This document shows, in pieces, positions 1 to 64,000 of a stretch of 64,000 bases of DNA. Under the pieces are notes generated by a model that ran no database searches, was not told the origin of the DNA, and was given only the letters and a program-made list of their open reading frames with translations. Positions within the stretch are counted from its first letter, which is position 1. Each line of letters begins with the position of its first letter. Source of the stretch: Psammoneis japonica. Lineage: Eukaryota. Location: contig QPGO01000150.1 in the NCBI GenBank assembly GCA_008632985.1, forward strand, positions 62,001 to 126,000, given 5' to 3'. The translations under genes and the position numbers were made by a program.

Positions 1-774
1 GCATGTGATTGCTTTCGTTGCGCCGTTGTGGCTGGGTGTCAAACCGGATTCTCCCGTTTTCACTGCTTGTTGTGCAACACAGATGCTGTGAAGCGTCCTT
101 TCGTGGCTGGCGATCATGTCCTTCATTGCTTCAGAGAAGCTGCATGGCCATTCAGCAGCATTGCGGGGGATCGCAACAACCGACGCATGCAGAGCCCGGG
201 ACTCGATTTCGAGGAGGTTCATGTGGCAGAGTGCGGGACGAAACTCAATGGTTTGATGGACTTGCTTGTTGGCGGACTGGTTGTTGTCATTGACTGGATC
301 AATGACAATGTTGGCAAGCCAACATTTAACCACAAGGCGATCGAGGACATGTTTGAAACCATGGTCCAAACATGGGATCATGCAGGTGCTGATCATGGAG
401 AGCTCAGATGCATGAACTCCACACAGATGTTGATGCTGTGTGGCACAGGGATCCATCCTCACCCTGACCTTCGTAATCTTGTCTGTCCGGCTGCCAAGTT
501 GGGAGCGGCGAAGCAAATGGAGGAAATGAAGGTCCCCGATTTACTCTTGGAACGGATGGAGGGTGATTTTGATTTGGAAGACCATGGAAAGAATGGCCCA
601 GAGTCTTTGCCATGTGACCTGAGTGCAGCTCGTGAAAAGATGGGAATCTGCGATGTCTTTTGTCATGGACAGCATCTGTTGCTCTTGTTCTCTGATGGGC
701 AGTCAATGATCAAGCGGTTTGGAAGGTGTGAATGGGAGCCAGTCCCATTCGTGTCAATTGATGAAGTTTGAGTC

Positions 775-2637
775 AAACTGGAACGGCAAAGAGAGGTCAC
801 TTTTTCATGGCAATCACATTTGTTTTTTGTCTGATCATGCCAACATTGTCACATTGAATTCTCGTTCTAACAGGAAGAAGGCCGCCGGTGATTTGTTGTC
901 ATTCGCAATGAACAAAAGTGACGATTGCAAGGAGGAGTCAATTGACGAGAAAACAAGCGAACTTCCAACCACTTGCATGGGTGAAGAGGACAAAAGCAAA
1001 GAGCCCATTGACGATGAGCACAACCAAGTTGCACATTGCTCCGAGGGTGAAGAGGACCACAGCGACTTGGGAGATTGTTTCGCAGGTGACGAAACCAGCG
1101 GGGAAACACACAATGTGCTGTGGTTGGGGATGACCCATCCGCTCAATGCAAGGCATCTATCTTCTCAAGAATTGTGCTCTGAGAGGGGTGGCCTCAGTGT
1201 CGTCCGACCAACACAGGCGAGATGAGGCCCGCGCAATGGCATTTGAGGAAACTGACAAAACAACCACAAACGTCGTTCCAACAGTTTCTCTCCAAGATGG
1301 CCATCCTGATCTGCGTTTAAATTGCAGTGTGAGAGCAAGAGATTTTGTCAAGAGAGTCAAGCAGCAGTTTGAGAAACTTGTTGATTTCGACAATCATGGG
1401 TTCGACCAAATCATGTTGGACCACTGCTGGATGCCAGATGGAGAGTGGCGTGACAGTCGTTTTGGGACGACTCAATTTTTCCAGAGTCCAATTGATCTTT
1501 GGGCCTTGCTCTCCAAAAACGAAGAAGGGGGGGACATGGTGATTCCCTTTGCTCTTGCAACCTTCTTCCAGGTTGTCAAACACATGCCAACATTGTCACA
1601 TTGAATTCTCGTTCTAACAGGAAGAAGGCCGCCGGTGATTTGTTGTCATTCGCAATGAACAAAAGTGACGATTGCAAGGAGGAGTCAATTGACGAGAAAA
1701 CAAGCGAACTTCCAACCACTTGCATGGGTGAAGAGGACAAAAGCGAAGAGCCCATTGACGATGAGCACAACCAAGTTGCACATTGCTCTGAGGGTGAAGA
1801 GGACCACAGCGACTTGGGAGATTGTTTCGCAAGTGACGAAACCAACGGGGAAACACACAATGTGCTGTGGTTGGGGATGACCCGTCCGCTCAATGCAAGG
1901 CATCTATCTTCTCAAGAATTGTGCTCTGAGAAGGGGGTGGCCTCAGTGTCGTCCGACCAACACAGGCGAGACGAGGCCCGCGCAATGGCATTTGAGGAAA
2001 CTGACAAAACAACCACAAACGTCGTTCCAACAGTTTCTCTCCAAGATGGCCATCCTGATCTGCGTTCAAACTGCAATGTGAGAGCAAGAGATTTCATCAA
2101 GAGAGTCAAGCAGCAGTTTGAGAAACTTGTTGATTTTGACAATCATGGGTTCGACCAAATCATGTTGGACCACTGCTGGATGCCAGATGGAGAGTGGCGT
2201 GACAGTCGTTTTGGGATGACTCAATTTTTCCAGAATCCAATTGATCTTTGGGCCTTGCTCTCCAAAAACGAAGAAGGGGGGGGACATGGTGATTCCCTTT
2301 GCTCTTGCAACCTTCTTCCAGGTTGTCAAACAATGGAAGAAATTCTTGGCTGTGTTCGACATGTGCACAATGGACAGTGATGCTGCAAAGAGCTGTGCAA
2401 GTGTGTTCTTTGCAAGCAACCTTGTGACCCAAGAACATTGAGAATGGTGGTTGGGAAAGCCCTCCGATCAGGAAGAAGCTCACCTTGGAGTTTCTGAAGA
2501 AGACATCAGAATGAAAGCAACGGAAGGTGCTCGCACCGCACTGCTTCACGTGTGCCACAATGACTTTGCCAATTCTGAAAGGATCAAATTCATCATGTTT
2601 GCAAGAAAGAGTCAGGAAATCACTGTGAGTGAATGAC
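775..2637 (+). pseudogene. Decayed, internally duplicated ORF of unknown family with class I methyltransferase-like motifs
   Basis: Frameshifted segments read VLWLGMT, RDEARAMAFE, FDQIMLDHCWMP and LSKNEEGGDMVIPF. Family assignment is from motif resemblance only. Confidence 0.4.
836..2332 (+). repeat. Tandem duplication of about 747-750 bp (836-1582 and 1583-2332)
   Basis: Both units start CATGCCAACATTGTCACATTG and end GGTTGTCAAACA. They differ by about a dozen transitions and two small indels in purine runs. Confidence 0.95.
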
Positions 2638-3360
2638 AGATTGACACGCGCGTCCCATTTTAGAAACAAATCTGACCAACACTTCCTTCTGTCCTGTGTG
2701 GCCCAAACAAATGGGGCCTTTTCTTGCTCTTCTGCTGCTCCTGGACATTCTTCATAAACCAAGACATTGTCCCCAATTGCTTCCGATGGGGACAACCCGT
2801 GACTCAGGTGAGTGCTGAGTCTTCTCAGGCGTTGAAAGCCAGATGTTTTGTTTGTGATCAAGCTGCCATCGACCAACCAAGTCTGCATGCTGATGCCGTT
2901 GCCTCACAGTTCTCTGGTCAACATTGACAGGGCCTTCATCAAGACTCATGCTCGTTGTCCTTGTCTTGTGGATGAGAAGGGAAAAGAAGAACAACGCGCA
3001 AAAAATGGCGGGAAAATGGCAAACATTACATTGTCTTCCAGATTTGGATGATTCTCATGGGTGTGACGTGTCTGCATTTTGATTTTTTATCTGGCATTTA
3101 CAGTGAACATTGTTCTTTTTTATTTGCCATCAAAATGCAGGACATTGTCTCCATTGAAATGCAATGACAGACATGTCAAAAAGCAAGTTGGACTGTTCAT
3201 TGTCACACACAAATGTGTTTTCAAATTTCAATGTTGCTGACAACAATTTGTGCAATGCCACAGAGAAAAATGGAGTGGCTGGCTGTCTCAACACGACCCA
3301 GATGATGGTTGCACTGTCGAACAGCAACACTCCTCTCATTGTTGCCATGTGAAGATCAAG

Positions 3361-4695
3361 ATGTCGTCTCCAGCACCACTGGCAAAGAAGAGAAAGAAAA
3401 ATGAGACTGTCAAGCCAATGAGCTCGAGACTTCAGGCAGTGTTGAAGAGAACAGGTGCGCAGGCAGCGCATGGTGCATTGAAATCAGAAGCAGAGAAGGT
3501 GGCTAGAAATGATCTCTTTCCACAGGTGAAGTTTCTCAGTCTGTCAGAATTGGCAAGCAATGGGAGCGTCTCAATGTTTGTCAAGAAACAGATTGCTGGT
3601 GGCAAAATGGACACTTCAAATTGGTCAGGAACTTGGGAGGAATGGGCAAAAAAGGTGGCAAAAAGGCAAATTGACAATCGCAGAAACACGGTGTGTTCGG
3701 CCATTGGGGCGGAGGCAATGGCCCGCAAGTCAAGTGACCAATGTGTGTGATTTGAGAGTTGCGCGCATCTCACAAGAAGATGACGGTGATGCTTTGTCTG
3801 CACAGGCATTGTCACCAAGGAAGAGGGAAAGGAAAAAGAAAAGAAACTCAAGGCGGCAGTCAGGAGGAAAAAGCAAAGCAGGAAAAAGTCAAGCCGTGAC
3901 AAGAATGAAGAGAATGATGTCCTGTTTGTGCAGACATGGGATCTGTTTGGCCCAGACACCATCGCCGGCAGCAAACGAAGGAACAAGCAGGCACACAAGT
4001 GGTTCTGTGATCACATCCTGCCTCAAACCAAGCAAAAGCAGGCATGGAGCAGCGCCGTCAAAACTGGGAATGCACAGGTCTCACAGTTGTTTGCGGCAGG
4101 TGACGAAGCTTTGGCGTTGTTGGCTGTGGAGAATCATTGGCAGGTGTGGGCATGCAGGAACAAGGAGGAGGCGGTGGAAGAATTGGGTGAGGAAATGGAG
4201 CCCGAAGAAACAAGGCCTGCCCCTCAGCACATGAAGCCAAAGAAACAACAAGTGTCTTGGGGAGACGATGGAATCATTCAGTTCAACGATTCATGCAAAG
4301 AGGTGACAAAAGACAGAGACTTCAAGGAGGGCAAGGAGTTTGAAAAGTGGCACGTGGAGATCAAGAAAAGCGAGCACAAGAAGTCCGGAGAAGCAAAAAA
4401 GAAGAAGAAGACAGCACCGGCCGGTGATGCGGAGAAGGTGAAGGCAATGAACAGCCCAATGGTGGAGAGCAGCAGGGATGACAATGGCAACGACGATGAG
4501 CAGGAGGAAGGTGCAAAAGGCAAAACAAACGACAGAGGAGACGAGCCCGATGGAGACGTGTCCGATGGAGACGAGTCCAATGGAGATGAGTCCGATGATG
4601 ATCGTCAGCTTAGTTCAAGATGGTTGCAGCAAGAAAATGTGTGCACAGTTGACACAGCACTCGGTCATTGCACTGCAGACGCAACAAGGGATTGA
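3361..4695 (+). pseudogene. Decayed, probably transposon-associated protein
   Basis: Two consecutive ORFs (RNDLFPQVKFLS; DEALALLAVENHW; WGDDGIIQFNDSCKEVTKDR) with an acidic tail and no Tyr. No catalytic transposase motif seen. Confidence 0.45.
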
Positions 4696-5375
4696 CTTGA
4701 CCGATGAAATGTTTTTCTTGTTTAAAATGATGTTTCTGAAAATCAACAAACCAAGGTTTGTGTGGCAATGCAATCACGCATTGGCACATGGCAGCAAGGT
4801 GGAGGCAGAAATGGTGATGTGGACACAGTGAAAAATGGCACACATGATTCTTAACAAGTCATTGCAACACTGGCGCGCCAAACTTGCAACCAGAGGTTGG
4901 CCTGTCATCATGTGACAACAATGTTTTGCAACATTTTGACAAACCATCATCATGCAAATCTGCACATTTTTAACATTTCGTGCACTCTGATGCATCCATG
5001 GGAGGCTGCAAGTCAAGGAATTGAGTCAACAATGCTGAAAGTTGGCATTGCATCTCATGGGCAGCAAAGAAGTCTTGTTCTTTTCCCAGAACAACCATTG
5101 CAGTGCCACTCCATGGAAGGAACAGAAACAAAAACACACTTCCTCTGACACAGTGACCAACAAATCAACATCTTTCAATCCAATCATGTCAACACGTTCA
5201 GTGGTTGGAGAGTCAATGGACATTGTCCTCAACAAGGGCAACCCGAACATGACTGGGAGAAGAGATCATCCAGCTTGAAGCGACAACCAAGACTGTCATT
5301 TTTTTCACATGTCAACATTGTCATTGAGGTGCATTTCTCATATCTCAAGCACCTCAAGGATGGAGAGTGGCACAA

Positions 5376-5877
5376 TCAACCACCACTGTTCTTGTGGGGC
5401 ACTTCTGATTTGGGAACCACCATTTCGTTGCTCACGACTTCTTCCAGAAAGCCTTGTGCTGGGCAACAATTTGCTCTTCCACTTGAGAGAATGGACCATG
5501 GACCTGTGCACTGAGCAGGGTTCTCTGCATCGTCGCCGGTCAATTCTCCCAATCGCTTTTCTGACATGCCGCAGACGACATTTCCAACACCCGCCCAATG
5601 TGCAGTTCCCACACACATGCAGCAAGGCTCCACTGAAGCATGCAATGTCGATTTACGACGCATTTCAGCCAAAAAACATCTTGCAGCATCTCGAGCCAGG
5701 TTGGATTTGGCGTGGCCTGGACCTTTGTCAACACACTGTGCCAAATGGATGATTTCCCTCAGCGACTGCTTCGTCTGCGAGTTCCATGGTTCGTTCCAGA
5801 TGGACGAGGTCGTTTTTGATTGACACATCTGAAGCATTCATTCCATCTCATCTCAGTGCCATCACATTATCTGCCAT
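5376..5877 (-). pseudogene. Zn-dependent nucleoside deaminase (TadA/guanine-deaminase-like, CDA fold) pseudogene
   Basis: Minus strand reads DLVHLERTMELADEAVAEGNHPFGTV, then after a deletion/frameshift GHAKSNLAR...STLHASVEPCCMC.GTAHWAGVGNVVCGMSEKRLGELTGDDAENP. This matches the HxE and PCxxC motifs with E changed to K. Confidence 0.85.
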
Positions 5878-6436
5878 TGTGCTCCGCGTTTTCGATTTCT
5901 TTTCTCGACAACGACATACGAGTTCTGCACCTCGTACGACGTACGACGGTTCCATCAGTGACGGGTGCGACCAAGGTGCGACGACATTTCGAACTTGACG
6001 GCGAAGCAAGGTGGAGACTAGTGGCCTAACTCCTAACTGACTTATTGCTTCGTTGTTATGACTGTGGGCAACTGTGGGATATAGTGGGATAAGAATGCTG
6101 AGCCAACTCATCAAACTGAGCAGTGTGACACCCGAGGATCAAAAGTCACTGTCATATTGCATCGTGCAAATGCCTGAGGGAAGTCAAAGGATACCGCAAC
6201 AGGTGTTCACAATGGCGTGACATCGCGAAGTAGGTTATCGAGTTTCGAGAGAGGCTCTAGCTCGTAATGCAGGTAAGTCATGCTATATCTGCGTAGCTCT
6301 TCTTCCGTTATCAGTCTCGTTTCATGCAATATCTTTAGAGATCTACCGGTACGACTAGCTTTCTAGTTTCAAATTTCTTTAAAGAAATATGCCCATCCAA
6401 CGACTGCGAATCAATTCCAAGAGTATTTACGCATTA

Positions 6437-9400
6437 TCATAGTTCGATGAGTTTTGTACGGATCCGTTTAATGCCTCGTTCCTTGGCATCCAAGACTAAA
6501 GTGATGGAACCCGACATTTCCGAAACATGCATGTATTCCCCAGGTTGTTGGTCTGTCGTTGTGCTGTTGGGTTCTGGAAGAGGGATGTCGACCGTCGTGT
6601 TTTGTGATACAAACAAGGTCTCTTTCCCGCCAGTTCGGTAAAATATCATAACTTTCAGGAAGGAAGTTTCACCTCTCTTGGAAGCGGCCTTGGGACTAGA
6701 AAAATCGCCTTCTACGTTCTTCTTTAGAAACATCCCCGGAATCAATGGAGTCTGTTCTGTTCTGAAGAGCATGTTACCTGAACGCTTTCTCTTTGGTGTG
6801 ATGGTGACCTGCACCGGACTTGACAAGTAACGATACTTTGTTGTAGGTTTATCGTTGTTTGCATATCCAGGAATGGCAAGAACATCCTCGCTCTCATAGT
6901 TTGAGCTACCATAGTTTTGGTAATCGTTTCCCTTGCAATAGTTCAAGAGATATCCTGGAGACAAATCAAAAGCCCGACAGTAGCTCGGGAGTTGTTTCGT
7001 CAAAGCCAAATATGTACAACACGTAAACCGCTCGTTTGCAACACCAACGGGGCTAGACAAGTCCTCCACTAGAAAATGCGAATGCAAAAGTAATCGTGAG
7101 AAATGCAACTGTGAAACAGATCCACACGCGGCTTGAGAAGTGTGCCGAAGAATTCACGTTCTTCCCGCGTTCTCATTAGTACAACTCACTAAAGGTCTTT
7201 TCAGAAACGTAATACTTTTTGCCGGCGCAGCCCTTTAGGCACTTTGCTTTTTTGTAGCCTGATGGAACGCTCGGGGGATGCGTGAGGTCTGACCACCTAT
7301 CACACCGTTGGCTCGAATCACAATTCGCAAGTGCGTCGGTAGAATCTCCATACGAGTATTCGTCACCGAGTTCAAACAAACTGTGCCCTGTTACGTTTTA
7401 GCAAAGCGATGGTCAGATGGCGATAAATGCATCAGTTTGCAACGACGTATTACAAAACACAATTTGCGTTCTTACCAAGCTCGTGCACTGCTACTAATGG
7501 CGATGCTGAATGTGTGGAGAGAGTAGCAACGTTTTCTTCAACGTAACCGGCGCCCCCAAACTTCTCGGAGTTGTGAATTATTACAGTTTGGAGATTGGAA
7601 CCAACAGGAAAGCAATTGTTTGCAAGTGATTGGGCGCGCCTGACATCGCAACACAACAATCTTGAATGCAGAAAAAAAGAAGCATGAGTAAGGATGTTAA
7701 TTTGTACGACCTTGGATTAGACTCAATCACTACTTACCGATCTATCCCCTGACAACCGAAATCGCAAAAGGAAGAGTCCAGGCTCTCAGGGTCAACCATG
7801 AAGACATTTAGCTCCTTGATCTCTTCTGCAAACATGTTGTAGTTTTGCATGAATCGATATGTCATGCTGACCTGATCCCGCCACGCGTCGTGACCCACTG
7901 AATCAAACGCGGATGCTACAAACACAATGTTAATTCTGTGCTTGTGAAAAGGGGTACCAAACTCGTGCTTGATTGGATAGCAAGCATCAGATGCCATACA
8001 AGCCCCGTTACGACAACTGTTTGACTGGCATTCGTTGTCTGAATCGCACAACTTCCCCACACCTCGAGAGACTTCAAAGTCTTTCTCCTGATCCGGTACA
8101 GACGATGCTCTGGGTTCCTTGAAAGTGGATAGAGTTGGCTTCGACGCCGGAGAGTTTGATGGCGCGGTCGTTGGTTTATTTGTCGGCGAGGGAGTCGGTG
8201 ACGGTGTCGGGCTTGAAGTTGGACTCGGTGTCGGATTCGATGTAGGAGAAGGAGTTGGATTGGGAGTAGGATCAGCTGTCGGTGCAGGTGTTGGCGACTG
8301 AGTAGGACTTTGAGTTGGCTTTCTCGTTGGAGCTTGAGTTGGCAACGGAGTTGGATTTGGAGTTGGAGATGATGTAGGTGTCCGCGTGGGAGAAGCCGTT
8401 GGCAGCACCGTCGGAACTGATCCGACCATTTTGCCTCCGTCACAGGCGCAGCAAGCTTCATTCGCTGTTGCGCCAAGATTGCTGAAAAAATCCCCGTATT
8501 GCTCGCAGTTGTTGTCCCTAGCATACCAGACGCAGTCGTATTGCTCACCATACGAGTCATGCCAGCCTTCTGGATCATTGATACAGCCCACGCTTTGGTC
8601 AACTGAAGGTGCGTTTGTTGGCTCATTTGTTGTAGGATTTTGAGTTGGAGCCCGCGTTGACGGCTGAGTAGGATTCGGAGTGGGTTCCAAAGTTGGAGCT
8701 CGCGTTGGAGCCTGTGTTGATAACGCAGCACCAAGTAGTCCAGGTGATGGCTTCCACATAAAAAGTAAAGGCGTGCCTTCGCTCTGTCCGGTTTCGTCGA
8801 CCATCTTGTATACTCGCCCCCAAGAATTCCCATCCCACATGCAAAACTTAGCGGCTGCTTCACTATCTTGGACAGCCAATGCAATCATGTTGCTATCATG
8901 AGACGATGAAAGCAAAATTGAATTAGGTCTCACCTGTATATCTGGGCCGGTAAGCTGATTCGACCATTTGTTTGTCCAGATTCTGTATCGCACCTGATTA
9001 CTCGCTTGTCCGTACGCGGCGATGGCCCTACCGGAATTGCTCTCAAAGGCAACAGCAAGGCCCGGAAAGCTAAGTGCATTTGAGGAAGGAGCAGCTATTT
9101 GCTTGGATCCCCAGTTCGCACTTCCGTTCCAGATTGCTAGCCAATAGGCATTGGACAGGGAGGCAGTTACCCCCAATACAATCTGATTACTTGATGGGTC
9201 TGAATCGATCGCAATTCTCGACACATCATGATTGATGCCCACTGCTGGTTCAACAGGCCCAGCTTCATCCCAACGATTTCCTTCCCACATTCTGTACCAT
9301 GCTGTAGGCGACGATTTGCCGTATACAACTATTGCACGACCACTTTGTTGTTCGTATGCAACATTGGCAGGGCCGATGCCATTATTCAAGTTCACAATGT

Positions 9401-9998
9401 TGTCCCATTTTTCACCATCCCACACCAGACAGAAATCTGAATCTTGAAGAACGTCAACGCACAATACCATCTCATTACTTCTTGGATTCGATCTCAAATG
9501 AAATTCGTTGTGCTCGTCAGTGTTTGCCAACATGTTGGTTCTGATCTCTCGACCCCAAGACTTCCCGTTCCATACTCGCGTGATGATCACCGCGTTTTTC
9601 ATCTCTTTCCAAACAAGTACCGCGTTACCAGTTCTAGACTCATAGGCAACATCAAAACCTGCGACTTTGGCAGTGCTACTTCTGGAAGTCATGGGTGAGA
9701 ATGGGAGTTCGTTCCATCGTCCATCTAAATACATTTGGGCGTTGATAATTTCCTTCTTGTCGACCCCAATGACAATAGCTTCATCTCGTGTCGCTGAATA
9801 CGCACCCCGAATAAATTTCCATCCATCTTTTTTATGGGAGGTGCTCGAGCTTTGTAGGTCTCCAGGGTTGGAAAATCCTGCTCCATTCCAAAGTGCGAAA
9901 CTTGGTGCGGTCGATTTTTTCTTCGCCCAGATGGCCATGTCGTCACTAGCTGTCGCTGCAGCTACGAACAAGCACAATGATATGAAACCAATAATCAT
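6437..9998 (-). CDS. Secreted M64-like zinc metallopeptidase with Trp-rich repeat domain, Cys module and Pro/Thr stalk (4 exons)
   Basis: Signal peptide MIIGFISLCLFVAAATA. GT-AG introns at about 7737-7661, 7476-7388 and 7190-7069 restore GIDR/LLCCD, VHELG/HSLFELGDEY and KTF/MEDL. Confidence 0.85.
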
Positions 9999-10518
9999 TT
10001 TGGCTCAACTGGTCTTTGTAACTTTCAGAGTGTTGTCACACCGGAACGCGTTCACTCATTGGCGATTTGTGGAATCTGCCTTGATTTTGCCGGTTTGACA
10101 ACTAAAAGGACAACACATAAGCCCTAATGACTGGCTTTTTTATGACTGGTCACTGCCACAACGATAACATTCTGCCATACAAAACCGCACCAGTCGCGCA
10201 TTGACGCGTCACTCACCGAAATGACCCTTTGCAGTATGCCATTTCATTCGGGCAGTTGTATTTATTGTAATGGATTTTTTGAAATATCCACGACATTTGT
10301 TTTTAAAATAAAATGGGCTTAAAAATGTTTCATACCGACAGAATGACTTCGAGTCGATAGTGGAGTGTCGGTCTGAATAAGGTCCAGTCCTTCACAAACT
10401 CATCTATCTTGGGTTGGGTCGAAACATGAAAGGGAAGAAGAGAAGAAGAACGAACGAAGAAAATAACCATGTACGACGTCATTATTTATGGCATAAAATG
10501 CACAGCATATCCAAACTA

Positions 10519-13500
10519 ATGCCAAACGTACCATGCTCCAGCGGCGCTCTATCATTTGGCAGTCTCGCGGTGTTCATTTCGCTTCTCGTCACCGCAGCCG
10601 GGCAACAAAACGAGGGAATAGCAATTTGGGCAAACAGTGGATCGACAAACCCTGGCTATGCTCTCTGGGACAGGGATGAGTTCTTTAAATCTGGTGGTAT
10701 GAGACCAACAAGAAGCAGATGGGTTAATACCCGGGGTGCATACTCACCATCTCGGGACGAAGCGATTGTAGTTGGCGTCACGTTCGAAGAAAAGGTAACA
10801 GCCCAAATGTATACTGGTGGCAAATGGATTGATCTGCCTTTCTCGCCCCTTGACAATAGTGCGGACAACAATTGGAGGCATGGGTTTGACGTTGCGTACG
10901 AGTCACAAAGTGGAAACGCATTGCTAGTGTGGAATAAAGGTGTACAAGACGCGATTTACTACCGCACATGGAATGGCACTGAATGGAGCAAAGAATTCCG
11001 CTTCGACTCTTTGATTAAAAGCGGTACAAACAATCGATTGTTTTTGGCGTCCAATCCCATTTCAAACGAAATGGTCCTGGCGGTATCAGTATTTAAACGC
11101 TCTGATTATTGCGCAGTATGGAACGGAAGAGACTTTGACGGAGGCTTCGACTTGAGAAACGAAAAGAATGGCTACGAAAAAGCAATCGACGTAGCTTACG
11201 AGCAGGAAAGTGGGAGAGCGGTTGTTGTTTATGGGAAATTGAAGTCCTCCAGTGTAGGGTACCGCATTTTTGCTGGCTCTGAATGGAGTCGTGAGTATTC
11301 TGTTTTGCCGCCAAGAGAAATCTCGGGCAATGTGAAGCAACTTGCTTTAGGTGCCGATGCCTCGACCAATCGAATTGCCTTGGCTGTCACAACGTTCCCG
11401 GATAATGCTTACTGGCTGGCCATCTGGGACGGAAACCTATGGGGATCAACCACGACGGCTATTTCAAACATGGAAAGGCAACCTCACCATGCGATTGCCG
11501 TCGCATTCGAAAGTTCTTCAGGACGAGCTCTTGCAACATACACTACAGAATCCACGTCTCAAATAAAGTATAGAGTCTGCGAAACTGGTGGCGGCTGGTC
11601 AAGAGAGTATAGTGGCCCTAACCTCGGCGATGAACCCAACACGGTAAGGCTCTCTTCTTCTCGGAATGGGAATGGCATCATGCTCTCTGTCCAGGACAAT
11701 GGGCAAGATGCCAATTTTTGCTTTTGGAATGGCAAAAGCTTTGAGAAAGTCAATAGAATGACTGACAATACTGGCGATGGTACCAAGCGCGCTTTAAATC
11801 ATTTGTTCTTGTGGAAGAACCGACGCGCGACAGCTAGTCCAACTGCTCCACCGACAATAAGGCCAACCGAGAAACCAACGGGCTGTGTCGACGTTCCACA
11901 AGGGTGGCATGACCCTGATGGCGAGATCTATAATTGTGCTTGGTATAGTTTGGGTGACAACTGCAAAGAATACGGAGATTTCTTTGAAAATTTTGGAGCC
12001 ACGGCGAATACTGCCTGTTGTGGATGCGGTGGCGGAAACCTTGTGGCAGTCGATGAGATTACACAAACGCCACCCCCAATTCCGGTGACGGTGGTTCCAA
12101 CAGTCCCCCCATCTCCCGTGCCGACTCCACGTCCTTCGCCACCACCGACAAGTAGCCCTACCCCCTCTCGCACTACAGCTACACCGACAGCCAATCCGAC
12201 TGACCGTCCTACCATGGAACCATCCGTCAAGCCGACGAAAGGACCAACACGGATTCCAACAAAGGCACCTTCAGCGAATCCGACTAGATTCCCAACCCTG
12301 GAGCCATCAGCCAGGCCGACGCAAGGTCCAACACGAGTTCCTACACTGCCTCCCACGAGAAGTCCAACTGTTTCGCCGACATCCGTACCAACGCTTCCTT
12401 TGACAATGCATCCAACCTCGACCCCTACGAAGGGTCCGACTTTGACACCATCAAATCCTCCTACTGCTCAAACACAGGACCCGACGGTGCGACCAACGTT
12501 AGCCCCAACTACTTCGCCAACCGCACCGCAGACAACCAATCCTACAATGTATCCCACACAGTCCCCTTCAACATCAGTGACACCATCCCCGACTCAGAGA
12601 CTGACGCCAGTTCCGAGTCAGAGACCATCACCCTTCCATCAAACAACGAAACAGCTCAACGACTTTCCCCCATTGGTACGGCGCATCCCACTCTTGCGCC
12701 AACCAATGTATCCAAGTTCAAGCTGCCACCAGACGCTGGCGACACCGACAACAAAGTACAAGTAGACGCAGAGCCAGGGTCCTTGGGCGCTGGTAAGCAG
12801 TGCTCAAACAACAGGCAGTGCAAGTCCTCTACTTGTCGGAGTGGCGTTTGTATGGCATCGCCGGATTGCTACCCAATCAAACACACGTTTGGGACTCCAT
12901 TTTACAAACACAAAGTCAACATTGTATTCGTTGCCTCTGCCTTTGACTCGGTTGGTCACGATGCTTGGGAAGATCAGGTCAACAGAACTTATCGATTCAT
13001 GCAAAACTACAATATGTTTGCTGAAGAGATCAACGAGCTCAATGTGTTTATGGTGGATCCATTGAATCTCGATGAATCGTTTTGTAATTTGGGCTGTCAG
13101 CGAATCGATCGACTCTTGTGCTGCGACGTAAACCGAGCCCACGAGTTGGGCAGCAAGTGCTTCCCAGTCGGATCCAACCTGCAAACTGTCGTCATTCATA
13201 ACTCCAGGCAGTATGGAGGCGCGGGTTACACTAATGCAAATATTGCTACTGTAACAATGCATCCTGCCGCCCCTCTCGTGTTGGTACATGAGCTTGGTCA
13301 CTCGCTCTTTGAATTGACCGACGAGTACTCTTCAGGAGACGGAAACGCACTTGAAGCAAATTGTGACTCAAGCTTATCATGCCAGAAATGGTCCGATCTG
13401 ATGGGACGAAAGAATCGACCACGAGGCTATGACAGAGTACAATGCATCCCTGGATGTATGAGTAGTAACTACTTTGTCTCGGGCAAAACCTTCATGGACG

Positions 13501-14126
13501 AATTGACTGCACCCGTTGGAGCGGTCAATGAAAGGTTTAGTTGCTGCACTTATCTGGCGTTGACAAAAAAGTTCCCTTCCTACTGCCAGAATTTTGATGC
13601 ACCCCCCGGCTATCTCCGTGAGTACTGTATGAAGGACTACCAAAACTATGGCGCCTCGAACTATGAAACCGAGGAGGTTCTTGCCATTCCGGGTTTTGCA
13701 AACAGAGACAAGACCAGCGCTAAATACATGAGAGTGGCAGATCCTGTCATGGCGACACTTACTTCCAAAAGGAAGCAATCGGGTGCTACTGTATTCCGAA
13801 CAAAAACATCTCGGTTAGAGACTGGAATGTTTCCTAAATCTCAGGTCAAGGGCGACTTTTCTAGCCCAAAAGCCGCGGCGAAACAAGGGGTAAATTCCTT
13901 GTTGAAAGTCTTGGTTATATATAGAACAGGAAAGGAGATATTGTTCTTTTCAAGAAACAAGACAATTGAAATCCCGCAGCCCGATCCGGATCGTTCTGAT
14001 TCAGGCTTACAAGATGAGACACCGCTCAGAGTTTCAACGGAATCCGAAGTTCTCGAATTGGTCTTGGATACCAACAGGAGGAAGATCAAGAAAATTCGAG
14101 CAAAAATCATTGATGCACAGCAATGA
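10519..14126 (+). CDS. Paralogous secreted M64-like metallopeptidase, no introns seen, one apparent 1-nt frameshift near 12635
   Basis: Same domain order as 6437-9998, with YGGAG and VHELGHSLFELTDEY. The shifted frame from about 12636 reads PSNNETAQ...GSLGAGKQC into the 12783 ORF. Start codon uncertain (10498 or 10519). Confidence 0.85.
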
Positions 14127-14512
14127 AAGTAGAAATACGGCATATTTGCCTAGTGATGGCCTAAGTTCATGATTCCGTAGATAGCTACTGCGTATCTTTG
14201 TCCCGCTTACCGGTACGTTGAGATTCTATAAAAGTTATGAACTCTGGCGCAGGTTTTTGTCTGAATTGCCTGCACGAGTTATAGTAGTACGGTACTGTAC
14301 GTAGACTGGGTGTAAAGCATTATTTTTTATGCCCATCGAAAATGGGGACATTTTCTAAGCACAATGACTTGGAGATCTCGAGAGTCACAATTTCATATTT
14401 GCCCTCTAGATTCCATGACTGGGACCGCCGCAATGTACACAGCTAAGAGCATCAACAACAGATTCGCTATATCTCTACTTTTCATTTGACGGAGCTCTTT
14501 TGATAATCATCC

Positions 14513-17500
14513 ATGACGTTCTCCTTTCTCCGCACACCATGGATCGGAGCGGCGCTGTGTGCCGTGATGTTGCAAGTCGCAGATTGCCAATTGCCTTCGA
14601 ACGAGACATCTCCTCCCGTGTCGATGCTAAGAAAAAGGAGCAAAGAGAAGTGGACAAAAGAGTCCGCGGGAAGCGCTGAGATCCTTCGAATCGCCGCGGA
14701 TGATGACAAGGAACTGGCCGAGGCAATATCATTGTTCGTAAAGTACAAAAATGGAAGAGGAAAGTCTTTGGCGAGAAAGGTGTCGAGAGTCAAATCCAAG
14801 AGACTACCCCACCAACCCATTATGTCGATCGAGACGATCGACAGAGAAGCAATTCGAGAGTTGTTGGACAATCCAAATATTGATTTCGTCGAACTCAATC
14901 ACAAAGTACATGCACTGCAACCGCGGGAGCGCCCCAAGAAACCACTTGCACCGGAAGAGCAACGCCGTCGCGTGCTTGAACATGTCGGATATGGCATGAA
15001 AATGGTGCAAGCGGATCAATTATGGGACATTCCGAGGAACGCTTCGCAAACTGGAAATATGACGATTTGCATCATTGACAGTGGCATGGCTTTGGGACAT
15101 CCAGATCTTCCCATTGAAGGCGTGACGGGAACTAACACCGGGATTGGTGATTGGAGGGTGGATGACTATGGCCACGGCACACACTGCCTGGGAACAATTG
15201 GGGCGCTAGGAAACAACGACATTGGTGTTGCAGGGGTTCTACGAAACATGTCAGGCTTCAATTTCCACGCTGCCAAAGTTTTGGACGCGAGGGGCGACGG
15301 ATCTGAATTTCTTGTCTTGAAGGCACTCGAAGGTTGCATCGCAGCCGGTTCCAAGGTGATAAGTATGAGTATTGGAGGAGACGAAACAAGTGACATAGCT
15401 CGAAATGCTTTCCAAAAAGCATACGACGAAGGTGCTTTATTGGTTGCTGCTTCTGGGAATGCAGGCGACACATCATACGCCTTTCCGGCATCTTTCCCTT
15501 CCGTAATGTCGGTAGCTGCAACTGGACCGGATGAAGCAGTTGCACAGTTTTCTCAGTACAACGATCAAGTGGAGATTGCTGCACCCGGAATCGATATTGT
15601 TTCTACAGTGCCAAAGGTTGGTGGGACACAGTATGGCTACGATAGCTGGAGTGGTAAGTCTGCAGATAAATTCAGTCATTTTCAACATTATATATGGCTA
15701 TGCCTCATTGTTCTCTCGGCTGTTTCTCTTGAGAAAGGCACTTCCATGGCAACACCCTTTGTAGCAGGCATTGCTGCCTTGCTGTGGTCTCATTTTGAAG
15801 AATGTTCGAACCACCAAATCAGAAACGTTCTGATACGCACTGCCAGAGATATATCAGAAGCCGGTTGTGACACCGAGACCGGATTTGGGATGGTCCAAGC
15901 AAAGGAAGCATATGATCGGTTGAAGCGCGATGGATGTGCAGCCGGCGGTGCTTCCCCACAGCCACTTTCGAATGGAGCACTAGGTGGTTGCAAGCAAGAT
16001 CCTCGTTATACCCAGCCTCCAACACCTTCACCGACGGAGTTCCTTTGCGAAGATAAGGTTTTTATGCTCAATCTGACGACCGATAAGTGGGGCGAGGAAA
16101 CGTCTTGGGTTCTAACTAATTCCAAAAACGACGTCATTGAATCTGCTTATGGGCTTCGAAGTGAGAAGACCATCATCACGAGACTCTGCTTGCCTGTCGA
16201 CAGCTACACCTTTACCATTCGAGACCGCGAGAACGACGGAATCTGTTGCAACTATGGCGAAGGACGTTACTCGGTTTACTTTGACGGCCAACTGGAGAAA
16301 GATGGTGGGAATTTTGGGCCCATAGACAAAGTCAGGTTTGGTTTGAAAACGGAAGAATTGTCCTCTCCTTCGCTGGCACCTTCGGGAGAACCCGCGACTT
16401 TCGTTCCGTCCATGTCGCCAACACTCTCGTCCGCGACACTATCTACGGTTTCGGACGAAGAAACAACAACACAGGTTCGCCCCGGGCCTGAAGACGAGTG
16501 TATTGATGATAAGTTCTGGATCTTCTCTACGAAAGCCGGGGTGAGCAAGCCATGCAGGTACTTAAAATCCAAATCAGAGTCGCGGTGCCAACTGATCGGA
16601 CAGATGCGTTGGGAAATGATGCATCTGGCTACGAGGCGTGTCCACGAACATGTGGGACTTGCTCGATAAGTGATGTCATTGAAACATCGGCACCAACAAG
16701 AACAGCAACGTCTGCCCCGACCACGTACCCGACCAACGCTCCATCGTCCCGAGCGCCGACGTCACGCCCAACAATATCTGTCACTGACACCCCGACCATC
16801 ACCGGTGCAAACAAGGCCCACAGCGCAGAAAAAGTGCATTCCGAGTGCAGTGACGATGGTAACTGGGTCTTCACGAAGAATGGTTCAACAAAGAAGTGCA
16901 AGTTTGTTGCAAAGAATCCCGACGCGCGGTGCAAGCTTGTTGGGCAAGATGAGAAGAACAACTCTGTATCGGCCTTCGACGGTTGTCCCCACTCGTGCGG
17001 AAAATGCAGTTTGACCAGGGTATCAGAACAAACGGCGGCACCATCCACTATGACTCTATCTCCAACGATTCATCCTTCGCCAAATCCGACAAACCAACCT
17101 ACAAAGATACCCACAAAGTCTCCAACTCTTGCGCCAACACCGTCGCCAACGTTCAATCCAACAGCGTCACCCACGCCTGTTCCGTCAAAACCTCTCTCAT
17201 CGACGGATAGCATTGAATGTCGAGATGACGGAGATTGGGTTGGATATTGGTACTTCATTCAAAAGGATTGCAAATACCTGGAGGCAGAACCGTCCTCTTG
17301 CGGGGTAACAGGCAAGAATGCGGAAGGCTTCACTCTGTCTGGCTACGAGGCTTGTCCGGTCGCTTGCAATACGTGCCCAGAGACGTCGTTCACACCGTCT
17401 ACACTGTGTAACACTGGATATGAGAACGGCATACTCCTGTGTGAGGAAGATGAAAGCAAAAATGAATGCACCGTTTTTGTGAAATTAAATGGCGACAGCT

Positions 17501-18168
17501 GCGATGACTTTTGCGCGAAGCAAGGCGGATACTGTATCTCGGCATTAGAAAATGCAGGGGATTCCTGTTCGAGCAAAGGGCCAAGAAAGTGCAGTGATAA
17601 ACTGAAAGACAATATCTGCTCGTGCTGGAATGGATATTCTCCGGAGCCCCCGCCACCACCTCCACCCAAAAACATTGCTCCTCCGGCGCCGGCGTCATCG
17701 AAGAAGCCTCCATCATGTAGAAGTCACAATGGCAAAGACTTCCTTTTGTGTGAGGAAACAGAGATAGAATGTTCAGCCTATGTTCGCTTGGAAGGAGAGA
17801 GCTGCGATGACTACTGTAAGAGTCAAGGCGGTACATGTATTTCCGCTGAAAGTAACGGGGGTGAAATCACGTGCCACAATAGAAAGGCTTGCCGAGACAA
17901 TGCTAATGATAACATTTGCACGTGCTCGGTGCAATCGTCATCCTGTGCGAGCCATAATGGCAAAGACTTCCTCTTGTGTGAACATACGGAAACCGAATGT
18001 ACAGCCTACGTTGAACTAGACGGGGATACCTGTGACGCTTTCTGCGAGTACAACGGAGGTAGTTGTCTCTACGCGAAAAGTAACGGCGACAAAGTCACTT
18101 GCGACAGTAATCGTCCAGAGTACTGCAGGGACAATGCGGGAGATAATATCTGCAGATGCTCCTTTTGA
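14513..18168 (+). CDS. Secreted S8 subtilisin-like protease with C-terminal Cys-rich repeats
   Basis: Catalytic motifs IIDSG, HGTH, AASGN and GTSMA. An 84-nt in-frame intron (15654-15737) restores WSGTSMA. A 1-nt frameshift near 16600 joins CQLIG to TDALGNDASGYEACP. Confidence 0.9.
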
Positions 18169-18736
18169 AGTGATCGAATGATCAAAATTGCATCCGCCTC
18201 CTTTACTGCAACCTATATGGAAGCGAGAGCAATACAGACTTTCTGCTCTTGACACACGGAACGGCGGCAGCTGCGAGTTGTTTATCGTGAACACCTCTAG
18301 ATACCGCAAGGAGCTCCATCCACACAACCTATTCACCAGTTGGTGCATAGGCCCCGATTTGTTCCTGCTCGCCTCTCTCGCGAGCACCCGCTAGCACCTC
18401 AACTCCAGGCAACTTGTCATGACGTAAAAAACTAAACTCATTCAACTATATATAGCCCGGTCGCCTTCACGAACGTACTTTATGACTATTGAGTAGGTTG
18501 CTTTTTAATGCTGTGCTGCCGAGTCCAAGAACTCTGGCTGCTCTGGTCCTTTGTTGCAGAGGAGCAAGCGACAGAAGTGAGCACAAGCGAAATAGAGCTG
18601 TGCCACCAATTAGAACTTTGGAGAGGAGGAACGCCTCTCTATGCGAGTAACTCCTCGTCATGCCAACCAGCACGCAAAAACGGCAAAGACTTCATGATCG
18701 TGGCTGAATAACGATAAGCCCATAACCCAAACTCGA

Positions 18737-18880
18737 CATTTGACTTCGAGTCAAAGTAAGCTAAATGAATAGTGTAAAACGTTAAGTGTCATTTCCACTT
18801 CGACACAGAGACAGCTATATGATTAGTGCAAATCGTTAAGTGTCATTTACACTTCGACACAAAGAAAGCTAAATGCTTAA
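18737..18880. repeat. About 54-bp tandem repeat, about 2.7 copies
   Basis: CGTTAAGTGTCATTT.CACTTCGACACA.AGA.AGCTA occurs twice, with a degenerate partial copy upstream. Confidence 0.8.
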
Positions 18881-19179
18881 CGGCAGTGGTCAGATTTCAA
18901 ATTCTGAGCAATACAGAAATGTCAATGATGAATAAGGATTTTAGATCCCTTCTGCCCTTAATGTCATTATTCCAATGCCACTAATGAATACACAAATGAA
19001 TTTGTATTCCATCCTTTTCGTAAACTTTGATCTATCGGCATTTTCAATACGAGTACGCGATGACAACAATAAAGCATGCTTGTATGTGTCATGGTCATAA
19101 GCTGTAAGGCATACCGTCACATTTGGATTGAACTCGGGGATGTTGGTGTCGAAAGTAGCCATTTGTTTGACATTCGTGA

Positions 19180-21270
19180 TTTTTCATCGCCCACAAATTG
19201 GGATTTCAACTGAGTCGAGTTGATGTTGGACGTGTGCAAAGCACTGCGTTTGATGAAACAATTGAGGGCTCTGGGCTTATGGCATTTTATGCCATGGAGA
19301 CTTAAAATGGTGAATGGGTTGACAATCAAGCCAGTGATCGGGTTTGCCAACATTTCCAAAAATGTGACAACAAAAATTGCATCACTCAACAACCAACAAC
19401 CCCTCAAGAGAAGAAACAAGAAAAGTGATTCCTCTTTGCACTTGAATTAAAAGAGACAACAATGCACAACAAATGTTCAAGAAGGACAAGAAGCTCTTGA
19501 ATGCATGAAACAAGAAGAGAGTCAATGAATCACTCTTGTTTCGAACCTCTTGCCCTGTTCTCTCCTCCATGGTGGTTGGTTGAAAGGTTGGTGGTGGTTT
19601 TTTGTGAGACTTGCAGCTTGATGCATGTTGATGCATGAACAAATGGCCCATGTGTGGTGTCACCTTTGGAATGTGCCACTTGTGGAGCTTGAGTGGACAG
19701 CTCTCTGTGCTCAAGCTTTGTCCGCCAAATGCTCCGTCAAAGTCCAGATGCTGCCCCATCCCACCCAACCATTGAAAAAAAAACAGTTCTTGCAAAATGC
19801 TGTTGCCTGTTTCCCTCTTCCTCTGCAGAGCAGCTCTCTTGGTGACAGTGCCACCCACACACCAGACTGTGCTCAAGAATGCTTTCCAACCTGCCAGCCA
19901 AGACACCCAGCTCGGGGCTGTGTGGGCTCGAATCTCTCTCAAGACACAAGCTGCTGAGCATGTTTCTGGCACTGGCGGCAATGCTGAGCCCTCCTTCCTG
20001 TTTGACTTCCCAGGGGTGTGCCCAGACTGCCTGCATGCTGGCCCAACCACAAGAGTTGCTGTTTTGCCAGTTTTGTCAGCAGGATGTGCCAAGGCTGCTC
20101 TGGCCATGTGTGCCTGGCTGGCACCACAATGCAAAGACAGGTGCGACAGCACTTTCTGCTGTCAGCAAAGAGTGTGAGCTGGCTGGACTGCCCAACCCCA
20201 CACTTCACAGTTCCTTGGCAGCCACTCCAAATCAAGCGCCAGCTTGGGACCAACTGCACCTGGCTGGTTGCAATGCAAAGACAGCTGTGACAGCAATTTG
20301 TGACAACAAGAGAGAGTGTGAGCTGGCTGGGCTCCTGACCCCAGCACAGCCACTTCACAGCCCCTCAGCACTGGCTCCCAATCAAATGCCAACTTGGCAC
20401 CAACAGCCACAAAGCCATTGTTGCAGATCTCTGCACCTGGCCCCTCACACAACATGTGTGGCCTTTGCAAAATGGGCCCCTGGCCAACTGCAGACTCCTC
20501 ATGGCTTGCAACAAGCCACCACAACACAGAGCATTGTGGGGTGAATGCAGCACAGCTTGAGCAAGCAAGCCATGCTGGGAGCACCAAGAGCTGGCTGCTG
20601 TCCTGGAGCTCCATTCAAAGCTGAGCTGGGCTGCTTGACTCCTTGGTGGGTGGCACATGCTTGCTTGGCATCACATTGTTGCCAAGCAGAGCCACATGGC
20701 ATGTGCCCACCATTTGCACCTGCAACAGTGATCCCTGGCCACAAAAAAGCCAACAAAAAGTTGAGCCTGCTTTTGTGGTTGAAGGGTGAAGAAATTGTGA
20801 GTGAGGTTGGGTTCAAGAGTTTGTTGGCAATGCCAAGTGGGCGGCCAAAGAGAGGCACCAAAAATGACTGTGTGAAGTGTCTCTCGCTCATTTCTCAAGA
20901 GGAGCTTGTGCTCATGATGCGGGGTCTGAAGCAAGCACCAGTCAAGAGGACAACAATTCTTTCCCTCTCTGTTCCACCCAAAACACAGCCTTTGAGTCAA
21001 TGTGGTGCTCCTTCAACAATTGATGCACACACTGGGAGGAGCAGCTGTGGAGCCAGGGCAGCAGGCCTGGCAGGGCTTGGCTCACAACCAAGCTGGGCTT
21101 CTCAGCTTGGCAGCACACACTCAGAGTCACATTGTTGCCCTCCTGCAGCTGCAATGTGCCCCACTCTTTGCACCTGCAGCAACCACCCCTGGACCAAAAG
21201 AAGCCAGTGCAACTCTGGCCCTGGTTGCATGGTCAAATTGTGTGTGTGTTCAACTGTCGGAATCCCCTCC
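19180..21270. other. TpA- and CpG-depleted island 2 with an internal repeat of about 144 bp
   Basis: TA is nearly absent and CG is rare. CAATGCAAAGACAG and AGAGTGTGAGCTGGCTGG each recur about 144 bp apart (about 20120-20410). Confidence 0.85.
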
Positions 21271-21981
21271 TTTTTTCCCTTTTCCTTTAAACCGGCCACG
21301 AATATGAAAAAATTGCCGCAAAAACCTTTTCCCATCCTAGAGAAAGCGCAGATTCGGATTTTTTCTGCGCGCAGGCAACGCGAACGAACAATCGAGTGGA
21401 TTTCGCGTTGGTTTGGATACACATTTAAGGACCGGCTAAATGCGCAGTGCGCATTTTTGAGTTTTTGGGTCTCATTTTGCACTAAATGCGCAAAAATGCG
21501 CTACTGCGTAGAAACATACCAGGATTCTACGTGGCGTCACACCTAAACGTTGCAACGCACTCGTGATGAGCTTGCAACTGCAACAGAAGTAATTAGCCCT
21601 CTCTAGAGAGACAAGAAGTGACAGTCATATCATAAAACTCACTGTTACATACATTTACAGCTATCACCTACTCAAGCAAGTGATAGTGCTTGCTGTTCAG
21701 TCGTTCAAACATGCAGATCTCAAGAATGTCGCGTGGGATCTCAGTCACGGTTGGCCGAAGCTTAGCGGCAGCGCGCAGACAGTGCGCGCAGGGTTGGAGG
21801 GAGGCTGTGACGTCATCTATCAGTACTGTATCTACGCAGAATACACGTAGCCAGTTTCAGCGCATAAATGAGCGCAAAACCGGGTTTCGACGAGCGCATT
21901 TAGCCGGTGCTTATACACATTCGAGCAGAGAAAAAACGAGTGCCGTTCCACTCTTGGCGCTTATACGTTCATACAATCACG

Positions 21982-23688
21982 ATGGACAGATTTTGTGTTG
22001 GTGGGTCTGCATTGATGCTGCTGTACACATGGATTGCAATTGTGGTAGGGTCGTCAGCATCAGCAGAACCGAGGACGAGCTACACATCAGCAGCACAAGA
22101 AGAATCTTTTGTAGTTGTGGATACCATTGATTTTACTAATCATTCAACGTGCCACGACAAATCGGGATTAGACGATCTTATACAACTTGGACCCTCCGGC
22201 GAGATTACATCGCTCCAGCAATGTGTGAATCTCGCAACTTCTTTTTATAATAAATCATACCAAACAGCACCAAAGAGCTACTACAACACCTTATTTTTCG
22301 GCAAATTATCTCAGAACGACGAACGGTGCTATTCTGCCTGTTGGTCCAAGGAAGAACATACCTGCCATTGCCACCTTGGAGCTATTTGGATGCCTCTACC
22401 AAACGAAACTGTAGACTCGGTAGTCGTAGACTGGCCTTGTCAATCACCAAGGGATTGTTCGTACAATGGCGTATGCTCTGAGACAACAACGAAAAGGCCT
22501 ACTTGCAAGTGCAATACGGGATGGGGTGGGGTACGGTGTGGAGAATTACAATTCCTCCCGGTAAACAAACGACACATGGGTATTCGACGACAACGATTTA
22601 CTGCTACAGGCGAACTCATGAATGTCAGTACATGGGGAGCTCCAATCTTGTGGGACGAACAGAGCCAAAGATGGCATGCTTGGGCTTCCGAAATGATTCA
22701 CGACTGTGGAATTAATGCTTGGGCTTCCAATTCTCAAATTGTTCATTACGTGAGTAGTAGCAACGAATCATCACAACATTATCCAATTGGTCCCTTTGTT
22801 CGCAAAAACGTTTTTGCTCCGCCTTTTGCTCACGAGCCAAGCGTCAAACGAGGTCCCAACGGGGAGTGGGTCATGCTCTATTCCGCATTTAATCCAACGA
22901 CACGCAAGACAAGTCACCAGGGGTACTTGTACAATGAAACATTGTGGAAAAGGAGTGTTTGTACCAATTGTAGTCAGGGTGCATCCTTATCGCCCGTCTC
23001 GAGTCGCGGCTGTCCCTTTCAACGAGGACAGCCCAAAGAATTGGCGCATCCCTTTGTTCAAATCATGGCCACTGCACCCACTCCGAATGGGCCTTGGAAA
23101 CATTTTGAAATTCATCCCTTGACGCAAGGTTGGGATTGGAATACGGCTCTCACCATTAATGCGGATGCAAGTGCCGTTGCATTGATTCGAGGTGGAATGG
23201 TGTGGTATGCATCCAATTATGCCGACAATACAACGTGGCACCCCGTCAATGGTGAAAACAATAAGGACAATAATAAGCGCCAATCTCCATCGTGGCCCAT
23301 TGCGGTGGAAGATCCGTACATTTGGAGAGACGGTAATGGTATCTATCATGCAATTGCTCATTGTTTTGATCCCTTTTTTGGTGTCCACGCCTTTGTGGAT
23401 CCCAAGGATGTTCCGACAGACTTTTCCAAGGATATCATGAATTGGACAGTGACTGGCGTGGCCTATGGGAACAAGGTTAACTTTACCGATGGGACTAGCT
23501 TTACGTTTGGGAGGAGAGAACGACCTCAATTAATATGGGCACCGGGAAAGGAAGGTGTGACGCCAGTGGCTCTGTCCAATGGTGTCCTGTATGGAAGCAA
23601 CAGGTATACCCTTGGACAAGACATGACATTTACATTGATACAAGGGATCCGACAAACGGTGATTGAACAAGAGAAATCGATTCAATAA
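21982..23688 (+). CDS. Secreted EGF-domain plus GH43-like beta-propeller glycoside hydrolase
   Basis: Hydrophobic N-terminus, EGF motif CSYNGVC...CKCNTGWGGVRC, and motifs WGAP, AHEP, VEDPYIW and RERPQL. Confidence 0.7.
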   Translation: MDRFCVGGSALMLLYTWIAIVVGSSASAEPRTSYTSAAQEESFVVVDTIDFTNHSTCHDKSGLDDLIQLGPSGEITSLQQCVNLATSFYNKSYQTAPKSYYNTLFFGKLSQNDERCYSACWSKEEHTCHCHLGAIWMPLPNETVDSVVVDWPCQSPRDCSYNGVCSETTTKRPTCKCNTGWGGVRCGELQFLPVNKRHMGIRRQRFTATGELMNVSTWGAPILWDEQSQRWHAWASEMIHDCGINAWASNSQIVHYVSSSNESSQHYPIGPFVRKNVFAPPFAHEPSVKRGPNGEWVMLYSAFNPTTRKTSHQGYLYNETLWKRSVCTNCSQGASLSPVSSRGCPFQRGQPKELAHPFVQIMATAPTPNGPWKHFEIHPLTQGWDWNTALTINADASAVALIRGGMVWYASNYADNTTWHPVNGENNKDNNKRQSPSWPIAVEDPYIWRDGNGIYHAIAHCFDPFFGVHAFVDPKDVPTDFSKDIMNWTVTGVAYGNKVNFTDGTSFTFGRRERPQLIWAPGKEGVTPVALSNGVLYGSNRYTLGQDMTFTLIQGIRQTVIEQEKSIQ

Positions 23689-23706
23689 GCTCCATCGTCG
23701 GCATCC

Positions 23707-25461
23707 TTACTCCTTCTTCTGTTGATTCTTCTTCTTGGATATCCAAAATGTCCGTAGAGCAAACTGCAGTGCCCGCCCACCTTGAAACAAGGCCAATAGC
23801 CACCACGATCCTGCCAAAGTTCCTGGCCGATATGGACTCAGCAATAACGCCGCAGTGACAATTGTTGTAATGACATAGCTGCTGGATAAGAAACCAAGAT
23901 CCCGCTGTGCCAGTAGCATTCCTTCGCAAGTTAGAGCAATAGCATGCATGGAAACACTCAATGCCAGTATTGGCGCCGTCTGATGCAATGCCGTAGCCAC
24001 GTCTACATCGGTAGTAAACAGCCCGGCTCCCTTGGCGGGCAACAGCCCCGCCAAGGCGGCGGCACAAAGCCCCGCCAAGACGCCCACCACGAAGAGCAAC
24101 CGCTTGGCTCCTGGTTTTGGAGTTCCCGTTCGTTTTTCTTCCGCCAATATGCCTGGCAAAAAGACTTGGGATGTCATGCCTACGGAATCACCGACGGGTG
24201 TCCAAAAGAAAAAGGAACGGAGTAGTACTTGATGAGCAGCGAGTGCAGTAGCTCCGAGTCTTCCGACAGACAAGCCGACACCATTGTATACGACGGATTT
24301 GCCGAGAATGGTAAAGAAAATCGGAGCCGCATACTGGAGAAAGCGGCGGAGGTTTTTCTTGGTTGGAATGACAATGAGCGGTACTTGTTTGTGACTGCTA
24401 TTTGTAATGTCTTGTTGTCTTGTCTCGCGTGCTCTCCTTATTCTATTCAAAAGAAACGCGGTTGCAAAACAGTCGGCACCAAGTGTTGCAATGGCGGCAC
24501 CAACAATTCCAAGCTTGGCTCCTCGTACCAACCCAATTGTCCCGACAGCATTAAGACAAAACGCCATTGCTACAGAAAGTAGCGGTCCCCTCGTGTCCTT
24601 GGCGGCCAGTGCTGCCGCTCGAGCAACGCTCGCCATGACAACCACGGGTTGACCAAAGGCTCGAACCAACGCATAACGCAGTGCCGAAGGCACGACTTGT
24701 ACACTCTCTTTTCCAGCAATGGCCGATAACAGGGGACGGCCTGCTGTAAAGACAATTGAGGCTAGAAAGGTCCCACTGCACATTGCCAAAAAGAGAGCTT
24801 CACTCACGGTTCGTTCTGCTCCATTTTCATCTCCGTCGGCAAGAGCCGAACTCACAAGATTCGTCGCAGCCGTGGCGATAAACATGAATAGATACGAAGA
24901 CGAATCAATCAGCGTACATGCTGGACCCAATGCCGCCAAGTCGATCGGACCACAATACCGTCCAACCACGGATGTATCAATGAGAGACATGACTGGAGGT
25001 GCAATCCAAAGCGCCAATGTGGGTGCTACAAATCGCAACACCGCCATGGGACGGAGCGATGGTGTTTCTTTTTCACTTTCCACAAGTAGTTCTTCTTCTT
25101 TTTCTGGTACTGCTGTTTCTTTTTCTTTTAATAATAAATCCTCTTGTAGCACGAGAGATACATTCATGTCGTCCGCCACAGACTCCATAAGGTCTCGAAC
25201 CGCCATTGTCTTTTCTCCTACACCAAAACCCTCGATTAAATCACTCGTAACATTTGTTGGGATATTTATTAGATCGGTTTCATCCTCTATAGCTCTCAGT
25301 CGCGTTGATAGAAATCTATCCACCGATCCATAATGATGACGATGATTTATTCGCAAAGCAGCCCGAGAAGAAGAAAAGCCAAGTATTGGTGTTGGGTTTC
25401 GCAGTAAAGAACAAAAACACATTATTCTCAAGAGCGAAACCATTTTTACGCTCGTTTTCAT
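23707..25461 (-). CDS. MATE-family transporter, probably plastid-targeted
   Basis: PVMSLIDTSVVG, LAALGP, KDTRGPL, LAAHQV and EGMLLAQRDL motifs with many TM helices. Leader is a signal peptide followed by G-F-S and a Ser/Arg-rich segment. Confidence 0.9.
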   Translation of the reverse strand: MKTSVKMVSLLRIMCFCSLLRNPTPILGFSSSRAALRINHRHHYGSVDRFLSTRLRAIEDETDLINIPTNVTSDLIEGFGVGEKTMAVRDLMESVADDMNVSLVLQEDLLLKEKETAVPEKEEELLVESEKETPSLRPMAVLRFVAPTLALWIAPPVMSLIDTSVVGRYCGPIDLAALGPACTLIDSSSYLFMFIATAATNLVSSALADGDENGAERTVSEALFLAMCSGTFLASIVFTAGRPLLSAIAGKESVQVVPSALRYALVRAFGQPVVVMASVARAAALAAKDTRGPLLSVAMAFCLNAVGTIGLVRGAKLGIVGAAIATLGADCFATAFLLNRIRRARETRQQDITNSSHKQVPLIVIPTKKNLRRFLQYAAPIFFTILGKSVVYNGVGLSVGRLGATALAAHQVLLRSFFFWTPVGDSVGMTSQVFLPGILAEEKRTGTPKPGAKRLLFVVGVLAGLCAAALAGLLPAKGAGLFTTDVDVATALHQTAPILALSVSMHAIALTCEGMLLAQRDLGFLSSSYVITTIVTAALLLSPYRPGTLAGSWWLLALFQGGRALQFALRTFWISKKKNQQKKE

Positions 25462-26035
25462 CAGGCTTGATCAGCAGACTATAAAGACTTATGCAACAAT
25501 ATTAACGACTAGATGTGATGAAAAGAAACAAACAGTTGCTCAAAGACTCGTCTCGGAGCGGGATGGTGCCGGTATTTGACACGAGGGACTGCTGAAATGA
25601 GAAATGAAGAGGTGTAGTGTGCGGTCCCTACGCCTTGACGAGAAAAGAGGGATCCTATCAAGGCCCCCGTTCAAAATAGTGTAAGGGATTTTTACTGTAG
25701 TGATCTGAAGGGGGGCACCATAGAAGCATCTAAAGACAACGCGGGTTGAGCGCGCGTCCCCGGCGATCCCGGAACTTCAACCAAAAAACTCGACACCGAT
25801 ACATCATGAGATCGAAGTTGCGTCGATACCAAGCGCAACTATGGATAGTCTAGTACAACATCGTTCATTGACCGCCAAGTACACATGCCTCCCGGAATAC
25901 AAGGAACTTTGAGAATGGTTGCATACAAGCTACATCGCAGCATTTGCGATTCAATCAATCAGGGATTGGGTGGTTTGTTAGGTAAGTCGCGCAAAACACG
26001 CCACACAGACGACTCACTCACAATTTTTTTGACGC

Positions 26036-26435
26036 AATGCGACCCGAACCCCAAGACAAAACACCCTTTCTGTTTCTTCCATTGATCTGGCAGTGTTGTT
26101 CAAACATTTATACAGAAAGGGGTATCGCATTCTTCGCATGACACTACTGCTTATCGCTCCTCCGCGTATCGGAGACTATGATTGGCTGTGAACCCGAACA
26201 CCAAGACAAAAGCAGCTCAAAACTCACAACATTTATTCAGAAAGTGGTATCGCGTTTTTGACATGATACCGATTGGAAATAATGAATAGCTCTGAACCCG
26301 AGCACCAGTTCGAGGAGACAACAGGATCTCTTAATTGTTCACAAACATTTATGGAGAAGGTGGTATCGCGTTTTTGACAGGTTACTTGTGTCCAAAGTTG
26401 GTTTGGAGATTATGATTGGCTGTGAACCCGAACAA
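26036..26435. repeat. Degenerate 100-150 bp tandem repeat, about 3.5 units
   Basis: ACCCGA.C.CCA recurs four times, AACATTTAT..AGAA.G.GGTATCGC three times and TATGATTGGCTGTGAACCCGAACA twice. Confidence 0.8.
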
Positions 26436-26639
26436 CAGATGGTGGAAGGCAAAACGAAAACGTCGCCTCTGTTAATTCTCCATAGAGAGACACTAAACAA
26501 AAGAGACCAAAGAGACATTTAATCACGATCAATTTCCGAACCCCACCAGTCGTCTCCTCCTCTTTTCCCTCTGGACACAAAACACAGAAAGAACAAAAGA
26601 CGAGTACAATGACCATTGCATAAGTTTCTAACAGATACT

Positions 26640-29459
26640 ATGCGTTTCGATACCTTGATTTTTACCTGCCTTGTGGTTTCTACATGGGCGAAAGGTAAGT
26701 TGGGGCGCGAGCTACTAGAACTATCACTCCGGTGCCAGCTTGTGGGCTGCAATCCGAGTGGCAAGGGTACCAACTCATGAACACTTGTCTCTTCTTTCTC
26801 TCTTTCTATTCGCATACGATACCATCTCCATTGACTCGTAATAGACGCCGATAGCCCTGATCCACGTGAAAAGGTGTGTGCTGGCAAAGCGACACTCTAC
26901 TTCTGTTTCGATTGTCTTTACGCTTTTGTTTTGGAATAAACTGACTAATCCGTGCGTTATTTTCTGCTCGTGCAGGACACTTCTCGCCACGACCATGGCA
27001 GCCTAGACGGCGCTGAAAAGGGATTTGACAATGCCGAGCTTGTTGAACGGGATCTACAAGCGCCCATACACAATTCCCCTATAATGCGTTGCAAAATGCG
27101 GGAGAAGAGAGCTGAACCACCCCCAAAGTGTACACGATATGCAAATATTGACAACGGGTCCTTTTCTCCGCTGGGATTAGACCTTGTCCTTTCTCAGGTC
27201 CCTCCAGGTCCTTATCCCATTGGTACAACTTCCGTTACTCTGACTGCTACGGATACAAATGGACGATCCAGCTCATGCATCAGAAGTGTGACGATCGTAC
27301 AGCCTTCGCATGGGAACTGCATCCAAAGCCAGCCACCTGTAATGGTTTGTGGTAACAGGCACAGAACCGCTGATGCATCTACGTGTACGGCGTGGGCATC
27401 GATCGATGACGGTTCCTATTCCCGTTCAGGTGGAAGCCTTCTGATTTCTCAGGAACCACCACCACCTTATGACGTTGGCAAGACGTTGGTGACTCTCACG
27501 GCGACAGATCGTAGCGGTCAAAAAGGCACTTGTACCAGAGAGGTCAACGTGGAAGAACCCTGGAAGGGTGCCTGCATTAGATCGCCATTTGTAAATCTGG
27601 CGTGTGATAATGGCGTCAACCAGGAAATGGATAATCCCACCTGCTCATCTGAATGTAAATTGCAACCCCGCAGGCCAGCCAGAGGGCAGGTGTACAAGCA
27701 CCACTTTTCTGTCGAGGAGGATTCCATTGTAGATGTTATCGCCCACGTTTCAAGCGCGTATCCTAACAGAAGGTTCAGACTTAAGATGGATGGCCGATAC
27801 ATTAGTGGATTCCTTGGAAGTCCGTCGAGGCGGAACGTGTTTCGCGAACGGAAGTCCCGAGATGGTGGGGTTTATGTACGAGGCGGGCAGACACATGCTC
27901 TTGAAGTGGAATTTCTTGATCGCGATATAAATCTGTGCTCTGTCCAAGTGAAACTCGACAGAACCATCGTCCCTTCTCGTGATACTCGTTGGACATATAT
28001 AGAAGCCGGGAGTTATCGAAGCTACCACAAAGAACGATCCTCAAGCTACCAGAAAGAACGATCCTCTAGTATTTCTTATGATTGCGATCGGGCTGGCTTG
28101 AACTTGTTGGACGTAGTAGGGCAGAATTGCAAGGTTACAGATACTGAGTCAGGTGATTGGCTTTCATACGGCCTCTTGGTAAAACAGAAGCAGAAGTATT
28201 CCATCTATGCCGACATTTACAGCATGAACCAGCAGGGAGCTCTCCGTCTGGAAGTAGATGGACGAGATGTCAGCAGAAGTGCTAGAGTCCCATACACTGG
28301 TCATTCGGAGATATCCCTCGTACAAGATCTGTTACTCGTTCCCGGGCGACACGAAATTACCGTCTTTTTCGAAACCGATGGTGTTGATCTAAAGTTGCTA
28401 AAGGTGTCCGGAGATCGTCGCAGGCCTTTTGATCTTGCGGCCTACATTCCTAGACGGATCCGAACATGCTTTGTCGGAGATAAGTGTCGTAGTTCAAACT
28501 GCGCTGGCCTATTCAGTGAAGACGGTGATATGGCCGTGTACTTCGATCCCGAAACGTTCATGTCTGTCAAGGCGAGCGAGGTGGATGACTACTATTACTA
28601 CGATAAGAGAACGTGCCTTACGTTGGTGCTTGACAATTCGGAGTACCAAAGTATAGTCCGCGAGCTGGAGCGTTTCGTGGAGAAAATCTCAAGGCAATCG
28701 AACGAGGAGCTAAACCTCAAACTCCATGTCATCCAGTTTAACGATTTGGATGTAGGATTGACCGGCAGGGACTCTGATTCTGAGGCGGGCCCCTCTGCAT
28801 TTTGGATTGACTCGTGGGACATGGAAGATGTTGTAGAAGAACGATTGAGTTATTTGAACTTAGTGCCCGATTTCAACATTGTCATCCAGCCGACACATGA
28901 CCCGGTGAAGCGTATGTACCATGAAACTTACTGGGCTTCTTCTGCAAACTATCCACCAGATATTGCCGGAGGAGGTTGGGGCTGGGTTCCTTATACATAC
29001 GATGACGGGCTTGCTGACACCTTTGATTTCAGCTTGTTTTGGCAAGTGAGAGGAGCTTACGAGGAACTTACTCATGTTTCGAACATCTACTCTGACGATG
29101 AAATGCCCCCATGTGGAGAACACGATTGGGACCCTTACAAATGGTTCCCTGACCCTAGTACCTCAGGATGTGAGGTTGATCCTGATTCCCCCACTTGTGG
29201 CAGTTCCTGCTACTCCGATGAAGAGACGACGTACTATCGCCATATACTTCATAGTCACTTCAATCCAGGAGAGGCATTTGTAGCCAACTCTTGTAAAAAT
29301 GGTGTGCAGGACTATGAAGAAAATGGTGTCGATGTTGGAGGACAATGCCCCGGTGGAGGGGGTAAACGCAGTAGCGTTCTACCGCGACCGGGCGAAAATC
29401 AAACTGAAACGGGGATGGAACGTCCCACCACGCATTTCAACAAGCGAAAGCTTCCGTAG
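26640..29459 (+). CDS. Secreted protein with two HYR-like and two CBM6/35-like modules (3 exons)
   Basis: Exons 26640-26694, 26845-26873 and 26976-29459 join in frame. Signal peptide MRFDTLIFTCLVVSTWA. PGPYPIGTTSVTLTATD repeats, GDWLSY motif and a terminal CKNGVQDYEENGVDVGGQC. Confidence 0.75.
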
Positions 29460-30607
29460 CCCGATCTCTTTGTCAAGTGACTGAGACCATATCTGTTTGC
29501 ATAAGTTCACTTCCAACGTATTACTTTCATGTTGACACTACAAGGGCCGTGCTCAGTGCTATGTCTCACCTGCTTTCAATGCATGCTTGCGTTTCTCCGC
29601 TCCCCATGTGCTTGACGGTATCCGGGACTGTTGTGCGGCTTTGATTTCCATGTTCATTAATTCTATTCTAAATTTGTTCAAGAAGATTGTGTGTTTTATT
29701 GCCTCATGGCGCATCCTTGACATCCTTGCACGTCCGGATTTCTGTTTGTTGGCACCCTTTTTGCAGTTGGGGTTTCCAGAGCGACATTGCGAATCGAGCA
29801 GCGAACGACAGAGTGCAAACTTGCAGTCTCAAAAAATCCCCAATAAATATGATTCGCACGTTTCGACGAACAAGTTTCGAACAAACACACCCTGTTGCTT
29901 CAAACGATCCGACGACAAAATGCTCACTCCTCATTTTTCATTCTTGAATTGCAAAAATATTTTCCAGCCTTCTCCCGCTCTTTCTATTTTCTTGGTGTGA
30001 GCAAATTCATTGGTGTTCAGTTTCTTTTCCACAATTCCATTTAACAATATCCGATTTAAACAACGTTTTCATTGCCGCCGGAATGACGCACCATCACCGT
30101 CTCGATTCTCCAATGTTTACAGGATCCAGCATGTGGCATGTGGTTTTTCCTTTGCCCAGAAAAGCAAGAACATCGCAGAAAGAAAGCATCGGCACTCCGG
30201 GCAGAACAACGCTGAATGGACCTAAAGATTCATCCACGCTGGGCTAGTAGGAACACGAACAGGAACAGTTATATTCATCCGATCCCCGCAGTGAGAAGCC
30301 GACGAGCAATGAGTCGAGTCAGCGCGCGACCGATGATTCAAAATCCAGAGCTCTGTGGTGGCGGATTTCAGCTGTTCTGTCGTGCCTCAAAGCACATTAC
30401 TTAATTAACGATAGTCAAAAAACGCAATAATTGAATTCTACCTTCCGCCATCCTCAACTCGCGTGCGACTGACCCACGACCCACGCCACGTACGCGACGG
30501 TGTTGATGCGTGACCTTCAATACCGCCGGCGCTGTTGTTTGTCGACCGCTGCTTCGAGGATCGGCAAGGGCGTTGGGCATTGCATATTGTCGCTGCTATA
30601 ATTCGCC

Positions 30608-32764
30608 ATGTTTTGTTTCTCCAAGTTGAGGAGACCCGTTGTATTGTTTTGTCTTTATGTTTGCTGTTGTTTTACGTCAGTCAAAGCGACACCTCGCGAT
30701 GTGACGAACGTCGACAAACAATCGACCGAATTGTCTTTCCGTGATATTTTCCGTGCTCCAGACTACTTGACTCGTCGATTACAGGACCCGCCACCGCAAC
30801 AAACACCGCTTCGTGTTTGTGGTGAGATCATTGGGACTTCTACTCGGGCAGAAATTAATGAGACACTTGCTCAAATCGGAGCCGGATTCTTTGCCCCCGT
30901 CAGCCCCGAGCTGCAAGCCTTGTTTCAGTCGTTGCATTCCGTCAAGTATGGAATTCAAGCACGCAAGATTTGTACATCTTGCCAAGAGATGGCCGAGTCA
31001 TGGGCTGGGTCTGACTTTGTTACGGATGATTCACCCAATGGCTTTGCCACGTATTGTGGGCCAGATGCGTTTGGATACAATGTCACAATTAGCGGCTTGC
31101 TCCTCGTTCCAATTGACGAAGAGACGGGAGAACTCGTAAAGGGGAGTCTCAAGGTATGAATGACTTTGGCGGAGGTTTTTATTTCACTTGTTTCATTCTC
31201 TGTGAGTCCGCTGAATCGCATAATCTGTTGTTTGTTCAACTCTATGCATAACAAAGACCACCATCTTTGGCCGAACAATTGGTCCCCAGCTACAACGCGT
31301 CTTGTCAGAACGATGGCCTCGAAACATGGCCGATTTGGGACTAAACAACCTAAGCGGACCTGATCTCTCCGCTGCATCTGGCAATCTTTATGATTTGGTT
31401 GCACCAATGGCGGCAGCAACCGCTGGAACAGTTGTTTTGGCTCCAGACAATCTCGGCTTTGGCGAAAGCTATAATGCAACAAAGAGGTAATGAAATGGAG
31501 GCTGAGATAATGGATGTTGAAGTGAAGCACGGCATCTAAACCTGTTGTTTTTCTGTCTTGTTCCTCCACGTTGACCAGTTGGCTCGTAAAGGCGACTCAC
31601 CAGGCATCCGGTTCAGCGTTGCGGTTATTTGCCATGAAATTGCTTGCGAGTGAAACCAGTCAATGCACCGTTTTATCAACAGGAGTCATTACCACGGGGT
31701 ATTCTGCCGGTGGTTATTCGTCCATTGCCGTGGCGTCCGCCATGCGTCAAATGGACAACGCGGATGTTCTAAGCGTATCCGTCGGTGGCGCTCCTACTCG
31801 TCTCAGCTCGGCACATTTAGTAGTGGCAGCAGGCAACATTGATACCGGATTAACGGATGTAGCGTCCCTTCATGGGCTGGTGTCATTGGCCTATTCCTAC
31901 TCATCTACCAATCCAGTCTTGGCCAATACCAATGTGGACGGCCAAAATTACCTTTCGGACGAGTACATCTCGAATGCTACCGAGTGGATCGAAAGCGGAC
32001 TCCGTGCTTCCACTATTGTTGATCTCTTGCCAGAAAATCCGCTTGACATTGTAAACCAAGGCTTGGTTCCGCTCGCCCTGGTGAGTACAGTATGGTCTTT
32101 TTTTTGTGCTTTGCGAATCTACGCCATTCAATCCAAGCTCTTGTCTTTTGCTCTCTCAGGATGCGTATGACAAGAACGAAACCGACATTTGCGTTGCTCA
32201 GATTGAAAACAATGGTACATACGCTACGCTGTGTCAGGTTTTGACCGATAATGACTTGACAGAGGAGCTGCATTCAGCAGATTATCCAGTCTCGTTTTGT
32301 CACAGTCCGGGTGCGTGAAGATGTCGTTGAGTTGTCGTTATGTAGGAAATGAATATCGCTTTGAATCGAATCTCACACATTTCATGCCTTGTGTGTTCGC
32401 GTTCTCTCTTTTTGTAGGGGACTTCTTGGTGCCAATCGAGAATCTACCAGACTTTGACTCCAACCCCGATTTCTTATCCGTATTTGACGCCATTCCAGGA
32501 TTCGCTCCGTCCGGAAATCACGCCGAGGCCGGTGGCTTGTGTTTGATTCCGCTTATTTATCCTTTTGCCAATCCAACCCTAACGGCAATTGAACCAGCTA
32601 CGGAATGTACCACTACTCCCCAACCGACGACGGAACCCAATAATGCTACACCTCCACCTTCATCTTCTCTACCTCCCTCTGGCGCGCCGTCTCTGTCCAA
32701 CTGGAAGCGCCATACCGTACTTGTTTCAGCAATCATTCCCTTGTTCCTAATGTCCGCACTGTGA
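30608..32764 (+). CDS. Secreted alpha/beta-hydrolase (lipase-like), multi-exon, possible GPI anchor
   Basis: Signal peptide, APDNLGFG, nucleophile elbow GYSAGG and FCHSP. Pro/Ser linker followed by a hydrophobic C-terminus. About four GT-AG introns. Confidence 0.75.
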
Positions 32765-32854
32765 GAAAATTGTGATGCTGAAAGCCGATCTCTGCATAAA
32801 TTTGGCTTTAGCATATTTTAAAATTGTTAAGGTACTAACTACATACATACATTA

Positions 32855-34724
32855 CTAGTTTTTAGATCGAATACACACATACAATTCTTCTCTCGGCTCC
32901 TCCTCATCAGCCACAAGACGTCCATCCAAGAATCGATTCTCATCTCCTTGTTTGGGCAGTGGAATGATCCAACTCGTATTGTCCAAAAATTGAATACGTC
33001 GGCTGTACACGGGCGGGTATTCCAACAATACGTCACGTCGTCCTCTCTCATAGGGACCAAAATGAAAATGAACTTGTTTTCGTTCTCTCCATTGTTGTAA
33101 ATATTGTGGATTCATCATTTGAAACGAATGATCCCTCATCTCATCATTGGTCACCACCAATGCTCCACACGTCAGCGCCGCATGAAACCAAAACCAATCG
33201 TCATTGGCACCATGAGGAGTCTTGTACAAGCAGCAATTATTAATATTCCACTTGGCCACAATGGGTTTGGCCCAATCCGGCATTAGATTGGAAGCAAAGT
33301 GTCGTTCATGCAATACCAACAAGACGCGTTTGCCTTGTTTTTGGAAATGCTGCACCACCCAATCGATTTTGTTATACTCGACATGTTTGGGTGCACCGGT
33401 AAAGTTTTGTTCATAATATCCAATATTGGCACCATCCAATACCACGTCCCATGGTTGTTGTTTTTGTTTAGAACAATACTCAACAAAGGCATTCCACTGT
33501 TGTTGTCGTGCATGCAATTCTTGCGATTTAAATCTCTTTTTTCGTCCCTTACCACCCCCTTGAAATTCCAATTCTTGATGGAGTTCGCCCCTTGTAACAA
33601 TGGTTTCATTCATTTGTACCAATGCCGCAATGCCCACGGGTGGCAATGGGACGGGCAAGAGTGTTGTTGTTCCGGCACAACAACCCGATTGCAAAGTACC
33701 CGTGGTGGTATCCATGCGACACGCATACGAAAGGGTCCAACCGTGTTGTGATGTAACGCGACCATTAGGAATCATCATGAGAGACGCGTCCTTGGCGGGT
33801 GGTAGTGTCAATTGAGACTCATTCGATTCTTCCTCATTTTCGCTACTACGAATGCTATGTTTGGATTCAAACCACTGAATCATGGATTGAATCGTCTTTT
33901 TGGAGGGTACCAACACGATATTGGCCAATTCTGCAACAACCCGTTGCACGACTTGAACATTTCCATGCAGAACAGCACACTCCAAGAGTGCTTGGTATTC
34001 CGCTTCGGTACATTCCATTTCGTCTTGTTGATGAATTTGATTCCACAAGTCCACAGCTTGTTGTAAATTTCCTTGGTGGGCGTGTGCCATCAACAAGGAC
34101 GAATACAAGCGCAATTTGGGTTTAATATTGGAAAGTGCTTGTTGAAGCAAGGCTTGTGCCTCGCGAATCTCGCCATTTTGAATATAGATACGAATCAGTG
34201 CCGTATAAATATTTTCCGACAGGGGCACTTGGTGTTGTTCCATGTGTTGCTGAATGGTAAAGGCAGCCTCCTTGCGTTCTTGTAAATCGTCGTTATCTGG
34301 AGGTGAGTCGTTGGTATTTACACTCGACTCGTCTTTTGTCTCTTTGTTATCCTCCTTCTTTGCATTATTGCTACTGTTTTTCTTTTTCACTTTTATTTTG
34401 GGCGTTCCAATGTGAATTTTTGGTTGCCGTTGACTACCACCCAGACCGGCACACAAGTGTACTAAATTGCAATACGTTTGTGTTTCAATTGCAATATTTT
34501 GTTCAAGAGCCTTTTGGTATACTTGATGATAGGCCATTCTCCAATCATTGTTGGAACAACATTTTTGAATTTCTCGTCGTACTCGTAACACGTCGGGATT
34601 TATATTTTTCGTTCCGAGTCTTTTCTTTTTCTTTTTTGTGGTGCTTGTGCAGCGGCGACAACAATTTCGTTGGGTGTGGGGCTGCATTCGTAGTCGAGGA
34701 TTCTTCCGCTTGGCGCTTTGTCAT
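32855..34724 (-). CDS. PRORP: Protein-only RNase P (PPR plus NYN nuclease)
   Basis: PPR-like repeats, then DVVLDGANIGY, NDDWFW, VVTNDEMRDH and WIIP. Basic N-terminal stretch. Start is either 34687, or 34724 with a frameshift. Confidence 0.9.
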
Positions 34725-35029
34725 GATTTTGGTCTTGTAGTGTATGGGCTTTGAATCGAGACGACGTCGTGGTTTGCTTGTTGATTGCAACAACAACAAC
34801 AAAATAACCTTTCTGAAAAATGAGAAAAAAATTCGTGGTTGCTGGCTGTTACTTGTCGGTTTTGTCATTTTGACTGACTAAAATGTTCTCAAAGGTGTCC
34901 GATCACACTGAAATGCGTCGTTGTTATGCGTGGCTGCGTTTGGGAAAATCGAAAACCTCGCAAACACTAACTGTGCTGTTGTAGCTGGACGTAGAGCAGG
35001 TCAGTTTCACTCTCCACAGTCTATCTGGC

Positions 35030-35598
35030 AGAGTAATGTCATGTAAAACAGCCAAAGCACCAAGTCATCAAAATGGGGGTGGCACAGCAGACAGCTGCGT
35101 GCGCACCGCACCTCCTTTGCGAGCACAGCATGATTTTGACAACAAGTCCAGCCAGTGGCAGCCAGTTTGGAAAAACTTTGGCCTTGTGCTTGTGCACATC
35201 AACAGTGCAACTCAATGAAAGAGAGAGCACATTGTCTTGTGCATGTGCATCACACACCACATCAGTGTGCTGTGCAAAAAAAAATCTGTTTTCGAAAGAT
35301 GGCGCTGTGCACAGCAAGTGCAAACTGGGAGTGCGCATGCACAACTGTCAGCCAAAGAGCCAAACCTGGACATGCTGCTGTGTGTTGCACTCTTTCTTTC
35401 TCTCTAGTTACCTCCACGCTGCTTGCCACTGTGCACCCAACAGGTTCAACCATTCCCACACATGCCAGCTTCCAGCCGTCACACATGCCGTGGCACACGA
35501 CATCTTGTGCGCTCAAACAGCAGCAAAGACCAAACATCTCTTACACTCTCCCCAACCAACCTCACTCACACACTCAACACTGAGCTTCTTTGCACCAT
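35030..35598 (-). pseudogene. Hypermutated duplicate of the SKP1 3' end and downstream region (source about 36990-37535)
   Basis: Shared anchors AGAGTAATGTCATGTAAAA, CTCTAGTTACC, TTCAACCATTCC and CAACACT[A/G]AGCTTCTT. Confidence 0.85.
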
Positions 35599-35699
35599 GG
35601 AAAAGACCCAGGTGTTGAAATTGCAGTTGCGCCCTGTTTGGTTGGCTCCAATGGACTCTGTCACATGGGTGGGGCAGAGTTCTGTGAGCAAGCGAGTCT

Positions 35700-36800
35700 G
35701 AAACGATTGACCAGTTCACTCCCCATGGGAGAACACCTGCTGGGACAAACTGTGTGACTCACAGGTCTCATTGGCCCAGAAACCCACCAAAGCAGATGTT
35801 TGACATGTCTGCGTGCTCCTCATTGATTTTTGATTCATGTCTCAACCAAGCCTTGGTGTGCAGAGTCATGAGCACATTGATCCATGGCGCCACCCCCTCT
35901 CAATGTCTTTTTCTTCAAATGTGTTCGGGTGTGGTGTTTTCCCTTTCTTGCTCAACAGCATTTGAGAAATTCAGTCAAGAGCTTGCAACCCCAGAGAAAT
36001 TCTTTCCAATTGAACATTTGAGGGAGATGAGCATCTGTGGGTTGTTTGCTGCCATGGGGAGCGCAGTTGTTTTTGACCTCAAGTTGAGGTCACACAGCGT
36101 GTTGGTGACCAGCTCATTCTGTGCAATGAAAGCCAAGTGAGCACCCTCATCCACAAAGGCCTTGCAAAGCACTCTGGCACAAACAAAATGTTCTTGACAT
36201 CGTTTGGCCTCTGGGTGAATTGTGTTTGTCAAGAAGGAGGGATTGAAGGAAGTTGCTTTTCTCATGCATTTGGCATCAGTGCCTGCATGAGAGCCCGAGC
36301 CCAACCAATCAACCCTGAAGTGCAGAGAGCAGGCTTTTCATGTGTGCAAAATGGTCATCATTTTGGGCAACACTGCCTGTCATGAGACCATGTGGAACAT
36401 TTGGCAGTTTCAGAAGGATCTGCATGAGGTGTTTTGCAGCAGCGGTCTTTCCCGTGGACGATGGAGTCCAGAAAACATGCGAGCAGCGAGAGGAAGCGCG
36501 CCCCCCAGCAAATTCCACAAAGAGCTTGAAATTGTGCTGAAGACCCAACAGGAGAGTCGTCCTTTTCACTGTTGCCTCTTTGAGGAATTTCTCATGCAAA
36601 CTGCTTCATGACGCAACAGTTCCTCCAAGAGTGCCAGCATCAGCCTCATGCAGAGAACAAGCTGCTGTGCAGTGTGAGATTGTGCCCAGGGGGTCTCTTC
36701 CAAGCCAGCAGGCATGGTGTTTTTTCCCAACAGTGAAAAACATACAAGGGCAGCAAGTGCAACAGTGCAACGTGCAACAATTTGTTGATGTGATTGCTGT
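35700..36800 (-). pseudogene. Decayed P-loop NTPase-like ORF in island 3
   Basis: Walker A-like HVFWTPSSTGKT. Fragmented reading frames with no Tyr. Confidence 0.45.
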
Positions 36801-37517
36801 TGCATTGTTGTGACGACTCTTTGTTGGGACGACTGCTCTCTGGGGACGTGTCTGGCAGCAGCTGCTGTTTGATAAATTCTGTCCGTCTGTGCGTCCGAGT
36901 GCCCTTCGACGTACAGTAGAGAGAGTACAGAGTAGGTTTGCTACTCTCTACTCTAGCTCGAACATGGAAGTAGTTTGCTAGCTCTAGAGTAGAGTAATGT
37001 CATGTAAAAGCGCCATAGCAACTCGTCAAGACGGATAGTATGGCAGTATAGTCAGTGACGTGCACACTTCCAATAAGATAGATTTCTGCGCTCCCTTTTT
37101 GGAAACAAGCACAAACAAATGAGCCTTTGGTGCTTGCGCATCAACAACTGTAGCAACCCCACAAAAGAGAGATAGCGCATTATCTTGCGGTATGCATCCA
37201 TAGCCAGCAGCGCACTATATAAAAGGAATACAATAGACTCTAGTACCGTAAGATGGGGTATTGTACACATACAAGCTAGATTGTACACAAGTAGGTAGTC
37301 GAACCAAAACTGGATCTACTAGTATATATTGTATTCTTTCTTTCTCTAGTTACCCTCCATGCTACTCGCCACCATATACTCCAATACTTTCAACCATTCC
37401 AACACGCCTACAAACCGTCGCATATACTGAAGCACACGTCTTGTGTGCGCGCAATAAAAAGCAGCAGAGACCAACTTCTTTCGTATCTTCCCCCCAAACT
37501 CACTCTCACACGCAACA

Positions 37518-38347
37518 CTAAGCTTCTTCACACCACTTGTTTTCTTCACGAACTTGAGCTTCCTCTTCGGGAGAAAAGTCATTGGCAATGTTAAAGGTCG
37601 TACGAATTTCTTCAGGAGTCTTGCCCTTGATCATGCTGGCCACCGTGGCACACGTCAAATCCAACAATGGCTTGATATCCATGTAATTGGCAGCCAAAAT
37701 GAGTTGAAACAAGACGGCTTGTTCAACATCCACAAAGTCGGCATACCACTTTTGAACGACATCCGCCATGACTTGAGACTTGAGGGTTTTTCAATTTCCG
37801 TCATTTGTTCCGTACGATAATGCTTGCAAAAGGCGATTACCTTTTCGAGAATGACAGACGTCACGTTGGGAAGAGGAATTTCCGTACTAGTGCGGTCCTC
37901 ATCCTCGTCATCGTCCTGTTCTTCTTCTGTATGGATAGAGAGAGGAGAGGAGAGGAGGAGAGTGAGTCAGTGCATGACTAAAGCAACACACGAATCAACA
38001 GAAACAACAACTACGCGGTACTGTACCCACCCTCCATCATGCCCTTGACGAGCTCCGACATTTTCGCAACATCCGGAGCAACCTCAAACTTGTCTCCCTC
38101 CTTGCTTACCTAATATGAATGTGAGTGGATATGGATAGGCAACAGAGCGCATATGTGTAAGAAGAAGATAATACTCTTGAGCGGCATTTTTTCGTCACGT
38201 AGAAATCTACGCAGTGTGTACCAGTGGTCCCGATCGATCGCGCCATGGATCCATACACCACTCAAACACACCGCCATCGTCCATACACATACACTCCAAT
38301 CATATAATAACACTTACGAGGTTCACGGTAGTCTCTTCCACATTCAT
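37518..38347 (-). CDS. SKP1: SKP1 (SCF ubiquitin ligase subunit), 3 exons
   Basis: [85 protein letters not shown]. One C is missing in a C-run near 37785 (EKPLKS). Confidence 0.97.
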
Positions 38348-38828
38348 GGTTGCTGGTGTTGTTGTTGTTGTCAGAGAGAGTTGGTCTGGATCTATTTGCC
38401 GCGGCAAGTGCTCGTTGTGATTGTGAAGACGCGAGTCAAAACTGAAAAAAAACAGAGAGAGTCGAGGAAAATCGAAACGTGGCATGTCCTACGTAAAGAG
38501 ATGTATGTAGAATGGTACATGCATTTGTACCGAATGTTATCTATAGTATTGTAGAAATTCAAACTAAATGCATGTATGGAATCTGAAGAAACATTCATTT
38601 CAGTACAAACCCCTGTACATTTCTACACAACTCTTTTTCCCGCGGTTTTTTGGCGCCGCCGAAAAAACGATCTCCAAGTAGTCATCACAACACGCAGCCA
38701 TCAACCATCGTGGATGATGACTTGAATCTTTTATTGTCCATCAACATAAAGTCTGTGCTAAACAGTTGCTGACACAACAACAACAACAACAATGGCAACA
38801 GCGGTGGCTTGAGTGTGGCAGCCAGCAC

Positions 38829-39195
38829 TGCACTGTGCTCGAAGAACGAGTGCAAACGAAAGTAGAACGAAGTTCGAAAAGTGAAAATTATGAGATTAAA
38901 TTTTGCTCTGTGATTTTTGGTTTCTCCGAATGAGTTCTCAATGGCCTAAAGCTTCTGTGCTGCTTCTGCAGACAAAAGGCCTTTCGGAGAATGCATTCGT
39001 GACAACAGATTGTCCGGATGCGATTGCCATTGACACGCAAGATGTCAACATCGTCAATCGATCGTATTTGCAATTCTCGACATCCAATCAACTCTGTGTG
39101 ATCGTTCTGTCCTTTGCACGCATCCACGACTGTGGTGCGATTGACACACAAACAACACACAATCACAAACATGCGCGCAACAGTCGCACACTGCA
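38829..39195 (-). repeat. 3' LTR of the gypsy element
   Basis: Ungapped direct repeat of 43187-43553, adjacent to the PPT. Confidence 0.95.
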
Positions 39196-42100
39196 CTCGC
39201 CTCCCAATTGCACATTAGAGTCATTTGTTGAGTGGATTGTTCGACGGACATTGACAGTGTCAACAATGTCTCCACGTTCACTGCATTGTGCCATTGGCAA
39301 TGACTGTTGTTGTTGCAGGCAATGTGGGGCCGTTCCAATTTCCGAATGTCTTTTGAGAGTGACGTTGTTTGTTTCTCACTTAACATGCACACACACAGCA
39401 TTGCGTCGAGCATTCTCATTGACGTTCTTGTTGATGTGAACACAAGGACAATTGTCCTGGAGCAAGTGTTTTTCCTGACATCGATTGTGCACAGCATCGT
39501 GCCCAGCACTTAATGCACGCTCTCAATTGTGGCGTTCACTTGCTTGCTTGTGGATTTCATGCAGTTTGGCGGGCTTGCTTTACATGCCACATTGCTCTGC
39601 TGCACTGCCACGTTTCACAAGTGACAATGAACGATGGTCAAAGACATTGTGACCATTTCGTCTTGACAATCAATCCTGTGATGGTTGTGAATTCCATTGT
39701 GGATTTTTTTTTGCACTTCAACCATCTGTCAGTTGGATTTTAATCGTCATTTGGATGTTTCTTTCTGACATGCCGGTGTCATTTTGTCATTCCGAAGGCA
39801 CTGGTTTCGTGCACTAAGTGGAAAAATGTCCATTTTTCTTTTCTTTTCTTTTTCTAGATCTTTGGCACATCTCGTGTGTCTGCATGATGTGTGTTTTAAT
39901 GTCTTGCCTCGCACATTGTACAATGCAACCGCACGGGTGTTGTGAGATTGTCTTTTGCCAGTGTGAAGTGGACACGTGTGATGCACACCAATCTGTCACT
40001 GTTTTTTCCTAAATCGTCCTTTAAAAAGGCGATTTTGTCCTCATGACATGAGCATTTTTCGATCTCGCTCGCCTCCACGAAAAGTGTTCGCATGACATGT
40101 CGCGTCCGACAATTTGGAGGGAAATGTCTTCATCCCGTTTTAACGGCAGGACATTGTCGTAGGATTCAATTTTCTGTGGCAAGTCGGCTGATCGCGTCTG
40201 TCGTGACAATGTTCACCTTGCCCTCGTTGTGCTCTAATTTGGGACTGAAGTTGTCAACGTATGACTTTGTCCGTTGTGTCTTGTGATCCGTGCATGCACA
40301 AATCTGTTGGCCAAACAGCACATTTCGGAATTTTGTGGGTGTTTTCACTGTGGACAGAAGTTCTTTTTTCCGTTGTAACGCATGATGTTGAAATCCGTGC
40401 ATGATGACAATGCAGTTTTTGATTTGATGTGCTCCACATTTTTGGAGACTTTTCGTTCCGTACTTGCACTTTTGCCGTTGACCTTTGTTGAGGTGAATCT
40501 GGCCAGCATTGTGCAGGAGATCGTTGAGACCACATGTCTCGACAGCAGTGACGCATGACGACGAGATGTCGCAGTGTTCTTTGCGTTTTTCTCATGTTGC
40601 GATTGCTTGAATCGCCTCCATTTTCTTTGTAATCGAATGCATGTCGTTGCTCATGGAAGTCTTCATAGTTTGTTTCAAGTTAAACAGTGAAGGACTTTTG
40701 TTGTCAACCTTCTAAGTGACTGTTCCAGTCGTTTGAATGCCGCACTAAGCTGTCACTTGTGCAGGTGACATTTTGAAGTTACTTTTGTCAGGCACAAACG
40801 ATCACATGCAGTCGTTCTGACAACTTCAAACCTGTTGTGAGTTCACTCAAGTGTTGCACAAAAATGTCTGGGGCTCCACAGATTCTCGTTGGAAGTCCAC
40901 AGCACTCATTTTCTCCCCACGGCATGATTTTCGTGTGAGCACGACGTGTGCTTTTTTCATTTGACATGGTGGCATTCCATGTTTGAATCAAACAGATTGC
41001 ATGCATGAAACGTTCTTGCTTCAATGGCATTTCCTGAACATTGGGCAAAGGATGCACCACCTGTGTGAACCTTGTGCCAAGCTTCTGAGTGTCGGGTGCG
41101 GTCGAACTCGACCTGTTTTCTTTGGACAATGAGTCTCAGAGCGACTCATTCAGAGCAATTTCATTCTTGAGACTTCAATCTTTCACAACAGGTCAAACTC
41201 CTTTTGATTGGACACCTCCAAAGACTGTGATGGGAGAAGGTTCTCACGCGTCGTGGAATCACGTCAGATTTTCCACGATGAGATCCACTGATGCTTCCCA
41301 CACATTCGTCTGAGGAGCTTTTCAAAAAGATTTCAACCTCTTGAGAAGAAGATTGAGTTGGTTGTGTTCATTTGGGTCAGATGCATCGCCGCAGTTGTCA
41401 CTTGATTGGGGTCGATGGCATGACAATGTGAGTCGAGGACCATTGGTTCCGTCACCAACTCCATTCACGGCGTCATGTTTTTCAATGTGATCGGTTTTCA
41501 GCTTGAAAACATCGGCATCGAAGAGTGTGCGAACATTCTTCACAGGGCAATTGCTTCTTCCCATTTGATTTCTTCAATTGCGTGGTCCAACATGACATGA
41601 TTGCAAGACTGGACATTGAGTCGCGTCCCATGATCACATTGCTCGACCTTGAAGAAGATTTCGTGTCATCGACATGTGCTGTTTGAATGTCAGCACGTCT
41701 TAAATTTGCATGGTGAGAACTGAATTTGGTTTCTGCTGTCAGTCGTAAAGAGCTCACCCTTGGTTTCCCAAGTTTTTTGGTGGCGGATGTTTTGTGTTCT
41801 CGACTTTGCACGATTTTGAGTAAAATCATGGGCTGATGATGTTCTTTGTCGAGAGAACAGGCAGATGCTTTTTTCTCTCCTTTCCCAAGGAAGTGTTCGT
41901 GTAAATGATGACTCCTGGACTGGCGTGAATCATTTCTGCCTTTTTTCTGGGCTTCCCAATGTCCAGCAAAGCAAACAATTCGTGAATGGACCCAAATTGT
42001 TCTTCGGATTCACTCTGGATCATCCGATCACATTGGTGTTTTTCTTCACTGAGGGTGTCAGAATCTGATTTTTTGCCCTCATGCTCTTTTTCTTTGTTCG

Positions 42101-43186
42101 AGGAACTCGCTTTGAGCATTTTTTGAACCGCCTGATCAATCATGACGTTCAACTCTTTTTTGCGAGCGGCATTTTCGTTGTCGCGACGCGACCGCGTGCG
42201 ATTGCCATTTTAAACGGCGCATTTTTGGGTCTCTTTCAGAGTCACCCTTGCACTCTTTTGCCAGTTCATTTTCAGAATGGCTCCAATCCGTGATGTGGGC
42301 ATTCTTTTTTCAAAGATTGGACCTGGCATTCACTTTGGATTGTTCAGGTGCCGTGTGGGAGACCATTTTTGGAACCAAATTTGGAGCCATTTTGGTTTTG
42401 GAATCAATTCCACTGTCAGAGCCTGATTTGACATGGTTTGTTGTCACAGACATCATGAACGACTTCTAGACGACTCAAAACTCAATCAGCTCATCAAGGA
42501 TGAGTTCCAACAGTTGGTTGTTTTGGACAGCAGACTGAGGCTGCCATCCTTGCGGTGCGAGTGACAGCCAATGGCTCACGACTCGGTTTCCCGCTAGATT
42601 CAACTTAGAATCCATTGAAGGGTTGCATGGACGCTCTTCATTGACCTCTTGGGTCCAACAGAGGCTTTCTTGCTGTCAAGCAGCTCTGGTTTCTTCAGAT
42701 CGTTTCGAAAACAACAACTCCGATTCTGAAGTGCAGTTCCTGGAAAGACATGAGATGAGAGACTCTTGAGGTGCTTTCCAACGGTTCCTTCTTGCTCTTT
42801 GGATCGAGGCTCGTTGATTCGGTCTCTAAAAACTCTCCAATGGTCTCTCCTTGCAAAGTAGATGCATTTCTCGGATCTGATCGACTCGGGACTTGCATTC
42901 TCTGCAACCATGACTTGGTGTAGATTTTTTGACAATGCGGTGCACTTGTGGAGTCCTTGATCCTTGGATGCTTGGAATGGACCGCACTAGAACGAATCTT
43001 GTCATTTGCTAGACGAAAAACAGCGTTCCATCTTGAGGCACTGCTCGGATTGAGCTTCTTCCGCTCGGAAATCGATTCTGGCAGAACTGATGCGATTCGT
43101 CCCTGTTCACAGAAGAATTTGCAAAGGCACATTAGGTAAAATTTTCATTTTCCGTGCTTTTTACCTTCTGTGGTGTGTGTGCACAA

Positions 43187-43553
43187 TGCACTGTGCTCGA
43201 AGAACGAGTGTAAACGAAAGTAGAACGAAGTTCGAAAAGTGAAAATTATGAGATTAAATTTTGCTCTGTGATTTTTGGTTTCTCCGAACGAGTTCTCAAT
43301 GGCCTAAAGCTTCTGCACTGCTTCTACAGACAAAAGGCCTTTCGGAGAACATGTTCGTGACAACAGATTGTCCGGATGCGATTGCTGTTGACACGCAAGA
43401 TGTCAACATCGTCAATCGATCGTGTTTGCAATTCTCGACATCCGATCAACTCTGTGTGATCGTTCTGTCCTTTGTGTGCATCCACGACTGTGGTGCGATT
43501 GACGTGCAAACAACACACAATCATAAATGTGTGTGTAACAGTCGCATGCTGCA
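43187..43553 (-). repeat. 5' LTR of the gypsy element
   Basis: Ungapped direct repeat of 38829-39195. Confidence 0.95.
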
Positions 43554-44793
43554 GCACCCTCCAAAAGCAGTGCGCTCTTTGCTGGTCCACCAGACATGAC
43601 AATGATGCTGCTGCTTTTGTTCCTCTTTCCCTCACTCACCCCCAAGAGATTCTTGCTCATTGTTGCTGTTGTTGTTTCAACAAGAGCGCTCTCTGGCACC
43701 ACTTCATCCAAAGAGAGCAGCGCCCCCCTCTGTCCCCTGTTTTGTTGTGTGTGCGCTGGACCCACCCTCCCAGCAGCTGCAAATGTGTCGTGCAGTCAAG
43801 TGGTTGTTGTTTGCCACCATGAACATGTGCAAGACTTGCACCCATTCTTGAAATCCAGCGCCTTTCTGAACTCTGCTGTGCAAGCACAGCCAGCCACCAG
43901 GTTTCTTGCTGGTGCTGACACCACTCACAAAAGAGCTTCTTGTTCACTCGACCCCCTCTTCCTGTTCTTTGTCAAGGAGAAGATTTGTGCCAATGTCATG
44001 TCAAGAGCATTGCTGTGCACACATGGCCATTGTGCAAGGTGCTTCCAGCATGCTGTTCCAGCCTTGTTGTGGACAAACCCCAAACCAACAAAACTCTGCA
44101 GCACACTCAAGGCAAAAGGCTGTCTCTCTCCTCCTTTGAAGCCCAGGCTCTCTTTTCCATCATTTTGTTGCACACTTCTTGTCACAAAAACAACTCAAGA
44201 AGTGCAGAGAAGCAGATGATGGCTGCACCAAAAACGTCAGCACAACAAGAGTGCAGCGCCATTCCACCCTGCTGCACCAGCTCTGCCAAAATGCCAGCCA
44301 GCATTTTTCTAAATGAAGGTGCCTCCAGAATGATGCCAGAGGTTCTTGTTGCTTCCCCCAGCAACACTCCTCTGTGGCTCTGCCTCTCATCAGCACTCCA
44401 ACAATGCTTTGGCACTGCTCCAGTGTCCAGTGGCTCCTGGCAGGAAAGCAAGCTGCAAGCAACAAGATGGTTGAGCAGCTGGGTGATCACCCAGCATCGC
44501 CCCTCCTGGCACCCAGACTCAGTCAATGTGGGTGGAGCTAACAGCAAAAGTGAAAAGCAGGTTTGTGCCTCTCTTTGCTGAGCAGATGACAAAACAAGAT
44601 GGGCAAGGAATGCAGCATCATCAAAGAGGCTTTTGAAAAATGAGACACATGGCAGAGCAACAGCGGGAAAAAAGTTGAACAGAAGGACAAAAAAAGTGGC
44701 ATCTTGGCACTCGCATGAAGTCAAGAAAACAGTGATTCTTTGCTTTTTCAGCAAACAAGCCCTTTGGGGGGGGGGGGGGCTCACCATGCTCAT

Positions 44794-44995
44794 GTGGAAG
44801 ATGAGAAATGTCCAGCCTGCCATTTGTGTGCTGATGCTGTTGCCACATGGTGTCCGTGCATGACGAAGGATTGTGCGGCGTGGTGGTGAACAGCACTGCG
44901 CTTGTGTGGAAGATGAGAAATGTCCAGCCTGCCATTTGTGTGCTGTTGCTGTTGCCACATGGTGTCCGTGCATGAAGGATTGTGTGACGTGGTGG
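44794..44995. repeat. About 112-bp tandem duplication
   Basis: GTGGAAGATGAGAAATGTCCAGCCTGCCATTTGTGTGCTG at 44794 and 44906. Confidence 0.9.
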
Positions 44996-45199
44996 CAAAC
45001 AGCACAAAGTGCACAGCAAAGTCATTGCAGGAGGTCCTGGCCCCCTCACAACTCTTGTGTGAGTCAATGCCAAAATCACAGCACATCTAAATGCACGAAC
45101 TCTGGTCTAAACCCAGATCTTGTGCAACAAACTGTTGCATTCCTGCAACTGATCTTGGTGCTGAGTCACACAGTCAGTCACTCAGTCAGCCACTCAGTC

Positions 45200-45750
45200 A
45201 ACAAATGCAGCAGAAACTTTGGCATGATCAAATTGTGCTCTTCTGCAGCCTGCTCTTTGATGCCCTGCCCTGCCAACCAACCTTGCAAGCAGTTGGCTCC
45301 AATGATGGCCACAACCCATGCAAACAATTTCTGTGACAACATTGGCACTCAGTGTCTTGACAAAAAGAGTGAGCCACTCTGCCGCTCTTTTTCTTGTTGG
45401 GTCTTGTCTTGCTCCAAAGCAACAACACTTTGTTGTCTTCCAACAAATTGCTTGTTGTCACTTGCATCAATGTCAGAAGTCAAACCATTCAAGATTGGCA
45501 CATGCTTGCAGCCCACATCCTGCAATGGCGGTCCTTGTTGGTGCTGTTTCGGAGCGGAGCTTTTGGCAGCTTGACGAAAGCCTCCGGCACTTGCCTTGGC
45601 AGCTGCTGTGGCATGCTGCTGCTTTTCATTGTCACTTCCTTCCGCTGCTGCTTCTCACTCCAATGGTGCCTCTTGGCTCACTTGTCCATGGCAATTTTGG
45701 AGAATGATTTGAGTTGATGCATGTGGCAGCTCTTGGTGCCTTTGAGCACT
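45200..45750 (-). pseudogene. Hypermutated duplicate of the 3' coding end of gene 47305-49015 (source about 47310-47835)
   Basis: Shared GAAACTTTGGCATGAT, TGCCAACCAACCTTGCAAG, TCAAACCATTCAAG and TTTTGGCAGCTTGACGAAAGCCT. Confidence 0.92.
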
Positions 45751-45910
45751 TCACATTTGCATGAGAAAGTCTCAAAGGTGTCATTTGTCCAGTTGAAAAA
45801 TGACTGTTTCAGGTCATTTTGGGGGTGTTCCAGGACCCGCGGGTCGACAAGCAAGAACACTCGACTTCGGCGGGTTCTCATTCGTCGGTGAACGGCATCT
45901 GTCGTGCACC

Positions 45911-46924
45911 ATGTCTTCGTCCCCCGAGCAACCGAGCAATGTCAACCAGTTCAATGTCAACGACCAAGGCAACGTCAACCAGATCAATGTCAGCGACCAA
46001 GGCAATGTCAACATGATCAAGGTCCAAATTTGCAAGTGCCAGTGGTTTTCAGACCAGCCGACTTGGGCGAAAGTCCTGGAAATGTCTTTGTTTGTTGTTG
46101 CGGCAACAGGCTCCACCGTTGCTGGTGTTGTCCTTGGCGGTGATGACAGCAACGGTGACGAATCGTTGCCATCCCCTGGCAAGTCTTCACCAACGCCACC
46201 GTCAATGACAGCAACTCCAAGTGTCTCACCGACGCCACGGAATGCAGAAGGACCACCGGTGCGTACACCGTCTTGGCATCCAACGCCGGTGCCTGCCCAT
46301 GCTCCTACATTGCCAATGCCCACGCCGTCTCCGACGCGTTGGCCCACCCGCTCACCAACGGCGCCGCCAACATCGCAGACACCAACCCCAGCACCCACGT
46401 CTTTGCCTGCTGTTGCCATTCCACCAGCAAACACATTTGTAGTCGGACCGGCACTGCCCAGTGCCAGAACTTTTCCCTTTGCCTTTGGTGGGGGCAATGT
46501 AGGTGCAACCGTTGGTAACGATTGGAAAACAAGTGAATTTCCCGGTGCGCCATCTGGTGTCACCAATGCACCCTTGCTGTTTTCGGGGTCATTCGAGAAC
46601 GGGAATTGGGTCGCCGGGGGGCTCGGATCATGCAGCAAAGACGGATGTTACGGTGCTTTGACCAAGCCATTTGAAATCGTCCATGCCAATGGTCTCACCA
46701 CTGCTCGCATCATTGGGATTGCCTTTGGTGACGACTCTGATAATGATGACTTTGCACTTTTGGCGGCACAAGGACAATCGCTGTTTACGGCTCCGTTGAC
46801 CATCCCACCCTTCTCCACGCAGGTCACTTTTCTCACTGGTTCATATGAAAATATGATACCTGGCACCCATCTATTGGATGAAGAGCTGTCCGGCTTTTCC
46901 CTCGAAGTGAGGCCAGCATTGTAA
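45911..46924 (+). CDS. Single-pass membrane protein with Pro/Thr stalk, partly TpA-depleted
   Basis: Open frame with NVN..NV.DQG repeats, a TM segment, a PT stalk and a globular C-terminus. Confidence 0.6.
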   Translation: MSSSPEQPSNVNQFNVNDQGNVNQINVSDQGNVNMIKVQICKCQWFSDQPTWAKVLEMSLFVVAATGSTVAGVVLGGDDSNGDESLPSPGKSSPTPPSMTATPSVSPTPRNAEGPPVRTPSWHPTPVPAHAPTLPMPTPSPTRWPTRSPTAPPTSQTPTPAPTSLPAVAIPPANTFVVGPALPSARTFPFAFGGGNVGATVGNDWKTSEFPGAPSGVTNAPLLFSGSFENGNWVAGGLGSCSKDGCYGALTKPFEIVHANGLTTARIIGIAFGDDSDNDDFALLAAQGQSLFTAPLTIPPFSTQVTFLTGSYENMIPGTHLLDEELSGFSLEVRPAL

Positions 46925-47304
46925 AAAATGGAAGTAAGCTAGAGCACTTCCCGATACAATAGTGTGTCACATATGCTTTTTCTGTTCTCCTATATACCAG
47001 TTGTGTTGTTTAAGGCGACCATTGGTGCACCAAAAGATTGCCGCGATCCTGAAAGGGAAACCGATACTCCCACTAACAGCAAGAAAAAAACCCTAGGAAT
47101 CCACCGAGGCATGACTGTTGGGCTGACTGTCACGACCAAGCCACTTTTGACTGGAAATGAGATGATCCCGGCAGGACTCTGACAAACTAGCAATGAAACT
47201 CTTTAGACTCTCTAGACACGAGATTGCACGTCGCAAGACTATCGTAGTAGACACTAGCTCGCAATCATAACCATCTCAATAAGCTCTCTCTCTCTCTCTC
47301 TATT

Positions 47305-49015
47305 TCAATACAATGGAAACTTTGGCATGATTAAATCTCGTTCTTCTGCCGCTTTCTTGATACCCTGCCATGCCAACCAACCTTGCAAGTAGTTGATTCC
47401 CATGACCAAGACCCGCGCCGACAATTTCTGTAACCACCTTGGTACTCGGTGTCTCGACAAGAAGAATAAACCACCACCGTCTCTTTTCTTGTTGCTGAGT
47501 TTCGTCTTGTTCCAAAAGGAACGCTTCATCCTCCTCTAACGAATTGCTTGTCGCTTGCATCATGTCGGAAATCAAACCATTCAAGGTTGACACGTACTCG
47601 TAATCGGCATCCCGTAAGGGTTGTCCTTGTCGACACTGTTCCGGAATGGCATTTTTGGCAGCTTGACGAAAGCCTTCAACACTCGCCTTGGCGGCGGCTG
47701 TGGCATGCTCCTGCTGCTGCTGCTTCTTTTCGTTGGTTCCTTCTTGTTCCAACAAGGCCTCTTCGTATACTTGTCCGTAATAATTACGGAGTGATTCGAG
47801 TTGATCCATGTATAGCGTTCGTGCCTTTTCAGCAATACTCAAGAGAATGGAATGAACGTTGCTACTACTACCGCTTTCCTCTTCCAATAAGCACTGACGT
47901 GCGTTTTCCAAAATGGCCGTGATTGTCTCACCAAAGTGTTCAAGAGGCGGTCTTGTTGTTGCTTCATCATCACTTTCTTCTGCAACATGTAGCCAAATTG
48001 CTTCTTGTTGTTGTTTTAATTCGTCCAGTTTCATCCATGCGCGTGACAATACCTCGTCTACTCGATTGATTTGTGGTGGTTTTTGTTGATTAGATTCATC
48101 CTTGTCATTTTCTTCTGCGGTAGTCGACACGGCAATCGGTGGTGGTTCTTCTTGTGCAGCTTGCTCTTGTCGTACTATCGAATCGGAAGTGTCCTCTGAC
48201 GTTGTTTCTGTTTTATCTAAAGAGGGGTCCATCGTGGCGTCTTGCTCTTGAGCAGTTTCATCTCGTTCCACTTGCGATTCTTCTTGTTCCAACTCTAATG
48301 AAAACTGACACGTCAATCCGTTGGAGAGTGATGCATAAATTTCACGCAGTAACTTTGGAAACGCCTCCAATTCAACCACAGGAGATTCATTCTCGGTATT
48401 TTGAATCTCCAAAAGAACTTCTTTTACCAATTCTTGATACTCCTTTATGGAGGATACAATTTCAAGTCTTGATACAAGTTCGGGCGTCCAGTGCTGAAAA
48501 TCATGCTGGACGACATGATTCATGGCATCGTCTATGTACTCTTGATTGTTTTTCATCAAGACGGCAACTAGTTTTGGTTTGCCCAAGCCACCCGCAGTGA
48601 CACGTCGTTGAATACCTCGTAGGAGGGGTTGTAATTGCTGTTGCGAGTCGTCGTCGTTGTATGATATGAGCAACACGTCACAAAGCATACCCATGGTTTC
48701 CAGTACAGCATCTCGATTACTTCCAACAAACTTGTCACTAATAATGGTCGATGAATCATCCAAAGGAACAATGGCAACGACAGTCGTTCCGTCTACCATG
48801 TCAATGCTTCCAATGGAAACATACTTTTTTTCTTTTTCTTGAAGAGTACTTCGAGTAGTTGTTTCGCCTCCATGAGGGACGACTCCCCAAAATCGTGACA
48901 GACTTGGTCGTTTCGCTGTAGCGTCAACAAGTGATGTATGCAAGCATAATGTGATGAAAAAGAAAAGGACGAGAACAACCGTGGATGCAAGAAACAAGTT
49001 GTTGTTTGACATCAT
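47305..49015 (-). CDS. Uncharacterised protein with signal peptide, acidic middle and C-terminal GINYLQGWLAWQ...MPKFPLY
   Basis: Long ORF with an apparent 2-nt frameshift near 47480. The decayed duplicate at 45200-45750 keeps the continuous frame across that site. Confidence 0.7.
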
Positions 49016-49907
49016 GGTCGTGTCGTCATGATGGTGCAAAAATTTTGTGAGGTCGCAAACGATAAAACCGCGCGAATGAAGATCGCGCATTCTCGATCTT
49101 TTGACACGCGTCATTATGACATCACAATCAGAACTCAAATTGAATGATGTATCTATGAATAAATATTAAAGATTATTCATTCGGCACGTGCAACAAACAG
49201 GCATTGTTTCGCCAACATAACAAGAAGCAAACAAGCCGCCGAGAGTGAGTGTGTTTGCTTGTGTTGGCATTGTTGATTAGCGCCAAGTGATTGCAAGCGT
49301 AGCACACACAAGAGAGAAAGAGAGACGAGTTATTGAATTTTGTATTCGCTTTTGATCAGGGTGTCTCTGCATCACTGTCAAGGCAAAAAAAAGACACAAA
49401 ACATCAAAAAATCATTCCGAGCGTATCTCTACGTAGAACTTGTACTGATTTCTACACAAACCAAGACAGACAGAGGTGAGTGGAATGCTTTTCGTAGCCC
49501 TACACATGGTGAACATCACACCGATCAATGCACAACGTCCGTGTAAGAAGATGTATGGTACTATTGTTTCTCTTGTGTTTTATTGCTTTGGCGCTCTGTC
49601 ATTTGCCGTTCCATACATTCACTATGATGATGTCGACAATAACAACATGCCGACGAACTCAGCTTGGCGTGAATCGCATTGGCGGCAAATCAGAAATTCC
49701 CTCTTTTCGATGCATTATATGTTTTCATACAATTGTTACAGGAACTAGGAATTTCGTGTCTTTTGTGTTTCTTGTCACGGACTCAATCAAGTCCCGTTTC
49801 GTTTCGCTCACGATTTGCGTGATGTTTTTGTTCTGACACGACGTTGTTTGATCTCAGGCAGACTTTTACCACTCGTAAACGCGTACTCTTTCTGACACAC
49901 ATAAATC

Positions 49908-51014
49908 ATGGCAGGGAAGCAACCATTCAAGCCAGACGGCACTACCATGCAGACACGACAACGACGACGAAGATCATGGTGGCAATTCAAGACACAAGCA
50001 GAGCCGATGGACGAGCTGGCGAAGAAAAGCAACAATTCAGAATTGTTTCCTCGTATTGACACGATGCAAGCCTTGAAGCAATTGCAGACTACAGATCATC
50101 CACAACAACGCAATAGCTCGTCTTCGTCATCATCATCGCTCGAAACCATACCATCGAGAAATGGTGAACAAGAAAAGGTGGTAGTGTTGGAGAAGAAACA
50201 ATCATTGTCAACAATAACGTCGTCATCAGCAACTCCAGTCGAGGCGTACTATGTCAACCGAGAAATGACTCTGACGCAGGAACGAATCAATGCGCTCACC
50301 ATGATACCGAGTCCACTGTACTGTATATACTACTTGGTATCGGGAATATGGTTCAATCAAGCAGTAATTGTTGAAACTGGCAAGAACGTTTCGCAGCCGT
50401 CTTCTTTTGGTACTCCATTCAATGCCTTGTTTGCGGACGAGCACGGTTGCATCCATTCCTCATGGTTCCCAAATCTACACGCACTCCCACCGCTCCCACT
50501 CATCATGGTGGCACTCGCCATTGTCCTTCACGCTCCCTTTTCCTTTGTCTACCATTGGACCTATGCCTATCCACTGGGTCAAGGACGTATCCATCATTGG
50601 TCACGACGCATGGATCAAGCCATGATTCATGTCGCGTCCGCCTTTATTTCCTTTGGCACATCGGGTAGTTGGGATTACTTTTTGGTCAATTTGGCCTTTG
50701 ATTTGGATTGTGCATACCGACTCTTTGTGGGAAAGATCAATCCCCGTCGTAGTCAAATTCGTATCGGTATTTCCGTCGTGGCGTATACCATTCCACTACT
50801 TTTGAAGGAGGTGTTTTTGTTTGTCAAGGTATGGACCGTCATGGGCTTGGCGTTTTGGATCTTTTTGAAATATCCCTTTGGTGGATGGTCACACAGTGTC
50901 TTTCATATCGTGACGGCCTTGGCGGTACCATTCTTTATGGAGGCGGCACTCGACACGACGGCGAGTCTAGACCAATTACGAGTCGCGACAGCGTGTGCTA
51001 CTGTGCGGTTGTAA
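49908..51014 (+). CDS. PAQR/haemolysin-III-like (CREST) membrane protein
   Basis: Several TM helices with SFVYH, RRMDQAMIH and HSVFH motifs. Confidence 0.7.
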   Translation: MAGKQPFKPDGTTMQTRQRRRRSWWQFKTQAEPMDELAKKSNNSELFPRIDTMQALKQLQTTDHPQQRNSSSSSSSSLETIPSRNGEQEKVVVLEKKQSLSTITSSSATPVEAYYVNREMTLTQERINALTMIPSPLYCIYYLVSGIWFNQAVIVETGKNVSQPSSFGTPFNALFADEHGCIHSSWFPNLHALPPLPLIMVALAIVLHAPFSFVYHWTYAYPLGQGRIHHWSRRMDQAMIHVASAFISFGTSGSWDYFLVNLAFDLDCAYRLFVGKINPRRSQIRIGISVVAYTIPLLLKEVFLFVKVWTVMGLAFWIFLKYPFGGWSHSVFHIVTALAVPFFMEAALDTTASLDQLRVATACATVRL

Positions 51015-51380
51015 AACTCTACTAAAAGAGGTTGCGCTACTACTACAATGCGGGCGAGATGTTTTATGCAACAATAATTTAGAATGCGGTATCGAGAGTG
51101 AGTTTTGCCTTGAAGCGTTTGGTACAAAGATTACGCAGCTTTGAAATTTTGGTCTGCGTCTCTTATTGGTCGCAAAAGGCCAACCACTTGACACAATCCA
51201 TCCCTTTTGGGTTTTCTTGTGAAGTGTCGTTACGGAGGATACGAGTACTGTATTGAAATTTTGGACCTTGTCGCTGATTGGCGCGCAAGGCCGAGTCGGT
51301 GTCAGCATTTTGGGGTCACATTGCAGCGCACCTCGTCTCATTATTATTAGGCCGGCAGGGGGATCCATCTTGTTTTGACA

Positions 51381-51920
51381 ATGGAAACGTACTTGAGTCA
51401 GGGGGACGACCAGTTTGTCGTCAATAGCACCCTTGGCAAGAGATGTCGTCTTTGTATTACAGGAGACATGAGTGAAAGCGTTGTTCAAAGTCACCTAAAT
51501 GGAAAGAAACACAGGGACAAGCGTTTGCGGATTGGAAAAGGCATTCGTGCTCATGATGATGCAACGACAGCTCTGTTGGGACGGATCAAGTCACTTGGAT
51601 TGCCCAGGTGGAGGTGGAGAGTGAAGGCAATGCTGATGGATTACGTTCAAGGAGGAGGTAGTCGTCGCCGCACGCATGCTCTTTACGACGAGGCAAAGGC
51701 GATGCTGGAACACTACGAAAAGATGGAGCGTTTGTCGCTGTTGGAACTTGCGGTTTGGAAGGCTAGTCTTGAGAGCGATCCATTCTTTCAAACCATGGAT
51801 GACCTTGACGCATACTGGACACTAGAACGTGGGTTTGATCCGGTTGCCTACAAGAATAAACGTCGAGTCACGAGCGGCATTGCCATCGTTATTCAAGGCG
51901 CTCTTCCGTTTCTCGGGTGA
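51381..51920 (+). CDS. Small U1-type C2H2 zinc-finger protein with LELAVWKA domain, copy 1
   Basis: CRLC...SHLNGKKH and LSLLELAVWKA...SGIAIVIQGALPFL. Confidence 0.8.
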   Translation: METYLSQGDDQFVVNSTLGKRCRLCITGDMSESVVQSHLNGKKHRDKRLRIGKGIRAHDDATTALLGRIKSLGLPRWRWRVKAMLMDYVQGGGSRRRTHALYDEAKAMLEHYEKMERLSLLELAVWKASLESDPFFQTMDDLDAYWTLERGFDPVAYKNKRRVTSGIAIVIQGALPFLG

Positions 51921-52552
51921 ATCAATGTGTAGTAAAACATAGTGTAGAGTATTTGAGTGTCTTCTAATTGCTAGAGTAATACTCTTGAATCTTGATCCCT
52001 GAACTCTAGTAGAGTTTATCAGACGAATCTACAGTGCGTAATTTCGATGAGCCCTTACCAGTTTGCAGCCCAGATCATGTTATACAAGCTGTTCCGGTCG
52101 CTATAAGAATTTGGTCACATGCTGGGCAATCGAGGAGAAGTCTAGTTCTCAAGACACGCTGTCGCTAAAGGAAGTCATTTCTGGCTCTTCGCTACTACTG
52201 CAATGCGAGAGATTTCACGCAACAATAATTTATAGCATGCATGCACGGAAATCTGTTTTGGTGTAAATGGGGACGCTACTAGTAGTAGGCAGTAGATACT
52301 TGTCTGTGGCTAAAGTGTGTGTTTTCCCTTTCAAGCGTTTGGTACAAAGATTACGCCGCTTTGAAATTTTGGGTGCGTTTCTAATAAGTGATGGTCGCGA
52401 AAGGCCAGCCCTTTCGGGTTTTCTGGTAACGCGTTTGTACGGATATTACGAGTACTCTTTTAAATTTTGGACGACATTTTGGTCACATTGCAACACACCT
52501 ACTAGTAGTCTCATTATACTGGACGGGTAGGGACCTTCATCTTGTCTTGACA

Positions 52553-53101
52553 ATGGCTGCGTACTGGAGCCCTCAGGGAGGACAGAAGTTTATCGTCAAT
52601 GGCACATGTGGCAAGAGATGTCTTCTTTGTGATACTGGAGACATGACGGGTGAAAGCGTTGTTCGAAGCCACCTGAATGGAAGGAATCACAGGCAGGCCA
52701 AACGTCAGTGCTTTGAAAACGGCTGTCTTGCTAATAATTATGCAGCGGAAGCTTTATCTGAACGGATCGATTCGCTTGGACTGCCCAGGTGGAGGTGGAG
52801 AGAAAAGGCGATGCTGCTAGATTACGTTCAGGGAGGAGATTGTAGTCCTCACACGAACGCCCTTTACGACGAGGCAAAGGCGATGCTGGAACACTACGAA
52901 AAGATGGAGCGCTTATCCCTTTTGGAACTTGCCGTTTGGAAGGCTAGTCTTGAGAGCGATCCATTCTTTCAAACCATGGACGACCTTGACGCGTACTGGA
53001 CGCTAGAACGTGGGTTTGATCCGGTTGCCTACAAGAACGAACGTCGAGTCACGAGTGGCATTACCGTCCTTATTCAAGGCGTTCTTCCGTTTCTGGGGTG
53101 A
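52553..53101 (+). CDS. Small U1-type C2H2 zinc-finger protein with LELAVWKA domain, copy 2
   Basis: Tandem paralog of 51381-51920. The flanks are also duplicated (unit about 1.2 kb). Confidence 0.8.
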   Translation: MAAYWSPQGGQKFIVNGTCGKRCLLCDTGDMTGESVVRSHLNGRNHRQAKRQCFENGCLANNYAAEALSERIDSLGLPRWRWREKAMLLDYVQGGDCSPHTNALYDEAKAMLEHYEKMERLSLLELAVWKASLESDPFFQTMDDLDAYWTLERGFDPVAYKNERRVTSGITVLIQGVLPFLG

Positions 53102-53861
53102 ATCAATGTAGAGTAAAACATAGTGTTGAGGATTTGAGTGTCTTTTAACTGCTAGCGAATATAAGAAAAAACGAAATTGTCTGCCCCAAGGTGTCAGGTC
53201 TTTAATCTTGATCCCCCAACTCTAGGTTTACGGTATCAATCTAGCATGCAACTTCGATGAGCAAGAACCAGTTCGCAGCCCAGACCGTGCTATACAAAGT
53301 GTTACGGCCACCGACAGAATTCGGCCTTATGCTGCATGACCTCTTTACTGAATTGAAGTCTAGTTTGCAAAACGCGCTGTTGATCAAATAAGTCCTTTCT
53401 CTTATGCTGCAAACTGCTTGAACAAAAAACTTTCGCTCGCTCGGTCGTGTCTCGCCTTGACTACTTTAGAGAGTTCGCCTTCTCATAGCACATGATAAGG
53501 TTTATCTGGGGTGGACTCTCTAGAAAAGACTTCGCATTCTACACCGTAGCCCGTGCACCCAACATACCTTTTGATCCTATTGAGAGCAAAGCCGTTGCGG
53601 CTTCGTGGCGATCGAGCGATCGGTGTGTGCTTCTGATGGATGAAGCAGCATTACGCATAGTAGACGCATGATTCTTTCTTGTCAGGATAAGCGGGAATAA
53701 CAAATAACTATAATAACGACGTCCGTGTGCATGCAATTACGTAAAGTTTCTACCTTTCTTTTGGCGGAAGAACGAAAGTCCAACTGGGCATCCCCGGGAA
53801 AGACTTAACGCAGTGCTTTTACATCTTCCCTTTCACTAACACCTGTGAAACAACAATGGGT

Positions 53862-56618
53862 TCAGTGTGAAGCCCAGAATCTGCCGTCTACATGCTCCGG
53901 TCGATTAAAGAAATCGGTCATATGCTGCGCAACCTTTTTGCTGTTTTCGCATCTTTCTTGCTCATCGACAAAATCAAGCTCGCTGAATACATTGTCGATC
54001 AAAAGAAGAATCAGCACTTCCCGGACATCCGCTTGGCTTCCTTCACCTTCTCGCCGGGATGTATACTTGGCAATAATATCTTTGATCAGAGGTCCCCAGT
54101 CCATTGACTGAATCAAATAATCATCCAGGAACTCGTTAAGCAATGCACCGACGACCACCCAATTTGTCATCAGAGTCGGCACTTCCTTGTCAATACTGTT
54201 AACCACGACCGTGGCATGGAAAACATGGGCGAATGAGCCGGACAGTCCAACCGTCTGGCTGGATAAGCCGGGCGTTCTAATCTTCGCCACCCCCGAAAAG
54301 TCGCGGTCATAGGTGTATTTGAACGACGTACTCATCTCCGAGGGCAGAGCGTCTTTTGGTATTACGTGTCTTCTCTTTTTCAACGAGCCTCGTAGAGAGA
54401 TTATTATTTTTAAGCGCGTCAAACTTGGATTGTCTGACGACTCAGCCTCTTTCTCAGATTCGCGATTTGACAACTCCTCGGTGATGCTTAGCCGTTGTAG
54501 TATCTCGGTAACCTTCCCAGCCGACCGCAGAGAGTCACCAATTGCCAGAAGAAACGTTTTGGTGAAATGACCTTTGGAGGGCTTTGTGCTTCGCCAAATT
54601 GCTTTGGATTTGCTGAAAACACCAAATATCCCATCCATTACCGGGTGTCGTTCCATAAGGCCACGTTCGAGAAGTGCATGGTATAAATGGAAGCATACGC
54701 AAGCTTGGTTCAAACGATTAATCGTGTTTGCGCCAGACTTGATGGAAGCAACATATGAAGTGAATAACAAATAGTTTCCAGCAACAAGAGGGTTCCAAAA
54801 GGCCCGCAGTCTAGTGGACATTGAACTTTTGGGATTTCCGACCGGAAAGTTATTATAAAATTCCAGCCATTGTTCTGGGGATTTCATAGAACTCTCCTTT
54901 TCTCTCTCCACTATATCCTTCACCTGTTTACTGCATGCCTCATAGGCAAGTTTCGCTTGCAGCGCAGTCCGTTGAAGATCAGAATCACCTTGGATTGTCA
55001 GGAAGCCCATAAACATGGCATGCACGGCAAATGAAGCCGATAGCGGCACATTCTTATCGCCTCCTCTGCACAATTCCATTAACTCTCGATACAAAGGAAA
55101 GAGAGTCTCCGGAATGGCTTTAGTTTTCATTTGCTTCCGAAAGGAGTCGGTTCCGCATACACTAAAGAGCTCGGGCAAGATTGTTTCGAGCAGCAGCCTG
55201 TCGAAGCATGCATCGCTCGTTGACTTGGCTGGATTTCGGTTTTCGTCCCAGGATGGCCATGTCCCTTCCGGCTGGGGGACACCTCTCGGAAGAAACGTCG
55301 TTAGACCTTGCAAAAGAGAGTGCGTATGCAAAATGTTATTGTCCCCACTCAAGGCGTTGTAGTTTTCCAGCCACGTGTTACCGCCCGCCAGGCCGGGGTT
55401 ACGAACACAAAAATCTTTGAAATTGTCCGTTTCCTGTACTTTCGCTTTGACGGTGTCGGATCCTACCTCGAAAACACCTGCCAAAATGACAATTGTGGAG
55501 GCTTTTTTGACGACCTTGACATCAATGCCAGATTCACGAGCAAAATCATCTTCAAAATCTTCGTTAGCACCAAGTCCAGCATTCAAGGGCAATCGAAACC
55601 CAACCTCAATACACTTGGCTATAAAATCCAATACCATGTTTGGTTTTTTAGCAAGTCGCTTTCGGTCAATCATTTCATCAAGCTCGGCAACCAGTTTGAC
55701 TTTGCGCCAAAAAGCTGCCGCGAGCACGTGATAGAACGATTTGGACACTTGCGGACAGTCGACAAAGAGAGACCGTTCCATACTGCGAACGTCGTCGATC
55801 GCCACGTTGATGACGGCCGCTATTTTCATCAGTTCCACGACCGTCTCTTGTTGATCGAGCATGCCCTGCTTTTTCCCGCTGGCGCCGTCATGATTTTGAT
55901 CGTTTCTCTTACTCTCCAGCATACTCTTCAAGTGCTTGAGATGATGCATGGCATTTGCCAATATGACATCGACGCCATAAAGAAACAATAACGCGTGAAA
56001 CGATGTCGATCCATTGATAAGATCGTCCTCGATCGAATACTTGCGCTCTGGTTCTTTCGGCTTGGTTGCTTTATAAAGCTCTTTTGCGTCTTGGCTATCT
56101 TGTCCTACAGAGTGCAGCGCTTCATCGTCGGCATCGATGTCATCGTCCAACTCGAGGGCATCAAAACGATTTCCAGCCGCTTCTACTTCTTGTTCACTAA
56201 TAAGATCTTTTTCTTGTGTCTTGACCGATTTGATCTTGAACCCCCTCTCCCCCGTGAGCTGCTGACTCAATTCTTGTGCCTTATACAGTACACCCCTGCA
56301 ATACTTGAGCATCGCCAGCATGTATTCATGTCCATCATCATGATTCTCCCCGTACGCTGTTGCAACTTGTTCTCGGAGTTCTATCGATTCCTCAAGATTG
56401 GCAAGAAGATCCTTATTCACCAACTTATTATTGCTCGACTTATTATTGGCAACAGTACGCCACTGTTGTTTCTGTTGCTCGACAAGTTTGTTCAGGATAA
56501 ACTCGGACGCATTCCCCAGGTCAGCAACATATTTTAAAGAAAAATTAGAAGGAAGCAGCCGGGCAAGACCATCGCGAAAGGCCCGAGTCTTCTCCTTGTA
56601 GCGAGCATAAGAAGTCAT
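53862..56618 (-). CDS. 918-aa protein with DUF6604-like N-terminus
   Basis: YARYKEKT...LEESIELRE...GHEYMLAML...NRFDAL pattern, recognised from memory of the family. Confidence 0.65.
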   Translation of the reverse strand: MTSYARYKEKTRAFRDGLARLLPSNFSLKYVADLGNASEFILNKLVEQQKQQWRTVANNKSSNNKLVNKDLLANLEESIELREQVATAYGENHDDGHEYMLAMLKYCRGVLYKAQELSQQLTGERGFKIKSVKTQEKDLISEQEVEAAGNRFDALELDDDIDADDEALHSVGQDSQDAKELYKATKPKEPERKYSIEDDLINGSTSFHALLFLYGVDVILANAMHHLKHLKSMLESKRNDQNHDGASGKKQGMLDQQETVVELMKIAAVINVAIDDVRSMERSLFVDCPQVSKSFYHVLAAAFWRKVKLVAELDEMIDRKRLAKKPNMVLDFIAKCIEVGFRLPLNAGLGANEDFEDDFARESGIDVKVVKKASTIVILAGVFEVGSDTVKAKVQETDNFKDFCVRNPGLAGGNTWLENYNALSGDNNILHTHSLLQGLTTFLPRGVPQPEGTWPSWDENRNPAKSTSDACFDRLLLETILPELFSVCGTDSFRKQMKTKAIPETLFPLYRELMELCRGGDKNVPLSASFAVHAMFMGFLTIQGDSDLQRTALQAKLAYEACSKQVKDIVEREKESSMKSPEQWLEFYNNFPVGNPKSSMSTRLRAFWNPLVAGNYLLFTSYVASIKSGANTINRLNQACVCFHLYHALLERGLMERHPVMDGIFGVFSKSKAIWRSTKPSKGHFTKTFLLAIGDSLRSAGKVTEILQRLSITEELSNRESEKEAESSDNPSLTRLKIIISLRGSLKKRRHVIPKDALPSEMSTSFKYTYDRDFSGVAKIRTPGLSSQTVGLSGSFAHVFHATVVVNSIDKEVPTLMTNWVVVGALLNEFLDDYLIQSMDWGPLIKDIIAKYTSRREGEGSQADVREVLILLLIDNVFSELDFVDEQERCENSKKVAQHMTDFFNRPEHVDGRFWASH

Positions 56619-57312
56619 TTTATGCTATGCTCGTTGCGTGTTATCTGCTTGGTATATGATTTCACTTGTGTCTCGATTGACTACGTTATAGATCGTACTG
56701 GTCCCTTACTATTACGGATGCAACACAACGTTGCTGCGACGACGACTTGAGACTGGACGCCATGGAGTGTACGGTGTGCGGTATGCAGTATCCATGCGTA
56801 CCGGTATCCGCGAAATTCATTCATATCATGTTGGAGAACAATAACGCGGCCTGTACGTCGTCGCGCGCACGCGCGAATGGACCGGCAAAAGCGAGCAAGC
56901 AGCTGCCTGGCTGGACCCGACCTCCCAAGCCGGGAGTGGGCTGGACCGAAAAACTCGGTCCATTTTCGTCGCGCGCACGCGCAAATAAGGGTGGTGCAAC
57001 ATGCAGCTACTGACAAGAGTTAATGTATCACGGCGACGTGTTACAGCCTTTAAATGTCACAAAGGGCGTGACAAAAATAACCTTTTGTCTGCATGCATGC
57101 TGCAGTGGGTCGGTTGCCACTTTTTTTAGCTCGAATTCGGCCGAACAGCTCGTGTTTTGCATGATTTTTCCTGAATTTCACCGTGCTTCACCGTGGTGAA
57201 AACAACAAGCCACAAGTCTGTGATGGAGGTGGTCCGTCTGCCAACTCTCATTCATTTTGTGTTTGTTGTGTGTCAAAGATTGCGCACACACATGAAAAGT
57301 TGGCAGGTGCTC

Positions 57313-57570
57313 TCCAGCTCCAGGTGGGACCTCGCACTGCTGCACTGTGACATCAACAGTTTTTTGGATTGCGATGCGTTCCAGCTCTGGGTGGGACCTT
57401 GCACTGCTGCACTGTGACATCAACAGTTTTTTGGATTGCGATGCATTCCAGCTCTGGGTGGGACCTTGCACTGCTGCACTGTGACATCAACAGTTTTTTG
57501 GATTGCGATGCGCCCCAGCTCTGGGTGGGACTTCGCACTGCTGCACTGCGGCATCAACAGTTTTTTGGAT
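57313..57570. repeat. 67-bp tandem repeat, 4 copies, with dispersed copies near 57700, 59340 and 63700 (inverted)
   Basis: Unit TCCAGCTCTGGGTGGGACCTTGCACTGCTGCACTGTGACATCAACAGTTTTTTGGAT... starts at 57313, 57380, 57447 and 57514. Confidence 0.95.
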
Positions 57571-59866
57571 CGCGTTGCATGTCGCGCACGCACATTTCTG
57601 CGTGTTGCATTCTACGAAATTGTTTCATGCTCCCTGTTTTGCGAAGCCAAAGGCTTTCTATTTTCAACATTTGTGAGAATGAAAGACGCGTTCCAGGTCC
57701 AGGTGGGGGACCTTGTGCTGCTGAACTGTGACATCGACAGTTTTTTGAATCGCGTCGCATGTCGCGCGCGCACATTTCTGTGTGATTTTGGCAAAATTTT
57801 GCATGATTTCACAGTGCAATTGTCAGGCCATCCATTGAACAACTTTTAACATTTTTTTCTTCTGCGCCATTCTTGAGTGTCTTGAGAATGGCACAGGGCA
57901 GGCTTGTCATCCAAAACCCCAAGTGCCAACAGGGGCAGATGTGCTGCAAACTTGGCCGTTTTTTTCGTGTCGAAGACAAATGCATCCATCAACCAGAGTG
58001 TGAACTGCAGAGCTTGCACGCAGAATTCTGCTGGGCAAATGTCACAAAAAGTCCCACCTGGGGCTGGAACCCATCAAAAATGCGCTGGGTGTGTTCTTTG
58101 ATGTCTGAAGAATGCACCCGGGCAAACTGTCAATGATGTGCTCCAAGCATGAAGGAGGAGATGCGTTCGTAAAATTGCCTCTCTTTCTGTTGGCAATCAT
58201 TTGCATTTTCATTGCAGCACAAATTTGCTGTGGAGCTCACACGCAGAATTCTGTGGGCCCAATGTCACACGAAGTCCCACCCAGGACTGGAACCCATCAA
58301 CAGCATGTGCACTTTGCCGCGCACTTTCTTCATCTCACCATTGCAGCATTGGCGTGAAGCAGCACAAGCAGCAGGCCGTGGTGGAGCTGTTCTGCATCAA
58401 TGCATTTCTAGCCAGAGAGGGGATGGAGAGAAAAGGGTGGGCCGAGGGTGCGGACAGATGGTTGAGAGGAAGAATCAGTGACAGTGGGGTGGCAAAGGAG
58501 ACGAGCTTGATGAGACTGAGAATTTGAGAGGCCCAGAGTGGAGGGGTTGAAGCATGATGGGAGGAGCCAAAAGAGTCATTTCCAGGGCACATTGGAGTGG
58601 GCGAGGAGGTCAGAAGGTGCCAAGAGTGAGCTGGCAAAGGCAGGGAAAGATGCTCAGGAGTTTGAAAAGGAGGATGGGCTTGTCCAGGATGGTTTGGGAG
58701 CAATGGGAATCATTCGGGTCCTGAGAGTCATCACGCAGAAATTGTGTGGGAGAGTGCCAAAAACAATTGTCATCAGTCTGTCCATCTGTCTGCATGCGAA
58801 CATCAACTTCTCGGGAAATCAATTGAAATGCTGTCTGATTGACGGCATTTTGATTCACATGGTGAAGGCCAATGCCATCAATCAGATGGCGTTTCAATTC
58901 AGTTCCTGAAAAGTCATTAGCTCCAATCACTCTCTCGTGCAACATTGTGCACATTTCCACACAATTTTGTGTTTTTCCTTGTGTGAAACATCAATTGTGA
59001 CCCACGCGACATTTTCGAATGATTCCTGTTGAAGGGGCAGGATGGAGGCAGATGTTGTGACAGAGGTGCCAAAGAAAATGCATGGAAATGACTGCCGATG
59101 CCGCCAAGGTTGTTGAATGTAAAAGGAAGGAGAAAGAGTCCTGCCTGCTTGGTTGACAGCATCGATGATGTCAGAGCCATTGGTGGATGATGCAGAGCGA
59201 CCAAGGAGCTTGCACCATGGATTCGTGATGTGATCATTTGTGTCAAACCCAGCACTGCTTGAATTGTGTCCAAACCAGCTCTTCCCTTGATGAGCATGAT
59301 TGGCTTCATGCAAAACTCCAAAAGAGCAACAGACGTGCTCCAGCTCTGGGTGGGACCTCGCACTGCTGCACTGTGACATCAACAGTTTTTTGGATCACGT
59401 CGCATGTCGCACACACACATTTCCATGTGTTGCATTCTCCAAAATTGTTTCATGCTCCCTGTTTTGCGAAGCCAAAGGCTTTCTATTTTCAACATTCATG
59501 AGAATGAAAATGTGCTGGGCATGTTCTTCAATGTCTGAAGAACACACCCGGGCAAACCACAAATGATGCACTCCAAGCATGCAGGAGGAGATGCGTTGGC
59601 TTTCTGTTTTTAACATTTGTGAGAATGAAAATGCACTGGGTGCATTCTTTGATGTCTGAAGAACATGCCTGGGCAAACTGTCAATGATGTGCTTCAAGCA
59701 TGCCGGAGGAGATCCGTTCATAAAACTGCCTCTTTTTCTGTTGGCAATCATTCACATTTTCATTGCAGCACAAATTTGCTGCGGAGCTCGCACGTGGAAT
59801 TCTGTGGGCCCAATGTCACACGGAGTCCCACCTGTGGCTGGAACCCTTTGGCAGATGGCAAACTGC

Positions 59867-62331
59867 TGCAGTGGGCATCCCTGCCGTGGCCGCCGATGAT
59901 GCCACTTTCCTGCATCTGCAGGCTGTCTGCAGCAACGCTGATCCTGCAGAAGCGCACACTGGATGACGCGACTCCTGATGTGAGACCTGCGATGGTCTGC
60001 GGGAGATCTGCTTGACTGAGACCGGCGTGACTGGCCATCGCACAAGTGACTCACCTTGCATGAAGGGTGTCTGCAGGATGTGCACAGTGCCAAGTGTGAC
60101 TGATTCCACAAAAGGACTCAAACTCCGCATGTCTCACTGTTGCACACGCACATGCTCCACGCAAAACAAGCTCACAATTTTCACAACACCAAAATCTCTA
60201 CGTCACAAGCACTCATTCCCCATTTCTGCATGGGCCACACCAATGTTGCTCCCTGCAAGTGCAAGAATGGTTTGCTTGAACAACAATGAAGGTCGGCCAC
60301 ATGGCATTTAGCACATTTGTGACACAGGCGGTCGTTCCACCAATTGCCTTTCAACGTCCGGTTGAGAGGGTTCTGAAAGAGAGCCAACATCAGACGCATG
60401 AACTGCACACAAATCCGAATGACCCGGATGGTCCCACGTGTTAACTTGCGGTTGCCCACTTCTCGGCGGAGTCACCTGAAGAATGGCTCCTTTTCTTAAA
60501 GGGCTGTGACCGCATTTGTGTTGGACAAAACATTGCGACAGGACCCGGAAAATTTTCACTTGTGAGAAGGCCGTTGGAGGGCAAAGCTCTCACAGCCTTT
60601 GACAATGCTGTGGCAAATGAGAGTGCAGAAACAGCGGCATCACTGGCACATTGCATTGCTGCCATTGCTGAAAGTGTCTTCCCAGAAAGGGCTGCATTGA
60701 CACAAAAACGCTGTTTGAAGCGTTTCACGCAAAAACCATTGAACATCAAAATGCACAATTGTGTTGCTTGTGCCATGGAAATGAACGCGCACATTCCAAA
60801 ATTTCCACCTGTGCAAGATGGTGGACCAGCACCACAAGCGCTGTCGGAAGACAATTTGGTTGATCTGTTTGAACAACGTGTTCCAGTCCCAGGTGATGCA
60901 CAAAACGACAATTGATTTTGAACACAATTTATGTGTCTTTTAGCGCATGTGGCATTTTCATGTAAAACACTTGGACGGATTGAATTTTGTGGGCTTTTAG
61001 AGCATGAACATTTAAATGGTTTTTTGAGGGGTGTTCAAGTCCTCATGGGACATGTGTCACAAAGTTCCTCAGCAGACTCAATGCTGATTGCATGTCAGCA
61101 GATTTATGCTGAGATTTCTTTGCAGGCAGAAAACCTGCCAAGTGGCCTTGTAGAAAGACATGTTTTGGTGACATCCAAATGACAGCAACATTTTCGCCAA
61201 AAATCATCCGTTGTGTTGCAAATCTCTCAACGCAATGAAAAACACAGATGGCACAATGACAATGACATTGCAACACTCACACGAGTCTTGTCATTGTTGC
61301 AAAACATCTGCATTTGTGCGAATCTATGCTTTTGGTGGTGAAAGTTCAATCGCAAGCCAGGGACCGCGCAAAAATCGCGCAAATGTCGTTTTTGTGCACG
61401 ATTTGGTTCACGTGCGGCTGGAACACGTCAAACATGGCATTCCACGACCATGGCAGCACCAGATGAAGTTGCAAGGATTCAATCCCTTGGCGCACACCAT
61501 TCCAGAATTTGTCTCATTCTGTGAGCATGTTGAAGAAGTTGAGGCTGCTGACAAGCTCACAGCCTCTGCCTCACCTGAAGACGACCCTGAAGACATCCCT
61601 GAAGACAACCCTGAAGATGACCCTGAAGACGCAGAGGTGGTGGACGATCTGACTCCACATCAACGACCAAGTCGTGAGAGTCGTGCGCCAAGCAAGTTGA
61701 CATCGGTGGCAAAGAAGCGAGCTTCGATGATGTCAGATGCTGCGTGCAACAGGAAGTGCATGCTCCGCTGCATGACATCAGCTCAGAAAACGATTGACGC
61801 ACGCCCAAGTGGCGAAATGTCTGCTGAAATGGCAACAATGACAATGACATCCTTTGTGTGTGAGAAGGCATGTGTGCTGGTTTTTTGGACACACCAAAAA
61901 ATGTCCTTTTCCAGCAGTGGGACCCTTCTGTCACTCACACAACCTTGTCACAGGGGCGAGTGCAGCAGGCATCCCTTCCGTGGCCACCAATGATGCCACT
62001 TTCCTGCATCTGCAGGCTGTCCGCAGCAACGCTGATCCCGCAGAAGCGCACACCAGATGACGCAACTCCCGACGCGAGACCTGTGATGGTCCACAGGAGA
62101 TCCATGTGGCTGAGACCGGCGTGACTGGCCATCGCGCAAGTGACTCACCTTGTGTGAAGGGCATCCGCAGGATGCATGCAGTGCCAAGTGTGACTGATTC
62201 CTCGAAAGGACTCAAACTCCGCATGTCTTGCTGTCGCACATGCACATGCTCCACACAAAATAAGCTCACAATTTTCACAACACCGAAACCTCTACGTCAT
62301 GAGCACTTGTTCCCTGTTTCTGCATGGGTCA
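59867..62331 (+). mobile_element. Short gag-only non-autonomous LTR retroelement
   Basis: 371-bp LTRs at 59867-60237 and 61961-62331, TSD CTGC, PPT AGGGGCGAG. Gag-like VFPERAALTQKR...KP...FPP...GIPRPWQ..QGFNP..EFVSFCE. No pol remnant seen. Confidence 0.9.
60876..61428. mobile_element. 553-bp MITE-like insertion in gag
   Basis: TIR ACGTGTTCCAG...CTGGAACACGT plus a subterminal inverted TGCACAAAACGACA match. Flanks are TGAACA and CAAACA. Removing it rejoins DLFE-HGIP. Confidence 0.85.
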
Positions 62332-64000
62332 CTGCGTTTTTGAGAAATGCCAATGACTGTCATCATCATCATGCTTCGATTGCGGTGCTGATGGTTCTCG
62401 TTTTCGTGCGCGATCAGGTGTGACCATGAACAATTCTTGCATTCAAAAACAAGCACTGCGAAAAACCTTGTTCAAATGCAACGGCAATTTCAGGACAAAC
62501 GTGGGGATGCCCCCCCACAATGGACCAAAAAGGGACAGGGCATGGACCGAAAAATTTTGGTTCATTTTTGTAACATCCATGCGTCGACCGCAGTGGCACG
62601 ACTCATGAACTCCTCAAACCAACAGACCACAATGATGATGCGATGTTGTGTTTTGTGCAACCAATGCCACAAGCAGAGCTGATGTCAATGAACAAGTGCA
62701 ACATTGGTGACAAGCTTCATCATGATGGGAAGCACAAACAACAAGAGCTGCAAAGAACTTGTGACACAAACACAGCTCACATTTGACTTGAAAGGTTGCA
62801 CCAGTCTTCTCGTCACTCGTGTCACACCAACACATCTTGCCTTGTGCTCCTGCACATCATGAGCTGCTGGCTGCAATGAGTGCTGGGAGGAGTGTGTCTG
62901 CTGCAGACGTGTTCCAGATGCAGGCGGGAATCCATGTGACATTGGGCCCACAGAATTCTGTGTGTGAGCTCTGCAGCAAAATTGTCAGGCAATGCATGTG
63001 TCAATGATCGCCAACAGAAAATGAGGCAATTTTGCGAAAGCACAAACTCGTCCATGATTGAAGCACATCATTTTTCACTTGTCCAGGTGCGCTCAGGGTT
63101 TTGCAAAACATTGAGTCTGGAACATTTTTTTGGAAGATCACATGCAGAAATGCACGTGCGAAACATGTGACGAGTGACAAAAAATGTTCATGTCACATGT
63201 CATTGCTGCGAGCTCCCACCCAGGGCTGGAATGCATTGATGTAGAACAGCTCCACCACAGCCTGCTGCTTGTGCTGCTTCATGCCAATGCTGCAATTGTG
63301 AGATGAAGAAAGTGTGCGGCAAAGTGCATGCGCTGTTGACGGGTTCCAGTCCTGGGTGGGACTCCGCGTGACATTGGGCCTGCAGAATTCTGCGTGCGAG
63401 CTCCGCAGCAAATTTGTGCTGCAATGAAAACACAAATGATCACCAACAGAAAAAGAGGCAATTTTATGAACGCATCTCCTCCTGCATGCTTGGAGTGCAT
63501 CATTTGTGGTTTGCCCGGGTGTGTTCTTCAGACATTGAAGAACATGCCCAGCGCATTTTCATTCTCATGAATGTTGAAAATGGAAAGCCTTTGGCTTCGC
63601 AAAACAGGGAGCATGAAACAATTTCGGAGAATGCAACACATGGAAATGTGTGTGTGTGACATGCGATGTGATCCAAAAAACTGTTGATGTCACAGTGCAG
63701 CAGTGCGAGGTCCCACCCAGAGCTGGAGCGCGTCTGTTGCTCTTTTGGAGTTTTGCATGAAGCCAATCATGCTCATCAAGGGAAGAGCTGGTTTGGACAC
63801 AATTCAAACAGTGCTGGGTTTGACACAAATGATCACATCACGAATCCATGGTGCAAGCTCCTCGGTCGCTCTGCATCATCCACCAATGGCTCTGACATCA
63901 TCGATGCTGTCAACCAAGCAGGCAGGACTCTTTCTCCTTCCTTTTACATTCAACAACCTTGGCGGCATCGGCAGTCATTTCCATGCATTTTTCTTTGGCA

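Follow-up and report, generated by a model that had tools for sequence, protein, structure and literature searches.

Known systems of regional hypermutation

RIP, as known from ascomycete fungi, changes C to T at CpA, makes TpA and mutates both copies of a duplicated sequence. ADAR hyper-editing and APOBEC editing leave strand-coordinated tracts that are acquired before integration; ADARs are not known outside animals. A 5′ U is preferred by ADAR (cited in Mettrop et al., bioRxiv 10.64898/2026.01.13.699255). The same preprint describes, in mutation-accumulation lines of Bigelowiella natans, de novo changes of TpA to TpG or CpA that are confined to particular regions, and hypermutation in integrated viral regions, with a Rho of 0.45 for the NCLDV region (Mettrop et al., bioRxiv 10.64898/2026.01.13.699255). 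Hypermutation targeting TpA has so far been described in this one preprint and in one chlorarachniophyte; no report of it in diatoms was found in the literature.

The sequence analysed here, called the window, is a stretch of 64,000 nt from Psammoneis japonica (GCA_008632985.1, contig QPGO01000150.1, positions 62,001 to 126,000, forward strand). Those of its homologues that carry an organism name indicate a diatom. About 32 % of it lies in islands depleted of TA. The feature is real, and its signature matches the TpA hypermutation of B. natans as presented in the preprint. In B. natans the changes are almost exclusively of A:T to G:C at TpA, and in the window TpA is by far the main target of such transitions; in both organisms TpA becomes TpG or CpA, depending on the strand, and the changes are limited to discrete regions. 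According to the preprint, B. natans too carries clusters depleted of TpA and enriched in CpA and TpG elsewhere in its genome, most of them unannotated. The rate contrast would be about 100- to 1000-fold as reported for B. natans, the figure for the window being an estimate from one LTR pair only. Unlike in B. natans, the host is a diatom-like stramenopile and not a chlorarachniophyte, the depletion is near saturation (TA o/e 0.01-0.1 as against the Rho of 0.45 given for the NCLDV region), and the targets are a single-copy pseudogene unit, a host gene fragment and an LTR element, with no recognisable virus. CpG is co-depleted in the islands, a trait that the Results and Discussion of the preprint do not mention. 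The mutations of B. natans were seen de novo in lines, whereas those described here are read from sequence comparison.

With RIP, the islands share regional transitions in a dinucleotide context that degrade duplicated, mobile or inactive DNA and leave compositional islands behind. Chemistry and outcome are the opposite, as TpA is destroyed and CpA and TpG are made. Unlike in RIP, one copy of a duplicate is spared (31 versus 0 and 15 versus 0 changes in two pairs), single-copy sequence is mutated as well, and the host is not a fungus. An earlier note on this DNA had set the process apart from RIP, and mutation type, dinucleotide outcome and symmetry all bear out that distinction. Clusters of deaminase-type transitions in mobile DNA are also a mark of ADAR hyper-editing of retrocopies and APOBEC editing of retroelements, from which the islands differ in that mutation there is random with respect to strand, affects single-copy DNA and takes place after insertion.

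The main reading of the data, to which a probability of about 0.7 is given, is that TpA is converted to TpG or CpA within sharply bounded domains, and that the domain adjacent to SKP1 would be a dead gene unit whose progenitor was spared.

Composition of the islands

Copy number and island content were judged within the 64-kb window and from contig depth, the DNA contigs of run X1, one of three sequencing runs from a single sample, serving as an independent check of both letters and depth. The islands are as follows.

1..5785, no strand: island running off the window start, TA o/e 0.04-0.05, with a 750-bp tandem duplicate and a deaminase pseudogene
19449..21287, no strand: TA-free island of 1840 bp, CpG o/e 0.09
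35045..36872, no strand: TA-depleted island beside SKP1, 4 TAs in 1.83 kb, CpG o/e ~0.27, CA/TG o/e 1.6-2.2, single-copy depth
39040..46350, no strand: composite island, made up of an LTR element and the adjoining 2.8 kb of single-copy sequence
57193..64000, no strand: TA-depleted island running off the window end, with internal direct and inverted repeats

TAs number 59 in 20.2 kb of island sequence as against 1691 in 39.9 kb outside, a depletion of about 14-fold (TA o/e 0.01-0.1 versus 0.6). Outside the islands, TAs are spaced by a mean of 23 bp and a maximum of 154 bp, and the longest TA-free run within an island measures 1840 bp. CpG o/e in the islands ranges from 0.09 to 0.6. The composite island is uneven: depletion is patchy in the LTR element (TA o/e 0.03-0.27, CpG nearly normal), and the adjoining 2.8 kb of single-copy sequence has a TA o/e of 0.05 and a CpG o/e of 0.38. 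The SKP1 surroundings of 80 related metagenome loci, 258 kb in all, contain no 500-bp window of island composition, a result that holds for those loci only.

When the 119 ORFs of 90 aa or more in the islands were searched with Pfam, only a weak RT_RNaseH match and a sub-threshold deaminase match were returned, and no virus was recognised by Pfam in the island ORFs, the 25 scanned in the LTR interior included. The sole organism-named relative of the deaminase pseudogene is bacterial. Without TAA or TAG stops and Tyr codons, islands carry long spurious ORFs and defeat homology searches as well as gene callers; the dinucleotide signature, on the other hand, makes it easy to screen other genomes for them.

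Small indel differences between the window and the independent contigs suggest an imperfectly polished assembly, a point in favour of the view that miscalled modified bases in a long-read assembly mimic TA loss. The independent DNA contigs nevertheless match the islands with 1-4 differing letters per piece. At the island beside SKP1, one run X1 stretch spans 35147-35601 with 2 differing letters and another spans 35673-37393 with 4, so this island is not a long-read artefact. Selection against TA would have to act on a region that is non-coding or pseudogenic, and a sharply bounded depletion of about 14-fold is too strong for selection on composition. Artefact or selection is therefore hardly credible as an explanation.

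The SKP1 duplicate

The island at 35045..36872 lies beside the SKP1 gene, in the following setting.

37518..37966, minus strand: C-terminal exon of SKP1 (Pfam Skp1, E=2.7e-28)
36990..37535, minus strand: gene-linked copy, comprising the SKP1 3′ flank and last 5 codons, TA o/e 1.12
36873..36989, no strand: spacer between the island and the gene-linked copy, with normal TA density
35774..36683, minus strand: pseudogene broken by in-frame stops and at least one frameshift; its relative P0146 (318 aa) is an uncharacterised P-loop-like protein
35030..35598, minus strand: island copy of the SKP1 3′ end, comprising the last 5 codons and ~520 bp downstream, TA o/e 0.15, stop TAG changed to CAG

The C-terminal exon reads in two frames in the window, with a shift near 37784, and an RNA-like contig restores the frame. 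The island consists of the frameshifted pseudogene followed by the SKP1 3′ fragment, has borders that are sharp to within ~130 bp, and contains TA-free stretches of 361 and 1201 bp, far more than chance would produce. It is single-copy: DNA-contig depth is ~53-66 on the island and ~56 on its flanks. Depletion is as strong in the pseudogene part (1 TA in 1.2 kb), of which the window contains no second copy, as it is in the duplicated part. P0146 is without a Pfam family above threshold and without a solved relative; likewise, Pfam at lenient settings gave no match for the ORFs of this island. An atlas look-up with one pseudogene ORF placed it nearest to clusters of AAA-type/P-loop ATPases, several of them viral (score 0.92, 135 shared features), which is a weak lead.

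That 35030-35598 is a copy of 36990-37535, as stated in the earlier note, was confirmed in two ways. Self-blastn within the window aligned 37301-37535 with 35357-35597 at 72.4 % identity (E=1e-24), which becomes 87 % once transitions are disregarded by collapsing purines and pyrimidines. In a global alignment of 36985-37540 with 35025-35603 that tolerates transitions, 525 columns are aligned at 72.4 % identity; the differences are 102 transitions and 43 transversions, and a further 85 columns are gaps. The two copies start 1961 bp apart in a repeat search. Tandem duplication of the whole 1961-bp unit was considered and rejected, as its spacer portion resembles neither the body of SKP1 nor the flank on the left. 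A search around the island for terminal inverted repeats or target-site duplications gave nothing convincing.

Reading from the gene copy to the island copy, 37 A>G and 31 T>C changes are found among the 102 transitions. The 40 aligned TAs of the gene copy have become TG (18), CA (13), CG (1) or another dinucleotide (4), and 4 are retained as TA, which agrees with the earlier observation that the gene-linked copy kept its TAs while most are gone from the island copy. All four example changes given at that time are present in the alignment, among them the change of the SKP1 stop from TAG to CAG, seen as CTAAGC to CTGAGC on the plus strand. Conversely, none of the 76 TG or CA dinucleotides of the gene copy reads as TA in the island copy. 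The asymmetry of 31 versus 0 (binomial p=9.3e-10) and the lack of a TA deficit in the gene copy (o/e 1.12) indicate that only one copy was mutated; the two are not equally diverged at TA sites. Three control pairs with both members outside islands are symmetric (5 versus 10, 1 versus 4 and 5 versus 4).

TpA is by far the main target, with A>G at 33/83 of its adenines compared with 13-19 % in other contexts. An excess of A>G was also observed at ApA and GpA in the island copies (51/276 versus 21/258, summed); either the specificity for TpA is incomplete, then, or the alignments contain errors. TG and CA outcomes follow each other in random order along the SKP1 pair (18 TG, 13 CA, 16 runs; runs test P=0.56). 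No strand-coordinated tracts were found, and the islands are without domains of TG/CA skew.

Direction of change

The earlier note had inferred the direction TA to TG/CA. As far as sequence comparison can tell, this is supported by the SKP1 stop codon, by Tyr codons in one pseudogene and Tyr sites in another, by the second pair described below (15 versus 0) and by the differences between two LTRs. The outgroup set consisted of the 80 related metagenome SKP1 loci (best 93 % amino-acid identity). A WCEE motif was found in 75 of these, and in all 75 the stop lies exactly one codon later, as it does in the gene copy; the CAG of the island copy is thus derived. In this respect the alignment to the orthologous SKP1 3′ region that the earlier note had called for polarised the stop codon. 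It did not extend to the UTR, for which none of the 80 loci offers an alignable outgroup, only the last ~42 coding bases being aligned, so that the 31 sites of the SKP1 pair that lie in the UTR are polarised by asymmetry and analogy alone.

P0146, the intact relative of the pseudogene beside SKP1, has 7 Tyr (TAY) codons, 6 of which are now CAT, CAC or TGC in the island. In the deaminase pseudogene of the island at 1..5785, three positions that are near-invariant in 13 homologues (Tyr, Tyr and Tyr/Phe) are occupied by His, His and Cys.

A reading in the reverse direction holds that the gene-linked copy gained TA by RIP-type C to T changes at CpA and that the island copy is near-ancestral. It gains some support from the fact that 43 of 124 CpA cytosines appear as C>T when the pair is read from island to gene, and from the TA o/e of 1.09 (1.12 over 36990-37535) in the gene copy, the highest among 14 gene 3′ flanks (others 0.34-0.88). 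Because the gene copy is the TA-richest of these flanks, a minority of its TAs could be derived. As an account of the whole pattern the reverse direction is nonetheless very improbable. The SKP1 stop codon must be ancestral, Tyr codons were lost and not gained in two island pseudogenes, and at such coding sites the reverse direction is already contradicted. In addition, the islands are TA-free well past any duplicate, whereas RIP enriches TA, and the unduplicated spacer at 36801-36989 is equally rich in TA (o/e 1.0).

A second gene/island pair

A similar arrangement is found within the composite island and the gene next to it.

45204..45725, minus strand: island-borne fragment of the second pair, without TA, in which the last ~170 codons of the gene at 47300-49165 are repeated in frameshifted form
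47307..47812, minus strand: progenitor of this fragment, part of an intact 621-aa ORF, TA o/e 0.54

In this pair, 15 of 17 progenitor TAs are now TG or CA in the island copy (asymmetry 15 versus 0), which brings the pooled count to 46 of 57 gene-copy TAs; the TG and CA outcomes alternate, if anything. CpG dinucleotides are affected as well, 8/16 and 20/28 of those in the gene copies being TG or CA in the island copies of the two pairs. Homologues of the gene amounted to one weak match (E=5e-5), too little for a protein outgroup. The two pairs add what mutation-accumulation data could not show, namely the same host sequence in a destroyed and in a spared state.

Both island-borne host fragments are direct duplicates of ~520-570 bp of gene 3′ ends located ~2 kb away, the LTR element is high-copy, and two other islands have internal repeats. 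All this would suit a RIP-like sensing of duplication, in which a duplication of at least ~500 bp triggers a mutator that spreads over silent neighbours while the copy in an expressed gene is protected. Such a logic is considered unlikely. For most of the island sequence the window offers no partner, as only three island-to-normal homologies exist there and none between islands rises above background; the two inserts, 35599-36989 and 45726-47306, likewise show no homology to each other above background. Both the SKP1 island and the island at 44-46.6 kb are at single-copy DNA-contig depth, the unduplicated pseudogene part is as depleted as the duplicate, and one copy is wholly spared, unlike in RIP.

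The LTR element

Change after insertion can be followed in the two LTRs of the element in the composite island.

38835..39195, plus strand: left LTR of a high-copy LTR-type element
43193..43553, plus strand: right LTR, differing from the left by 27 transitions and 1 transversion

All 27 transitions fall at dinucleotides derived from TA or CG. They comprise 8 CA/TG doublets, 6 sites at which one of the LTRs has TA and 7 at which one has CG; a slightly trimmed realignment gave 8, 5 and 6 in these classes. Judged from the sequences, the differences fit mutation after insertion. When purines and pyrimidines are collapsed, the LTR pair and the island-island pairs are 97-100 % identical. Other copies of the family have T/A where the element in the window has C/G at 104 places and the reverse at 35; among 20 listed variant sites inside the element, 8 are TA in other copies and TG or CA in the window, and 2 show the reverse. 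In the LTR interior, a Pfam search of 25 minus-strand ORFs out of 54 listed returned only a weak RT_RNaseH match.

The pair serves as a built-in clock, in which loss of TpA is faster than loss of CpG, and the latter faster than everything else. In this young pair TpA has nearly disappeared, the LTRs sharing 4 TAs, and most CpGs survive, 19 of them being shared, so TpA loss is far faster than CpG loss or other changes. Deamination of 5-methylcytosine occurs in the same islands and has the same products, TG and CA, but cannot remove TpA. Going by these dinucleotide counts, the slower CpG decay runs alongside TpA loss without accounting for it.

The LTR pair also bears on the view that the pseudogene and the SKP1 fragment were edited elsewhere (as RNA or cDNA, extrachromosomally, in a virus or at a different locus) before they were inserted, in which case the borders of the island are insertion junctions. 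The left border coincides within ~20 bp with the end of the SKP1 duplicate, and the atlas neighbours of the pseudogene ORF include viral clusters. However, the fragment comes from the adjacent gene, which makes a local origin simplest; the LTR pair gathers the same classes of change after insertion; and both strands are mutated at random over short distances, unlike in a single-stranded intermediate that was edited once. Furthermore, de novo mutations were reported in integrated DNA of B. natans (bioRxiv 10.64898/2026.01.13.699255). Mutation before integration, and with it the view of the borders as junctions, is accordingly regarded as quite improbable.

A possible mechanism

Under the main reading, that of sharply bounded domains, T:A pairs inside TpA would be converted to C:G, giving TpG or CpA. 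The rate would exceed the background by orders of magnitude, and the process would go on until hardly any TA is left. The 1.8-kb domain adjoining SKP1 would represent one dead gene unit, in which the frameshifted P-loop-like pseudogene is joined to the 570-bp SKP1 3′ duplicate. This host-derived fragment would have been mutated with the rest of the domain, while its progenitor ~1.4 kb away at the SKP1 gene was spared. We infer that an enzyme may alter the DNA in place at TpA, either an adenine deaminase or a thymine-modifying enzyme; since TpA is its own complement, the sequence cannot separate these two routes.

The target would be a silenced, probably 5mC-methylated chromatin unit, not a sequence with a homologous partner. 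As the same host sequence is destroyed in the island and spared 1.4 kb away, targeting would go by locus or unit and not by sequence or foreignness. The dependence on region that the earlier note had proposed is upheld by this contrast between the two SKP1 copies (31 versus 0). Because the borders of the island coincide with the ends of the dead gene unit, a process aimed at an inserted or silenced unit would suit the data just as well as one that depends on chromatin. Contigs of run X2 are RNA-like, with GT..AG joints, and leave the islands almost without cover; they were not counted as evidence of silence.

Finding the same signature at saturation in a diatom-like genome suggests that the process is widespread in SAR algae. 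A bolder proposal, which is tentative and has the odds somewhat against it, is that diatoms and chlorarachniophytes share an "inverse RIP", a programmed enzyme system that erases TpA at more than 100 times the background in silenced chromatin units of the size of a transcription unit. If so, its aim would be the silenced unit and not homology or foreign sequence as such, and Tyr codons as well as TAA and TAG stops would all be removed irreversibly, those in the alga's own silenced genes and gene fragments included. Epigenetic silencing would then be followed in these algae by scheduled genetic destruction, and the SKP1 duplicate would be a natural internal control in which location and not sequence decides.

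A minor observation concerns the few TAs that survive. The Results and Discussion of the B. natans preprint make no mention of a bias such as that seen in the islands of the window, where the surviving TAs are found preferentially in TTAA, CTAA and CTAG.

Duplication of the 3' end of SKP1

The pairs and pseudogenes are located as follows:
36990-37535, minus strand, gene-linked copy (end of SKP1 and its 3' flank)
35030-35598, minus strand, island copy of the above
35045-36872, SKP1 island (TA-depleted domain)
45204-45725, minus strand, island fragment of the second pair, which copies, with a frameshift, the final ~170 codons of ORF 47300-49165 (621 aa, intact)
47307-47812, minus strand, progenitor of that fragment, inside the ORF
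38835-39195 and 43193-43553, LTRs of one element, with 27 transitions and 1 transversion between them
5376-5837, minus strand, ORF in another island, a nucleoside deaminase pseudogene with homologues down to E=2e-30

SKP1 is encoded on the minus strand, and its C-terminal exon gives a Pfam Skp1 match (E=2.7e-28). That 35030-35598 is a copy of 36990-37535 was borne out by self-blastn of the window, in which 37301-37535 matched 35357-35597 with 72.4 % identity (E=1e-24; 87 % once A/G and C/T were collapsed), and by a transition-tolerant global alignment of 36985-37540 with 35025-35603 (525 aligned columns at 72.4 % identity; the mismatches are 102 transitions and 43 transversions, and a further 85 columns hold gaps). 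All four example substitutions given in the earlier note are present in this alignment. The duplicate comprises the final five codons, the stop, and ~520 bp downstream, and the copies lie 1961 bp apart, start to start.

The SKP1 reading frame of the window shifts at 37784-37787. In an RNA-like contig of run X2 (depth 819), a single base is added after 37784 and 37787 reads C for T, so that the frame is restored (...EIEKPLKSQV...); a DNA contig of run X1 is without these differences. The shift may be allelic, may come from a paralogue, or may reflect an error of assembly common to X1 and the window.

Islands of TA depletion

Five islands with sharp borders are present in the window, together ~20 kb of the 64 kb. 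The TA o/e is 0.01-0.1 inside and ~0.6 outside (59 TAs in 20.2 kb vs 1691 in 39.9 kb), the CpG o/e is 0.09-0.6 inside and ~1 outside, and the CA+TG o/e inside is 1.6-1.9. Outside the islands, TAs are spaced 23 bp apart on average, with a largest gap of 154 bp, and TA-free runs within islands reach 1840 bp. The SKP1 island holds four TAs in all. Independent DNA contigs of run X1 reproduce its sequence with 2 and 4 letters differing, and their depth over the island (53-66) equals that of the flanks (~56), so the island is real and single-copy.

As TAA and TAG cannot exist without TA, long spurious ORFs arise: 119 of at least 90 aa were counted in ~23 kb of islands. Tyr is not encoded there, and gene callers will be misled on both counts. 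Two young repeats within islands, one tandem and one inverted (836-1582/1583-2332 and 59067-59597/63469-64000), are 98 % identical and differ by 14 and 8 transitions, respectively, with no transversions.

Fate of TA in gene and island copies

The 40 aligned TAs of the gene-linked SKP1 copy read 18 TG, 13 CA, 1 CG, 4 TA, and 4 other in the island copy, while the gene copy's 76 TG/CA dinucleotides never correspond to TA in the island copy. This asymmetry of 31 vs 0 (p=9.3e-10) supports the view that only one copy was mutated; three control paralogous pairs with both members outside islands were symmetric (5 vs 10, 1 vs 4, and 5 vs 4). CpG was also affected, 8 of the 16 gene-copy CpGs now being TG or CA. 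In the second pair, no TA was kept: the 17 gene-copy TAs became 6 TG, 9 CA, and 2 other. Summed over both island copies, an A>G excess weaker than that at TpA was seen at ApA and GpA (51/276 vs 21/258).

Both host fragments are direct copies of ~520-570 bp of the 3' ends of minus-strand genes and sit ~2.0-2.1 kb downstream of their progenitors, with 1.4-1.6 kb of unrelated sequence intervening. This geometry resembles the outcome of insertion with a very long target duplication, or of an incoming gene reusing a terminator.

Pseudogenes and direction of change

The island ORF 35978-36337 (minus strand) matches one uncharacterised protein (E=3e-9), the cluster of which includes P0146, an intact 318-aa protein from a 350-kb contig. 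P0146 carries a Walker-A-like motif (PPSTGKT); neither a Pfam family above threshold nor a solved relative was found for it. It aligns to 36683-35931 (E=1.9e-33) and 36178-35774 (E=3.9e-19); between the two the frame changes, and stops interrupt it. Read on the minus strand, the SKP1 island thus comprises a dead gene, present from around the start codon to the gene end, and then the SKP1 3' fragment; the island borders correspond roughly to the ends of this unit.

Among 80 related SKP1 loci, 75 have the WCEE motif, and in all 75 a stop follows one residue later (43 TAA, 20 TAG, and 12 TGA). The CAG of the island copy was thus derived by T->C at TpA, the direction proposed for the SKP1 stop TAG. 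Seven Tyr positions of P0146 correspond to TTT, CAT, CAT, CAC, TGC, CAC, and CAT in the island pseudogene, six of them exact TA->CA or TA->TG changes. Homologues of the deaminase pseudogene numbered 19, and in an alignment with 13 of them the pseudogene has His at two positions that are near-invariantly Tyr, Cys at a Tyr/Phe position, and HAK in place of the catalytic HAE motif. Together with the second pair and the LTR pair, these sites support the direction TA->TG/CA.

The deaminase pseudogene is a victim of the mutation and not a working gene. It encodes ~160 aa resembling TadA/guanine deaminases, with a garbled N-terminus, and its sole organism-named homologue is from a Roseobacter MAG. 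Its superfamily is that of the enzymes proposed for the TpA mutation type.

No alignable outgroup was found for the SKP1 3' UTR. The TA o/e of the gene-linked copy (1.09) is the highest among 14 gene 3' flanks (others 0.34-0.88). Since the adjoining unduplicated spacer also has a TA o/e of 1.0, this richness is probably local composition; it is possible that a few of the TAs in the gene-linked copy are derived.

The LTR element

The two LTRs of one element are identical at insertion, so their differences arose in place. The transitions between them are all of five kinds: 8 CA/TG doublets, 4 CA/TA, 2 TA/TG, 4 CG/TG, and 3 CA/CG. The doublets fit the expectation for one ancestral TA resolved independently, to CA in one LTR and to TG in the other. 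The LTRs share 4 TAs and 19 CpGs, and by this comparison TpA loss is faster than CpG loss and every other change. The element is high-copy (summed contig depth 7,000-20,000 vs 56). At 104 places the window has C or G and other copies have T or A, and the reverse holds at 35; among 20 listed in-element sites (40 of 187 rows), other-copy TA stood against window TG/CA 8 times, with 2 in reverse.

The four shared TAs lie within the first ~140 bp (38835-38980 and 43193-43340), the remainder being nearly TA-free, and the interior of the element is patchy (TA o/e 0.03-0.27). There seems to be local protection inside the targeted element.

Targeting and context

The left border of the SKP1 island lies ~15-20 bp inside the duplicated fragment and the right border ~120 bp short of the gene-linked copy. 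Mutation before insertion would also fit, as the left border coincides with the end of the duplicate; the LTR differences, for their part, arose after insertion. The proposed dependence on region held up: the SKP1 fragment is mutated within the island unit and the same sequence is spared in the gene, and the host sequence would thus be a target according to where it resides. Across the window, island sequence has a normal counterpart in just three cases (both gene fragments and the LTR) and the islands are unlike one another, so homology is not needed, at least within this stretch.

TG and CA outcomes in the SKP1 pair are randomly ordered (18 TG, 13 CA, 16 runs, P=0.56) and in the second pair, if anything, alternate. 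As no TG/CA skew domains were seen in the islands either, nothing points to strand-coordinated tracts. Because TpA reads the same on both strands, an A->G following T equals a T->C preceding A, and adenine deamination and thymine modification therefore look the same in sequence. The 59 surviving island TAs are enriched in TTAA (5.3-fold, 12/59), CTAA (2.7-fold), and CTAG (2.1-fold) and poor in ATAC, GTAC, and ATAT (0.1- to 0.26-fold), which suggests that R-TA-Y is converted faster than Y-TA-R. In this small sample, the bias points to a flanking-base preference of the mutator. 5mC is linked to CpG decay, and from the CpG depletion we infer that the islands may carry cytosine methylation.

Comparison with known systems

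RIP was rejected for the window islands: TpA is destroyed into TG/CA and one copy is spared (31 vs 0). The unlikeness to RIP asserted in the earlier note thus stands, only the island copy being altered in the second pair as well (15 vs 0). What the earlier note observed is real, and the reading given to it holds good.

The literature search returned one relevant paper and no report of a TpA signature in diatoms. According to the main text of this preprint, 231 of 302 new mutations in mutation-accumulation lines of Bigelowiella natans fell in two integrated viral regions; 230 of the 231 were A->G or T->C, all 230 at TpA, 124 further TpA-depleted clusters occur elsewhere in the genome, and an ADAT2-like deaminase was proposed as the candidate enzyme (bioRxiv 10.64898/2026.01.13.699255). 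The window islands share the TpA signature and are this recently described kind of regional hypermutation, of which that search found no previous report in a diatom. Set against the preprint's main text, they differ in the host, in depletion to saturation, in CpG co-depletion and flanking-base bias, and in their targets, among which are a fragment of host origin and a pseudogene present in single copy.

All organism-named homologues of the neighbouring PRORP gene are from diatoms (Fragilaria, Nitzschia, Seminavis, Fistulifera, Attheya, and others; best identity 48 %, with no identical protein among those searched), and an atlas look-up gave the same placement. The ORFs of the window are long, with few introns, which is also consistent with a diatom; Bigelowiella is not the source of the window. 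A plus-strand gene at 30590-32832 has four GT..AG introns of 79-107 bp, as seen from an RNA-like contig; splicing does occur in this organism, even though the majority of the large ORFs in the window are uninterrupted.

What the first reader, a model, noticed from the sequence alone, without database searches (positions are those of the whole stretch)
38829..43553. Region-targeted TpA->TpG/CpA hypermutation (opposite to RIP) recorded in an LTR pair
Seen: the two 367-bp LTRs align without gaps and differ at 19 dinucleotides. All are transitions inside pyrimidine-purine steps: 5 TA vs CA/TG, 6 CG vs CA/TG, and 8 CA vs TG. There are no transversions and no changes in other contexts. Established: LTRs are identical at insertion; 5mC deamination explains CpG->TpG/CpA; fungal RIP gives CpA->TpA, which gains TA. 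Inference: a second, TpA-specific A->G (T->C) process acts on silenced DNA here, possibly as genome defence. Candidate mechanisms are a TA-preferring DNA adenosine deaminase (TadA-derived editors prefer TA), Pol eta-type error-prone repair (WA->WG hotspot) triggered by T:G mismatches, or a modified T or A. I do not know of a description of this in diatoms but cannot search.
Basis: partly seen in the sequence, partly recalled or inferred. Interest (0 to 1): 0.95.

Follow-up and report, generated by a model that had tools for sequence, protein, structure and literature searches.

The report
TpA-erasing hypermutation in diatom repeats
In this diatom, sharply bounded stretches of repeat-rich DNA have had almost every TA step converted to TG or CA (and many CG steps too), a mutational pattern opposite to fungal RIP that so far has been reported only in one unrelated alga.

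Summary
The two 367-bp LTRs (38829-39195, 43187-43553) align without gaps. They differ at 27 bases, all transitions, all inside 19 pyrimidine-purine steps: 5 TA vs CA/TG, 6 CG vs CA/TG, 8 CA vs TG.

The LTR pair is one case of a window-wide pattern. Five sharply bounded domains (24.8 of 64 kb) have TA o/e 0.08 and CG 0.53, with CA and TG about 1.65. The rest has 0.61, 0.99 and about 1.18. Loss of TA+CG (60.9 per kb) equals gain of CA+TG (60.1 per kb).

Four polarity tests give TA->TG/CA and CG->TG/CA:
- two local duplicates with one copy inside and one outside a domain;
- the depth-weighted majority of the element's high-copy family in reads;
- three conserved tyrosines read H, H and C in a deaminase pseudogene.

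The mechanism is untested. I favour a TpA-directed DNA adenine deaminase acting on silenced DNA, alongside ordinary 5mC decay. A 2026 preprint shows the same TpA-only hypermutation in mutation-accumulation lines of Bigelowiella natans. My searches found no diatom report. I class it as a new member of a very recently described kind.

The parts
38829..39195 (-). LTR (left on the + strand; the 3' LTR if the element is read on the - strand), 367 bp, TG...CA ends
   Evidence: ungapped match to 43187-43553, 27 transitions. TA o/e 0.18, CG o/e 1.2.
43187..43553 (-). LTR (right on the + strand), 367 bp
   Evidence: TA o/e 0.28, CG o/e 1.25. A contig of run X1 bridges its last 66 bp into the flank with 1 difference (table 8, record 7).
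39196..43186 (-). Internal region of the LTR element, non-coding as it stands; member of a high-copy family
   Evidence: No Pfam hit in six frames at E<=0.01 and about 50 stops per frame. No stop-to-stop ORF over 179 aa overlapping 38700-43700. Summed contig depth 5,500-12,300 against 55-69 in the flanks. TA o/e 0.14.
38825..38828 (.). Target-site duplication GCAC, left copy
   Evidence: (flank print): GCAC before the left LTR and after the right LTR.
43554..43557 (.). Target-site duplication GCAC, right copy
39196..39205 (-). Polypurine-tract-like run (9 of 10 purines on the - strand) abutting the LTR; suggests the - strand is the sense strand
   Evidence: Read. The internal region has a negative AT skew on the + strand. 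Weak evidence.
1..5950 (.). TA-poor domain 1 (runs off the window start): TA o/e 0.06, CG 0.57, CA 1.63, TG 1.56
19150..21290 (.). TA-poor domain 2: TA o/e 0.05, CG 0.14, CA 1.65, TG 1.97
35050..36870 (.). TA-poor domain 3: TA o/e 0.03, CG 0.31
38829..46800 (.). TA-poor domain 4: the LTR element plus 3.2 kb to its right. That flank (43554-46800) has TA o/e 0.06 and CG 0.43, and is single-copy by depth at least to 44500.
   Evidence: The left border coincides with the element's edge within about 70 bp (last flank TA at 38759).
57130..64000 (.). TA-poor domain 5 (runs off the window end), built of nested direct and inverted repeats
45213..45724 (+). Mutated copy (TA 0, CG 7) of the 3' part of the ORF at 47300-49114
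47316..47811 (+). Unmutated counterpart in normal DNA (TA 15, CG 28), inside the intact 604-codon ORF 47300-49114 (- strand)
35030..35597 (+). Mutated copy of a local tandem duplication (spacing about 1960 bp). The first 19 bases lie outside the domain border, still carry TA and are identical to the other copy.
36991..37535 (+). Unmutated counterpart in normal DNA
5379..5837 (-). Relic of a CDA-fold (CMP/dCMP-type) deaminase gene inside domain 1. The catalytic Glu reads Lys and three conserved Tyr read His, His and Cys.

Best explanation
The window comes from a diatom. It holds five sharply bounded domains of repeat-rich, gene-poor DNA. In them two dinucleotide-specific transition processes have run close to saturation on the DNA itself: TpA->TpG/CpA (A:T->G:C) and CpG->TpG/CpA (G:C->A:T). 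The LTR element at 38829-43553 is a non-autonomous member of a high-copy family that landed at the edge of such a domain. Its two LTRs record both processes after insertion.

My reading of the 19 differing steps:
- the 5 TA-vs-CA/TG steps are a TA lost in one LTR;
- the 8 CA-vs-TG steps are mostly a TA lost in both LTRs, through opposite strands;
- the 6 CG-vs-CA/TG steps are mostly CpG decay.

Shown: the regional pattern, the direction of change, the TA specificity, symmetry between strands, and action on single-copy as well as repeated DNA. TA steps appear to change faster than CpG steps in this element, and at least about 100 times faster than other positions.

Inferred: the CpG part is ordinary deamination of 5-methylcytosine in silenced DNA. 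The TpA part is enzyme-driven, most likely a DNA adenine deaminase of the TadA/ADAT2 kind that prefers A after T and is recruited to silenced or foreign chromatin. The inosine it makes is copied as G. That mechanism was proposed for the same signature measured in Bigelowiella natans.

Sub-probabilities: a real, in-situ, TpA-directed mutational process, about 0.85. That it is an adenine deaminase rather than a repair bias or a thymine modification, about 0.4.
For: Regional pattern. Pooled domains (24.76 kb): TA o/e 0.08, CG 0.53, CA 1.68, TG 1.65. Remaining 39.25 kb: 0.61, 0.99, 1.18, 1.19. Other dinucleotides and base composition are nearly equal. Loss of TA+CG is 60.9 per kb and gain of CA+TG is 60.1 per kb. 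Borders resolve within about 50-100 bp.

Spectrum. Nine repeat pairs inside domains (partly overlapping, so not independent) give 200 transitions and 17 transversions among 217 differences, mostly in pyrimidine-purine steps. Three control pairs in normal DNA give 148 and 151 among 299. The share of CA/TG double differences rises with divergence: 1 of 8 and 0 of 7 steps at about 2%, 8 of 19 at 7.4%, up to 14 of 18 at 16%. That is what two independent hits on one ancestral step predict.

Polarity:
(a) 35030-35597 (inside a domain) vs 36991-37535 (outside): TA outside = TG 16 or CA 10 inside, reverse 0. CG outside = TG/CA inside 9, reverse 3.
(b) 45213-45724 (inside) vs 47316-47811 (outside, in an intact ORF): 13 of 15 TA and 20 of 28 CG outside are CA/TG inside, reverse 2.
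(c) Reads. Of the 40 best-supported variant places printed (588 found), 38 lie in the element. There the depth-weighted family differs almost unanimously from this copy. They give CG->TG/CA 13, TA->TG/CA 9, one CA->TG double change (2 places), CA/TG->CG 4, TG->TA 1, other transitions 5, transversions 4.
(d) The deaminase relic, aligned with 20 homologues: three conserved Tyr columns read H (CAT), H (CAT) and C (TGC). The catalytic Glu reads Lys, through a CpG->CpA change across the codon boundary.

Context. A:T->G:C events in set (c), per available site in the internal region: TA about 9 of 96, CA 4 of 750, AA 2 of 758, GA 3 of 606.

Composition argument for the LTR. The LTRs still have CG o/e 1.2 but TA o/e 0.18-0.28. 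If the 8 CA/TG steps, plus an equal hidden class, came from CG, the original CpG o/e would be about 2.2. If they came from TA, the original TA o/e would be about 0.9 (counts; my arithmetic).

Strand symmetry. TA->TG 26 against TA->CA 22 over sets a-c.

Region, not homology. The TA-poor flank 43642-44500 has the same depth (55-61) as the unique left flank (63-69). The unmutated duplicate copies lie within 2 kb of the mutated ones.

Precedent. Preprint 10.64898/2026.01.13.699255 (abstract, Results and Discussion read): 231 of 302 new mutations in 15 lines fall in two integrated viral regions. 230 of them are A->G or T->C, all of these at TpA, at about 1000 times the baseline rate. [quoted passage not shown] An ADAT2-like candidate is named.
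Against: No enzyme, methylation, chromatin or expression data could be obtained: no genome is held and no RNA holder is listed. The mechanism therefore rests on analogy.

The ancestral state of the 8 CA/TG steps of the LTR pair is inferred, not observed. A homogeneous two-hit model from TA predicts about 0.8 such steps, and from CG about 0.24. The data need a class of highly susceptible TA sites plus a few resistant ones. Two of the 4 shared TAs sit in the two most resistant contexts (TTAA and CTAA), which fits, but it is a post-hoc fit.

In the printed read-based subset CpG losses (13) outnumber TA losses (9). The rows were chosen by support, so the TA share for the whole element is unknown.

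The family master copy may itself be TA-poor. Only a lower bound on its TA content is available.

A:T->G:C changes are not confined to TA: 9 of the 18 single A:T->G:C changes in the subset are in other contexts. In B. natans the process is TpA-only and shows no CpG component.

The element is from a family with very many copies. If the assembly mixed copies, the LTR differences would be between-copy differences rather than post-insertion ones. The spectrum would stand, but the dating logic would not.

The best DNA run may be the data the window was assembled from, so read support is not independent.
Confidence: 0.6

Rival explanations
1. Repair-driven rather than deaminase-driven. T:G mismatches from 5mC deamination in methylated domains recruit patch repair with an error-prone polymerase (Pol eta type, WA->WG). 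Alternatively a T:G-specific glycosylase resolves replication mismatches at TpA towards C:G, as very-short-patch repair is thought to deplete CTAG in E. coli. Either would couple TA loss to CpG methylation.
For: TA loss and CpG loss share the same borders. Transitions in other contexts are also raised inside domains: about half of the A:T->G:C changes are not at TA. Polymerase and glycosylase preferences are recalled, not tested.
Against: Transversions are nearly absent: 0 of 27 in the LTR pair and 17 of 217 in domain repeat pairs. Pol eta-type mutagenesis at A:T gives many transversions and also hits AA (recalled).

The LTR element has lost most of its TA while its CpG is barely depleted (CG o/e 0.8-1.25, TA 0.14-0.28). 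TA loss therefore does not wait for CpG deamination events. A bias in mismatch resolution cannot exceed the rate of replication errors, yet TA steps here outrun CpG decay.

In B. natans the TpA process runs with no GC->AT component.
Confidence: 0.13
2. A modified thymine at TpA is the cause. One example is 5-hydroxymethyl- or 5-formyluracil made by a TET/JBP-type dioxygenase in silenced chromatin, which mispairs with G and gives T->C at TpA on either strand.
For: The change is strand-symmetric (26 against 22) and confined to chromatin-like domains with sharp borders, as expected for a mark laid on double-stranded DNA. The chemistry, and the reported TpA preference of 5hmU in dinoflagellates, are recalled, not tested.
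Against: There is no evidence of such a base or enzyme in diatoms in anything I read. Oxidised thymines also give transversions and strand breaks (recalled), and these are not seen here. The sequence data alone cannot separate this from A deamination.
Confidence: 0.1
3. The composition is inherited, not acquired in place. The repeats, or foreign DNA they derive from, were TA-poor and CpG-poor before they arrived, for instance through selection against UpA and CpG in an RNA stage or RNA-level A-to-I editing before reverse transcription. The LTR differences would then be ordinary decay.
For: The family master copy may well be TA-poor; only a lower bound on its TA content is known. UpA and CpG suppression with CpA/UpG excess is common in RNA viruses (title and abstract of PMC3829696 seen in the listing; otherwise recalled).
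Against: LTR-LTR differences cannot come from the RNA stage. They are 27 of 27 pyrimidine-purine-step transitions.

Copies of local host sequence, including a fragment of a neighbouring ORF, are TA-free inside a domain and normal outside it. A host-type deaminase gene relic has its Tyr codons converted. Single-copy flank DNA is equally TA-poor.

Both strands are affected equally, which is unlike editing of a sense RNA.
Confidence: 0.07
4. CpG decay explains everything. All 19 steps were CpG at insertion. CA-vs-TG steps are CpGs deaminated on opposite strands in the two LTRs, and TA states come from double deamination (CG->TG->TA).
For: The CA/TG class is symmetric and fits a CpG ancestor as well as a TA ancestor. 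CpG decay does occur here.
Against: This would create TA, but TA is almost absent from the domains (o/e 0.08).

Polarised comparisons give 48 TA losses (26 + 13 + 9) against 1 TG->TA gain, plus one CG-vs-TA step.

It would require an original CpG o/e of about 2.2 in the LTR. With 19 shared CpGs and 6 single losses, a CpG model predicts about 0.24 CA/TG steps, not 8 (my arithmetic counts).
Confidence: 0.04
5. It is an artefact: systematic base-calling or consensus errors at modified bases in methylated DNA, or a chimeric assembly of a multi-copy family.
For: The element belongs to a very high-copy family. Its 19 LTR steps could not be checked one by one. The sequencing platform of the run is not on record.
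Against: k-mer contigs built directly from a DNA run hold 67% of the sampled words. They reproduce 1 kb of TA-poor single-copy flank with 1 difference. The pattern also rewrites codons of a pseudogene and local duplicates coherently. The target-site duplication is intact.
Confidence: 0.03

Closest known systems
TpA-specific hypermutation of integrated viral DNA in Bigelowiella natans (Mettrop et al., bioRxiv 10.64898/2026.01.13.699255; abstract, Results and Discussion read)
   Same: A:T->G:C transitions at TpA giving TpG or CpA according to strand. Confined to discrete regions of foreign or silent DNA. The rate is orders of magnitude above the rest of the genome. [quoted passage not shown]
   Different: A different supergroup lineage (a stramenopile diatom, not a rhizarian). 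The targets seen here are an LTR-element family, nested repeats, local pseudogene copies and adjacent single-copy DNA, not giant-virus or virophage insertions. Depletion here is near saturation (TA o/e 0.03-0.28, against 0.45 for their NCLDV region). It is accompanied by CpG decay, which they did not see. Some A:T->G:C change also occurs outside TA. Their evidence is experimental (mutation-accumulation lines); mine is comparative only.
Repeat-induced point mutation (RIP) of ascomycete fungi
   Same: A dinucleotide-specific burst of transitions that degrades repeats and leaves compositionally distinct blocks with sharp borders. It destroys coding capacity and inflates LTR divergence.
   Different: The direction is opposite. 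RIP turns CpA into TpA and so enriches TA (recalled; also stated), whereas here TA is erased. RIP is triggered by homology and hits both copies of a duplication. Here one copy of each of two local duplications is untouched and single-copy DNA is affected.
Decay of methylated CpG in silenced transposons (5-methylcytosine deamination)
   Same: The CpG->TpG/CpA half of the signature, polarised here. Cytosine methylation of part of the genome is documented for the diatom P. tricornutum (passage in PMC6604790).
   Different: It explains none of the TA loss. In this LTR element CpG is barely depleted while TA is mostly gone.
ADAR hyper-editing and fungal sexual-stage A-to-I mRNA editing
   Same: A->G outcome with a preference for U/T before the edited A (ADAR preference as stated; the fungal case is recalled).
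   Different: These act on RNA. They cannot make two LTRs of one insertion differ, change both strands equally, or alter non-retroelement DNA.
TadA/ADAT2 tRNA adenosine deaminases and laboratory adenine base editors derived from TadA
   Same: The chemistry needed (A to inosine, read as G) and a natural substrate with U before the target A. DNA activity is reported for amphioxus ADAT2 and trypanosome ADAT2 according to the preprint.
   Different: No such enzyme could be looked for in this organism. Base editors are engineered. The deaminase relic in the window belongs to the CMP/dCMP-type branch and is dead.

Membership tests
TpA-directed hypermutation of silenced or foreign DNA (B. natans type) | Changes are A:T->G:C transitions, with transversions nearly absent | tested here: met
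   LTR pair: 27 of 27 differences are transitions. Domain repeat pairs: 200 transitions among 217 differences. Polarised TA losses: 26, 13 and 9, against 1 TG->TA gain plus one CG-vs-TA step.
TpA-directed hypermutation of silenced or foreign DNA (B. natans type) | Restricted to TpA dinucleotides | tested here: inconclusive
   There is strong enrichment: about 9 of 96 TA sites against 4 of 750 CA, 2 of 758 AA and 3 of 606 GA sites. It is not exclusive, since 9 of the 18 single A:T->G:C changes in the printed subset are in other contexts.
TpA-directed hypermutation of silenced or foreign DNA (B. natans type) | [quoted passage not shown] | tested here: met
   Five domains have TA o/e 0.03-0.28 and CA/TG 1.3-2.0, against 0.6 and 1.2 elsewhere. 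Borders are sharp within 50-100 bp.
TpA-directed hypermutation of silenced or foreign DNA (B. natans type) | Rate orders of magnitude above the genomic baseline | tested here: inconclusive
   This is indirect. In the LTR pair no change falls outside pyrimidine-purine steps (171 such positions in each LTR), while most TA steps changed. By my arithmetic, TA is at least about 100 times faster. No per-generation rate can be obtained.
TpA-directed hypermutation of silenced or foreign DNA (B. natans type) | De novo mutations observed in mutation-accumulation lines, in only some lines | not testable with these tools
   It needs cultures and sequencing.
TpA-directed hypermutation of silenced or foreign DNA (B. 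natans type) | Targets are of foreign origin (virus or transposon) | tested here: inconclusive
   One domain holds an LTR element of a high-copy family and another holds nested repeats. The domains also hold copies of local host sequence and single-copy DNA. No transposon or viral Pfam domain was found in the three stretches scanned: 1-6200, 39196-43186 and 56800-64000.
Fungal-type RIP | C->T at CpA giving TpA enrichment | tested here: not met
   TA o/e is 0.08 in the domains. The polarised direction is TA loss.
Fungal-type RIP | Both copies of a duplicated sequence are mutated | tested here: not met
   In both local duplications one copy is normal (TA 15 and 18) and the other depleted (TA 0 and 3) (extended alignment).
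LTR retrotransposon | Two direct terminal repeats with TG...CA ends, flanked by a short target-site duplication | tested here: met
   367-bp LTRs with TG...CA ends and a 4-bp GCAC duplication.
LTR retrotransposon | Primer-binding site and polypurine tract next to the LTRs | tested here: inconclusive
   A 9-of-10 purine run abuts the LTR on the - strand (read). I recognised no tRNA-complementary site and made no tRNA comparison.
LTR retrotransposon | gag-pol coding capacity (reverse transcriptase, integrase, protease) | tested here: not met
   No Pfam family at E<=0.01 in six frames of 39196-43186. The element is therefore non-autonomous or too decayed. It is filed as an LTR-bounded, non-autonomous element.
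5mC-driven CpG decay | CpG->TpG/CpA with CpG as the ancestral state | tested here: met
   20 against 2, 9 against 3, 13 against 4.
5mC-driven CpG decay | Cytosine methylation present in the affected DNA | not testable with these tools
   No methylation data are reachable.

The most novel reading that the evidence does not exclude
Diatoms run a chromatin-guided DNA-editing defence that deaminates adenine at TpA in silenced and invading DNA. It works faster than methyl-CpG decay and is homologous to the system just seen in the chlorarachniophyte Bigelowiella. It would then be an old genome-immunity mechanism shared across SAR lineages, the mirror image of RIP. It would be the main force that inactivates transposons in these algae and a natural source of TA-specific DNA adenine deaminases.
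Probability: 0.3. Interest if true: 0.9.

Novelty: new member of a known kind. Interest (0 to 1): 0.74.

Why it matters
If confirmed, a second, distant algal lineage shows TpA-directed hypermutation of silenced DNA. An isolated observation in one chlorarachniophyte would become a candidate for a widespread eukaryotic genome defence. Some diatoms can be cultured and genetically modified (recalled), so the enzyme hunt may become practical.

It also has immediate practical consequences.
- LTR divergence cannot be used to date insertions in this genome. The 7.4% divergence of this pair contains no change outside pyrimidine-purine steps.
- TA loss removes TAA and TAG stops (2.3 and 1.2 per kb in domains, against 9.1 and 8.8 elsewhere) and Tyr codons. 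Decayed repeats therefore yield long spurious ORFs without tyrosine and escape homology-based transposon annotation.
- A plot of TA o/e against CA+TG o/e marks the domains from sequence alone.

Tried and rejected
- The whole genome of the window is not held. No genome-wide spectrum or search for deaminase, DNMT or Pol eta genes was possible.
- Pfam scans gave no transposon domain. I scanned six frames, with stops read as X, over the element's interior and over 1-6200 and 56800-64000. The domains at 19150-21290, 35050-36870 and 43554-46800 were not scanned in six frames; only their long ORFs were (no family).
- ORF 47300-49114 has no homologue among the 7999 candidates scored, so it could not serve as a protein outgroup.
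- Majority-rule polarisation with three or four repeat copies in 57-64 kb failed. The sites are saturated: TG>CA 6 and CA>TG 6.
- Two scans of metagenome contigs with degenerate LTR patterns found no related copies.
- Earlier findings of this scan: nothing by place, words or sequence.
- No RNA holder is listed for the stretch, so nothing can be said on expression.
- Read laying printed 40 of 588 variant places. The family consensus, its TA content and the states at the 8 CA/TG LTR steps remain unknown.
- Cluster look-up of four relatives of the deaminase relic returned no names.
- I considered and rejected the weak YbeY hit (below cut-off, in a repeat).
They may hold extended sequence context that I could not compare.

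Full report
**1. The observation**

A direct repeat with start-to-start spacing 4358 lies at the stated place. Compared base for base, 38829-39195 and 43187-43553 are 367 bp each. Each begins with TG and ends with CA, and they align without a gap. They differ at 27 bases, all transitions, none transversions.

Grouped by dinucleotide, the 27 bases fall into 19 pyrimidine-purine steps (last row):
- CA/TA 3 and TA/TG 2, making 5;
- CG/TG 4 and CA/CG 2, making 6;
- CA/TG 8.

The four bases GCAC stand immediately before the left repeat and after the right one, so this is one insertion with a 4-bp target duplication.

Only 53.4% of LTR positions lie in such steps. Twenty-seven of 27 falling there has P = 4.4e-8. 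All 27 being transitions adds a factor of about 1e-8. Three repeat pairs in the ordinary part of the window show 148 transitions and 151 transversions among 299 differences. The spectrum is therefore not the organism's general one.

**2. What the element is**

The 3991-bp interior has no stop-to-stop ORF above 179 codons, about 50 stops per frame and no Pfam family in six frames at E<=0.01. A purine-rich run abuts the left LTR on the minus strand, and the interior is T-rich on the plus strand. The sense strand is therefore probably the minus strand.

I laid the k-mer contigs of a DNA run of the same organism on 38000-44500 at 80% likeness. This gave 4799 pieces. Summed depth was 5,500-12,300 over the interior and 15,600-46,800 over bins lying wholly within the LTRs, against 55-69 over both flanks. 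The element is thus a non-autonomous, LTR-bounded member of a very abundant family that also has solo LTRs. Summed contig depth is not a copy number, so I give no figure.

The organism is a diatom. The PRORP gene at 32855-34687 finds its best relatives among diatom proteins, at no more than 45% identity.

**3. The LTR pair is one instance of a regional phenomenon**

A sliding profile of observed/expected dinucleotides is bimodal. With borders refined from the positions of individual TA steps, five domains stand out: 1-5950, 19150-21290, 35050-36870, 38829-46800 and 57130-64000. Together they make 24.8 of 64 kb.

| | TA o/e | CG o/e | CA o/e | TG o/e |
|---|---|---|---|---|
| Pooled domains (24.76 kb) | 0.08 | 0.53 | 1.68 | 1.65 |
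| Remaining 39.25 kb | 0.61 | 0.99 | 1.18 | 1.19 |

All other dinucleotides and the base composition are nearly the same in the two classes. Per kilobase the domains lack 60.9 TA+CG steps and carry 60.1 extra CA+TG steps. That is the balance expected if TA and CG were converted into CA/TG.

Borders are sharp, within about 50-100 bp. The left border of the fourth domain coincides with the edge of the LTR element. To the right, the domain continues for 3.2 kb of DNA that is more depleted than the element itself (TA 0.06, CG 0.43). That DNA has single-copy depth, at least to 44500. The element therefore seems to have landed at the edge of an older domain.

Nine repeat pairs inside domains overlap partly, so they are not independent. 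They show 200 transitions among 217 differences, again mostly in pyrimidine-purine steps. The proportion of CA/TG double differences grows with divergence: 1 of 8 and 0 of 7 steps at about 2%, 8 of 19 at 7.4%, up to 14 of 18 at 16%. This is the behaviour of two independent hits on one ancestral step, not of a one-step dinucleotide flip.

**4. Direction of change**

An LTR pair has no outgroup, so I looked for polarity elsewhere. Four independent sources agree.

(a) A local tandem duplication (spacing about 1960 bp) has one copy inside the third domain (35030-35597) and one outside (36991-37535).
- Where the outside copy has TA, the inside copy has TG 16 times and CA 10 times. The reverse never occurs.
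- CG outside is TG/CA inside 9 times, and the reverse occurs 3 times.
- The first 19 bases of the inside copy lie just outside the border. They are identical to the other copy and still carry their TAs.

(b) 45213-45724, inside the fourth domain, is a 74%-identical copy of 47316-47811. The latter lies in normal DNA within an intact 604-codon ORF.
- The outside copy has 15 TA and 28 CG; the inside copy has 0 and 7.
- Thirteen of the 15 TA correspond to CA (8) or TG (5).
- Twenty CG correspond to TG (11) or CA (9). Only 2 cases run the other way.

(c) In the read lay-out, 38 of the 40 best-supported variant places printed (588 were found) lie in the element. At these the family, weighted by depth, differs almost unanimously from this copy. 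Read with their neighbours, they give for this copy:

| Change in this copy | Count |
|---|---|
| CG->TG/CA | 13 |
| TA->TG/CA | 9 |
| CA->TG double change | 1 (2 places) |
| CA/TG->CG | 4 |
| TG->TA | 1 |
| Transitions in other contexts | 5 |
| Transversions | 4 |

The family therefore carries TA where this copy has lost it. Normalised by the sites available in the interior, A:T->G:C hits about 9 of 96 TA sites. It hits 4 of 750 CA, 2 of 758 AA and 3 of 606 GA sites. TA is favoured some 20-30 fold, but not exclusively.

(d) Domain 1 contains the relic of a CDA-fold deaminase gene (5379-5837, minus strand).
- Its best solved relatives are CMP/dCMP-type deaminases, at E = 3e-8.
- An exhaustive profile search finds 471 relatives at E<=0.001.
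- Aligned with 20 of them, the three conserved tyrosine columns read His, His and Cys in the relic. The codons are CAT, CAT and TGC, each one transition away from a Tyr codon, inside its TA.
- The near-invariant catalytic Glu reads Lys, through a CpG->CpA change across the codon boundary.
- The 153-codon ORF contains no tyrosine.

Over sets (a) to (c), TA->TG and TA->CA are equally common, 26 against 22. Both strands are therefore hit.

**5. Reading the 19 LTR steps**

The two LTRs share 19 CpG and 4 TpA (counts).

Suppose the 8 CA/TG steps had been CpG. With 6 single losses among about 25 CpGs, a uniform model predicts 0.24 such steps. Adding an equal hidden class of same-way double losses, the LTR would also have started with a CpG o/e near 2.2.

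Suppose instead they had been TpA. The LTR would then have started with about 25 TA, where 28 are expected at o/e 1. That is close to the genomic background.

A uniform TA model still under-predicts the class, at about 0.8 steps. The data need about 21 susceptible TAs, each lost with probability near 0.87 per LTR, plus a few resistant ones. This is a post-hoc fit, but it has some support. Survival of TA in the domains depends on its neighbours. Relative to normal DNA it ranges from 0.014 for ATAT and 0.022 for ATAC/GTAT to 0.31 for CTAA/TTAG and 0.60 for TTAA (small counts). Two of the four shared LTR TAs sit in TTAA and CTAA.

On this reading the pair records about 21 A:T->G:C changes at TpA and about 6 changes at CpG. 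No change of any other kind occurs in the 171 positions per LTR that lie outside pyrimidine-purine steps. This makes TA steps roughly ten times more mutable than CpG steps in this element, and at least about 100 times more mutable than other positions. These figures are my arithmetic and rest on the inferred ancestry. In the read-based subset, by contrast, the per-site TA rate is only about 2.5 times the CpG rate and CpG losses are more numerous. The printed rows were selected by support, so I cannot resolve the difference.

**6. Mechanism**

Shown: the process acts on DNA in place, within bounded regions, on both strands, and on repeated and single-copy sequence. Unmutated copies of the same sequence can lie 2 kb away. 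It is therefore aimed at regions, not at homology.

The CpG half is what methyl-cytosine deamination does. Diatom transposons are known to be methylated (passage in PMC6604790). I could not test methylation here.

For the TpA half I favour a DNA adenine deaminase with a preference for A after T, recruited to silenced or foreign chromatin. It explains the pure transition outcome, the TA preference and the independence from CpG loss: the LTR element has lost most TA while its CpG is nearly intact. It is the mechanism proposed for the one experimentally documented case.

Rivals:
- Error-prone or biased repair of T:G mismatches. The absence of transversions and the TA-before-CpG order argue against it.
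- A mutagenic thymine modification at TpA. Sequence alone cannot separate it from A deamination.
- Inherited composition or RNA-level editing. LTR-LTR differences, strand symmetry and the mutated host-derived copies refute it as the sole cause.
- CpG decay alone. It predicts TA gain.
- Artefact. Contigs built straight from reads reproduce a kilobase of TA-poor flank with 1 difference. However, that run may be the one the window was assembled from.

**7. Comparison with what is known**

Full-text searches returned one relevant paper, the preprint 10.64898/2026.01.13.699255. I read its abstract, Results and Discussion.
- In 15 mutation-accumulation lines of Bigelowiella natans, 231 of 302 new single-nucleotide mutations fall in two integrated viral regions.
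- 230 of those are A->G or T->C, and all of these are at TpA.
- The rate is about 1000 times the baseline, and the mutations appear only in some lines.
- An ADAT2-like protein is offered as a candidate.

I found no report of such a process in diatoms. The diatom mutation-accumulation paper describes CG, CC and TG as the mutable contexts, with a GC->AT bias (PMC6604790, passages). The diatom retrotransposon paper contains none of the terms 'point mutation', 'RIP', 'deamination' or 'dinucleotide' (PMC2806351, term search). The preprint's supplements were not seen.

The present case shares the signature and the regional targeting. It differs in lineage and in targets. Depletion here is near saturation. 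CpG decay runs alongside it. Some A:T->G:C change occurs outside TA. It is not RIP: the direction is opposite and duplicated copies are not both hit.

**8. Verdict**

I rate it a new member of a kind described only in 2026. It is of high interest because it extends that phenomenon to diatoms. It also matters for dating and annotating repeats in such genomes: TA loss removes TAA/TAG stops and Tyr codons, and produces long empty ORFs.

Noticed in passing
window 5379-5837 (- strand): A dead CDA-fold deaminase gene (CMP/dCMP-deaminase type, HxE...PCxxC scaffold) sits inside TA-poor domain 1. Its catalytic Glu reads Lys and three conserved Tyr read H, H and C. The N-terminal third no longer aligns with relatives. 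Whether an intact paralogue exists in the genome is unknown. Nothing links it to the hypermutation itself.
   Followed up: yes
window 20545-21546 (+), 44182-44973 (-), 61235-61993 (+): Long ATG-to-stop ORFs (252-333 codons) inside TA-poor domains have no Pfam family. TAA and TAG are 4-7 times rarer in the domains than elsewhere, so these are probably spurious ORFs created by stop-codon loss, a hazard for gene prediction.
   Followed up: partly
window 35030-36990 vs 36991-~38950, and 45213-45724 vs 47316-47811: Both duplications with one mutated and one unmutated copy are local and same-strand, with about 2 kb spacing. In both, the upstream copy lies inside the TA-poor domain. The border at about 35050 falls 20 bp inside the duplicated unit.
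   Followed up: partly
window 836-1582 and 1583-2332: A perfect-register tandem duplication of about 750 bp at 97.7% identity inside domain 1. All 14 differences are transitions, 9 of them in pyrimidine-purine steps and mostly at CpG. This fits TA having been exhausted before the duplication.
   Followed up: partly
window 59067-59597 vs 63469-64000 (inverted), and nested repeats through 57300-64000: Domain 5 is a mosaic of direct and inverted repeat units at 78-98% identity, with no recognisable transposon protein domain. Its nature (satellite-like, or a decayed transposon nest) was not resolved.
   Followed up: partly
window 38000-38650 (run X2): Contigs of the second run of the same sample cover only the left flank, at very uneven depth (up to 818), and show a 208-base skip at 38104-38313. 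This could be a length variant or a small repeat in that flank.
   Followed up: no
window 7734-18168: A cluster of secreted-type genes lies in normal DNA: three ORFs with PT-repeat hits just below the Pfam cut-off, an M64-type peptidase and a subtilase. Two inverted paralogous segments (6856-8016 vs 12833-13704) have ordinary transition/transversion ratios, and I used them as controls.
   Followed up: no

Follow-up and report, generated by a model that had tools for sequence, protein, structure and literature searches.

Loss of TpA from a decayed local duplicate of a SEY1/RHD3-like gene tail in the diatom Psammoneis japonica

Repeat-induced point mutation (RIP) of ascomycetes changes C to T, mostly CpA to TpA, creates TA steps, needs homology, hits both copies of a duplicate, and, leakage apart, spares single-copy DNA. 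A mutation process targeted to TA steps has been reported before in only one alga unrelated to diatoms, Bigelowiella natans. The preprint on that species (Mettrop et al., bioRxiv 10.64898/2026.01.13.699255) describes TpA-specific hypermutation of integrated viral DNA; its mutation-accumulation lines have the spectrum seen in the diatom, and one affected region is single-copy. It presents de novo mutations, 124 clusters across the genome, and two regions (186 and 25 kb) in which TpA is partly depleted (Rho 0.45); TE-related domains occur among the TpA-depleted genes, an ADAT2-like adenosine deaminase is proposed there, and RIP is named as a comparison. A literature search, with most subscription journals outside its scope, found no paper on a TA-erasure signature in diatoms. 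Diatom transposons are described as carrying DNMT5-dependent CG methylation (PMC9998398).

A window of 64,000 nucleotides from contig QPGO01000150.1 of the diatom Psammoneis japonica holds a live gene tail and a dead copy of it, and the pair is a before-and-after control for a process of this kind. The original prediction held that 45200-45750 copies the coding sequence 47310-47835 and that the coding copy is ancestral, and both statements are borne out. Local alignment matches a direct copy at 45204-45755 (minus strand) to 47307-47842 (BLAST: 514 columns, 73.5% identity, E 7e-79); a transition-tolerant alignment has 394 of 520 ungapped columns identical, the pair scores 950 against a shuffle maximum of 97, and all five k-mer pairs given as examples lie where they were placed, at offsets of 2092-2103. 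The dead copy covers the last ~180 codons and has an in-frame stop and small indels. Because five homologous proteins match the live tail better (64-72% for four of them, 49% over a longer stretch for the fifth) than they match the dead copy (31-38%, with the in-frame stop), 47307-47842 is taken to be the ancestral copy. A search of the genome itself, in which the best candidates were scored, gave two matches with the live query, two with the dead query, and no further copy of the gene; a paralogue origin is rejected on these best candidates, which answers the concern that the decayed copy might be closer to a paralogue elsewhere. Together these comparisons support derivation of the dead copy from the SEY1/RHD3-like gene.

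The live gene (47305-49114, minus strand) is an open reading frame from a diatom family resembling SEY1/RHD3 (three-helix bundle). Its Atlas features score 0.89 and 0.86 against Sey1_3HB and SEY1 clusters, below the 0.9 mark and so a lead; the match at 0.89 is to a cluster that has PF20428 in 14% of members and is commonest in Bacillariophyta. A 297-aa part of the protein has 102 relatives at E ≤ 0.001 in a HMMER library, while a homologous-protein search with the 604-aa live frame found nothing and Pfam gave no match for the live protein or three homologues. The name SEY1/RHD3-like is used here for this resemblance. In the assembly a frameshift interrupts the gene near 47450-47475, with the family C-terminus in another frame from 47448 down, and this is probably an assembly indel error. 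Eight metagenome loci with relatives of the gene (1.6-6.7 kb) have a convincing match to the contig at the gene itself only; their lowest TA O/E bin is 0.31, and the loci are too short and gene-centred to inform on erasure or synteny.

The dead copy has 0 TA and 7 CG steps versus 19 and 30 in the live copy, which is the outcome of the TpA comparison proposed as a check. None of the 17 aligned TA steps is kept and 15 are changed to TG or CA, that is, A:T to G:C at TpA, while three of 29 aligned CG steps are kept. Given the TA O/E of 0.52 in the live copy, the probability of 0 TA in the dead copy is ~2e-8. Transitions affect 47% of live-copy bases in TA steps versus 17% of other A/T (Fisher p 2e-4), and 37% of those in CG steps versus 12% of other G/C (p 6e-5); since the rates outside TA and CG (17% and 12%) are also high, either the process is not strictly limited to TpA or the duplicate is old. 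The claim that a second dead copy, from SKP1, shares this signature is confirmed, with both showing TA and CG changed to TG or CA; in the SKP1 pair 30 of 41 aligned TA steps became TG or CA and four were kept. It is extremely improbable that modified bases misled the assembly or the base calling. The assembly does have many indels of 1-2 bases relative to read contigs, and the read set is possibly from the assembly's own sample, but comparison with read contigs gives one differing letter and no gap in 43488-44779 and again in 44916-46068, each site has a single fixed state, and the dead copy additionally has the indels and transversions typical of an old pseudogene.

The loss of TA extends well beyond the copy. 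An LTR element at 38829-43553, with TG...CA ends and a GCAC target duplication, is the most TA-erased of 19 aligned copies, and to its right an erased domain (43537-46263) has four TA steps in 2.7 kb, including a TA-free run at 45109-46263. Within the domain, 43554-44752 has 2 TA steps versus 74 expected and 12 CG versus 74; similarity of this stretch to the spacer gene or to the rest of the live gene was not found, nor was a usable Pfam, Atlas or own-genome match. The stretch 45756-46263 has 0 TA (P 2e-5 to 2e-7), and the domain ends sharply inside the spacer gene at 45911-46924 (plus strand), a single-copy ORF of 337 aa with a hydrophobic stretch, a Pro/Thr-rich linker and a C-terminal part. 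That gene has 0 TA up to 46263 and TA beyond, and no usable Pfam, Atlas or own-genome match was found for it. The targets include an LTR element, short repeats and host-gene pieces, and the changes are regional and far above the background rate. Sequencing run X2 behaves like RNA because the SKP1 intron is skipped in it; none of its reads cover 44012-46931, a gap that does not count as evidence of silence.

A comparison with RIP is natural because in both cases dinucleotide-specific transitions ruin repeats episodically, with leakage into adjacent sequence. A RIP-like mutation in reverse, with duplicates recognised by pairing, would account for repeats being the main victims and for conversion being episodic and tract-like; however, it is very unlikely here. 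Unlike in RIP, TA is lost rather than gained, and only one partner is hit: the live copies keep TA even in the non-coding 3' flank of SKP1. Single-copy DNA is erased at 43554-44752, at 45756-46263 and in the SKP1 spacer (35598-36880; no usable Pfam, Atlas or own-genome match), with no other copy found, although heavily eroded copies could be missed. A 3.7-kb duplicate at 89.7% identity on the same contig keeps its TA in both copies (119 and 117), and long same-strand runs are absent. From these cases it may be inferred that erasure targets the silenced region and not the duplicated state. The predicted erasure of the spare copy is thus too narrow a description, as single-copy DNA on either side and half of the spacer gene are erased too.

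The same signature is widespread: 554 of 1367 500-bp bins have TA O/E below 0.2 in 684 kb from four contigs, and the distribution of TA O/E (1168 bins) is bimodal. The LTR family provides the finest view (20 loci from 25 matches, with 24 of 525 candidates scored; L035 left out, n=19 copies). TA counts range from 52 to 315 among the copies and CG counts are steady at 207-226; copies differ pairwise by 33% at TA-site columns versus 2.6% elsewhere. At 204 sites where TG and CA are each present in at least two copies, the third state is TA in 199, CG in two and tied in three. TG and CA conversions are about equal in number and interleaved (switch fraction 0.481 versus 0.501 permuted), with weak strand clustering (300 permutations, of which at least one was as extreme as the data; minimum 0.478). 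Processive runs on one strand, of the APOBEC or RIP type, were considered and rejected, the excess being slight. Across 153 pairs, copies agree at only 60% of the sites converted in both, which places most changes after insertion. TA loss occurs in copy-specific tracts of 1.5-3 kb on either strand, and 400-column bins are bimodal, with 49 of 228 below 20% conversion and 148 of 228 at 50% or more. Copy L021 has TA-erased flanks, spared ends and a converted centre, so tracts do not simply spread from the flanks. Copy-to-copy differences in this family suggest episodes of TpA conversion. CpG loss is about six-fold higher in converted bins (122/2213) than in unconverted bins (8/906), as expected of methylated DNA. 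Decay by 5-methylcytosine deamination explains the change of CG to TG or CA but cannot remove TA, and young LTR copies lose TA while CG counts barely change.

The original prediction stressed a layout shared with SKP1 and proposed a recurring insertion with local duplication. The two cases are alike in length (552 and 570 bp) and in period (2.10 and 1.96 kb), but the SKP1 dead copy (35028-35597, minus strand; source 36989-37535) is ~530 bp of 3' flank plus 18 bp of coding sequence, while the SEY1-like copy is ~540 bp of coding sequence with no 3' flank. The ORF between the copies, called unrelated in the prediction, is single-copy, and its 5' half is itself TA-free. A dedicated event that inserts 1.4-1.6 kb next to a gene end and duplicates a ~550-bp target, the spare copy then being selectively erased, would explain the likeness of these two neighbouring cases; a third pair on the contig, from a gene 5' end, has a 620-bp copy and a 390-bp spacer, and a second spacer copy is absent in all three. 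Left of the SEY1-like dead copy, neither a second spacer copy (72 versus 71 and 53 versus 58 in shuffles) nor a remnant of the rest of the live gene beside it rises above shuffles; for SKP1 no second spacer copy was found either, and the dead copy there adjoins the upstream region of PRORP. Such an event is nevertheless improbable, and a stereotyped one does not emerge from the survey (684 kb, four contigs, 0.75% of the genome, with C151 not randomly chosen). Five one-sided host-like pairs within 6-8 kb occur on this 184-kb contig but none in 500 kb of three other contigs; the one-sided matches seen on C5 and C60 are not counted, since their ends showed them to be one LTR pair and MITE copies. 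The duplicated part of the gene varies (coding tail, 3' flank or 5' end), periods range from 1.0 kb for the 5'-end pair to 4.15 kb, and a tandem unit of at least 2.3 kb with a period of ~4.15 kb has part of its "spacer" duplicated too (264 versus a shuffle maximum of 89). Neither a shared inserted element nor a fixed duplication length is apparent: copy lengths vary, and the spacers are unrelated and single-copy, save that the SKP1 spacer and 43764-44133 give a weak score of 96 versus a shuffle maximum of 80. A cut repeat forms the left edge of the SEY1-like copy, and the erasure spans single-copy DNA. The search for empty-site alleles that had been suggested showed none among the 15 read-contig joints shown, in contigs that drop rare variants. 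The layout adds little.

Both edges of the dead copy adjoin repeat fragments. On the left is a short dispersed repeat (44753-45200, plus strand) that carries a (CAGT/CACT)n tract as well as a tandem duplication within it; it has 13 other matches on eight other contigs, and five aligned copies run on beyond the tract with sequence absent here. As the left edge interrupts this repeat mid-way, the 550-bp size is probably secondary. On the right, at the junction with the spacer gene, is a low-copy ~80-bp end fragment (45752-45833, plus strand) containing the first in-frame ATG of the spacer ORF, at 45800. Its pattern has five matches in the genome and 0 for a reversed control, scores of 92-138 versus a null maximum of 70 (132 stretches), and similarity ending at the same place in four other loci. 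Pack-type capture of gene fragments leaves short direct duplicates whose junction contains an element end. A transposon end may have made the duplication by reversed-ends transposition, or an internally deleted element may have captured the gene tail in gap repair, with decay as described above; this origin is considered somewhat unlikely. Maize Ac/hAT elements are described as making tandem direct duplications, 116-1262 bp long, whose junctions carry element ends (PMC3744419), likewise short and direct as in this diatom. Unlike in the maize or Pack-type cases, paired element ends and a target-site duplication were not found here: no matching opposite end lies near the locus in the contig (best other score 78, distant), the two flanking fragments are not found together at any other locus examined, and no such end fragment is present at the SKP1 junction (scores 42-49).

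The loss of TA in the gene tail and its duplication are likely to be separate events, with the duplication looking ordinary; other tandem pairs on the contig are both intact and one-sided. The gene tail would have been copied long ago by a local direct duplication, in the simplest case a tandem one with a period of ~2.1 kb, and repeat insertions followed by a deletion at a short microhomology would have cut the spare unit to 550 bp. The deletion must be assumed because there is no trace of a first spacer copy left of the dead copy. The left-junction microhomology is short and was judged by eye in a seven-sequence alignment. For SKP1, insertion would fit as well as tandem duplication plus deletion. 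The spare copy would then have lain in a silent, repeat-rich domain, and would have lost all its TA because it sits in one of many silent patches that are rewritten. The probable explanation is ordinary duplication followed by decay under a hypermutator that is guided by silencing, changes TpA to TpG or CpA and resembles the one in B. natans. Such a host process would turn the A:T of TpA into G:C in episodes of ~1.5-3 kb, near saturation within a tract and with no strand preference, the likely effect being irreversible transposon inactivation with bystander damage to neighbouring genes.

The likeness to the B. natans preprint lies in the change of TpA to TpG or CpA on both strands, its regional extent and its independence of copy number (the NCLDV region there is single-copy). 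The diatom differs from what is described there in scale, with ~40% of sampled DNA at O/E below 0.2, with retroelements and dead host-gene pieces hit in near-saturated tracts of 1.5-3 kb, and in coupled CpG loss; for the diatom the process is read from sequence comparison. Tentatively, with chances a little under even, diatoms may share with this distant rhizarian alga a DNA adenine-editing defence guided by silent CG-methylated chromatin and not by homology, in which single episodes convert most TpA on either strand, ~40% of the genome is rewritten and live neighbours such as the spacer gene are affected; it would be a reversed counterpart of RIP across SAR. The process reverses the usual GC>AT bias. 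If enzymatic and silencing-guided, it would extend the observation of a single 2026 preprint to diatoms at far larger scale and make the search for a natural DNA adenine editor tractable. Genomes of this kind give a distorted picture of repeat ages, of LTR dating and of open frames, the last because TA loss removes TAA and TAG stops.

As TpA is self-complementary, a lesion on A is indistinguishable from one on T in sequence. Given the pattern, the chemistry slightly favoured as most likely is deamination of adenine in DNA, carried out by a TadA/ADAT-type enzyme that silent chromatin guides. With the same targeting, thymine in TpA could instead be modified, for example oxidised, and mispair with G, or miscoding could come from a repair or bypass polymerase, since T>C on one strand is A>G on the other; this alternative is possible but rather doubtful. 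Against it, 5-hydroxymethyluracil is only weakly miscoding. A dinoflagellate TET/JBP is described as making this base on transposons as a silencing mark (PMC11572971). No Tet_JBP match was found in the diatom genome in a search that had no positive control and is uninformative. The genome has candidate TadA/ADAT2-like ORFs, recognised by eye, together with two A_deamin loci, and apart from those two loci the deaminase genes resemble an ordinary set.

The dead copy (45204-45755, minus strand) is a decayed gene fragment of an ordinary kind, uncertain in origin, and matters as a polarised record of a striking genome-wide process. Self-BLAST of the window paired 45213-45724 with 47316-47811 (514 columns, 73.5%, E 7e-79) and local alignment widened the pair to 45204-45755 and 47307-47842, so the duplicate is real; all five k-mer pairs quoted in the original prediction were found, at offsets of 2092-2103. 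When the assembly (91.4 Mb in 597 contigs) was searched with the live segment and then the dead segment, each matched these two places alone among the candidates scored, and the dead copy is not closer to paralogues elsewhere. Read-derived contigs across the dead copy had single-copy depth and one mismatch in 1153 letters, in a run that may be the assembly's own sample. The predicted TpA asymmetry is clear: TA and CG steps number 0 and 7 in the dead copy, 19 and 30 in the live copy. The 17 aligned live TA steps became CA (nine), TG (six) or another dinucleotide (two), with none retained, and 20 of the 29 aligned CG steps became TG or CA while three were kept. A control pair at 51095 and 52314, with neither copy in erased DNA, kept 27 of 48 TA.

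The live gene (47305-49114, minus strand) had no match in a Pfam search of its 604-aa frame but has 102 relatives at E<=0.001. Its Atlas features lie near SEY1/RHD3 three-helix-bundle clusters (0.89 and 0.86, leads only), and Bacillariophyta are commonest in the nearest named cluster. The conserved C-terminal tail of five homologues is encoded in a second frame from 47448 down, so the live gene is frameshifted in the assembly near 47450-47475 (minus strand), just before the tail. Contigs from both read runs are gapped across this stretch, and that from run X2 has 2 letters more than the 1835 bases spanned, enough to restore the frame. An assembly indel error is likely, though a (CT)n tract lies within the same span. 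X2, which is spliced and thus RNA-like though listed as DNA, also has an extra A at high depth in the SKP1 coding sequence (37784), likely another assembly indel. The five homologues are far closer to the live tail than to the dead copy, where an in-frame stop occurs; this fixes the direction of change, with the right-hand coding copy ancestral as proposed.

Conversion of TpA to TpG or CpA is region-limited, near-saturating, on both strands, copy-number independent and coupled to CpG loss. Observed/expected TA was below 0.2 in 554 of 1367 500-bp bins (684 kb, four contigs), and its distribution has two modes with a clear trough between them. The LTR family neighbouring the dead copy gave 25 matches, of which 20 loci were retrieved and 19 copies analysed; TA per copy ranged from 52, in the window's own copy, to 315, and CG from 207 to 226. 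TA is the third state at 199 of the 204 sites where both TG and CA occur in at least two copies, and copies differ at 33% in TA-site columns versus 2.6% in the remaining columns. L039 (C177:80211-84928), with 315 TA, is nearly free of conversion apart from one small patch and serves as a natural before-state control for the family. Conversion within a copy forms tracts of about 1.5-3 kb that differ among copies, and 49 of 228 LTR bins were less than 20% converted, while 148 were at least 50% converted. TG and CA are intermixed in roughly equal numbers (switch fraction 0.481; 300 permutations gave 0.501 with a minimum of 0.478), and where two copies are both converted at a site they agree in 60% of cases; most conversions were therefore independent and followed insertion. 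TA retention varied with context, at 0.79 in TTAA, 0.73 in TTAG, 0.32 in ATAT and 0.28 in ATAC. CpG to TG/CA changes reached 5.5% in converted bins versus 0.9%, and other A:T to G:C transitions 1.25% versus 0.20%.

Among the LTR copies L021-L038 the tracts fall into complementary classes, converted at the centre only (L021, L022, L026, L028, L038) or at both ends with the middle, at about columns 1200-2000, spared (L023, L025, L029, L030, L032). L008 (C151:58627-59011) and L014 (C151:163747-164148) have 27 and 28 TA while copies of the same repeats at 57300-63800 in the window have 0-1, providing further before-and-after pairs. An isolated TA-free island of 1.84 kb (19448-21288), nearly CG-free and with a spurious-looking 333-aa ORF, lies among ordinary genes, and three nearby MITE copies of 390-450 bp with terminal inverted repeats (C60:31965-35014, L115) vary in TA erasure.

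At the dead-copy locus, an LTR element (38829-43553, GCAC target duplication) is followed by 1.2 kb of single-copy erased DNA, a short dispersed repeat (44753-45200, 13 other matches), the dead copy, an 80-bp fragment from the end of a different low-copy repeat (45752-45833), the spacer gene, a single-copy 337-aa ORF (45911-46924, plus strand), and the live gene. The 80-bp fragment gave five pattern hits (control 0), scoring 92-138 versus a null maximum of 70. The left repeat was aligned in five copies, which run on beyond their microsatellite into sequence that is missing here and resembles the dead copy's first bases. The dead copy's left edge is probably a later deletion at short microhomology, in which case its 550-bp length need not be original. 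Only four TA steps occur across the erased domain (43537-46263), which ends within the spacer ORF: base composition predicts 28 TA in 45756-46263, where none occurs (at genic O/E, P is 2e-5 to 2e-7), and the rest of the ORF has 13 versus 34 expected. CG stands at 7 of 33 in the dead copy and at 31 of 35 in the 5' half of the spacer gene, a hint that the latter was erased more recently. The single-copy, open, host-like spacer ORF has no TA across its 5' half (45911-46263) and upstream but keeps its CG; the gene apparently straddles the boundary of an erased tract. Weak inverted similarity (96 versus a shuffle maximum of 80) links 36056-36419, in the SKP1 spacer, with 43764-44133, left of the dead copy; the two are perhaps remains of one family.

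A recurring insertion-with-duplication of one layout, shared with SKP1, had been proposed. Duplicates within 6-8 kb were catalogued in 684 kb (all of C151, the window's contig, with 200 kb from C5, 200 kb from C30 and 100 kb from C60), and one-sided host-like pairs were confined to C151: SKP1, the dead copy and live gene, 149448/150456, 134962/139135 and the partly eroded 142789/145075 (contig coordinates). Their geometry varies in gene part and period. The SKP1 dead copy holds about 530 bp of 3' flank and 18 coding bases; 149448/150456 (C151:149448-151121, L012-L013) duplicates promoter and gene start at a period of 1.0 kb, its dead copy upstream of an intact, presumably DUF2235-like gene; and in the tandem unit 134962/139135 the duplication also includes 420 bp of spacer. 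The live copy's ancestry and the TA/CG signature of the original prediction are supported; a stereotyped recurring layout is not supported in the 684 kb. An ordinary local duplication, most simply in tandem, is the favoured origin, and intact tandem pairs also occur on C151; it would, however, require a further deletion, as the dead-copy locus, SKP1 and 149448 show no leftover of a second spacer copy. An insertion or a transposon-end event is a less likely source of the duplicate. One-sided pairs on C5 and C60 were an LTR pair and MITE copies, and C30 has one 255-bp pair, at 96% identity and a spacing of 5.7 kb, in which one side shows conversion at 8 of 20 TA. A young three-unit tandem repeat (C151:129367-133370, L010-L011), 96-99% identical, is TA-depleted in its middle unit only.

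The papers listed in literature searches include no report of this signature in diatoms. RIP was ruled out, as the direction of change and the one-sidedness do not fit it. The TpA hypermutation that Bigelowiella natans shows in mutation-accumulation lines (bioRxiv 10.64898/2026.01.13.699255) agrees in spectrum and its testable features recur here; however, the Psammoneis process is much more widespread and goes further towards completion, and its kilobase-scale tracts and CpG coupling may set it apart. The guide would be silent, CG-methylated chromatin; DNMT5 CG-methylates diatom transposons, according to PMC9998398. Live copies would be spared by lying outside the silent domain and not through codon selection alone, because the SKP1 non-coding flank was spared too. 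Adenine deamination in DNA is a slightly favoured chemistry, while a thymine lesion would leave an identical record. Nine dCMP/cytidine-deaminase-fold matches in the genome look by eye like the usual enzymes, including two TadA/ADAT2-like ORFs that are candidate DNA editors. Two A_deamin (ADAR/ADAT1-type) loci, L124 (C40) and L126 (C79), are candidate DNA editors, and one could be more than a tRNA enzyme. A Tet_JBP search of the genome, run without a positive control, was blank. A tandem pair of dCMP-deaminase-like domains, recognised by eye, occurs on two contigs (L105/L108 on C41 and L106/L111 on C317).
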